Positions 1 through 29,748 of a stretch of 29,748 nt of DNA are shown piece by piece; positions within the stretch are counted from its first letter, which is position 1, and each line of letters opens with the position of its first letter. The stretch covers positions 1 through 29,748 of IMG/VR virus record IMGVR_UViG_3300020042_007480; one strand, 5' to 3'. The translations under genes were made by a program, and so were the position numbers. Source of the DNA: a virus (Duplodnaviria; Caudoviricetes). The notes beneath the pieces are model-generated. The model made no database searches. It was given only the letters and a program-made list of their open reading frames with translations, and had not been told where the DNA came from.

Positions 1-214
1 CGATGGGGATGCGCTTCCACTGCGAAACAGCGGCGCGACTTAACCCCAGCGCCTTGGATAGCGCAACAACCCCGCCAGCCTTGCTGGCAATCTCACGAAC
101 TCGTTTTTTATCCATTGTCCAAATTTAGCCGCACTTAACATAAACACTCAAGCCCTACTCAACCCCTAAAGGATCTGAGCCCTGCAGGCTCATAAACAAG
201 ACGACAATCGGATC
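1..214. repeat. Direct duplication of the cro 5' end and operator region (copy of ~565-778)
   Basis: 1-115 is identical to 565-679; 116-214 is a diverged copy of 680-778 and joins the CII-like gene at the shared ATCGGATCA. Confidence 0.9.
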
Positions 215-400
215 ATCGGGATTACCCGCCAACTTGCGCGAGAGATCGGACTGGCTCATATCCATATCGGCCGCGATGGTTTTCAGCGGGTTGCGGTTGG
301 TGTAGGCGCCGGTGCGAATGCAGTCCAGCAATGTCGGGAAACGCTCGATCAATCCAGGCTCGAAATCCAGGGTCATTTGGGTAGCGGAAACTAGGGACAT
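155..400 (-). CDS. CII-like HTH regulatory protein, probably truncated after ...GNPDDP
   Basis: HTH-like LKTIAADMDMSQSDLSRKL; lies directly downstream of cro; the C-terminal 17 aa derive from the duplicated segment. Confidence 0.6.
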   Translation of the reverse strand: MSLVSATQMTLDFEPGLIERFPTLLDCIRTGAYTNRNPLKTIAADMDMSQSDLSRKLAGNPDDPIVVLFMSLQGSDPLGVE

Positions 401-472
401 GATTTGTTCCAGTACTTTCCTATAGGAAAAACAAGAAAAAAAATAGGCTGTGCAACATGCACAACCTACTCA

Positions 473-679
473 CTAAGACGCAATATCAGGCCGATCACCA
501 AATACATCCGGCCGCAACTCAATGCGCGAAACTCCGGTCAGGCGCTCCACATCCATTACGCGATCGATGGGGATGCGCTTCCACTGCGAAACAGCGGCGC
601 GACTTAACCCCAGCGCCTTGGATAGCGCAACAACCCCGCCAGCCTTGCTGGCAATCTCACGAACTCGTTTTTTATCCAT
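473..679 (-). CDS. cro: Cro-like (YdaS-type) HTH repressor
   Basis: 68 aa, GGVVALSKALGLSRAAVSQW HTH and ELRPDVF tail; divergent from cI. Confidence 0.85.
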   Translation of the reverse strand: MDKKRVREIASKAGGVVALSKALGLSRAAVSQWKRIPIDRVMDVERLTGVSRIELRPDVFGDRPDIAS

Positions 680-685
680 GGGCCA

Positions 686-727
686 AGTTTAGCCGCACTT
701 AACGGAATTAGTCAAGCGCTACTTAAC
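686..727 (-). promoter_or_regulatory. PR-like promoter with two 17-bp operators
   Basis: Operators GTTTAG-ccgca-CTTAAC (687-703) and GTCAAG-cgcta-CTTAAC (711-727); minus-strand TTGACT(715-710)-18 bp-TAAACT(691-686). Confidence 0.8.
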
Positions 728-761
728 CACTAAAGAAACCGAACCCTGTAGGCTCATACAC

Positions 762-1115
762 ATGACGACCATCGGATCAAGAATGAAACAACTCAGGATG
801 CATACCGGACTATCCGGCGAGCGCTTTGGCGAACTCGTGGGCGTGACCAAATCATCGGTATCTCAATGGGAAAGCGACGACACCATGCCGGATACCGCAA
901 TCCTGATAAAGTTAGCCGCGAAACTAGATTTTTCAATGGACTGGCTACTCACCGGAAATGGCTATGCGCCTGATGCAAACCGGCCCCTACTCGCGCTGAT
1001 GAAAGTTGCTGAAAAACTACCCGACGACGCATTGACCTACCTTACTAGGCAGGGCGATGATCTTGCACAATTGCTCAAACCCGGCGAAAATAAAAAAACA
1101 GGCAACGGCCAGTAG
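762..1115 (+). CDS. cI: CI-like XRE-family repressor with no S24 peptidase domain
   Basis: IGSRMKQLR...SGERFGELVGVTKSSVSQWE...MDWLLTG is a typical XRE HTH; divergent from cro. Confidence 0.85.
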   Translation: MTTIGSRMKQLRMHTGLSGERFGELVGVTKSSVSQWESDDTMPDTAILIKLAAKLDFSMDWLLTGNGYAPDANRPLLALMKVAEKLPDDALTYLTRQGDDLAQLLKPGENKKTGNGQ

Positions 1116-1172
1116 AAACATCTTAAGCCTGCAAATACAGACACAATTCAGGTTTTAAACCACGAGGAAACC

Positions 1173-1277
1173 ATGGAAATAATCGTCGCAGTCTTCATAA
1201 TCCTGTTCATGTTCCTGGTTGATTACCGCCTCAACAAAATCGTCCAAGAACTCAAAAAGCTCAACGCAAAATCTTAA
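1173..1277 (+). CDS. 34-aa membrane peptide (not in ORF track)
   Basis: GAGGA RBS then MEIIVAVFIILFMFLVDYRLNKIVQELKKLNAKS*. Confidence 0.6.
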   Translation: MEIIVAVFIILFMFLVDYRLNKIVQELKKLNAKS

Positions 1278-1569
1278 AATCCTGATCTGTCGATGCGCCA
1301 GTATCATACTGGCCATTGGACTTGCCACACCCGTCGCGCCGGCCACACTCCGCAGCAGCGCACCCCGCGCCGCGTTCATGCGCAGCACACCATGCCCAGC
1401 TACAGGCACCGTCCAAAAACGCTGCCCAGGCTACATCGTCGACCACATCATCCCTTTATGCCTAAACGGGCCTGACAACCCATCTAATATGCAATGGCAA
1501 ACCATCGCCGACGCCAAAGCCAAAGACCAAGAAGAACGCCGCCTCTGCGCCTTAAATCGTAAAATTTAA
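1219..1569 (+). CDS. Small HNH-family protein with hydrophobic leader; true start uncertain (~1280-1300)
   Basis: PCPATG...CPGYIVDHIIPLCLNGPDNPSNMQWQT HNH-like motif preceded by IILAIGLATPVA. Confidence 0.7.
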   Translation: MITASTKSSKNSKSSTQNLKILICRCASIILAIGLATPVAPATLRSSAPRAAFMRSTPCPATGTVQKRCPGYIVDHIIPLCLNGPDNPSNMQWQTIADAKAKDQEERRLCALNRKI

Positions 1570-1575
1570 TTATTT

Positions 1576-1617
1576 GTTTAGTGGCGCTTGACATGCTTAG
1601 TTAAGTAGGTCTAAACT
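1576..1617 (+). promoter_or_regulatory. PL-like early promoter with two 17-bp operators
   Basis: GTTTAG-tggcg-CTTGAC (1576-1592) and GTTAAG-taggt-CTAAAC (1600-1616); TTGACA(1588)-18 bp-TAAACT(1612); same layout as PR. Confidence 0.85.
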
Positions 1618-1654
1618 GCGTTCCATGGATCGAATTAAACATGGAGCGCTCAAA

Positions 1655-1840
1655 ATGACAACCGCCGCCCTCAAATCCGCCTACACCAGCGCCGGCCTAT
1701 GGCGCCAAGGCAAGAGCTTCGCCGACTGCCTGGCCTGCCCACTACTGCGCCGGCAATTGGAGCGCCACGCGGCCGCCATGATCACGCTGGCGCAGCGACG
1801 CGGTGAACGTGTACCGGCGCAGCAGGCATTGCCGCTATGA
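1655..1840 (+). CDS. Hypothetical early protein
   Basis: GGAG RBS before ATG 1655 (ORF track starts at 1625); ATGA overlap with the next gene. Confidence 0.65.
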   Translation: MTTAALKSAYTSAGLWRQGKSFADCLACPLLRRQLERHAAAMITLAQRRGERVPAQQALPL

Positions 1841-2073
1841 CCGACTACGCACGCACCCTAGACAAAGCCATGGTCGAAATCAGCATCGCCAAAGAACTCG
1901 GCCCGCGCGCCGGCCATGCCGTGTTGGTGCAAGCGCGGTATCACCTGAATTTGGCTATGGAAGACGCAGCACACCAAGAGAAACGAGAGAACCGGGTATG
2001 CCCGGCGGTAGCTGACCATATTGTTGACGCCAACAATATGGAAACCGTAACAGCCGCAACGGTGAGCCGATAG
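1837..2073 (+). CDS. Hypothetical early protein
   Basis: ATGA coupling with the upstream ORF; operon orientation. Confidence 0.6.
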   Translation: MTDYARTLDKAMVEISIAKELGPRAGHAVLVQARYHLNLAMEDAAHQEKRENRVCPAVADHIVDANNMETVTAATVSR

Positions 2074-2109
2074 CGCCGTGACAGCCTGAGAGCAAGGCAC
2101 CAACCATAA

Positions 2110-2466
2110 ATGGAGAATTTCATGAAAACAAGACCGTTTTTCGACACCGCACGCGATATCCGGCGCGGCCAATTTTTAGACGAATGCGCGGACAAAATGC
2201 AGGAGGTGATCGCCGCCTGCGCCGAGCACAACAAAAAAGCCACGCTCACCATCGAAATAACCGTGGCGCCGGCGTCTCGCACCGGCGGCGCGGTGAAGGT
2301 GAGCGACAAGATCAGCACCAAGCTGCCGGGGCAAGATCGCGGCGAGACCATCTTGTTTGTCACCACCGACAACAACCTATCGACCAGCGACCCGCGCCAG
2401 AAATCCCTGGATCTGAAAGCCGTGGTCGACACCGAAACCGGCGAACTCAAAGCCATCAACGAATAA
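2110..2466 (+). CDS. Conserved phage protein of the type usually found upstream of DUF2303
   Basis: PFFDTARDIRRG...ILFVTTDNNLSTSDPRQKSL; GGAG RBS suggests the start is ATG 2122. Confidence 0.75.
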   Translation: MENFMKTRPFFDTARDIRRGQFLDECADKMQEVIAACAEHNKKATLTIEITVAPASRTGGAVKVSDKISTKLPGQDRGETILFVTTDNNLSTSDPRQKSLDLKAVVDTETGELKAINE

Positions 2467-2474
2467 GGACCATC

Positions 2475-3320
2475 ATGATCGAACCCACAACCCAAAAAAC
2501 GGAAGCCGAATCCATTGCGGCCATCGCCGCAAAGCCGGAAGTGATTACCATAGGCCAAACACCCGCCGTGATTTTGCCTGACGGTCATACCCTCACGCCA
2601 TACGAAGAAATGCTGCAAACGCCAACGCGCAAACGCGGCACGGTACACCTGCACGAATCCGAAAGCTTTATCGACTACACCAAACGCCACGGCTCGCTGG
2701 CATCGTGCAACATCTATCTGGATGTTGACTACGCCAAACAACACGTCAAAGCCACCGCGATTTTCAATGACCACGCCGATGGCGACGGCCTGCCAGGCTG
2801 GCGCGACCACAGCGCAGAATTCGCGCCCCGCTTTACTGAAGAATGGCGGCGCTGGATCGCCAACAGCGGCCAAGTAAAAAGCCAAACCGATCTGGCTAAT
2901 TTTCTGGAATCGAACATCGGCGACATCACCAGCCCGGCCGGCAGCAACCTACCCACCGGCGCCGACGTGCTGACCTTCGTATCCGCGCTGCAAGAAACGC
3001 GGAAAATAAAATACGGCAGCGCCATCAACACCACGAACGGCATGATGCAGATCGAATTCACCGAAGACAACGACATCGCCACCAAGGGCAAACTCGACCT
3101 GTTCCGAGAATTCGCCATCGGCGTGCGCCCGTTTCTCAACGGCCAGGCCTATGAAGTGCGCGCCCTGCTGCGCTACCGCATCGACCGCAACACCGGGCAA
3201 ATAGCATTCTGGTACGACCTGCAACGCGCAGACCGGGTGCTGGAAGACGCCTGCAAAAGCATCGTCGACGCCATCCGCAACCAGACCGGAATGCCGGTGG
3301 TTTTCGGCACGCCAAACTAA
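2475..3320 (+). CDS. DUF2303 (YfdQ-like) family protein
   Basis: RKRGTVHLHESESFIDY, PGWRDHSAEF, ALLRYRI, PVVFGTP motifs; AAGGA RBS before ATG 2475. Confidence 0.85.
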   Translation: MIEPTTQKTEAESIAAIAAKPEVITIGQTPAVILPDGHTLTPYEEMLQTPTRKRGTVHLHESESFIDYTKRHGSLASCNIYLDVDYAKQHVKATAIFNDHADGDGLPGWRDHSAEFAPRFTEEWRRWIANSGQVKSQTDLANFLESNIGDITSPAGSNLPTGADVLTFVSALQETRKIKYGSAINTTNGMMQIEFTEDNDIATKGKLDLFREFAIGVRPFLNGQAYEVRALLRYRIDRNTGQIAFWYDLQRADRVLEDACKSIVDAIRNQTGMPVVFGTPN

Positions 3321-3331
3321 AGGTGATCGCC

Positions 3332-3502
3332 ATGCAAATCATCATCCCCAGCAACGCCCATGTGATCGACATCGCGCGCCAGGCCAGCGCCCAGCACCTA
3401 CACCTGCTCACCGACGGCCGCCGCACGGTACTCAGCCCGATCATCACCCCAGGATGGTACAAGATCGGCGTGCGAATCAAAAAAGGGCGGCAAGCCGCAT
3501 GA
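3332..3502 (+). CDS. Hypothetical 56-aa protein (not in ORF track)
   Basis: AAGGTG RBS; MQIIIPSNAHV...KKGRQAA*; ATGA overlap with the next ORF. Confidence 0.65.
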   Translation: MQIIIPSNAHVIDIARQASAQHLHLLTDGRRTVLSPIITPGWYKIGVRIKKGRQAA

Positions 3503-3711
3503 ATTGGCAACTCCTCAAACACGCCGCCGAACTGCTGGACGCCGAAGCGCGCGGCCTGCGCATGGCGCACACACCAGACGGCAACGGCGACTGGGACGGC
3601 GAACCGGAAGCAAAAGCCGCACACGACGACATGCACAACACCGCAAACGCTTTGCGCGCAATGGCAGAAACACAAAACCAATCACCACCAGAGAGGAAAC
3701 GCAAATGCTAA
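3499..3711 (+). CDS. Hypothetical protein
   Basis: MNWQLLKHAAELL..., coupled start. Confidence 0.6.
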   Translation: MNWQLLKHAAELLDAEARGLRMAHTPDGNGDWDGEPEAKAAHDDMHNTANALRAMAETQNQSPPERKRKC

Positions 3712-3890
3712 TCCAAACCGAAGGCGGCTCACCAAAACACATCGACCCCGTGCCACACGTCGCACGGGTGCCCAGCAAACGCGAAGCCGAAGCCGCATTC
3801 TGCCGCATGCTCGCTGCCTTGACCTACACCCAAGCCGACACCCTGGAAAACGATGTCGAAATCGTGAAGAGCTTTTTATGGAGCCGGTGA
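3705..3890 (+). CDS. Hypothetical protein
   Basis: GAGG RBS, MLIQTEGG... Confidence 0.6.
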   Translation: MLIQTEGGSPKHIDPVPHVARVPSKREAEAAFCRMLAALTYTQADTLENDVEIVKSFLWSR

Positions 3891-4180
3891 TTTATGGATT
3901 GCTGGGCGGCGTTGTTGGGATTTTTTTAATGCTCATCACAACCTGCGTGATCGGCAAAATGAACGAAGAGATACCAGAAAAACGGACACGCATACAAACC
4001 AGAAAAAACGCCGACAAGATCGGCATGGCGTACCGATGCGAGGCGTTGACTCTATCGCAAGCGGTGCTCAGGTTACGAGAAATCGAGGTTCCTGTGGAAT
4101 CTATAAACAGGATATTGCGCACGCGCGTTAACGCAAAAGTCAGCGGCGCCGGCACGGCGTCCGCTGGACTACCGGGTTAG
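3878..4180 (+). CDS. Hypothetical protein with N-terminal TM segment; reads through attC-A
   Basis: VIYGLLGGVVGIFLMLITTCVI; the last 16 aa are encoded by the attC. Confidence 0.6.
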   Translation: MEPVIYGLLGGVVGIFLMLITTCVIGKMNEEIPEKRTRIQTRKNADKIGMAYRCEALTLSQAVLRLREIEVPVESINRILRTRVNAKVSGAGTASAGLPG

Positions 4181-4182
4181 GG
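4126..4182 (-). other. attC-A recombination site (57 bp)
   Basis: Minus strand CCCTAAC-ccggt-AGTCCAGCGGACGCCGTGCCGGCGCCGCTGACT-tttgc-GTTAACG; unpaired G (~4167) and T (4160) when the plus strand folds. Confidence 0.9.
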
Positions 4183-4191
4183 GCGATTTAT

Positions 4192-4244
4192 TTTGATAGC
4201 GCACTACAAATAACTCTTGACATTGTTTGATTACGCACTACAAT
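4192..4244 (+). promoter_or_regulatory. Cassette-internal sigma70 promoter with tandem 18-bp operator-like repeats
   Basis: TTGACA(4217)-16 bp-TACAAT(4239); TTTGATAGCGCACTACAA (4192-4209) and TTTGATTACGCACTACAA (4226-4243). Confidence 0.75.
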
Positions 4245-4276
4245 AAGAACTGTACACAAACAAAACGGAGAGTGAA

Positions 4277-4474
4277 ATGAAAACAGCCTACGAACTTCTG
4301 ATGACCGCCCCGGATAGCCAAGTAAAGCGGGCACAGATCGCCTTTAAGGCGGTGGCCGATGGTCGGTGGCTTGACGCGGCGTACAGCCTGCGCAATGCGG
4401 CGAACGAAGAAACCGGCCAGTGGGCGAACGAAGCCCGCGAACTGGCGGAACACTGCGAACAGGTGGCGGCGTGA
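4277..4474 (+). CDS. Cassette 3 ORF1, small helical hypothetical protein
   Basis: GGAG RBS, 65 aa. Confidence 0.75.
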   Translation: MKTAYELLMTAPDSQVKRAQIAFKAVADGRWLDAAYSLRNAANEETGQWANEARELAEHCEQVAA

Positions 4475-4635
4475 TGCGCCGCTTTTTGTGCGCCATCGGG
4501 CTGCACCGATGGACATACCTGCCGAACACAAACGGCGGGCGGCCGATGCGCAGGGAGTGCTGTTGCGGAAAGAAGCAGGGTTGGAATTACGGCGTTGCGC
4601 GGGAGCACGGCGTGATTTTGTGGGAGGACGCATGA
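4474..4635 (+). CDS. Cassette 3 ORF2, small Cys/His (possibly Zn-binding) protein
   Basis: MRRFLCAIGLHRW...RECCCGK; TGATG and ATGA overlaps with neighbours. Confidence 0.65.
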   Translation: MRRFLCAIGLHRWTYLPNTNGGRPMRRECCCGKKQGWNYGVAREHGVILWEDA

Positions 4636-4817
4636 GCGCGCAACGCGGTGGCCCAGGGCGCGGCCAAGGGCGCAAGCCGATCAAGGAGGGGCAGGACACC
4701 GTGACGGTATCCCTACGCATGACTGAAGCACAACGCGACAAGCTGGCGCTGCTCGGTGGGGCTGAGTGGGTACGCCAGCGGATCGACAAGGCGAAAGCCC
4801 CTAACGATCAAACATAA
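4632..4817 (+). CDS. Cassette 3 ORF3, ribbon-helix-helix-like DNA-binding protein
   Basis: GGAGG RBS; RGGPGRGQGRKP arm, alternating TVTVSLRM strand, then two helices (AEWVRQRID). Confidence 0.7.
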   Translation: MSAQRGGPGRGQGRKPIKEGQDTVTVSLRMTEAQRDKLALLGGAEWVRQRIDKAKAPNDQT

Positions 4818-4859
4818 CCGGCTGGCTTTAGCCAGTCCGCGTTGATGGCCGTGTTAGGC
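4799..4859 (-). other. attC-B recombination site (61 bp)
   Basis: Minus strand GCCTAAC-acggc-CATCAACGCGGACTGGCTAAAGCCAGCCGGTTATG-tttgatc-GTTAGGG; unpaired G4844, C4840, T4836 in the plus-strand fold. Confidence 0.9.
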
Positions 4860-4873
4860 CAGAAAGGTGAAAG

Positions 4874-5101
4874 ATGAAACCGGAATTTAGTATGACGAGC
4901 GATAGCGCGGAACCGTTGGTAACAAGCTGCGAGGCACATTGGCGGTTTTCCGGTGGAGCCATGTCAATACGATTTGCGACTGGGCAGGATGCTTTTTCGA
5001 TGGGCAGGCTTGTTGATGAGGCTTATGCGGCGGGGTTAATTGACGGCAGGAAAGAAATTACAGATGCGGTGGCACGCACAGTCAAAGAGTTGAGTGCATA
5101 A
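4874..5101 (+). CDS. Cassette 2 hypothetical protein
   Basis: AAAGGTG RBS immediately after attC-B; the TAA stop lies inside the GCATAAC core. Confidence 0.7.
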   Translation: MKPEFSMTSDSAEPLVTSCEAHWRFSGGAMSIRFATGQDAFSMGRLVDEAYAAGLIDGRKEITDAVARTVKELSA

Positions 5102-5152
5102 CAAGAAAGATCAGCGACGCCGATAGGCGTCGGCTGGAATGTAGTGTTAGGC
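5096..5152 (-). other. attC-C recombination site (57 bp)
   Basis: Minus strand GCCTAAC-actac-ATTCCAGCCGACGCCTATCGGCGTCGCTGAT-ctttctt-GTTATGC. Confidence 0.88.
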
Positions 5153-5175
5153 ACGGCGATAAATAGGAGAGAGAA

Positions 5176-5358
5176 ATGAAAAGCACGCAGATCGAAGCGA
5201 AGGAAGTAAAAGTTGGTGATCGGGTTATTACCGACGAAGGAGCCGTTATTATGGTTACTGAAATTGGGAAGGGGATGCCGTACAACACGATTGAACTTAG
5301 ATGGCGTGGCGGGTGGTTTGCGATAAATCCTACCCGGCTCATTGAGCGGATGGTGTAG
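5176..5358 (+). CDS. Cassette 1 small beta-rich (SH3/KOW-like) protein
   Basis: AGGAG RBS; AKEVKVGDRVI motif; fills the cassette exactly. Confidence 0.7.
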   Translation: MKSTQIEAKEVKVGDRVITDEGAVIMVTEIGKGMPYNTIELRWRGGWFAINPTRLIERMV

Positions 5359-5420
5359 TGCCTAACTTAAATTCGACGACATCAAATGTCCGCGAATCCG
5401 GCGATGATGTCGCCTAACTC
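5358..5420 (-). other. Putative attI site
   Basis: Minus-strand GTTAGGC core (5366-5360) with no attC-type hairpin partner; second GTTAGGC direct copy at 5418-5412; immediately 5' of intI. Confidence 0.7.
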
Positions 5421-5446
5421 GGAAACTGAACACGTAGGAGCTTGAT

Positions 5447-6472
5447 ATGCAAGCACTTGCAGAAAACAACACGACACCATCAACCGTGTTATGCGACACA
5501 CCAGCCAAGCAGCCAAAACTGCTCGACAGAGTTCGCGATCGTCTGCGCGTCAAACACTACGCCTACCTCACCGAGCAAACCTACATCCACTGGATAAAGC
5601 GCTTCATATTTTTCCACGACAAACGCCACCCGCAAGAAATGGGTGCGCCGGAAGTCGAGGCGTTTTTGTCCTACCTCGCCACCGCACGCGACGTGTCCGC
5701 CAGCACCCAAAATCAGGCCATGCACGCCATCCTGTTTTTATATCGCGAAGTGCTGGAAATAAAACTCCCATGGCTCGACGGCATCACCCGCGCCAAAACC
5801 GCCAAGCGCCTGCCGGTGGTGCTAACCGTACCCGAAACGCAAGCCCTGCTGAGCCACACCAAAGGCACACCGGGCCTGATCGTCAAGCTGCTATACGGCA
5901 CCGGCCTGCGCTTGATGGAAGCCCTACGCCTGCGCGTCAAGGACATCGACTTCACCCGCCGAACAATCACCGTGCGCGGCGGCAAAGGCGACAAAGACCG
6001 CGTGACCATGCTGCCCGCATCGCTCATCGAACCGCTGCAAGCCCGCCTAGCCGTGCGGCGAAAAATGCACGACATCGACATCGCCACCAATCACGCCGAT
6101 GTCGAGCTGCCGCACGCCCTCGAACGCAAATACCCAAACGCCGGCAAAGAATGGGGATGGCAGTATATATTCGCCGCCGCTGGCTACAGCGCAGATCCGC
6201 GCACCGGCGTGATCCGGCGCCACCACATCCACGAAAAAACCATCCAGCGCCATGTGAAAGATGCAGCACGCGCCGCCGGCATCCACCAGATCGCAACACC
6301 GCACACCCTGCGCCATAGTTTTGCCACGCATCTGCTCGAAACAGGCACCGACATCCGCACCATCCAGGAACTGCTAGGCCACAGCGATGTTGATACGACC
6401 ATGATCTACACCCACGTGCTGAATCGCGGCCCTGGCGGCGTGCTGAGCCCGCTGGATAGAGTGATTGCGTGA
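5447..6472 (+). CDS. intI: Integron integrase (IntI-type tyrosine recombinase)
   Basis: KLLDRVR...HYAYLTEQTYIHWI N-terminal domain; LYGTGLR, GGKGDKDR, HTLRHSFATH, LLGH, TTMIYTHV catalytic motifs; IntI-specific insertion VELPHALERKYPNAGKEWGWQYIF; AGGAG RBS. Confidence 0.95.
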   Translation: MQALAENNTTPSTVLCDTPAKQPKLLDRVRDRLRVKHYAYLTEQTYIHWIKRFIFFHDKRHPQEMGAPEVEAFLSYLATARDVSASTQNQAMHAILFLYREVLEIKLPWLDGITRAKTAKRLPVVLTVPETQALLSHTKGTPGLIVKLLYGTGLRLMEALRLRVKDIDFTRRTITVRGGKGDKDRVTMLPASLIEPLQARLAVRRKMHDIDIATNHADVELPHALERKYPNAGKEWGWQYIFAAAGYSADPRTGVIRRHHIHEKTIQRHVKDAARAAGIHQIATPHTLRHSFATHLLETGTDIRTIQELLGHSDVDTTMIYTHVLNRGPGGVLSPLDRVIA

Positions 6473-6753
6473 CCCGATACAAAACCATCCGCCAGTTTGC
6501 CATCGAATCCGGCTACACGGAGCATGCCATTCGTGGCAAAATCCGCGACGGCATCTGGCTAGAGGGGCGAGTCTGGAAGCGAGCCCCGGACGGTCATCAA
6601 CTAATCGACATCGAGGGTTATCACCAATGGGTAGAGAACGGCAACGGACTGGCGTGCGACCGGCCTCGGCAAGCTCGATCCAAATCGCGTTCACCTATCG
6701 CGGCATCCCCTGCCGTGAGCGAATCAAACTCCAGCCCACCACCGCTAACCTAA
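6469..6753 (+). CDS. xis: Excisionase-like protein
   Basis: YKTIRQFAIESGYTEHAIRGKIRDGIWLEG...IDIEGYHQWVE; GTGA overlap with the intI stop; overlaps the int start. Confidence 0.8.
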   Translation: MTRYKTIRQFAIESGYTEHAIRGKIRDGIWLEGRVWKRAPDGHQLIDIEGYHQWVENGNGLACDRPRQARSKSRSPIAASPAVSESNSSPPPLT

Positions 6754-7814
6754 AGCGCGCCGAGCAACACCGTGGCGCGATACTCGACGCCATCGAGCGC
6801 GGCACATTCGACTACGCAAAAACATTCCCGGAATCGCCGAACAGATTTCTGTTCGCAGAACAAAAAGGCGCGGGGTACAAATTAGAAATCTATCTCGAAA
6901 CATGGCTAGGACGCCAGGCCGCACACCTCAAGGCCAGCACCCTCGACGACTATAAAAAAATCGTCATGCACACCCTGATCCCCGAGATAGGCCAAACCTA
7001 CATCACCGACCTCAAGCGCGCGCAGATCCGCGATCTGTGTGAAAAATCAACCGCGAGCAACAAGCGGCTATCAAATATCCAGAGCGTGCTGCGCAAAGCG
7101 CTGCACGATGCCATCGACGACGACCTGATCGAAACCAATCCGCTCTATGGCTGGAAATACGCCCGCAAAGAAGCGCCAAAAACAATCGACGACATCGACC
7201 CATTCACAGCCGAAGAGCAGACCGCAATCCTGAACGCCTGCCGCGAACCTCAATGCCGCAACCTATTCCAGTTTGCATTTTGGAGCGGTCTAAGAACATC
7301 AGAGCTAATCGCCCTGGAGTGGGGCGACATCGACTGGCAGCGCGGCATCGTGCGCGTGAGCCGCGCCAAAACCCAGGCCAGCGACACGGCCGAGGGAACC
7401 AAAACACGGCGCGGCACGCGCGACGTGAAACTGCTAGCGCCGGCCATATCGGCACTCACATCACAAAAAGCGCACACCCATCTAGCCGGCGGCGCCGTGT
7501 TCCAGAACCCACGCACTGGCGAGCCATGGACAGGAGACCAACCAATCCGCCACGGCGCATGGACGGCCGCTCTAAAAAAGGCCGGCATCCGCTACCGCCG
7601 CCCCTATCAAACGCGCCACACCTACGCCAGTATGATGCTCAGCGCCGGCGAATCGCCCATGTGGGTCGCCGCGCAAATGGGACATGCAGACTGGAGCATG
7701 ATCGGGCGCGTTTATGGGAGATGGATACGGGATGCGGCGCCGGAGGCTGGCAATAAAGCGGTAGAAATGTTCGGCGCACCGCCTAAAAAAGAGGCTGCGC
7801 TAAAGCTGCGATAG
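6627..7814 (+). CDS. int: Phage integrase (tyrosine recombinase with arm-binding domain)
   Basis: SIQIAFTYRG arm domain; WSGLRTSE, GTKT, YQTRHTYAS, QMGH, RVYGRW; probable start MGRERQ at 6627. Confidence 0.93.
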   Translation: MGRERQRTGVRPASASSIQIAFTYRGIPCRERIKLQPTTANLKRAEQHRGAILDAIERGTFDYAKTFPESPNRFLFAEQKGAGYKLEIYLETWLGRQAAHLKASTLDDYKKIVMHTLIPEIGQTYITDLKRAQIRDLCEKSTASNKRLSNIQSVLRKALHDAIDDDLIETNPLYGWKYARKEAPKTIDDIDPFTAEEQTAILNACREPQCRNLFQFAFWSGLRTSELIALEWGDIDWQRGIVRVSRAKTQASDTAEGTKTRRGTRDVKLLAPAISALTSQKAHTHLAGGAVFQNPRTGEPWTGDQPIRHGAWTAALKKAGIRYRRPYQTRHTYASMMLSAGESPMWVAAQMGHADWSMIGRVYGRWIRDAAPEAGNKAVEMFGAPPKKEAALKLR

Positions 7815-7961
7815 CTAGGCTATTCAGGGCTTATTTTATGGCAACATCAAAAACACAATATCAATTAAATCAATAAGATACTGGCGGAGAGGGCGGGATT
7901 CGAACCCGCTTTAAGCCTTTACTGGCGCGGCTTCCAGGGCATGGCTGCGATAAAGCTGCGA
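7793..7961. other. attP: tRNA-Ser 3'-end core (7882-7909) flanked by arm-type direct repeats
   Basis: Reverse complement of 7882-7909 is GCGGGTTCGAATCCCGCCCTCTCCGCCA (T-arm, acceptor strand, G-CCA); GGCTGCG(C/A)TAAAGCTGCGA at 7793-7811 and 7943-7961; AT-rich IHF-like tract at ~7855-7880. Confidence 0.88.
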
Positions 7962-7962
7962 A

Positions 7963-8217
7963 TCACCGGCTTTTAGACGGCGCTTCGCCAACATCCTTTG
8001 TGCAAAGTTTTCTCCAGGCCGCGACCTTCCCCTGGTCTCTTCCATAACGGCGGTCAAATGCCCCGACTGTGATGCCGTCGCACATCAGATATTCCAGATC
8101 GGCCAGGGCAATATCAGCCGCAGTGGCCGCTTTTTCCGCCACGATCGTGGCATAGCCGTGCGTTGCGGCGCAGCCGGAGAGCAGCAGCGAGATCAGTAGC
8201 AACGACACGGCCTTCAT
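7963..8217 (-). CDS. Lipoprotein, spanin-like
   Basis: Signal peptide with lipobox LLSGC; at the end of the lysis cluster. Confidence 0.7.
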   Translation of the reverse strand: MKAVSLLLISLLLSGCAATHGYATIVAEKAATAADIALADLEYLMCDGITVGAFDRRYGRDQGKVAAWRKLCTKDVGEAPSKSR

Positions 8218-8423
8218 AGCAGCACCACCTTCTTGTCGGCCTTGATGCGGCCGTAAATTGCCAGCAGCGCCATGATCAGGCCCGTGATGTTTGTCGCCAG
8301 GTCGGCCGGGTCAATGGCTGCGCCGCTGGAAAGCTGGCTGATGATTTGACCGGCAAACACAATCGCCGCGCCGGCGCCGCCGGTAACGCCCTTGCTTGTC
8401 AGCATCGCTTTTGTTTCTTGCAT
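8214..8423 (-). CDS. Small two-TM protein, holin-like
   Basis: Two hydrophobic segments, AIYGRIKA basic tail; AAGGA RBS. Confidence 0.65.
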   Translation of the reverse strand: MQETKAMLTSKGVTGGAGAAIVFAGQIISQLSSGAAIDPADLATNITGLIMALLAIYGRIKADKKVVLL

Positions 8424-8449
8424 GATCGTTCCTTTCTTGTGTGGTTACT

Positions 8450-8647
8450 CTATTCGTCGTCTGGTTCCAGGTTATGGATAATCAGCCAATGCTCTATTTC
8501 AACGTCCTTGCACTTGATTCCCAGCTTGTTGGCAACGCCCTGTGCTATCCCTGGCAAAATCCTATCCAGCGCATCATGCGCGGCATCCGTACTGCTCACT
8601 GATACCCGCATGGATATGCGCGACCAGTATTTTTCAGGCTTGGTCAC
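8450..8647 (-). CDS. Hypothetical protein in the lysis cluster
   Basis: GTG start overlapping the endolysin TGA; the upstream part of the tracked ORF (to 8791) is likely spurious. Confidence 0.5.
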   Translation of the reverse strand: MTKPEKYWSRISMRVSVSSTDAAHDALDRILPGIAQGVANKLGIKCKDVEIEHWLIIHNLEPDDE

Positions 8648-9171
8648 TCCACGCCAAGAACGTGCTTTGCGCGTTGCCAGTACCCCAGTCGGTCGGTCAT
8701 GCCGTTGTAGCCGCCATTGATTTTTCTGGTAATGAGTTTGAAATTGTTCACGTCTGCCAATTGGTTTAAACCCTTCCAATGCCAAAACCAAGCAGCGGAA
8801 CGAAAGCCGTTTTCCGGCATCTCCAGCAATTCAGGGCTGGTAATCAATGGCAGGTTCAACGCCGTGCCGCACGTCCGGTAATTCGCACGGCCGGTAATCT
8901 GTATCGGGCCGCGCCCTTTGTAGCGCACGCCGTCTCCCGGTTCGGTATTCCCTAAATCGAGACGTCCTTCATACGCTTCGCCGCTGGCCAATTCTTTCCA
9001 GTAGCGCAACTGGCCAGACTCATGCGCCAACTGTGCCAGGAAAGCGGCCTCGCGCTCTGGCGTGACAATCTGAAATTCCTGCATTGCTGAATTCAGCAGC
9101 CCGCAGTAGATGTCGCACTTGTCACGGCTCAATAGCGTCATGATTTGCCGTAGGTCGTCAGGGGTAATCAC
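8644..9171 (-). CDS. Endolysin, glycoside hydrolase family 19 (chitinase-like)
   Basis: AAFLAQLAHESG, YKGRGPIQITGRANY, SAAWFW, ITRKINGGYNG; GTG start at 9171 overlapping the upstream stop. Confidence 0.92.
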   Translation of the reverse strand: MITPDDLRQIMTLLSRDKCDIYCGLLNSAMQEFQIVTPEREAAFLAQLAHESGQLRYWKELASGEAYEGRLDLGNTEPGDGVRYKGRGPIQITGRANYRTCGTALNLPLITSPELLEMPENGFRSAAWFWHWKGLNQLADVNNFKLITRKINGGYNGMTDRLGYWQRAKHVLGVE

Positions 9172-9476
9172 TCGCCCCTCCAGTTTCCAGTTTTCAGGAA
9201 CACCCACAGCGCGCCTGCAAAAATCAGAATCGGCAGCAGTGTCTTAGCGAAGGCCGATACAAACTTGATCGTCAACCAAAACCCCTTGGCGTTGTTGAAG
9301 GCTTCCAGCACCTCAGCTATTCGGCCAACGTTCTCGGACAGGGTTGCCAGCGTCTCGGATATTTTTTTATTACTCTCGAGCAGTCCGGCAATGGAGTCCT
9401 CGCAATCCTGCAACCGCGCGTGGACGTGCATCATTGCGTCGCCAGATCGTTTGTGCTGCTCCATGTCGTCTTTCAT
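9168..9476 (-). CDS. Coiled-coil protein with C-terminal TM, holin/antiholin-like
   Basis: Heptad region followed by a hydrophobic C-terminus; precedes the endolysin. Confidence 0.6.
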   Translation of the reverse strand: MKDDMEQHKRSGDAMMHVHARLQDCEDSIAGLLESNKKISETLATLSENVGRIAEVLEAFNNAKGFWLTIKFVSAFAKTLLPILIFAGALWVFLKTGNWRGE

Positions 9477-9532
9477 TGGCCGTCCTTTTTGTTATTATTT
9501 TTTCTTAGCCTTCTCGGAGTTGAAGTTATTTA

Positions 9533-10978
9533 TCACTTCCAATTCACCTTATGAGCCGCAACACCGGGCGGCAAGGAGACCCCAACGAGCGGCACGTTAT
9601 CAATATACAGATACCCACCATGCAGCAATTCCCCGACGCTCTCGCCCTGATCGTGCAGGTTGTAGAGTCGTTCCAACATCGCGCCGACCGGATCGAGCAG
9701 CACGATGGTTTTTCCGGTTAGGTTGTTTCCCAGGAACGGATGTGGGATCAGTGGCATGTCGAAATTTTTCAGGGATTGGTCGATCTCTACCAGTACATCC
9801 GGGGCGTTTTTGATCGCCAGCGCGTAGGCATCGCGCTGCGCGAACGGAATCTCACGAGTTTTTTTGTTGCGGAAGGATACAGGGATACCAGAAAAATCTT
9901 TGCGCCGCTTGTACTTTTTCCCGGTCACGGGGTCGATGTAGTCCGGGCGAATATCCGTTGGGCCGTTGTAGGCCCAGGGCGGGTCTTGTGCGACATAGGT
10001 CATCAGCACTTGCTTGGTCGTGCTGTCGATAACACCAAACACAAATAACGGTATATCCCCATTACCCAGGTTGTATGGGGGCGATGCTGTGGCATACCGC
10101 TGAGACGCATACTGGATTCCCCCGCCAGTGCCATCATAAGATAGATTCACAAAGGCGGCAGCGGTCGTAGTATTGGTGACATTGCCGGCGAACGAAGCGG
10201 TTAGCTCTGGAAACGAGCCGACACCATTCCATCTAAATTGCGGGTAAAACCCATAACTACCTCCAGGCAGCGTGAGATTAGCACTTCCCGAGACTTCACC
10301 GGTAGTGGTTTTCAACTGCGACTGCCCCACCGAGGCCGCGCTCAACCCGGTGACCGTACAAGCTACCGTCAACGTCTCATTTGACCCACCGCTCCCTTCA
10401 GTCAGCGTGATGCCCGTTCCAGCAACCAATTTCCCGTTTAAATAACCAGGCGTTGTATCGTCACTCGAAACCTTAGACTTTCCTGCTCCAAATCCGATGG
10501 TCTTGAATGCCGAACCACTGCACTGGATCACCAAAGAATCACCCTGCCCGAGCGTGATGGTCGACGCACCATCCACCAGCTCACTGGCATTCGGGTCGAT
10601 GGTGATCACGCCCGACCCGCTGTTTCGAACATAGCAATACCAGCCATCTGCCAGGGTCGCGGCGGCGGTCATGGTGAGGCTGAATGTCCCGCTGGTGCAA
10701 TCGATCAACTTGCCGCGATCCGCGGCCAACACCGTATAGGCTGTGGTTTTGGCCAGGTAAGGCAGGTTCGCGTGTAGCTTATCTGCCGTGCCTGCACTTT
10801 GTGATTCTGTCGTGAGCCCGTTGCCGATCTGCAATTGCGCCAACCCGCCCAGGGCATCCAGCAGCAGATTGAATTTATCAACCACACCCACCAGGTCTGT
10901 GAGGATCGCCTGCTTAGGATCGTCCGCGCTGGAATCGCTGTTTGCCTTGGTGGCATCGCTCGGTAAGGTCGTGCTCAT
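9533..10978 (-). CDS. Tail fibre / receptor-binding protein
   Basis: KTTAYTVLAADRGKLIDCT...YVRNSGSGVITIDP fibre module, Thr/Gly/Ser-rich; follows the central fibre gene. Confidence 0.75.
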   Translation of the reverse strand: MSTTLPSDATKANSDSSADDPKQAILTDLVGVVDKFNLLLDALGGLAQLQIGNGLTTESQSAGTADKLHANLPYLAKTTAYTVLAADRGKLIDCTSGTFSLTMTAAATLADGWYCYVRNSGSGVITIDPNASELVDGASTITLGQGDSLVIQCSGSAFKTIGFGAGKSKVSSDDTTPGYLNGKLVAGTGITLTEGSGGSNETLTVACTVTGLSAASVGQSQLKTTTGEVSGSANLTLPGGSYGFYPQFRWNGVGSFPELTASFAGNVTNTTTAAAFVNLSYDGTGGGIQYASQRYATASPPYNLGNGDIPLFVFGVIDSTTKQVLMTYVAQDPPWAYNGPTDIRPDYIDPVTGKKYKRRKDFSGIPVSFRNKKTREIPFAQRDAYALAIKNAPDVLVEIDQSLKNFDMPLIPHPFLGNNLTGKTIVLLDPVGAMLERLYNLHDQGESVGELLHGGYLYIDNVPLVGVSLPPGVAAHKVNWK

Positions 10979-13764
10979 GATTTCGGCCCTTTCAGTTCCA
11001 CGTCCACCACGGCGTCGGCCAAGGTTCCCGTGTTATCGTAAATTTTAAATTCGGCTGCGGGATATCCGTTCACCGTCTGGCTTTTGCTGATCAGCTCCCA
11101 GGTCCAGCCAGGGCCAACAGATTGCAAGGCCGCAATGGTGGCTTGGCTGATCGCCGCCATATCCCCCTCGCGGCTGCCGATCTTGAAATGCCCGGCGGCC
11201 GTACTGGAAAACCAACTGGATGCCTCCGTCGACGTGTTCACGTCCTCATAGTTCTCGACCACCGTCTCCGAATCGATCAGCGTCACCATGGTCTCGATGG
11301 TCGCCGCCGTATCGGCCATGCTGACCTTGATCTTCACATATCGCTTGCCTTCCACCATGGCCAGCGCGCCATAAGCGCCGGTGACCGATCCATCCGCCGT
11401 GGTGCCGGTTTTCATGGTTACGGTGGCGCTGCCGGTGCCCACAATGGTAACCAGCGGCGTGAAACTAACATCCGCGCCCAGGTCGATCACCTCGGTCTCG
11501 TAAACGATTGGGTTGGTGTTGGTGCCGATGGCGTTGATGGTTGCAGCCAGTCCGGCGATAGTGGCCGGCAGGCCCGAGATCGTGCTGGTTGAAACCGGTA
11601 TGAGAATATTGCTGTTTACAAAACATCCTGTCAGCGTGCCCGGCCATTCCAGCACATGCTCCAGTCTCTGCACCAGCACGTTTTTCAAGCGCGGATCGCC
11701 CAGCGTGACGGTGGTAAACAGCGCCGCATCGGACTCGTTGCCGCTGGAATCGATGGTCTTGATCGCCAGCGTCCAAGTACCGGCGGCCAGCTCGTTCGAC
11801 TCATAAGGGCTGTTGGTCAAAATCCCGTTGTGCAGCGCCGTCATGGCGTCCCAGTCGCTGGTGCTGCCGCTCTTATATCGGATCATGTATCCGCCGCCTG
11901 AGCGCACATCCGCCGGCACGCTGTTCAGCGTCCAGGCATAGCGCCGCGTGCCGTCGGATACGCGCACCACGGTGAATGTGTTCGGCGTGGGTGGCGCCTC
12001 GGTCTTACCGACCACCAGATGATTCAGCAGCATGGAATAAGCACCGCGCACCCCCAGCGAATTGATCGCGCGCACGCGGATGTCGTATAGGGTCGCATCC
12101 TCCACCGGCTGGATATACACCGCCGTGCTGTTGGTGATGGTAGGCGCCGGCGTCCAAACCGTATCCGATGCGCGCTTGAACTCGCACTCGTAGCGCTGCA
12201 CATATACATTGGCCAGCGCGTCCCATGACACATAAATGCGGCTGACAATCGAGCCCTCGCCCAGGATCAGCAGGTGATCCGTGCCGGATGCGGCGGCCAG
12301 ATTCGCCGGGGCGCCAACGGTGAACGGGTCCGGAAGAGTGGTGTCCGGTGCCGGGTCGACGGCGGTTTCGTCGCCCGTACTCCAGTCATAGATCGTGCTG
12401 GCAGTCTCGCGCAGGGTGAGCAAAATACCGATGGCCGGCTCACCCTGCTCATCTTCGAAGCTCTCGAACTTCCATTGCGAGACCTCGAAAACCTTGGAAC
12501 TCCAGCCAAAACGCGCCAGCGTCAGCGTCACCGTATCCCCGGCGCGCACCTTGAGCGCGGACAGCTTGCAGGGGAACTCGCACACGATCTGCTGCCGGGA
12601 CTTTTCCAGCTCCACCTTGGCGATGCGCTGCGCCATGGACACGTCCGTGGTGTAAGGCAGGTTAATGTCGCGAAAAATGCGCTCTCCATCGTCCTGGGTC
12701 TCATAGGTGGCATTGGTCACAACCGGAAAATCGGCCGGCTGCCACAGGTTGTCCGGGCTCACATACACGCCCTTAACCGCGTTGTATAAATCGCGGCGCG
12801 AGATGCGCGGGAATACCTTGACCGGACCGCGCGCATCGTCCTCGTCCAAATCCAGCGCCGGCGCCACGTAATAGCCGGCGATCACCGACCACTGGCCGCC
12901 GCTGTACACCACCTTGCCGCTCATGGCCGACAACATCTCGCCGACGTTATCCTCGGGTTTTTGGTTGGACTCAAAACTGCCGTTCAGCGTGTATCGGCTT
13001 TGCGTGCCGCCGGCCAACAGACTCACCGACTCATCGCACACATTGGCCGACGCCACCAGCGCATCCTCATTGATGGTGTTGGCGTAGGTGGCGCTGATGC
13101 CGTATTTCGTGTTCGACAAATAATCGGCGATGCACAAAGCGGCGTTGTTGCTGTATCCGGTGGAAGGGCCGCGAGGATCGTATATGTCGTTTTTCCCGGT
13201 CACCACCGCGCTAATATTCGGCAGGCCGTTCGGAAACAGATCGGCGCTGCCGACCAGGCGCAGATAAAAATAGGCGATGCCCTGCAAGCGGTGCGCACTG
13301 GTCCACTTGTCCGACGCCTCGGACATCAAATCGGTGTCGGCCGTCTGGCTGGTGCTGCCCAGGTGTTTTTTGATGCGCACAAAGCCGGCATATTTACCGG
13401 TGGCGTCACCGCTGCCATCCACTGGCACCAGCTCGTCGTTCAGGTACAGATCGCCAATTTCCTGCACCTGGTGACCGGCCACGGCAATCACCAGATGCAG
13501 GTGCGTGTCGTTGTCGGTGGCGTGCAAGAATACGATAGTTCCGCCGACCTTAACTTGGCCATAGATTACCCGGCGCGGCTGCACCGGCTGACGCACGGAT
13601 AGCGTTCGATCGCGTGAATAATTCGTGAAATTCGGGGCCGACGGCGCCTTGGGCTTGGGTGTCAGGATCGCCGACAGAGCATAGGTGATCGCCGTCACCA
13701 CCAAGGTGGTCAGCGTGATATAACCAGCGGCATAAGCGATTACCGCGACGATCACCGGCGGCAT
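10975..13764 (-). CDS. Central tail fibre / tip attachment protein (gpJ-like, with FnIII domains)
   Basis: PRRVIYGQVKVGG, IYDPR, NAALCIADYL, YDIRVRAINSLG; real start MPPVIV at 13764. Confidence 0.88.
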   Translation of the reverse strand: MPPVIVAVIAYAAGYITLTTLVVTAITYALSAILTPKPKAPSAPNFTNYSRDRTLSVRQPVQPRRVIYGQVKVGGTIVFLHATDNDTHLHLVIAVAGHQVQEIGDLYLNDELVPVDGSGDATGKYAGFVRIKKHLGSTSQTADTDLMSEASDKWTSAHRLQGIAYFYLRLVGSADLFPNGLPNISAVVTGKNDIYDPRGPSTGYSNNAALCIADYLSNTKYGISATYANTINEDALVASANVCDESVSLLAGGTQSRYTLNGSFESNQKPEDNVGEMLSAMSGKVVYSGGQWSVIAGYYVAPALDLDEDDARGPVKVFPRISRRDLYNAVKGVYVSPDNLWQPADFPVVTNATYETQDDGERIFRDINLPYTTDVSMAQRIAKVELEKSRQQIVCEFPCKLSALKVRAGDTVTLTLARFGWSSKVFEVSQWKFESFEDEQGEPAIGILLTLRETASTIYDWSTGDETAVDPAPDTTLPDPFTVGAPANLAAASGTDHLLILGEGSIVSRIYVSWDALANVYVQRYECEFKRASDTVWTPAPTITNSTAVYIQPVEDATLYDIRVRAINSLGVRGAYSMLLNHLVVGKTEAPPTPNTFTVVRVSDGTRRYAWTLNSVPADVRSGGGYMIRYKSGSTSDWDAMTALHNGILTNSPYESNELAAGTWTLAIKTIDSSGNESDAALFTTVTLGDPRLKNVLVQRLEHVLEWPGTLTGCFVNSNILIPVSTSTISGLPATIAGLAATINAIGTNTNPIVYETEVIDLGADVSFTPLVTIVGTGSATVTMKTGTTADGSVTGAYGALAMVEGKRYVKIKVSMADTAATIETMVTLIDSETVVENYEDVNTSTEASSWFSSTAAGHFKIGSREGDMAAISQATIAALQSVGPGWTWELISKSQTVNGYPAAEFKIYDNTGTLADAVVDVELKGPKS

Positions 13765-14186
13765 CAGCCTATCCTCCAGGCCGCGATCGCCTTGCGCCGG
13801 GCGATCAACACCATGCCGTCGAAGCTGGCGCAGGCGATGCGCTCCCCGGTACAAACGCCCAGCGCCTCGCCCAGCGGAGAATCCACCACGCACACGTCGC
13901 CGCGGCGCGCCATCTTGGGGTTAGACAGCGGGATATCCGGCAACAGGCTCTCGACCATATGCACCATGCCGCCGTATCCGCGCACGATCTCCAGTGCGGC
14001 ATCCTCATCCGCGTAAGCGCCGCGAAACTCGGCGGCGACATCCACGCCCGTCAAGGCCAGCACCCAATCCGCCGCGAACAAGCAGCAATCCCATTCACCC
14101 CAGACGAACGGGCGGCGCTCGGCGTCAGCCAGAAAATCGCTCAAGCGTTGCGGCCAATCTTCTGTTCTCACGAAATCGGCGATCAT
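13764..14186 (-). CDS. NlpC/P60-like tail tip assembly protein
   Basis: PFVWGEWDCCLFAADWV...ARRGDV; ATGA-coupled start at 14186. Confidence 0.8.
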   Translation of the reverse strand: MIADFVRTEDWPQRLSDFLADAERRPFVWGEWDCCLFAADWVLALTGVDVAAEFRGAYADEDAALEIVRGYGGMVHMVESLLPDIPLSNPKMARRGDVCVVDSPLGEALGVCTGERIACASFDGMVLIARRKAIAAWRIG

Positions 14187-14746
14187 TGCGCAGGCTTCCA
14201 AATAATATCTTTGTCTTGCAGCGAGACGATGTATTCCAGCCCCAGGTCGCCGGGGTAGTCGATCTGCTGATCCTCATGCGTATAGCGCCACTCGCGCGCT
14301 CGCTTGAGAGATACCGCCTCGCTTTCGATGCGCACGGTGATACTGCATGTCTCGCCCTGCTCGTCGATTTCCATGGTGTCCATGGATGCGGTATACAGTT
14401 GCACCGGGTCCACGATCACCGCGCCGGATGAATTCATCATGCCGAAATAAATGGCCGCGGCGCGCCCCTGGTAGTGCTGGCCGAGCGCAATGGCGATCAG
14501 GTCGCTGGGTATACCGGAGAGTTTCAGGTTGGCGCCGTTGGCCACGAAGTCGCCAGACTCGGTGAGCGGTTCGATCTGGCCCAGACTGCCCACCCCCTGC
14601 CAGGTCTCAGAATTCCAGGACAGCTCGCCCAAGCCAGACCAAACCCGCACCGTGCCGGAATCAAACTCCATGCGAACCAAAAAAATAGGGGAAACGCTAG
14701 GAGCTGCCGCCGCCGAGATCATTGCCGCCGATAAATCACGCGCCAT
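14183..14746 (-). CDS. Minor tail (hub, gpL-like) protein
   Basis: VRVWSGLGELSW...WQGVGSLG, RYTHEDQQIDYPGDLGLEY; gene order. Confidence 0.78.
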   Translation of the reverse strand: MARDLSAAMISAAAAPSVSPIFLVRMEFDSGTVRVWSGLGELSWNSETWQGVGSLGQIEPLTESGDFVANGANLKLSGIPSDLIAIALGQHYQGRAAAIYFGMMNSSGAVIVDPVQLYTASMDTMEIDEQGETCSITVRIESEAVSLKRAREWRYTHEDQQIDYPGDLGLEYIVSLQDKDIIWKPAQ

Positions 14747-15354
14747 CAGATCGCCTCAACCGCGGAAAACGACATGGAAAAAATAATGCCGGGGCTGACA
14801 TCCCAGGGCATCTCGTTGCTGGTCAACCGGAACAGGCCCGTGCAATTGCTCGTGATGATTGCCGCGTTGTCCGCCGGCGACTCGCGCAGCCGCGGCCAGA
14901 TGTCCAGGGTGGCGTTGCCGCTGCCGTCGCTGTTGGCGTCCACCATCACCTTGTACAGTCGCTCGCCAATCTGGATGTAGTCGCCCTGCTTGAGAATCCC
15001 GGTTTGAGAAATCGTCCAGCCGTCCGTCAGCAAAACCTGCCCGGTCTGCGAAGCGCCCTTCACCAGCGGCGTGCCGGTGGCAATACCGCGCGGCGTGCGC
15101 CCGGATTCATCACCCAAGCGAAATGTTCCATAGCGTCCGTTGAGTTGCAGAAATGCCGCAACCCACGGCTCGGCATCGGCGCGGCGCATATTTGGCAGGG
15201 TGATGTCGGCCTGCCACACCTGGCCCTGGTGCAGATACATCTGCTGCGACCCGGTAAAAGGTGACACACTGGCCGAAACGACACTGCGCGGGTAAATGCG
15301 CACCTTGGCCGGGGATGGGCTGTCGGGAAGATCGATGGGGTAGGTGATCGTCAT
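14746..15354 (-). CDS. Distal tail protein
   Basis: SPFTGSQQ...WQADITLP, LDIWPRLR; directly after the tape measure gene. Confidence 0.75.
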   Translation of the reverse strand: MTITYPIDLPDSPSPAKVRIYPRSVVSASVSPFTGSQQMYLHQGQVWQADITLPNMRRADAEPWVAAFLQLNGRYGTFRLGDESGRTPRGIATGTPLVKGASQTGQVLLTDGWTISQTGILKQGDYIQIGERLYKVMVDANSDGSGNATLDIWPRLRESPADNAAIITSNCTGLFRLTSNEMPWDVSPGIIFSMSFSAVEAI

Positions 15355-17468
15355 CAGGAAAATCTCAACTGGCCGCGCTGGTTAAGGTTTTGTACCTGCG
15401 ACACGGCGCGCGACACGGAACGCTCTTCGGATTCGCGCAGCGCCCGGCGGATGCGATCTTCGGAACCTGGATCGGCGCCGCGCGCGTCGATGTTGTAATA
15501 ATTGTTCACCGTCATACCGCCGCCGCCGGCATCCAGACGCACGCCCAGCTTGCCGCCAGCGCCGCGTTTCAACGGTAAGATCGCCTCCGGCCCGGCCTCG
15601 CCCATCAGGCCGCTGCCGCTGGCGAATTTGAACAGCGTAGGGCTGCTGACCACGCTACCGGAATGCGCGCTCAGACCGGCAGCGCCATTGAACACGCCGC
15701 CGTTGGTCAAACCGATCAGGCCGGCGTTAAAAGCCTGCGAGGTTGACAGGCTATAAGTACTGGCAGAAGGGAATCCGCCGCCACCGAAGAAACTGCCGGC
15801 CAGCCCCAGCAAGCCGCCCAGAAACCCACCGCCGCCACCGCCGCCACCACTACCGGCCCGCGCGAATTCAAAAGCCGCCTGCGCCGCCTCGAATAGCGGC
15901 TCGGTCAGGCTCTTGCGGATGGTCAGTTTGAGCAGATCGTCCGCCAAGGCCTTGACCACGCTGCGCACGTCCTTGCCGCCCACAATGGCGTCCTCGAAGG
16001 CGCTGCTGAATGTCAGGCCGATGTCTCGGGCGATGTCGCTGGTTTCCTTGGCCACTTCGTTGAAGCCGAGTTGCGCATCGATGGCGTCGTTGATCTTGAA
16101 GCGGGCAGCGTTGGCCTGCTCCGCACTCAACGCGCCAGCCTGTTCCAGCTTGTCGATCTCGTCCAGCTTGACCCGGTATTTTTCAACCGGGTCGATCAGA
16201 TCGATGTATTCCTTTTTCAGGCCAGAAATTTTCGCCGATTCATCCTGCTGGTCCTTAAAAATATCAGAATTTAGCTGGTTGATAGCGTCCTGCTGATCTT
16301 TGATGAACAGCTCAGTAGCCTTTTGGCTGTCTTCCAGAATTTTTTGCCGCTCGCGGGCGATTTTTTCTGCTTTGGATTTTGCGGCCTTGATCGCAGAGTC
16401 ATCATCCAATATTGGGGCGGCGGCCTTGGGTTCCTGAACCACAGCCGGGGCACGCAGCTTGTCCTTGTATTTTTCAAGGTTTTCGATCTGGTTTTTGATC
16501 ACCTGGATGCGCTTGCGACCCTCTTCGCCGCTGGGCAACAAACCATCAGTCGACAAACGACCACGCCGGCCTGCTTGTACATCCTCTAGCCGTTGCAACT
16601 CCTCGCGCAGGTCCTTGACCTGTCCGGACACGGTGAAATCGTTGTCCGGTATCAGAAAATCGAATGGCAGCTTGCCAAGACCGGCGAATCCGCGCAGCAA
16701 GGCCAGCAAACCCTTGCCCTCTTTTTGCAGGCGCAGCATCTCGTTGGCGGTATCGTTCAGCGATGGCAGCAAGTCTCTGGCAAAAGCGATGCCGACCGAG
16801 CTGGATGTGGCCTGCAAGCGCGTCAGGTTGTCGTTGAATTCTTCGGACGCCTTGGCCAGATCGGCGCTCATGATCAAACCCAGCTTTTCCGCCTCGCCGC
16901 GCATCTGCCCCAGGCCTTTGCTGCCCTGGTTCAGCAGCGGTATCAAATCCGACCCGGCCCGCCCGAAAATCTTTACCGCCAGCGCGGTCTTGCCGGCGCC
17001 GTCCTCCAGACCGGAGAACTTGTCCGCCACCTCCAGCAGCACTTGATCCGCCGATTTCAGGTTCCCGGTCGAGTCCTTGACATTGATGCCCAGGGCGCCA
17101 AATGCATCCTTGGCTTCGCCGGTGCCGCGCGCCGTATCGGCCATGTTGACCGAAAGTTTTTTAATGCTGGTGCTGAGGGAGTCCAGCGACACGTCCGATA
17201 GGTCGCCCGCGTATTTGAGCGCGGATAAGGACTCGACTGAAACGCCGACACGCTGGCTGAGCTTGCCCATTTCGTCGGCCGCGTCGATGCTGGATTTGAC
17301 GAACGAGGCAAAGCTGGCGGCCGAGAACGCCGCGCCCAGCGCCGGCAGCGCGCGGGTCAGCGCACTGGTGCTGTTTTGCATACCATTCAGGCCGCGCTGA
17401 ACAGAAGCGAACGCACCGCGCGTTCGGTCGTCCGCGACGATCTCGATCCGAGCTTGGTTATTAGCCAT
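15354..17468 (-). CDS. Tail tape measure protein
   Basis: 704 aa, helical and Ala-rich; ADEMGKLSQRVG, GLMGEAGPEAILPL. Confidence 0.93.
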   Translation of the reverse strand: MANNQARIEIVADDRTRGAFASVQRGLNGMQNSTSALTRALPALGAAFSAASFASFVKSSIDAADEMGKLSQRVGVSVESLSALKYAGDLSDVSLDSLSTSIKKLSVNMADTARGTGEAKDAFGALGINVKDSTGNLKSADQVLLEVADKFSGLEDGAGKTALAVKIFGRAGSDLIPLLNQGSKGLGQMRGEAEKLGLIMSADLAKASEEFNDNLTRLQATSSSVGIAFARDLLPSLNDTANEMLRLQKEGKGLLALLRGFAGLGKLPFDFLIPDNDFTVSGQVKDLREELQRLEDVQAGRRGRLSTDGLLPSGEEGRKRIQVIKNQIENLEKYKDKLRAPAVVQEPKAAAPILDDDSAIKAAKSKAEKIARERQKILEDSQKATELFIKDQQDAINQLNSDIFKDQQDESAKISGLKKEYIDLIDPVEKYRVKLDEIDKLEQAGALSAEQANAARFKINDAIDAQLGFNEVAKETSDIARDIGLTFSSAFEDAIVGGKDVRSVVKALADDLLKLTIRKSLTEPLFEAAQAAFEFARAGSGGGGGGGGFLGGLLGLAGSFFGGGGFPSASTYSLSTSQAFNAGLIGLTNGGVFNGAAGLSAHSGSVVSSPTLFKFASGSGLMGEAGPEAILPLKRGAGGKLGVRLDAGGGGMTVNNYYNIDARGADPGSEDRIRRALRESEERSVSRAVSQVQNLNQRGQLRFS

Positions 17469-17664
17469 TTTGTAACTCGTCTCGCAGCGCGGTGAGTTGC
17501 ACGATCATCATTTCCATGTCCACCCCCAATATCTCGCACACCATGGGCAAGGCCGCCCAGTCGATGCCGCCCATCCAATTCCAGGCCTTGATCACCAAGG
17601 CCACCTCAGCCGATGGGCCTGGCGGGAACGGCTGCCTACTCCGCTCCAGCCAGGCGATCAGTTT
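17461..17664 (-). CDS. gpT-like extension of the tail assembly chaperone reached by -1 frameshift
   Basis: Open -1 frame KLIAWLERSRQPFP...AWNWMGGIDWAALPMVCEILGV...LQNG* beginning at A-AAA-AAC. Confidence 0.75.
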   Translation of the reverse strand, partial: KLIAWLERSRQPFPPGPSAEVALVIKAWNWMGGIDWAALPMVCEILGVDMEMMIVQLTALRDELQNG

Positions 17665-17984
17665 TTTCGCGCGGCGTCCTGCGCTTGTGCGTGCTCCAGA
17701 TACGCGCCCTGGATCGACTCAAACAGCGCGGCCCAAAACTCCGGCCGATCCTCGATCCAATCTGCAAACAACTCGGCATCGAACGGCAGCGGAATATCCG
17801 TGCCGCCCGGCACCACGTCGATCTCGCGCAGATCCCAACCCACCACAAAGCGCTTGACCATATCCAGGCCGGTGCCGGACAGGCTGGCCACTTCGGCATT
17901 GGTCGGGCGGCGGATGGTGAAGATGTGGCCGTCCACGGGGACATTGCGCTCGCGCGCCTTGCGTAGTTTTTCCAATGGCGTCAT
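17658..17984 (-). CDS. Tail assembly chaperone (gpG-like)
   Basis: Between the tube and tape measure genes; ends ...ARKN* on a slippery heptamer. Confidence 0.8.
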   Translation of the reverse strand: MTPLEKLRKARERNVPVDGHIFTIRRPTNAEVASLSGTGLDMVKRFVVGWDLREIDVVPGGTDIPLPFDAELFADWIEDRPEFWAALFESIQGAYLEHAQAQDAARKN

Positions 17985-17996
17985 GGTCTAGCCGCC

Positions 17997-18641
17997 TTAG
18001 CTGCTGTAGTAGGTGGGCGAGCCGAAGGCGGTGATCACCGCCGGCGAAACCACTTTGTCTTGCGCGCTGCCGGTTGGCGCGCCGGAAAAACCCACATAGC
18101 CGGCAAACACCATGATCGGGCCGCCGGTGCCGAAGGTGAACTTGAATGCGCGCTGCGCCTGCGCGTCGGACGCCGTTTTCATGGCGGCCTGACCGGCATC
18201 CGCCGCATCCCAGTTTTGATTCATGGTGTAGGCCAAGGGGTTGGCTGTGCCGGGAATCTGGGTGCGCGTGTTGTCGTGGATGGTGGTGGTGTCGATAAAG
18301 TCGAAATCGCCGCCGGAAGCGGAGATGTCGGCGGCCGTGGTGATCGATGTGCCGAAAGTGACGGCCTTCGCGGTGCCGCTGCTGAAGGTGTCGAAAGACG
18401 TGGTGTCCACGCCTTCCAGCTCGAAGGTGTTGGTAGCCTGGTTTGCCACGCGCACCACACGGCCGTTTAGCTGGTGCATGCCCTGGACTTCCAGGAACAC
18501 ATAATCACCGTTCGCCAGACCGTGTGAAGCAGATGTGACCACGCCAGGATTGGCCTTGGTGATGCCGGTGATGGTGTCTGCGCCGGCCAGAGCGGATTGC
18601 ATAGCAACCGCCACGCCCGACCATTTTCGTACTGTTGCCAT
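17997..18641 (-). CDS. Major tail tube protein
   Basis: ITGITKANPGVV...HGLANGD, ISASGGDFDFIDTT, FAGYVG; AAGGAG RBS before ATG 18641. Confidence 0.88.
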   Translation of the reverse strand: MATVRKWSGVAVAMQSALAGADTITGITKANPGVVTSASHGLANGDYVFLEVQGMHQLNGRVVRVANQATNTFELEGVDTTSFDTFSSGTAKAVTFGTSITTAADISASGGDFDFIDTTTIHDNTRTQIPGTANPLAYTMNQNWDAADAGQAAMKTASDAQAQRAFKFTFGTGGPIMVFAGYVGFSGAPTGSAQDKVVSPAVITAFGSPTYYSS

Positions 18642-18733
18642 GATGTGACTCCTTTGTATAAGGCCAGGAGGCACATGGATGGCGTGTCGTAAAACGAGAG
18701 GCCGATCCGCGAGCTGACGCGGTTTGAATTAAA

Positions 18734-18829
18734 TCAGGGTTGAGCGGACAGCCACTCTTCCCAAGCCTTGATCATGCCTTTTGCAAATCGGATCAAGGTT
18801 TCGTGTAGTTTTTTCGTGGCCGGATTCAT
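18734..18829 (-). CDS. 31-aa peptide (not in ORF track)
   Basis: ATGA-coupled to the upstream gene; MNPATKKLHETLIRFAKGMIKAWEEWLSAQP*. Confidence 0.55.
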   Translation of the reverse strand: MNPATKKLHETLIRFAKGMIKAWEEWLSAQP

Positions 18830-19269
18830 AACAGCACATCCGGCGCGTTGCTTTTCACATAAAACACCAGTGCATAAGTCAGGCGCTTGACCGCCACCGG
18901 CTTTTCGCTGATTTCGTCGTCGAACTGGCTACCGCTGTAGATCGCCTGCAGGCGGATCGAACCAATCACAATGTCCGCCGACAGCGCGACCTCGACCTCT
19001 TTCGAGATCAGGTCCAGGGTCTCGTCCAGCGCCGTGTTGGCCTTGGCGCAGCCTTCCACCACCAGCGTCAATTGCCGTTCTTGCAAGTACGGCGCGTGGA
19101 TCGACTGCGCCTGGCTGGTCTCCTCGTCCACAAACACCCGCAGCGCCGGCAGATCTCCATCGGCAATCGGATACAGCCGATTGGGATACACGCGCGTCCC
19201 GGTGCTGGTCAGCCCGGTCAAGGACGTAACCACCGCCTCGCGGATCTGCTGATGCGCGTGGTCTGCCAT
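18826..19269 (-). CDS. Tail terminator / completion protein
   Basis: HAHQQIREAV...RVYPNRLYPI...LPALRVF; upstream of the tube gene. Confidence 0.75.
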   Translation of the reverse strand: MADHAHQQIREAVVTSLTGLTSTGTRVYPNRLYPIADGDLPALRVFVDEETSQAQSIHAPYLQERQLTLVVEGCAKANTALDETLDLISKEVEVALSADIVIGSIRLQAIYSGSQFDDEISEKPVAVKRLTYALVFYVKSNAPDVLL

Positions 19270-19550
19270 TATTGCTCCTCCAAAATCAATCGAATCATGC
19301 CCATCGAATCCGGCTCGATGCCGCGCACCGTGTAGTCCACGGCGCCGTCCACCCGCGTCACGGTGTCGCCATGCGCGATATCCTCCACCAGAGCCCTGTC
19401 CGTGGTCAGCGCGGGGCGCGAACCCTCCATGCCCAGCGGCGACTCATAGGGCGACTCGTACACGCCGCAGAATTCCACGCCGTCGAAAACAAATAACTCG
19501 CCCAGCGCGATGAGTATGGCCAGTCGGTCGGATGCGGTCTCGATCGCCAT
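19269..19550 (-). CDS. Head-tail joining protein (FII-like)
   Basis: HGDTVT...YTVRGIEPDSMGMIRLIL. Confidence 0.75.
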   Translation of the reverse strand: MAIETASDRLAILIALGELFVFDGVEFCGVYESPYESPLGMEGSRPALTTDRALVEDIAHGDTVTRVDGAVDYTVRGIEPDSMGMIRLILEEQ

Positions 19551-19855
19551 CAGCGCTCCCGCACTTTCACCGTAAAGCTGCGTTCATCGGTGCGCCCGCC
19601 GGTGGTGGTGATCTTGCACTCCACCACATAATCCAGGCCAACCGATCCGCCGGACAGCCAGGCCGTGGCCGTGGTGGTGGTGTTCGACTGCGTGTCCTTG
19701 GTCAAGCCAGTGGGCACGGTCCAGGTCGGCGTGCCGGTGATGGTGTCCGCGCCAAGCCAGGTCGCCCAGTCCACTGTGTAATCCAGCACCGCTTCCGGGT
19801 CTTTGGTGATCCAGTGCTCACCCGTGCTGCTATCCAGCTTGAATGAAGTAGCCAT
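19550..19855 (-). CDS. Small beta-sandwich virion protein (fibre adaptor-like)
   Basis: KDPEAVLDYTVDW...WLSGG...ITTTGGRTDERS. Confidence 0.65.
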   Translation of the reverse strand: MATSFKLDSSTGEHWITKDPEAVLDYTVDWATWLGADTITGTPTWTVPTGLTKDTQSNTTTTATAWLSGGSVGLDYVVECKITTTGGRTDERSFTVKVRER

Positions 19856-19856
19856 G

Positions 19857-21248
19857 TCATTGCACCGTTAAAGTTCGAGTTTCACGCGCGATGGTCAGCA
19901 CCCGCGTTTCCAGCGGGATGGTCAGGGTTCGATACGGATCGAGCACCACCGAATTGCTGTCGTTCGACGCCGCCGCCACCAACGCCGCGCCGGGGCCGAT
20001 CAGCGCGCCGGTGGTGGCATGCATCCGCACCACGGCCGCCGTGCCGGCCAGCGCCGCGCCGCCGCCGATTAAAATACCGCTGGCGGCGTGCGCGGTTAAG
20101 CGCGCCGCCGCGCCGGAAACAGCCGCGCCTGGCCCGGTTAAAGCCCCGGATGTGGCATGCGCACCCTCCACCGCGTGATCTGCACTGCCAGAGACGGATG
20201 CGCCCGACCCCGCCAGAGCGCCGGATGTGGCGTGTGGGATATTGTGTACGGATACGCCTGCAACAGAAGAACCTGCGCCAGTAAGCGCGCCGCTAGTCGC
20301 ATGCTGCCGGTAGCGTGTAGCCGTTCCCGCAATCGTAGAACCTTGCCCCGTCAAAGCGCCGCTGGTGGCATGCTTGGCAATGTGGGCCGATGTACCGGCA
20401 ATGCTGGACGCTTGTCCTGTTAGAGTGCCGCTTGTTGCGTGAGTGGCCGCACCCCCCGCACTCGGCAAGTAGATGTTGCGCGATTGGGGCAGTAGCAGCG
20501 AATACGTCTCACGGTAAAATTTATTCGCTATTTTTAAAGATGGAGCCTGATTTATTATTGATATGGCACCAATAGCACCATCGAAATAATCAGCAAATCC
20601 CGGGTAGTCTCGACGCCCTGCATATAAGCTAGTCGTCGTGTTTTGCATTAACCCTGTTGTGCTACCACTACCTGCATATAGGGTAATGGGCTCACCATTT
20701 AGATATGCGACAATATCGGACGATCCGTCAGTGCTACCAATTACAAGCCAATAGTATTTGCCGTTTTCAAGCACAGAAGCAGCAGAATACTTCTGATAAT
20801 AAGTGCTTCCAGATACAAATCTAGTGTGGCCAAAAGACCCCACGTCACCATTTCCGGTATTATCTGTACCGTTCGGGTTTATCTCTATAGTAAATTGTCT
20901 GCCTGTGTCTTTATCCTTGCCAAGCAGCATTTCTCTGCGAGTGCCCCCCATAGCATCAGGGCGGAACAGTATGCATATAGAGTATGCACCAGCGAAGTTT
21001 ACAGACTCAACATCTCCAAAATTTACACTTGACGAAGTACCATTAAATTCTAGTATTCTGCCGCCAGGGAATACGCCAGATGCAATATCGGTATTAGCGC
21101 CTTTTAACAGTCCACAAGCATCATGTAACCCCGAACCAACAGGGTAAAGGAAGCTTGTTACACCATTTGCGTCAGGGTTATTCCGATCAATCCCAACCGG
21201 GTACTGCGGCTGGGTAGTCCTAACGATCCGCTGTTTTATAATCCCCAC
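19857..21248 (-). CDS. LamG/ConA-like domain protein with repeat stalk (putative accessory fibre)
   Basis: LEFNGTSSSVNFG...YLNG...YFDGAIG lectin-like N-terminal half; seven HATSGxLxG repeats. Confidence 0.75.
   Translation of the reverse strand: MGIIKQRIVRTTQPQYPVGIDRNNPDANGVTSFLYPVGSGLHDACGLLKGANTDIASGVFPGGRILEFNGTSSSVNFGDVESVNFAGAYSICILFRPDAMGGTRREMLLGKDKDTGRQFTIEINPNGTDNTGNGDVGSFGHTRFVSGSTYYQKYSAASVLENGKYYWLVIGSTDGSSDIVAYLNGEPITLYAGSGSTTGLMQNTTTSLYAGRRDYPGFADYFDGAIGAISIINQAPSLKIANKFYRETYSLLLPQSRNIYLPSAGGAATHATSGTLTGQASSIAGTSAHIAKHATSGALTGQGSTIAGTATRYRQHATSGALTGAGSSVAGVSVHNIPHATSGALAGSGASVSGSADHAVEGAHATSGALTGPGAAVSGAAARLTAHAASGILIGGGAALAGTAAVVRMHATTGALIGPGAALVAAASNDSNSVVLDPYRTLTIPLETRVLTIARETRTLTVQ
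19965..20441 (-). repeat. Seven ~23-aa coding repeats HA(T/A)(S/T)GxLxG
   Basis: Visible in the translation of 19857-21248. Confidence 0.85.
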
Positions 21249-21257
21249 GTTATAACT

Positions 21258-21737
21258 TTACGCAGTCGCGCCAACGTCGGTTTTGGGCGAGACTTTCAGC
21301 GTCCAGCCGATGGGGATATTGACCGCAAGGCCATTGCTGATAAAAAACTCGCAAGCACCAGCACCCGCGCTATCGCCTGGAAGCGGAACATCTACAGCGT
21401 GCACATAGTGCGTGGTCGAAGCAGTCGTCGCGTAAGGGATTGTGAAGTTGCCAACAAGCTTTGCTTGATTGCTCGCTGTCGGCACTGGGTCGTCGTTCGT
21501 GCTGTCAATATTCAGATCACGCCGCCACAGATAGACTTGCTGCGATGCCGACGTTACAGCGGCAGTTGGCGCAATCATCAGCGTAATATCAGCGCGCGGG
21601 TATTTAATCGTGTTGGTGCTAGACAGCGCGGTTGATACGTCCGACGCGGGACTGTAAGCGCCAGCCGCTAAACTCGTGCCGCTGCCAATATGAACGATCT
21701 GCGTAGTCGCAGAAACTTTTGCACTTGCATCAGGCAT
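21258..21737 (-). CDS. Hypothetical beta-rich virion-associated protein
   Basis: AGGAGG RBS; Ser/Thr/Ala-rich; precedes the LamG gene. Confidence 0.65.
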   Translation of the reverse strand: MPDASAKVSATTQIVHIGSGTSLAAGAYSPASDVSTALSSTNTIKYPRADITLMIAPTAAVTSASQQVYLWRRDLNIDSTNDDPVPTASNQAKLVGNFTIPYATTASTTHYVHAVDVPLPGDSAGAGACEFFISNGLAVNIPIGWTLKVSPKTDVGATA

Positions 21738-22386
21738 TTTTAGCCTCCTTGTAGTCTTTCCAGTTCCAAGCAGCGCCGCCCAAATGGGTTACGAGCTTGC
21801 TTGCGTCTTGATCCAAGTAAACCTTGTAACCAGCGTCCCGAGCTTTCTCGTATAGCGGGTTATCCTCAGTCGTGTAGCTGTTGGTTTCCGGGATAAACTG
21901 CGGTGCGAACCAAGGCTGGGGAACGGCTTTAAACACTTCAATGTCGAACAGCGAAACCCCGAAACCCGAATAGGCAATGGAGCGCATGCCGGTCGAGTTC
22001 TCCAACGTCGGCACACGCTTGCCCTTTAAGTCCACCGCCACGAAAGAATCTTTCGCTTCGGTTTTAATCAGGTAATTGGTGCAGACAATTGACTGTCTGC
22101 GCCCTAGCATCACGTCCAAGACTTGCGGCTCGAACACCATGTCGTCATCCAGAAACATTAAGTGAGTCATACCGCCATCGATGGCGCGGCGAACTAACTG
22201 CTCTCGATTCGTGATCCAGTTGGTGGACTCCACCACGTCGATTTTGACCTCGATAGTTGCTTCGGGGCGGGTTGTGATGCCGTGTGCCGCTACCTTGCTA
22301 ATCATCCCGGCCAGGGAGTAAGCAAACCCCATCCGGCAAGAACCAGCCGTTGGAATAGCAATTACGAGCTTAATTTCATCAGCCAT
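21730..22386 (-). CDS. GT-A fold (GT2-like) glycosyltransferase
   Basis: LVIAIPT, NREQLV, THLMFLDDDMVF (DxD), GFGVSL, TEDNPL, GYKVYLD...VTHLG. Confidence 0.8.
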   Translation of the reverse strand: MADEIKLVIAIPTAGSCRMGFAYSLAGMISKVAAHGITTRPEATIEVKIDVVESTNWITNREQLVRRAIDGGMTHLMFLDDDMVFEPQVLDVMLGRRQSIVCTNYLIKTEAKDSFVAVDLKGKRVPTLENSTGMRSIAYSGFGVSLFDIEVFKAVPQPWFAPQFIPETNSYTTEDNPLYEKARDAGYKVYLDQDASKLVTHLGGAAWNWKDYKEAKNA

Positions 22387-22570
22387 CTAAATCCGTTTCT
22401 GGCCCGGCGATAAAAGTCGCAGCCGTTAAGTACATATCTGTCGCCCCTTTTCCGCGCAACCGGCGGAACTCTACGATTGCTTCCTCATACGTCAACCCTG
22501 TTGCAAGTACAGACCAAAACCCACCGGCAACATCAAAGCGTAAAATCACAAATCTCGGTAAATTAAGCAC
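22379..22570 (-). CDS. Hypothetical protein
   Basis: Fills the gap in the late operon and overlaps the next start. Confidence 0.5.
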   Translation of the reverse strand: MLNLPRFVILRFDVAGGFWSVLATGLTYEEAIVEFRRLRGKGATDMYLTAATFIAGPETDLDG

Positions 22571-22580
22571 GCCAGTCTTC

Positions 22581-23063
22581 TCAATTGAACATCTCCGCCA
22601 CTTCGTTGAGCGTCAGGCCGCCGATGTAGCTGCGGTCAAGCGCGATCACTGTGCCGGTGGTTTTCGTTGTGCCGCCAAGAACAACTTCGATGCGCTTAGC
22701 GTTCTCAGTAGCAGCAAGCAAGATGGCTTCCGCGTTGCTTGCTGCGGTAGCTGAACCCCAAACATCAGTAACCCACTTGCGTACTTTGTTGCGCGTGTAG
22801 TTACGAGAGGTGCGCAGGAACAGCGACCACGAATCACGCTTGCCTGCCGCCAATGAGTCGTAGGTGCTGTAGTCTGGGGCGTCGTCGGAGTCGTTCGACG
22901 GTACATCCACGCGCCAAGCTTTCGTCACTTGGCTTGCGTTCGCGCTCATTGCTTCGGCAATGGCGAAGTAGTCAGTGCCAGGGCCAGATGTCATCGTGCC
23001 TAGCAAGGGATCGGCGATGATGTATGCTTTGACTGTTGCTTTTTGTGCGTCGGTTAGTGCCAT
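22581..23063 (-). CDS. Hypothetical virion-associated protein
   Basis: 160 aa in operon orientation, poly-G RBS. Confidence 0.7.
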   Translation of the reverse strand: MALTDAQKATVKAYIIADPLLGTMTSGPGTDYFAIAEAMSANASQVTKAWRVDVPSNDSDDAPDYSTYDSLAAGKRDSWSLFLRTSRNYTRNKVRKWVTDVWGSATAASNAEAILLAATENAKRIEVVLGGTTKTTGTVIALDRSYIGGLTLNEVAEMFN

Positions 23064-23080
23064 GATTTACCCCCCCCTTT

Positions 23081-23470
23081 TTATGCGCTTAACGCCGTAT
23101 AAGTCAGCGACGAACAGCTCACAGTGTCCCCAGCCGTAATGGTCAGGCCGTTGCTCATGTTGATATCGCTGGCCGATGCCGCGACCGCGCAATGGATTAC
23201 CACCGTTCCGCCGGAAGTCTCCAGGGTGGCCGTCGCCACCGCAGACGCATTGCCGGCGGCGTTGGTGTCGCTGGTGATGGCGTTTGCCGTGGCCGTGCCG
23301 GTGGACGATGCACCGAATGCTGTGGCGCTCAGAGAGAGTGTTGCCGCCGCCGTGCCGGGCGCACCGACCGTGCCGGATGTGCGGAATTTCAGTTTACCGC
23401 TGGCGCCGATTAGGGCCGTGACGGCATCGGTTGCGGCGTTACGCGCCGCTGTGCTGTGGGTTACTGCCAT
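23081..23470 (-). CDS. Small Ala/Thr/Ser-rich structural protein (fibre or decoration)
   Basis: HSTAARNAATDAV...LSATAFGAS...ITAGDTVSCSSLTYT. Confidence 0.7.
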   Translation of the reverse strand: MAVTHSTAARNAATDAVTALIGASGKLKFRTSGTVGAPGTAAATLSLSATAFGASSTGTATANAITSDTNAAGNASAVATATLETSGGTVVIHCAVAASASDINMSNGLTITAGDTVSCSSLTYTALSA

Positions 23471-23624
23471 GTTCTTGCTCCTCGTTCGTGGTTTCTGACG
23501 TCATGCGACCGACCAATTCGACTTGCTCCGTCAATCCGGTTGCGGCACGGGTGATTTGCAGCGTCATGCGCAATTCGCCGGCCTGGCCGGTGAGTTGCGG
23601 TGCGCTGGGTTGGGCTTCGTTCAT
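23439..23624 (-). CDS. Hypothetical small protein
   Basis: LTGQAGELRMTLQITRAATG; in operon orientation. Confidence 0.55.
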   Translation of the reverse strand: MNEAQPSAPQLTGQAGELRMTLQITRAATGLTEQVELVGRMTSETTNEEQEHGSNPQHSGA

Positions 23625-23651
23625 GGTTTCTGTCCCGTTTCAACGTTTATC

Positions 23652-23678
23652 AAAAAGCTGCCCGTTGCCGGGCAGCTT
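23652..23678 (-). terminator. Intrinsic terminator after the capsid/decoration genes
   Basis: Stem AAGCTGCCCG/CGGGCAGCTT with a 4-nt loop, running into a T-tract on the minus strand. Confidence 0.7.
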
Positions 23679-23697
23679 GAGTTAAGCGCTGCCTTGT

Positions 23698-24192
23698 TTA
23701 ATCTGTGATCGCAGCAATCGCAACCGGCGACTGGTAGCGCGCGCCGTGCAGGATGTACTGCACGAAGCCGACCGCATTCGCCATCAACAGCACGTCCACG
23801 CGCAGGCAGTCGAAGCCGTTGGCCACATCCAGATCGGATGCGTTGACCTCGATTACATACAGCGCGTTTTTGTCGTTGGTGGTCAGCGTGGTGAACGTGT
23901 CACTGGTGACCGCGGTTTCCGTCAGGGTATCGGCGGCGCCGGTATCCAGATTGGCCCACACGGTATCGAAGGCCAAGGCCTTTTCGCTGGTGCCGGCCAC
24001 TGCCGTGGCTTGCTTGAGCGTGACTGCGCCGCCGGTGACGGTGGTGGCGTTGTCCACGGCGATGACGATGGTGCAGCGCTCGAAGCCCTTGAGCGAGACA
24101 TAATCGCAATCGCCGTTTGTGGTGGCCAGCGCGCCGATAATGGGGGAACCGAATACGATCTTTGCGACATCGGTCAGATTTACGTTTTTCAT
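23698..24192 (-). CDS. Capsid decoration / minor head protein
   Basis: DYVSLKGF...VIEVNASDLDVANGFDCLRV; directly after the major capsid gene; AAAGGA RBS. Confidence 0.7.
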   Translation of the reverse strand: MKNVNLTDVAKIVFGSPIIGALATTNGDCDYVSLKGFERCTIVIAVDNATTVTGGAVTLKQATAVAGTSEKALAFDTVWANLDTGAADTLTETAVTSDTFTTLTTNDKNALYVIEVNASDLDVANGFDCLRVDVLLMANAVGFVQYILHGARYQSPVAIAAITD

Positions 24193-24218
24193 GATTGAAT
24201 CCTTTCGTGTGTTTTGTT

Positions 24219-24240
24219 CCGCCCGGCATCAGCCGGGCGG
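24219..24240. other. GC-rich hairpin after the capsid gene (no U-tract on the coding strand)
   Basis: CCGCCCGGC-atca-GCCGGGCGG. Confidence 0.6.
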
Positions 24241-24247
24241 TGGGGCG

Positions 24248-26245
24248 TTAAGTGCGTGCGGCCAGGCCGACAAAATGGCTGCGGGTGACGGAGCTGTTCG
24301 GTGGCGTCACCGCGGAGGCCAGTGCGGGCTGTCCATCCATACGGAAAACCAGCTTGAACGCGGTCACGTCCTGGTCAAACCACAGGTGCATGGATTGACT
24401 GAACTGCTCGCCGCCGGATTTGGTGATGGCGCGATAACCAGCCATGTTGGCCAGGATGATGTCGCCCAGATCGCCCACGGTGTCGCAGGCGTCCGTCATT
24501 ACGATCGGACGGCCCAGCAACAGGCCGTCCGGTGCGCCTTGCATGCCCTGCACCGGTGCCGTCCAGATCGGCTGGTCGCCCAGCGTCATCACGATCAACT
24601 GCTGATAGGCATCCGGGTTGACCAGCCACACCAGACGCGCGCCGGGGCCTTTCAGGCAGCGGCCATACATTTTGGCCACGTTGGTGGCGTTGATGGTGTC
24701 GGCGGTTTGGCTGGTCTCTTTGGCTTGCGACACCAGCGAGGCGGCGGTCAGAATGCCCAGCGGCTGGCCGGAGCCGGTGCCGTTGATGATGGCGTCGTTG
24801 CATTTCCAGGCCACGGCCTCGCTCATCTTGCGGGTGATGTGCGAGGTCATCGCCATGGAATCGGCTAGCAGCTCGTCGGTTGCGCCGACCAGTACCGTGA
24901 GTTTTTTCAGGCGCAGTTCGGCCAGGCCCATGGCCGGTTTTTTCTGCGTTTTGGTAGATGCCTCGCCTTCCCATGCCGCGATCACGCCGGAACTGCCCCA
25001 GGGCGTGGTCTCGTCTTTGGGGAAGGTCATGCTGTTGCCGGTGACCGGGGTGTTATCGGCCATGGCGAGCAGGCTTTGTTCCTGCTCGTAGGCCAGGGAC
25101 ATGATTTCCTCGGCGAACTGCGGCGGAACGGCGAATCCGCCGTCCGCGCCGCTGCCTTCGTTGCCGTAGGTGGTGGCGGCGGCCATCAGGCGCTGGTCGA
25201 TGCGGCCGACGCCCAAGGCGGCATTGCGCACGTGTACCGAAAATTCGCCCAGGCTCTTGAATCCGGCCTTTTTGTCGGCGGCGGCGTTTTCCTGCACTCG
25301 CGCGCCTTGGCCGTAGGCGGCATGCGGCGCGCCGGCAGAAGCGGCTTTCAGCAGGGCGGCGTTGAGCTGGTCTTCGTTCCAACCTTCGGACACAGCTTGC
25401 ATGGCCAGGTCTTCGCCGCCGAATTTGGCGTAGGCTTTGCCGGTTTCGATCATGGCCTTGTTGCTGGCGCGGATCTGCGCGGCGATATCAGGGGTGGCGG
25501 ATGCTGCGGGAACGGCCGCCGGGGTGTTTGCTTCTTGCATGATTTGTCCTTTCTCAGACGGTTGTGCGGCGGCTGCCGCGGGTTTTTCCACCGGCGCCGG
25601 TGATGCCGGGTGCGGTATGGAAGCTTTTGCACGCGCGACCCAGAATGCGTGGTCGCTTAGTTTTTCATTGGCGCTGGCGGCGATCGCCAGCGCACCGGTG
25701 ATGTTGTCGATCAAACCAAGTTCCAACGCTTCCTGCGCGCCGTACCAGTGATCTTTGCCGTCGGTGAGCATGCCCATCACGGCGTCGTATTCCATGCCGC
25801 TCTTGGCCATGTAGCTGCTGGCCATGGCGCCGGCCATCTTGTCCAGGGTGTCGGCGTAGTCGCGCATTTCGGCGCTGTTGCCCAGCACACCGCCCCAGGG
25901 TGCATGGATCATGATCATGGCGTTTTCCGCCATCTCTACCTGGTCGCCGGCCATGGCAATCAGGCTGGCGATGGATGCGGCGATGCCGTCGATCGCCACC
26001 GTGACCGTGGCCTTGTGGCGGCGAATGGCGTTGTAGATGGCGATACCGTCGGTTACAGAGCCGCCGTAGCTGTTCACGCGCACGGTCATCGTTTCCACAT
26101 TCTCCAGCCCACTCACATCGCGCACGAAGTCGGCGGCGGTGACGGTCTCGCCGTACCAGCTCTCGCCGATGTCGCCGTAGATGTAGATTTCGGCATGCGT
26201 TTCGTCCTTGGCCGCGGCCTTGATCTCGTACCATTTTTGCGTCAT
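24248..26245 (-). CDS. ClpP-type prohead protease fused to HK97-fold major capsid protein
   Basis: VNSYGGSV, GIAASIAS, MIMIHAPW protease motifs; GADGGFAVP, AWEGEA, INGTGSGQPLGI, FRMDGQP capsid motifs; start MTQKWY at 26245. Confidence 0.92.
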   Translation of the reverse strand: MTQKWYEIKAAAKDETHAEIYIYGDIGESWYGETVTAADFVRDVSGLENVETMTVRVNSYGGSVTDGIAIYNAIRRHKATVTVAIDGIAASIASLIAMAGDQVEMAENAMIMIHAPWGGVLGNSAEMRDYADTLDKMAGAMASSYMAKSGMEYDAVMGMLTDGKDHWYGAQEALELGLIDNITGALAIAASANEKLSDHAFWVARAKASIPHPASPAPVEKPAAAAAQPSEKGQIMQEANTPAAVPAASATPDIAAQIRASNKAMIETGKAYAKFGGEDLAMQAVSEGWNEDQLNAALLKAASAGAPHAAYGQGARVQENAAADKKAGFKSLGEFSVHVRNAALGVGRIDQRLMAAATTYGNEGSGADGGFAVPPQFAEEIMSLAYEQEQSLLAMADNTPVTGNSMTFPKDETTPWGSSGVIAAWEGEASTKTQKKPAMGLAELRLKKLTVLVGATDELLADSMAMTSHITRKMSEAVAWKCNDAIINGTGSGQPLGILTAASLVSQAKETSQTADTINATNVAKMYGRCLKGPGARLVWLVNPDAYQQLIVMTLGDQPIWTAPVQGMQGAPDGLLLGRPIVMTDACDTVGDLGDIILANMAGYRAITKSGGEQFSQSMHLWFDQDVTAFKLVFRMDGQPALASAVTPPNSSVTRSHFVGLAART

Positions 26246-27903
26246 GGGTTGGTTCCTTGTTGGGTTGCTGCCGGCGGCGGCATGGCGCCGGCTGGGGCAG
26301 GAGGACGCAGCGAGTCGTCCAAGTCGATGCCGTACAGCTTGGCCACTTCTCTGTCGTCCTGGATTTCCTGTAAAACCTCTTCCAGGTCCAGTCCTTGCTC
26401 GGCCAATACCCGGCGATGGCTGGTCAAGCGCAGGCGCAAGGCTTCGCGCTTGGCTTCGATGTCGTCTTTGGGGTTGACCCAATCCCAGCGCCGGCCATGG
26501 AATTGCGGCGCCATGAATTTGCCCAGCTTGCCCGGCGGCAAATAGTTCAGCGGGCGCTGCGGCGCGATGATGGCGCGCTGAAGCCAGGCGCTATAGGTGT
26601 CTTGGGCATAGCTGTCGATCAGCCATCCCTGGAGGCTGCGCCAATGGTCGCGCTCATCCAGTACGGCGTGGCGGATGCTGGTCCAGGTGACGCCATTGCG
26701 ATCGTTGGTCAGAGATTCGTAGGACACGCCGAGTCCACTGGATACGCCGCGCAATGCGGCCAACACAAACGGCCCATACACATCGTTTGGATAGGTCGGG
26801 TCCCATTGCGCGGTCTCCGTGCCCGGCGGCAAGATGTCGATGCTGCCCTTTTGGCTCTGGAAAAACAGCGCGCCGCCGCGCGCGTCGTCCACATCGACCG
26901 TGGAGCCGTCTTCGGCGTTCAGCGCGCCATCGGCCATCTGCGACGCCATGCCCTCTTTGTCTTGCAGCAGCATCACCTTGTCGGCGCCGATGCGCGCCGC
27001 CAGGATGGCGGATTCGTCGAATTCTCCCAATTGATATAGCCGCGTCATCGCGGCATGCATCCAGGGCACGCCGCGCACCTGTTCCGGCCGCTCGGCGATG
27101 AAATAGTGCTTGAGCACGTCGGCGCTGTAATAGATGCGGTCGCGCGCGGACCTGCCCAGGGTGTCGCCGGGATGGCGCGAATACAGGTAATAACCCAGCG
27201 GCTTGCCGCTGGCCGCGACATGCACGCCCATGATCACGCGCGTGCCGTCGTTGCGATCCTCGTTGTAGGTTTCATCCAGCCAGTCCGCCTCCAGCATCTG
27301 CACCCGAAACCCCCAACGGCTTTCCGGGTCGGAAATGTGCTTGACCAATACCTCACCGTCGCGCGCGATGGTGCGCACCAGCAGGCGCTCGAACGCGCTG
27401 CGGCACAGTTTCCCGGTGGCCTCGAATTGCCCGGTGCGGCTGAAAGCCCACCATTCTCGCTCGATGATGGCGTTGGCCGCGCGATCCTGCACAAACTTGC
27501 CAGCGGCATCGTAATCGCCGGCGCGCGACTGCGTGCTGATGCCGTTGGCGCCGACCATGTTGATTTCGACCAGACTTAGGAATTTTTTGGCGAATGGATC
27601 ATTGCGCTCCAGATCACGGCTGCGCGCGCGCATCGCGCACAGGGTGCCCCATAATTCCCGATTGGCATTGCCGTGAGAAATCGTCCACTGCGCGATGGTG
27701 CGGCTATTCAGTCCGCCGTCGTAAGATGCGCGCGCACGGCGTTTTTGTTGATCTGCCGCCAGCACGCGCGGCGGCTGGGCGGCGCGCGCTTGCACTTCCT
27801 GCCAATTTTTGGCGCGGGCGGCATAGCGCGGCGCACGGCGGCGCGCGACAACCACCGGCTGCCCCAGCACTACCTCGTCCAGCTTGACCACCTCGCCGGT
27901 CAC
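26242..27903 (-). CDS. Portal protein, lambda family
   Basis: RARSRDLERND, RDGEV, ERPEQVRGVPW, WDWVNPKDD. Confidence 0.93.
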   Translation of the reverse strand: MTGEVVKLDEVVLGQPVVVARRRAPRYAARAKNWQEVQARAAQPPRVLAADQQKRRARASYDGGLNSRTIAQWTISHGNANRELWGTLCAMRARSRDLERNDPFAKKFLSLVEINMVGANGISTQSRAGDYDAAGKFVQDRAANAIIEREWWAFSRTGQFEATGKLCRSAFERLLVRTIARDGEVLVKHISDPESRWGFRVQMLEADWLDETYNEDRNDGTRVIMGVHVAASGKPLGYYLYSRHPGDTLGRSARDRIYYSADVLKHYFIAERPEQVRGVPWMHAAMTRLYQLGEFDESAILAARIGADKVMLLQDKEGMASQMADGALNAEDGSTVDVDDARGGALFFQSQKGSIDILPPGTETAQWDPTYPNDVYGPFVLAALRGVSSGLGVSYESLTNDRNGVTWTSIRHAVLDERDHWRSLQGWLIDSYAQDTYSAWLQRAIIAPQRPLNYLPPGKLGKFMAPQFHGRRWDWVNPKDDIEAKREALRLRLTSHRRVLAEQGLDLEEVLQEIQDDREVAKLYGIDLDDSLRPPAPAGAMPPPAATQQGTNP

Positions 27904-28460
27904 CCGACCACCACCATTCGATAGCGGCTTGGCTTGCCGTCGCGAATGCGCTGCTGATTTTCCTCGGCGCGTACCTCAGCGCGGAATTTATCGCGCAGCG
28001 TGATCATGCCGGCGCGGTCTCGCGTCAGAGATCGGCTGGCCAAGGTGGTATTGATCAGATCAAGCTGGTCGCTGGTGGCACGATTCAACAACGCCGCCTC
28101 GATGTAATCCAGCATCTTGCGCGAGAAGGAACGGCCATCCAGCGCTGCGGCGACAGAGTAATCGGCAAGCACCGACAGGCGCCCGCGCGCGACCTCGAAA
28201 CGATCCGCCCCGTCCGTAACGGATGCGAACCAATCGTACTGCCCCACCGCGCGCGCGGCCGTGGTGGCCTTCGCCACCTCTACCGCAAAAGCATCCCCAT
28301 CCGCCGTTGCCGTTACGTCAAAATGCGCGGTTTTATTGCGGAAATAGTAAGTGAGCGTCCAACTGGAAGCCGGATAGTCGCTCAAATCCTCGCGCCGCCA
28401 TTGCCAGGTATCGCCGGCACGAAGTTCAGCGGGTTCGGTGGTGGGGATTTCGATGGTCAT
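27900..28460 (-). CDS. Head completion / adaptor protein (gpW-like C-terminus)
   Basis: IPTTEPAELRAGDTWQW; lies between terminase and portal. Confidence 0.7.
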   Translation of the reverse strand: MTIEIPTTEPAELRAGDTWQWRREDLSDYPASSWTLTYYFRNKTAHFDVTATADGDAFAVEVAKATTAARAVGQYDWFASVTDGADRFEVARGRLSVLADYSVAAALDGRSFSRKMLDYIEAALLNRATSDQLDLINTTLASRSLTRDRAGMITLRDKFRAEVRAEENQQRIRDGKPSRYRMVVVG

Positions 28461-28466
28461 GCTGCA

Positions 28467-28502
28467 TCATGAACATGAATCGACACCACATTTGTACAAA
28501 TG
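28467..28502 (-). promoter_or_regulatory. Putative late promoter with a 14-bp palindrome
   Basis: CATTTGTACAAATG (28489-28502); -10-like CATGAT just upstream of ATG 28460. Confidence 0.5.
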
Positions 28503-28619
28503 AGGTCAGTATTTACCGGTGTCGCGTTTTAAAAAATTGGGATTTATTTATTAATGGGTTGCTTCGCTGTCGGTCATCAGGTGATCTTGCACGTTGGCCG
28601 CGTAGCGGCGGCCCGCTTG

Positions 28620-28898
28620 TTACTTTTTCACAGCCCGATTAACCCAAGACCGACTCACACCATACCGCATAGCCACCACGCTGCTAGGCAACATCTTGGC
28701 GGCATCCTTGAGCCGCTGCACCCGCGCCGGGTCTTTACGGCTATCCATCGGGGGAATGTATACCCGCTCGCGCGGCAGTCGTTGTCGGATCTGTTGCTCG
28801 ATCATGATCGCCATGCCGTCGTCAACACATCTTCCGTTTTTGGCGCTGATTTCCAGCACGATTTTTAACAGTTGGCGCAGGGTGGCCATCGGGCTCAT
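28620..28898 (-). CDS. Mor/C-like transcription regulator
   Basis: IRQRLPRERVYIP and C-terminal HTH VVAMRYGVSRSWVNR; ATGA overlap with the terminase stop. Confidence 0.6.
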   Translation of the reverse strand: MSPMATLRQLLKIVLEISAKNGRCVDDGMAIMIEQQIRQRLPRERVYIPPMDSRKDPARVQRLKDAAKMLPSSVVAMRYGVSRSWVNRAVKK

Positions 28899-29748
28899 CG
28901 CCTCCCCAATCCGCTGCGCCGCAGCACAGGCGTTGTGGCGGTCAACAATTCCAGTTTTGCCCCACTGAGGCGCAGCGCGACCAGCGAATACACTTTGCAA
29001 TCCAGCGCCTCGTTGCGCGGCCGGGTCTGCACCCATTCCTGAAACGGTCGCGTGCCCTTGATCTTGGTCACCAGCTTTTCGGCGGCCAGCTGAGCGAAGT
29101 ATTCGTCGTCGAATGCCGCATCGCTAGGGAAATGCACATAGCCCGCGCCGGGCGTGATGATCTTTAGCCGCGAATACACCAGGACTTTTCCCTGATCGAC
29201 GCCGACGGGCTCGACGTGCGCGCCTTTTTTGCGGCGTGTGCGCAGTCTTTGGCGGCGTTTTTTTTCGTCTTCGATCAGCGGGCGGCCCATGCCTGTTACG
29301 CCCTTAATCGCTACGCACCAGCGCCGCTTTTCGACGAAGGCGTACACCATGCTGGTGTTGTAGCCGCTGTCGATGGCCGCGAATTTAACACCGGCATCGG
29401 TCAGCGCTTCGTGTAGGTCGTCCCAGACATCGGCGCGCGCGGTGTCGCCGGGTAGGATGATGTGGTCCAGCGTCCAGCATTCCTCGCCCGCAGCCCAGCC
29501 GTCGACGGTGATTTCCAGCCGGTCTTTTTGCACGTCCACGCCGGCAGTGATAAATACGATGGGCGGTTTCTCCGGATAGGTTTCCAGCCTGGCCAGCAGC
29601 GCCAGGTCTTCGATGCTGTCGCCCTGCTCTTCCCAGCTCTCGCCCAGGGTGGTGTTGATGAAGCGTTTCAGGTTTGCGGTGTCGCCATGGGATTCTTGCC
29701 ACTTTTGCCACAGTTCGGCCCAGGTGAAGCCCAGGCCGATCGGCGAGT
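28895..29748 (-). CDS. Terminase large subunit (GpA family), C-terminal nuclease part; continues beyond the window
   Basis: LKRFINTTLGESW, TAGVDVQKDRLE, AIDSG, RNEALDCKVY; the frame is open to the window edge. Confidence 0.93.
   Translation of the reverse strand, partial: SPIGLGFTWAELWQKWQESHGDTANLKRFINTTLGESWEEQGDSIEDLALLARLETYPEKPPIVFITAGVDVQKDRLEITVDGWAAGEECWTLDHIILPGDTARADVWDDLHEALTDAGVKFAAIDSGYNTSMVYAFVEKRRWCVAIKGVTGMGRPLIEDEKKRRQRLRTRRKKGAHVEPVGVDQGKVLVYSRLKIITPGAGYVHFPSDAAFDDEYFAQLAAEKLVTKIKGTRPFQEWVQTRPRNEALDCKVYSLVALRLSGAKLELLTATTPVLRRSGLGRR

Follow-up and report, generated by a model that had tools for sequence, protein, structure and literature searches.

Integron array in the early operon of a temperate phage

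The window analysed, a 29,748-nucleotide stretch of a Caudoviricetes virus (IMG/VR record IMGVR_UViG_3300020042_007480), is a partial virus contig whose assembly was checked through relatives. It carried an integron array directly preceding the xis-int module in the early operon of a temperate phage. The integron integrase gene intI (5447..6472, plus strand) was an open frame encoding 341 aa. In a profile search, its product matched TIGR02249 over profile positions 1-315 with 474.6 bits (cut-off 265), and it aligned with VchIntIA (PDB 2a3v; E 4.9e-91) without a break across the IntI-specific insertion. Six residues that we take to be the catalytic set of IntI (R155, K180, H286, R289, H312 and Y321) showed no variation in an alignment of 62 homologue rows. 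The intact IntI with its motifs and insertion proposed in the original prediction was thus upheld, and the sequence suggests an enzyme active in recombination. Identity was 55.8% to IntI1 and 56.5% to IntI3, and a plasmid search for IntI returned none at 60% identity among the best 5000 plasmids.

The attI site (5364..5422) started with a core AAC (5364-5366), in which the crossover falls between 5365 and 5366. Beyond the core lay an AT-rich, conserved box and repeats of GACA/TGTC. Loci with identical IntIs shared the same attI platform sequence from AAC on and differed before it. Of 32 viral contigs bearing the motif, 18 had it 64-109 bp ahead of a match to intI, in agreement with the attI-like core predicted 5' of intI. 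Matches in seven of the 32 (L004, L009, L010, L023, L032-L034), which had neither intI nor a preceding cassette core, were rejected as chance.

Three attC sites, all with the top strand on minus and the recombining bottom strand on plus, were located at 5096..5152 (cassette 1; 57 bp, crossover after 5101), 4799..4859 (cassette 2; 61 bp, crossover after 4804) and 4126..4182 (cassette 3; 57 bp, crossover after 4131). As a hand-made scan had overlooked the middle site, a covariance model was adopted, seeded with 40 attC sites from other viral contigs and leaving out those of the window. It recovered all three predicted 57-61 bp hairpins (23.8, 41.8 and 44.1 bits for cassettes 1, 2 and 3, respectively), and its next-best match in the 29.7 kb window was partial (10.9 bits). 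R and L boxes and extrahelical bases were present, and the window plus strand had the layout published for the aadA7 attC bottom strand (AAC, 6-7 nt spacer, bulged G, 5-nt spacer, GTT; supplement of PMC9892861). Covariation in the seed set was 0.401 versus 0.155 when shuffled, a figure that leans positive because the seeds were selected on pairing.

The cassettes, all on the plus strand, had exactly the predicted lengths of 264 bp (cassette 1, 5102..5365), 297 bp (cassette 2, 4805..5101) and 673 bp (cassette 3, 4132..4804), and their terminal cores showed complementarity in 9/9, 6/9 and 9/9 positions. Cassette 1, with a 60-aa ORF (5176-5358), adjoined attI and is probably the most recent arrival. 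Cassette 2 possessed a 75-aa ORF (4874-5101) whose stop codon finished precisely at the crossover, and which weakly resembled a cassette ORF of the close relative L020 (25% over 59 aa, pairwise E 9e-5). Cassette 3 comprised its own promoter (4217..4244, plus strand; TTGACA-16-TACAAT, 11/12 consensus match), a 65-aa ORF matching phrog_34498, a terminator-like hairpin, a 53-aa ORF and a 61-aa ORF; the last had no Pfam or PHROG match and by eye looks like a small DNA-binding regulator. The promoter overlapped a direct repeat of 18 nt (4192-4209 and 4226-4243) that may serve as an operator, and was preserved in L348 and L349, where cassettes related to cassette 3 were set between attC sites. The L349 counterpart had identical ends and another hairpin body, which simple bottom-strand exchange fails to explain. 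None of the five cassette ORFs in the window had a match of known function in Pfam or PHROG or, for ORFs 1 and 2, in the Atlas, which returned unnamed clusters only (0.90-0.91).

The array-containing operon is probably driven by a PL-like early promoter (1588..1617, plus strand; TTGACA-18-TAAACT), located within a 53-nt inverted repeat shared with a PR-like region (686-738) and 81% identical over 42 nt in L020; the window promoters are consensus matches only, six against 4.4 ± 2.2 in shuffles. The last fixed early gene (3878..4180, plus strand) ran through the first attC, with its stop in the R'' box, and its L020 homologue likewise adjoined the first attC. At the other end, the start of xis (6469..6753, plus strand; excisionase, phrog_9668, E 3e-25) shared bases with the intI stop codon (GTGA). 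Beyond it lay a phage tyrosine integrase gene (6660..7814, plus strand; phrog_1, E 9e-61; start codon provisional) and an attP core (7881..7909), whose 29 bp match the 3' end of a tRNA-Ser(GGA) gene without a difference. Comparison of the 47 window ORFs with PHROGs identified a CI-like repressor, phrog_204/210, xis, int, lysis, tail and head genes in the flanks and no transposase, resistance or host gene, consistent with the predicted position between ordinary early genes and xis, free of a flanking transposon, resistance gene or host DNA. A consensus scan, which can overlook real promoters, gave zero minus-strand sigma-70 matches from 716 to 8000. A LexA-type box (CTG[TG]-N8-[AC]CAG), common but not universal ahead of intI in integrons, was absent from 1501-6500. 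In the window, Rfam gave no match and ARAGORN no tRNA, and a search of viral contigs with the phrog_210 protein gave no relative.

The record consists of one partial contig, and its left end bears an exact duplication of 115 bp; these features would suit a chimeric assembly in which a host integron had been fused to phage sequence. Such a chimera is nevertheless hardly credible, as the orf3705-orf3878-attC...attI junction recurred in L020, the intI-xis-int order recurred in L299, and a contig from run X2 (6206-6502; 21 differences) bridged the stop of intI and the start of xis.

Orientation of the cassette genes

The site layout of the window was that of a normal integron, with attI at the 5' end of intI and the attC top strands directed away from intI; in related phages, whole cassettes were gained or lost with cuts at the AA|C of the hairpins. 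Every cassette ORF of the window that had a homologue or a ribosome site was on the attC bottom strand (plus), placed directly after its own hairpin. They therefore faced the same direction as the early operon and intI, backwards relative to bacterial cassettes. The reading of the locus as a phage integron stood, but this inversion relative to the attC sites had gone unnoticed in the original prediction.

Gene direction was called from ribosome sites and Pfam matches, longest-ORF voting having been dropped because it was a poor guide in GC-rich DNA (65 versus 34 of 100). Of 125 viral cassettes, 79 had a ribosome-site-led ORF after the site on the bottom strand and eight had one on the top strand; for 41 cassettes of bacterial loci, the counts were one and 14, respectively. 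Pfam matches were obtained for 19 of 117 bottom-strand ORFs versus 0 of 112 top-strand ORFs. Backward genes were dominant in 26 of the 28 loci of the IntI clade described below (two ties), among the matches listed, and in 1 of 12 bacterial loci. The attC sites themselves were almost uniformly oriented, 105 of 106 upstream sites of viral loci being on minus. A reversed strand preference of the integrase combined with normal genes was ruled out, as natural breakpoints lay at the bottom-strand AAC. The element is most likely a phage-resident integron with reversed cassette polarity, and the array fits an operon without Pc because its genes are inverted relative to the attC sites.

IntI clade and cassette turnover in related phages

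The IntI phylogeny proposed earlier as a check placed the window in a phage-dominated clade of at least 54 rows (SH-aLRT 100). Besides the window, its members among the matches listed were 48 viral contigs, 3 contigs from metagenomes and 2 genome loci that resembled prophages. One genome row (L125), with an IntI identical to those of L087 and L088 and a contig just as long as that of L088, was merged before tree building and is probably the same element as L088. As the clade-defining searches started from close homologues, the clade may look cleaner than warranted, and its figures are those of the matches listed; the genome scan for IntI covered at least about 600 stretches and cannot show chromosomes to be free of the clade. 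The attI was common to the clade, intI dN/dS values of 0.07-0.22 in 11 pairs indicated purifying selection, and the array lay beside the integration module in 34 of 49 scanned clade loci among the matches listed.

The clade nested among betaproteobacterial IntIs, so its ultimate origin is bacterial. This nesting would also suit a recent passive capture of a host chromosomal integron piece, as in Vibrio and Shewanella prophages, and such events have been published (PMC9892861). Capture of this kind is very unlikely here, given that the bacterial arrays found, as well as TJE1 and M16-3, had forward genes by the gene-direction test and that no host gene flanked the array. Moreover, of 401 genomes from a single betaproteobacterial family, two had the attI motif with one mismatch allowed; one of these matches was a prophage and the other a locus without intI that looks like chance. 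Phage IntI lineages outside the clade (L060, L113, L098/L101 and L108) appear to use the same backward polarity, which suggests repeated recruitment.

Comparison of related phages, likewise proposed earlier, showed that the locus varies and that cassettes move as attC-bounded units. L001 and L194 were 100% identical apart from two whole cassettes (269 and 1013 bp), L036 and L037 had flanks 98.6-99.9% alike and differed by whole cassettes, and L061, L064 and L083 had identical IntIs and different first cassettes. All breakpoints in these three sets lay at the AAC left of the hairpin (AA|C crossover). L020 had the same flanking genes and attI as the window and three other cassettes. Of 86 distinct cassettes, 68 had full pairing of the four variable core bases as expected of a circle, compared with 3 inside the linear site and a mean of 5.4 (maximum 14) across 1000 shuffles. 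Runs X1 and X2, which held only 0.10 of the words, yielded short contigs of relatives, none across the array; their listed contig joints included no 264, 297 or 673 bp deletion and were uninformative on excision. At the family level, the claim that phages have domesticated an integron is supported by the clade, its shared attI, the dN/dS values, the recurrent position and the cassette-exact differences.

Some arrays persist without their own integrase, as five contigs with an attI-like site had no intI match within the examined contig DNA (L020, L021, L024, L026 and L028) and three further motif-bearing contigs had a partial intI. The array could accordingly be real and yet be shuffled mainly in trans by integrases of the host or of co-infecting phages, or by homologous recombination between similar attC sites, leaving the phage intI dispensable. 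The attI-bearing arrays without intI in L020, L021, L026 and L028, a second such array in the G708 prophage, the backward array without intI of MW202573, and the recombination of five of six phage attC sites by IntI1 (PMC9892861) all favour this explanation. It is nonetheless rather unlikely, since breakpoints fell in the AAC core between dissimilar sites, among them attC-attI junctions that shared only some 10 bp (L001/L194), a pattern not to be expected from homologous recombination, and since intI was intact and conserved throughout the clade.

Comparison with known integrons and proposed role

The window shared with class 1/3 and betaproteobacterial chromosomal integrons the integrase family, tree neighbourhood, attC geometry and an intI at attI directed away from the attC top strands. 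It differed from class 1/3 integrons in an IntI about 56% identical and on a separate branch, without a transposase or Tn402-type element, and from both groups in its bottom-strand genes, the lack of a LexA-type box in 1501-6500 and the overlap of intI with xis. In the canonical Pc-driven integron, the cassette genes are on the attC top strand and can be transcribed from a promoter at attI; those of the window were on the bottom strand. Inverted-integrase integrons have normal cassettes and a flipped integrase gene. The window resembled the integrons so named in PMC8352920 and bioRxiv 2022.02.06.479319 in that intI and cassette genes point one way, but its intI was normal relative to the sites (intI plus, attC top minus) and its genes were flipped. 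Top-strand recombination inserts a cassette in the wrong orientation, an outcome that the available text of Nivina et al. 2016 (PMC5027507) states has never been observed in mobile or chromosomal integrons. There too, the gene ends up facing attI, but cassette and attC are flipped together, whereas in the window attC was normal, the gene alone was reversed and whole arrays were concerned. Phage Rctr41k (KX853513), L080, L090, L100 and L106 had another solution, with intI upstream of a forward-gene array.

The original prediction regarded integrons as normally chromosomal or carried by transposons and plasmids; the window integron is indeed phage-borne, but integrons had already been published in phages. 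Among 10,705 genomes, Qi et al. 2023 (PMC9892861) reported 3 complete integrons along with 17 CALINs and 1 In0 and, in the available text, took the complete ones for pieces of host or class 1 integrons. These have in common with the window intI/attI/attC arrays in phage genomes, methylase cargo and IntI1-usable attC sites; the window differs in its IntI, from a phage-dominated clade with its own attI, and in its backward genes. MW202573, one of their CALINs, had backward genes by the gene-direction test, which the available text leaves unremarked. Phage integrons are thus known, and no description of the clade or of backward polarity was found in a literature search that covered few subscription papers.

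In the mechanism proposed, IntI would recombine the folded bottom-strand attC (the window plus strand) with double-stranded attI, so that a new cassette would land beside intI. Pc would be unnecessary because the cassette genes face backwards; they would be transcribed from the early promoter (1588-1617) or the cassette-borne promoter (4217-4244), with a single transcript continuing through intI, xis and int. IntI would be produced once the early operon fires, upon infection or induction, when phage replication would provide single strands and resolve the junction. The likely use would be to let the phage rapidly acquire and shed small accessory genes of the early region, some of them for DNA modification and counter-defence.

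Cargo across phage arrays included DNA methylases, Mom, Lar and Tad2-like genes. A counter-defence role of the cassettes is possible, judging from the Pfam-matched ORFs (only 19 of 117); this role is drawn from other phages because the five window ORFs had no function match. Chances are about even that betaproteobacterial phages maintain an integron system of their own, with a long-lived IntI/attI clade, early-operon wiring, a separate backward cassette pool rich in DNA-modification and counter-defence genes and a polarity barrier. With such a barrier in place, bacterial cassettes that lack a promoter, of which many are anti-phage, would be silent in the phage, and phage cassettes would conversely be silent behind a bacterial Pc.

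Integrons are normally regarded as bacterial devices. Recent papers cast integron arrays as anti-phage libraries (bioRxiv 2024.07.02.601686, 2024.07.02.601719), of which an active integron belonging to a phage lineage would, if true, be the mirror image. It would also provide site-specific machinery by which small early phage genes are exchanged in mosaic fashion, and its attC boundaries would delimit genes worth screening as counter-defence candidates. Backward cassettes are at odds with the rule that orienting genes under Pc is what bottom-strand selectivity is for and, because whole pools occur in both polarities, bear on the origin of cassettes.

The integron and its phage setting

The window covers all 29,748 bases of a virus record that is itself partial. 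With 47 ORFs annotated against PHROGs, it was recognized as a temperate tailed phage with a CI-like repressor, a plus-strand early operon, xis and a tyrosine integrase; the minus strand carries the lysis, tail and head genes that come next. The intact integron integrase originally predicted was confirmed: the protein encoded at 5447-6472 scored 474.6 bits against TIGR02249 (cut-off 265), and its alignment to VchIntIA ran through the IntI-specific insertion. When 40 sites, all from other viral contigs, were used to build a covariance model, it recovered as full-length matches exactly the three attC hairpins claimed (4126-4182, 4799-4859 and 5096-5152), at 44.1, 41.8 and 23.8 bits. The cassettes measured 673, 297 and 264 bp, as predicted, with terminal cores complementary at 9/9, 6/9 and 9/9 positions, respectively.

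The attI-like core proposed 5' of intI was also recognized in other phages. An 18-base motif at 5364 was present in 32 viral contigs, with an intI match starting 64-109 bp downstream in 18 (15 full length, 3 partial) and an intI fragment upstream in two; five had no intI in the sequence examined, and seven looked like chance occurrences. When 401 genomes belonging to a single family were scanned, 2 also contained the motif. Contigs with identical IntI shared their sequence from AAC onward and diverged before it, so the motif marks attI. By integrase, attI and attC sites, the element is an integron, and the original observation is real and better supported than sequence alone could tell.

An assembly chimera of integron and phage was rejected because junctions or cassettes recurred in loci L020, L348 and L349 and in sequencing runs X1 and X2. 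L020 and the window agree in the repressor, in the early promoter and in the pair of genes that precede the array, and their attI sequences match at 93% over 56 bp. The three cassettes of L020 are different ones, two of which look methylase-like in sequence, and L020 no longer has intI, xis or int. Relatives of the 673-bp cassette (4132-4804) are bounded by attC sites in L348 and L349, the intI-xis junction is covered by a contig of run X2, and in a contig of run X1 other sequence with a cassette-like core at its end is joined at 5367.

The 29 bp at 7881-7909 repeat exactly the 3' end of a tRNA-Ser(GGA) gene from bacterial genome G708, and their 28-base core also had a perfect match in a tRNA-Ser(GGA) gene of G215. 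This segment is likely the attP core, and it points to a probable betaproteobacterial host; G708 and G215 had been chosen from within the family or order to which an Azonexus genome belongs. At the left end of the contig, an exact 115-bp duplication (1-115 and 565-679; 215 nt at 91% with flanks) of the start of the cro-like gene may have arisen in assembly or be a genuine tandem duplication. Several ORFs between head and tail genes (19857-23470) had no PHROG match, and GC was low (0.43-0.55) at 20501-23000.

Cassette turnover and gene direction

Related phages carried different cassettes at the same locus, as had been anticipated, L020 among them. L001 and L194 were 100% identical save two cassettes (269 and 1013 bp) absent from L194; L036 and L037 had flanks 98.6-99.9% identical and differed in complete cassettes, L036 alone having those of 451 and 836 bp and L037 alone those of 616, 757, 468 and 293 bp; and L061, L064 and L083 had identical IntI and different first cassettes. 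All breaks in these three comparisons fell at the AAC left of a hairpin, so the hairpin moves with the gene on its right. The four variable core bases paired fully as in a circle in 68 of 86 distinct viral cassettes, and within the linear site in 3 (shuffle mean 5.4).

In L349 (603-667 and 1340-2126), the counterpart of the 673-bp cassette shares its ends and differs in the middle gene and the hairpin body, and the hairpin body of the window (95%) belongs there to another cassette, which suggests that attC bodies are swapped between cassettes. At a cassette junction in L020 (5285-5305), the first bases of attI replace the hairpin; such a collapsed site resembles products of aberrant attI recombination.

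On the plus strand, each attC of the window has the order AAC, spacer of 6-7 nt, stem (G bulged in its right arm), spacer of 5 nt, GTT. The aadA7 bottom strand is printed with a matching layout in supplementary material of Qi et al. (2023; PMC9892861), and PMC5027507 and PMC8946536 describe the attC bottom strand as the one that recombines, normally orienting genes under Pc. The sites are therefore normally arranged relative to intI, and the genes lie on the bottom strand, facing attI, a reversal overlooked in the original prediction. Comparison of natural variant sequences confirmed the site polarity. The element lacks the forward genes of Pc-driven integrons.

In 37 viral loci, the window among them, 125 cassettes were scored: 79 had a ribosome-site-led ORF after the site on the bottom strand, and 8 had one on the top strand; the counts were 1 and 14 for 41 cassettes from 12 bacterial loci. 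Per locus, such backward genes dominated in 26 of 28 clade loci (two ties, none forward), and the 12 bacterial loci comprised nine forward, one leaning backward and two uninformative. Among the 79 viral genes, 16 ended exactly at the crossover and 24 inside the attC of the next cassette, which makes the C-termini of some proteins, that of the window's 61-aa ORF (4632-4817) included, dependent on the adjacent cassette.

After removal by eye of duplicates of near-identical loci, Pfam matches were found for 19 of 117 bottom-strand ORFs, part of them under Pfam's gathering score, and for none of 112 top-strand ORFs. They comprised seven DNA methylases, two Mom, three DHH and single matches to PAPS-reductase-like, Rv2179c-like exonuclease, ClpX-type zinc finger, DUF5131, DUF7736, Tad2-like and Lar families, the last from L108, a locus not placed in the clade. 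The window's own cassette ORFs (six bottom-strand, four top-strand) had no Pfam match.

Plus-strand skew was towards G in cassettes (+0.13 to +0.34; window 4132-5365 and 33 viral loci) and towards C in intI and the resident early genes, and cassette skew exceeded intI skew in 30 of the 33 loci. This G-skew could mirror single-strand exposure of the bottom strand.

Phylogeny and carriers of the integrase

With an alignment of close homologues as query, at least 80 viral loci were retrieved at 48-72% identity. Phylogeny with IQ-TREE (124 rows), meant to test for a phage-specific clade, gave one dominated by phages: among the matches listed, the window fell in a 54-row clade (SH-aLRT 100) with 48 viral contigs, three metagenome contigs and two genome loci (G708 and G215). 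IntI1 and other bacterial rows fell outside, and FastTree agreed; the sampling favours close homologues, so members on chromosomes may have been missed. The dN/dS of intI was 0.07-0.22 (11 pairs). The G708 locus is a prophage (repressor, terminase, integrase), and the one in G215 combines a methylase cassette with an xis-like gene and an integrase. One G708 prophage (L297, G708:C31; 1469-3966 and 17529-19196) has three attI-like sites: before intI, after it, and closing a second array without intI downstream of terminase.

Of the 49 clade loci scanned, 34 had a phage integrase no more than about 2.5 kb downstream; 90 of the 112 ORFs listed were submitted. In other loci that position held primase, ParB, RusA, portal, capsid or tail genes, and four loci gave no match. 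This variety indicates that the carriers are mosaic phages, not one lineage. In a reverse survey that took 49 viral loci whose phage integrase is related to the window's, intI lay directly before xis only in the closest, L299, and 3.3 kb upstream in L300; it was absent from the sequence examined in 47. Hence the integron is an optional module, found at a standard spot. In the viral locus L060 (3062-6951), IntI groups with chromosomal-type rows L116 and L122 and four of five cassettes are backward, unlike the forward cassettes of L122, a possible independent recruitment.

Published phage integrons and proposed operation

Three complete integrons were reported in 10,705 phage genomes and interpreted as captured host or class 1 pieces (Qi et al. 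2023; PMC9892861). By our gene-direction test, TJE1 and M16-3 from that study have forward genes, unlike the window, and the MW202573 array has backward genes, a feature unremarked in the main text. A literature search turned up no description of either backward arrays or a clade of phage IntI. A second phage layout, with intI upstream of the array, long attC sites and forward genes, was seen in L002 (KX853513, Virus Rctr41k; 4680-10100), L080, L090, L100 and L106; Rctr41k is a partial genome, a category left out by Qi et al. (PMC9892861).

Following established IntI chemistry, cassettes would be inserted beside intI by bottom-strand attC x attI recombination, the junction being resolved by replication, and excised by attC x attC recombination. 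From the anatomy, transcription would start at the early promoter (1588-1617) and at a cassette promoter (4217-4244), and the array transcript would run on into intI, whose stop codon overlaps the xis start. Terminator-like scores came from the top strand in two of the three attC sites and from the bottom strand in none, which would suit read-through in the direction of the cassette genes. The CI-like repressor ORF is only 117 aa, and no LexA-type box was found within 1501-6500, leaving SOS control as no more than a possibility.

The sites and their polarity were shown, as were the cassette-exact turnover seen among relatives and the conservation of the integrase; the element is predicted to work like an integron with its genes reversed. 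We hypothesize that this polarity acts as a barrier between phage and host cassette pools.

What the first reader, a model, noticed from the sequence alone, without database searches (positions are those of the whole stretch)
4126..5366. All cassette ORFs are inverted relative to their attC sites
Seen: in all three attC sites the extra L-box G (and the second unpaired base) lies in the right arm of the plus strand. By the established attC rule this makes the plus strand the recombinogenic bottom strand, so the array runs leftward from intI. Yet all five cassette ORFs are on the plus strand; in cassettes 1 and 2 the RBS sits just after the R'' box and the ORF fills the cassette. Known: ordinary cassettes read toward their attC and are transcribed from Pc near intI. 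Inference: this is a dedicated class of antisense cassettes expressed from the phage PL promoter (1588-1617) rather than Pc. They would be silent or antisense in a normal host integron, and the newest cassette would be farthest from the promoter, reversing the usual expression gradient.
Basis: partly seen in the sequence, partly recalled or inferred. Interest (0 to 1): 0.9.

Follow-up and report, generated by a model that had tools for sequence, protein, structure and literature searches.

The report
Phage integron with backward-coded cassettes
A temperate phage carries its own gene-capture device (an integron) inside its early gene region, and the captured genes are written on the opposite strand to those of bacterial integrons, which suggests that phages keep a separate pool of swappable genes that only read correctly in a phage.

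Summary
Observation confirmed. A model trained on bacterial attC sites hits all three window sites on the minus strand, while all five cassette genes lie on plus, the recombining bottom strand. IntI is intact; attI is conserved right of the crossover at 5365/5366. The layout is a class: 114 of 122 cassette intervals in viral loci are antisense, 0 of 33 in bacterial genome loci; 53 of 141 plus-strand ORFs match phage families, 0 of 106 minus-strand ORFs. Recent shuffling uses bottom-strand crossovers. The IntI lies in a virus-only clade without LexA box or promoter consensus. Corrections: three of the five genes sit in one cassette with its own promoter (4217-4244), so PL is not the only driver; a reversed expression gradient and silence in hosts are untested. 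Added here: related cargos often carry different attC bodies switched at the other R box (17 of 22 pairs), hinting at occasional top-strand exchange. No expression data. Not found in print in eight searches; this scan noted the layout before on other DNA (e1-3438400, e1-5359259). New variant of integron; interest 0.78.

The parts
473..679 (-). cro-like repressor gene
   Evidence: phrog_35, E 1e-9
686..715 (-). PR-like promoter (TTGACT-18-TAAACT) with the same operator-like heptamer as PL
   Evidence: read from the sequence; consensus only
762..1115 (+). cI-like repressor gene
   Evidence: HTH_3 above cut-off, PHROG repressors
1588..1617 (+). PL-like early promoter (TTGACA-18-TAAACT), operator-like heptamer at 1600-1606
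   Evidence: 10 of 12 consensus; design shared with PR; activity inferred
3878..4180 (+). last fixed early gene; its final 16 codons and stop lie inside the first attC; fixed left end of the array at 4131/4132
   Evidence: no attC found upstream
4126..4182 (-). attC C0 (top strand minus, recombining bottom strand plus); belongs to cassette 3; body shared by many phage cassettes
   Evidence: core pattern in 48 viral stretches
4132..4804 (+). cassette 3 (673 bp, oldest): own promoter plus three small genes
   Evidence: same cargo as a cassette in L162 (homology stops at 4806) and L161
4217..4244 (+). internal sigma-70-type promoter (TTGACA-16-TACAAT) with a 10-nt direct repeat at 4200-4209 and 4234-4243
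   Evidence: 11 of 12; conserved in L161, L162, L250; repeat read
4277..4474 (+). 65-aa phage protein of unknown function
   Evidence: phrog_34498 E 1e-25; 7 viral relatives
4474..4635 (+). 53-aa ORF in a variable middle slot
   Evidence: weakest coding score of the five; no family at 1e-5
4632..4817 (+). 61-aa small DNA-binding-like protein (ribbon-helix-helix is a lead only); stop lies in attC C1
   Evidence: Atlas clusters at 0.96-0.97, mostly viral, unnamed; RHH clusters at 0.87; 10 synonymous to 2 non-synonymous codon changes vs L162
4799..4859 (-). attC C1, three unpaired bases, 7-nt left spacer; belongs to cassette 2
4805..5101 (+). cassette 2 (297 bp) with 75-aa ORF 4874-5101, whose stop is the TAA of the next crossover
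   Evidence: one full-length homologue at 76%
5096..5152 (-). attC C2; belongs to cassette 1
5102..5365 (+). cassette 1 (264 bp, newest by position) with 60-aa ORF 5176-5358
   Evidence: 10 other proteins at E<=0.001, three full-length at 52-57%
5360..5420 (-). attI-like site, crossover AA|C at 5365/5366
   Evidence: conserved to the right and variable to the left across the clade; a contig of run X2 departs at 5367 with another cassette-like end
5447..6472 (+). integron integrase IntI, intact, RBS but no promoter or LexA consensus
   Evidence: TIGR02249 474.6 bits vs cut-off 265; VchIntIA 2a3v E 5e-91
6469..6753 (+). excisionase
   Evidence: phrog_9668 E 3e-25
6627..7814 (+). phage integrase
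   Evidence: Arm-DNA-bind_2 and Phage_integrase; phrog_1

Best explanation
This is a working phage-resident integron whose recombination is canonical but whose expression logic is inverted. Shown by sequence comparison: intI, attI and attC keep the normal relative polarity; cassettes are cut at AA|C on the plus (bottom) strand, each unit being attC body + RBS + gene, and enter next to intI. Shown: the cargo is phage-type and coded on the bottom strand across a virus-only IntI clade and several other phage IntIs. Inferred: the platform came from a betaproteobacterial-type chromosomal integron, lost Pc, Pint and the LexA box, and sits in the repressor-controlled early-left operon facing downstream so that intI is read from PL with xis and int. 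Anything inserted at attI then lies inside that transcript with its bottom strand as sense, so only bottom-strand genes are expressed and kept. Most cassettes are promoterless passengers of the early transcript; a few, such as cassette 3 here, bring their own promoter. Inferred purpose: a modular accessory-gene slot active on infection or induction, rich in DNA-modification genes that plausibly counter restriction.
For: Strand: controls. Class: 101 antisense, 8 canonical, 25 undecided of 134 intervals in 46 viral loci vs 0, 25, 8 of 33 in 15 genome loci; without the RBS term and with ORFs allowed past the interval 114, 2, 6 of 122 (L060 apart) vs 0, 26, 7 of 33. PHROG hits 53 of 141 plus ORFs vs 0 of 106 minus ORFs; best hits include 10 DNA methyltransferases, 3 Mom-like, 4 PAPS-reductase-like, 4 DHH. 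After C0-type sites an RBS and start follow on the bottom strand in 31 of 36 distinct cases, on the top strand in 0 of 36. Unit of movement: 5 of 5 pairs with >=98% identical cargo and different upstream neighbours keep the upstream attC body; 0 of 15 pairs sharing the upstream cargo keep the body; shared blocks end at AA|C. Upstream genes co-oriented in 35 of 37 loci. Clade of 54 rows, all viral, SH-aLRT 99. No Pint-like 0 of 38, LexA 0 of 38, Pc-like 1 of 38, against LexA in 3 and Pc-like in 5 of 10 chromosomal controls. The one canonical cassette in the clade (L064) has its own minus-strand promoter.
Against: No RNA or recombination data; no RNA run was available. Promoter calls are consensus matches only, and the control regions scanned were longer than the phage regions. 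In this window an internal promoter, not PL, is the nearest driver for all five genes and intI. PL lies 2.5 kb upstream with terminator-like hairpins at 2880 and 4465 and three attC hairpins in the way (14 found vs 10.2 expected, so weak). Cargos 80-90% alike carry a different attC body in 17 of 22 pairs, which strict bottom-strand shuffling does not explain. Genes downstream of intI are co-oriented in only 24 of 43 loci, so the xis-int context is not general. None of the window's five cargo proteins has a named function. Pairs are not independent and part of the loci were selected by an attC pattern.
Confidence: 0.72

Rival explanations
1. The cassettes are ordinary and this integrase family has switched strand preference: it recombines the strand that looks like a top strand, so each gene is followed by its own attC.
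For: Related cargos with different attC bodies keep the four bases after GTT in 15 of 20 pairs against 8.6% in random pairs, so crossovers at the other R box seem to occur; window cassette 3 and its L162 relative share sequence from the right R box, not from the left.
Against: The conserved attI lies at the right end with its AAC on plus; near-identical cargos travel with the upstream body in 5 of 5 pairs and never with the downstream body, 0 of 15; the integrase aligns without gaps of note to VchIntIA across the integron-specific insertion.
Confidence: 0.07
2. Recombination and antisense coding are as described, but expression is not PL-driven: internal promoters such as 4217-4244 drive the array and intI in the lysogen, making the cassettes moron-like lysogenic conversion genes.
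For: The internal promoter is 11 of 12, conserved in three other phages and flanked by direct repeats, with a small DNA-binding-like gene in the same cassette.
Against: Only 5 of 122 viral intervals have a plus-strand promoter at 10 of 12 or better; upstream genes are co-oriented in 35 of 37 loci; methyltransferase and Mom-like cargo fits lytic growth (inference).
Confidence: 0.15
3. The array is a fossil: host cassettes or attC repeats were captured once and phage genes arose or inserted between them by ordinary mosaic recombination; IntI plays no part.
For: Many antisense arrays lack a nearby IntI (0 of 48 stretches within 2.6 kb); attC bodies match bacterial ones at about 80-92%.
Against: Breakpoints fall within a few bases of AA|C, one cassette is duplicated into first position (L077), cassette ends are complementary over 9 bases in cassettes 1 and 3, and IntI is intact and conserved across the clade.
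Confidence: 0.06

Closest known systems
Canonical complete integrons (class 1; sedentary chromosomal integrons of Betaproteobacteria and Vibrio; PMC5027507, PMC4889954)
   Same: IntI family, attI next to intI, attC fold and polarity relative to intI, attC families (hits up to 53 bits with a bacterial model; 80-92% matches of attC size).
   Different: Genes on the bottom strand, attC at the 5' end of its gene, no Pc, Pint or LexA consensus, intI co-oriented with cargo inside a phage operon, phage-type cargo; no cargo-length DNA match between 111 antisense intervals and the genome or metagenome loci except the phage's own duplicate L171.
[quoted passage not shown] 2023, PMC9892861)
   Same: attC arrays in phages; DNA methyltransferase cargo.
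   Different: Their complete integrons are pieces of host or class 1 integrons; the TJE1 CALIN is canonical in my test (3 of 3 sites on the ORF strand); the text read does not describe antisense cassettes. I did not test their other CALINs.
Inverted-integrase integrons (Treponema and others; PMC4889954)
   Same: intI and cassette genes on one strand.
   Different: There intI is in the orientation of the attC sites and the cassettes are normal; here intI is opposite to attC as usual and the genes are reversed.
Single opposite-facing cassettes in bacterial arrays (Xanthomonas symE/sRNA-Xcc1, 10.1101/2025.06.18.660453; self-promoter toxin-antitoxin cassettes, PMC13108822)
   Same: Gene not under Pc; cassette 3 has its own promoter.
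   Different: These are exceptions within canonical arrays; here whole arrays are reversed and mostly promoterless (5 of 122 with a strong plus promoter).
Cassette inserted in opposite orientation by top-strand recombination (PMC5027507, Fig. 1D legend)
   Same: Gene faces intI.
   Different: That event inverts the attC with the gene; here all attC keep normal polarity to attI.

Membership tests
Complete integron | Integron integrase (IntI) with the family-specific insertion and intact catalytic set | tested here: met
   TIGR02249 474.6 vs 265; 2a3v alignment over residues 26-338; R155, K180, H286, R289, H312, Y321 invariant in 37 rows (their catalytic roles are recalled)
Complete integron | attI next to the 5' end of intI | tested here: met
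   motif found in 38 of 39 clade loci, conserved right of AA|C and variable left; by comparison, not by assay
Complete integron | attC sites with R and L boxes and extrahelical bases, bottom strand on the intI strand | tested here: met
Complete integron | Cassettes are mobile units cut at AA|C | tested here: met
Complete integron | Pc promoter near or in intI facing the array | tested here: inconclusive
   no minus-strand consensus at 9 of 12 in the window or in 37 of 38 clade loci, but the same scan finds one in only 5 of 10 chromosomal controls
Canonical (Pc-read) integron cassette | ORF on the attC top strand, reading toward its own attC | tested here: not met
Canonical integron | intI under SOS control (LexA box) | tested here: not met
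   0 of 38 clade loci vs 3 of 10 chromosomal controls, for the CTGW-N8-WCAG consensus only (recalled motif)
Complete integron | IntI recombines folded bottom-strand attC with attI | not testable with these tools
   needs the suicide-conjugation assay
Inverted-integrase integron | [quoted passage not shown] | tested here: not met
   intI plus, attC top strand minus; such arrays were seen as controls in L051, L096, L097
CALIN | attC cluster without an integron integrase | tested here: not met
   IntI is adjacent; related antisense arrays without IntI exist
Mis-inserted (inverted) cassette | attC inverted relative to attI | tested here: not met
   all three attC have the polarity of attI

The most novel reading that the evidence does not exclude
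Phages run a second, mirror-image cassette pool. Opposite coding polarity acts as a firewall: host cassettes (many of them anti-phage) land silent in a phage array and phage cassettes (many of them DNA-modifying) land silent in a host array, while both pools share attC bodies. Occasional top-strand crossovers at the second R box move attC bodies between genes, and insertions at secondary sites in the 3' ends of early genes (as at 4131/4132) turn resident phage genes into new cassettes, which would be an observable route of cassette genesis.
Probability: 0.3. Interest if true: 0.92.

Novelty: new variant of a known kind. Interest (0 to 1): 0.78.

Why it matters
Strand selectivity of attC is explained in the literature as the device that keeps cassette genes readable from Pc (PMC5027507). 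Here the same selectivity serves genes on the other strand, in a virus-only integrase clade controlled by a phage operon rather than SOS. If true, phages are owners of integrons and not only occasional carriers; metagenomic cassette surveys contain a separable phage fraction that can be told by ORF strand alone; and short, comparable phage arrays give a tractable system for the open question of how cassettes and their attC sites are first joined.

Tried and rejected
Rfam: no family in the window; no tRNA gene. Longest-ORF strand calling was too noisy in GC-rich DNA and was replaced by a composition score. Sequencing runs: no RNA holder listed; two DNA runs with shares of 0.10 and 0.09; laid contigs come from relatives and show no joint between attC sites, which is no evidence either way. 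Cluster look-up for named relatives could not be made, so the host is unassigned. Cassette 2 protein: no viral locus; C1 core pattern: 0 viral matches; cassette 1 protein: two weak partial loci only. Atlas search for the cassette 2 protein gave only 0.90-0.91 hits, a lead at best. GenBank phages hold no close IntI (9 records, all under 60%); virus Rctr41k has an IntI-like gene but no attC hit. Metagenome loci: 39 canonical, 7 antisense, 27 undecided of 73 intervals in 28 of 80 loci; of the 7, one duplicates L001, two look like wrong calls (L187, L199), four are phage-like and outside the main clade. Synonymous-change test on ORF 4277-4474 was mirrored by one minus frame and is not counted. The careful tree search did not finish; the quick tree is used. 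No structure or complex prediction was run: it would not bear on strand use.

Full report
Setting. The window is a single-contig temperate phage: cro and cI, an early operon on plus from a PL-like promoter to xis and int, then lysis, tail, head and terminase genes on minus. Between the last early gene and xis lies a complete integron: IntI 5447-6472 (TIGR02249 474.6 bits, cut-off 265; VchIntIA E 5e-91), an attI-like site and three attC sites.

Is the strand call right? Nivina 2016 (PMC5027507; part 1 of 7 and passages read) puts the extrahelical bases on the L'' arm, the 3' arm of the bottom strand, and cleavage at AA|C in R'. All three sites have them in the right arm of plus. My detector found only these 3 sites in the window and none in 20 shuffles. 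As an independent check I aligned 16 of 32 bacterial-type attC sites (those of 91 nt or less; four come from L060, a viral-collection locus that looks like a host integron), oriented by their own ORF, and built models with and without structure. Both hit the three sites on minus (35.9, 32.7, 24.8 bits). On annotated records the model put 7 of 7 hits on the strand of the annotated gene: four class 1 sites, which resemble some training rows, and three TJE1 sites, which do not. The conserved G after AAC on the bottom strand (PMC2727003, passages) is present on plus in two of three sites and on minus in none.

Are the plus ORFs the genes? All five score positive for amino-acid composition; the four long minus ORFs score negative, including 5082-5342, which has no RBS and no family. 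The cassette 1 protein has full-length relatives at 52-57%, the cassette 2 protein one at 76%, the first cassette 3 protein is phrog_34498 and the third is conserved with 10 synonymous to 2 non-synonymous changes.

Is it a class? Every upstream attC array had its bottom strand on the intI strand, as in textbooks. After dropping five duplicate loci, ORF strand was antisense in 101, canonical in 8 and undecided in 25 of 134 intervals in 46 viral loci, against 0, 25 and 8 of 33 in 15 genome loci; 7 of the 8 come from L060. A rerun without the RBS term gave 114, 2, 6 of 122 and 0, 26, 7 of 33. My detector misses some sites that the model finds, so intervals undercount cassettes. PHROGs matched 53 of 141 plus ORFs and 0 of 106 longest minus ORFs (L060 rows left out of both); the named hits are mostly DNA methyltransferases (10), Mom-like (3), PAPS-reductase-like (4) and DHH phosphoesterases (4). 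In 80 metagenome loci, 28 were informative: 39 canonical, 7 antisense, 27 undecided. The window's IntI falls in a 54-row clade of viral sequences only (SH-aLRT 99, quick tree of 116 rows; 87 rows, 0.955, no genome row) beside betaproteobacterial chromosomal IntIs; other antisense arrays use IntIs from elsewhere in the tree. I ran no clade test, so several origins are suggested, not shown.

Which strand recombines? attI is conserved to the right of AA|C and variable to the left, fixing the crossover at 5365/5366 on plus; one contig of run X2 leaves the window at 5367 with a different cassette-like end. Blocks shared between phages start and end within a few bases of AA|C. Near-identical cargos with different upstream neighbours keep their upstream attC body in 5 of 5 pairs; cargos followed by different neighbours share the downstream body in 0 of 15. 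Cassette 3 recurs in L162 with homology ending at 4806. Against a strictly bottom-strand history: cargos 80-90% alike carry another attC body in 17 of 22 pairs, and 15 of 20 such pairs keep the four bases after GTT (8.6% at random); cassette 3 is one of them. Top-strand crossovers between two attC sites would give this, but fast divergence or gene conversion explains some pairs. The pairs are not independent and some loci were chosen by an attC pattern.

How is it expressed? No data; what follows is inference from consensus scans. PL and PR share a -10 hexamer, spacer length and an operator-like heptamer. Between attI and intI there are about 80 bases with an RBS and no promoter or LexA consensus in 38 of 38 clade loci; a Pc-like match occurs in 1 of 38; chromosomal controls gave LexA in 3 and Pc-like in 5 of 10 over longer regions. 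Genes upstream of the arrays are co-oriented in 35 of 37 loci, downstream in 24 of 43. So intI and most cassettes look like passengers of an upstream phage transcript. New cassettes do enter at the promoter-distal end, but whether expression falls along the array is unknown.

Relation to host integrons. Antisense cassettes share attC-sized matches (about 80-92%) with bacterial arrays but no cargo-length DNA match among 111 intervals, apart from a duplicate of the same phage. This fits two pools sharing sites but not genes, within a small sample. That host cassettes often encode anti-phage systems is from the abstract start and passages of 10.1101/2024.07.02.601686.

What is known. Qi 2023 (PMC9892861; parts 1-4 of 7 read, supplement searched for two terms only) reports phage integrons, CALINs and methyltransferase cargo but no antisense class in the text read; figures were not visible and may show strands. 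Inverted-integrase integrons are defined by intI versus attC (PMC4889954, passages). Single opposite-facing cassettes are known (10.1101/2025.06.18.660453, passages). Passages of PMC8876359, PMC4792948, PMC13108822, PMC13366799 and 10.1101/2025.02.12.637893 added nothing on this layout. Eight literature searches found no description; the library lacks most subscription journals and bioRxiv supplements are closed. This scan has noted the layout in other genomes, with and without IntI; I had reached the reading before looking, and a search for the body-switch idea returned nothing.

Verdict. Real, widespread in phages, apparently undescribed in print, mechanistically an integron with inverted coding polarity. 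The recombination logic is well supported by comparison; the PL-driven expression model is likely for the class but untested, and incomplete for this window. New variant of a known kind; interest 0.78.

Noticed in passing
window 1-215 and 565-779: The contig begins with a 215-nt copy (91% identical) of the cro gene start and PR region; either a real tandem duplication or a strain-mixing assembly artefact.
   Followed up: partly
window 7880-7908: tRNA-3'-end-like stretch just after the phage integrase, with phage genes on both sides: likely attP of an excised phage (resemblance recalled; ARAGORN finds no whole tRNA).
   Followed up: no
L015 3586-5133: Diversity-generating-retroelement parts (Avd, reverse transcriptase fragment, tail-protein-like domains) lie directly upstream of or within an antisense array.
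   Followed up: no
L064 6325-6997: The only canonical-facing cassette in the phage clade is a two-gene module with its own promoter, and its last 80 or so bases are repeated before the upstream attC.
   Followed up: partly
L034 array and IntI: An antisense phage array whose IntI groups with Thiobacillus-type chromosomal IntIs (support 99), i.e. a separate capture; L191, L206, L212, L239 and the L070/L077 groups also lie outside the main clade.
   Followed up: partly
L250-L297: One 57-nt attC body precedes at least 36 different cargos, with no IntI within 2.6 kb.
   Followed up: partly
viral loci L001-L081: 44 of 143 plus-strand cassette ORFs stop inside an attC and 20 start inside one.
   Followed up: partly
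window 4001-5500: GC skew flips to positive over the array while the flanking early genes are negative.
   Followed up: no
L298 (KX853513) 4680-5678: Virus Rctr41k carries an IntI-like gene (48%) annotated xerD, with no attC hit nearby.
   Followed up: partly
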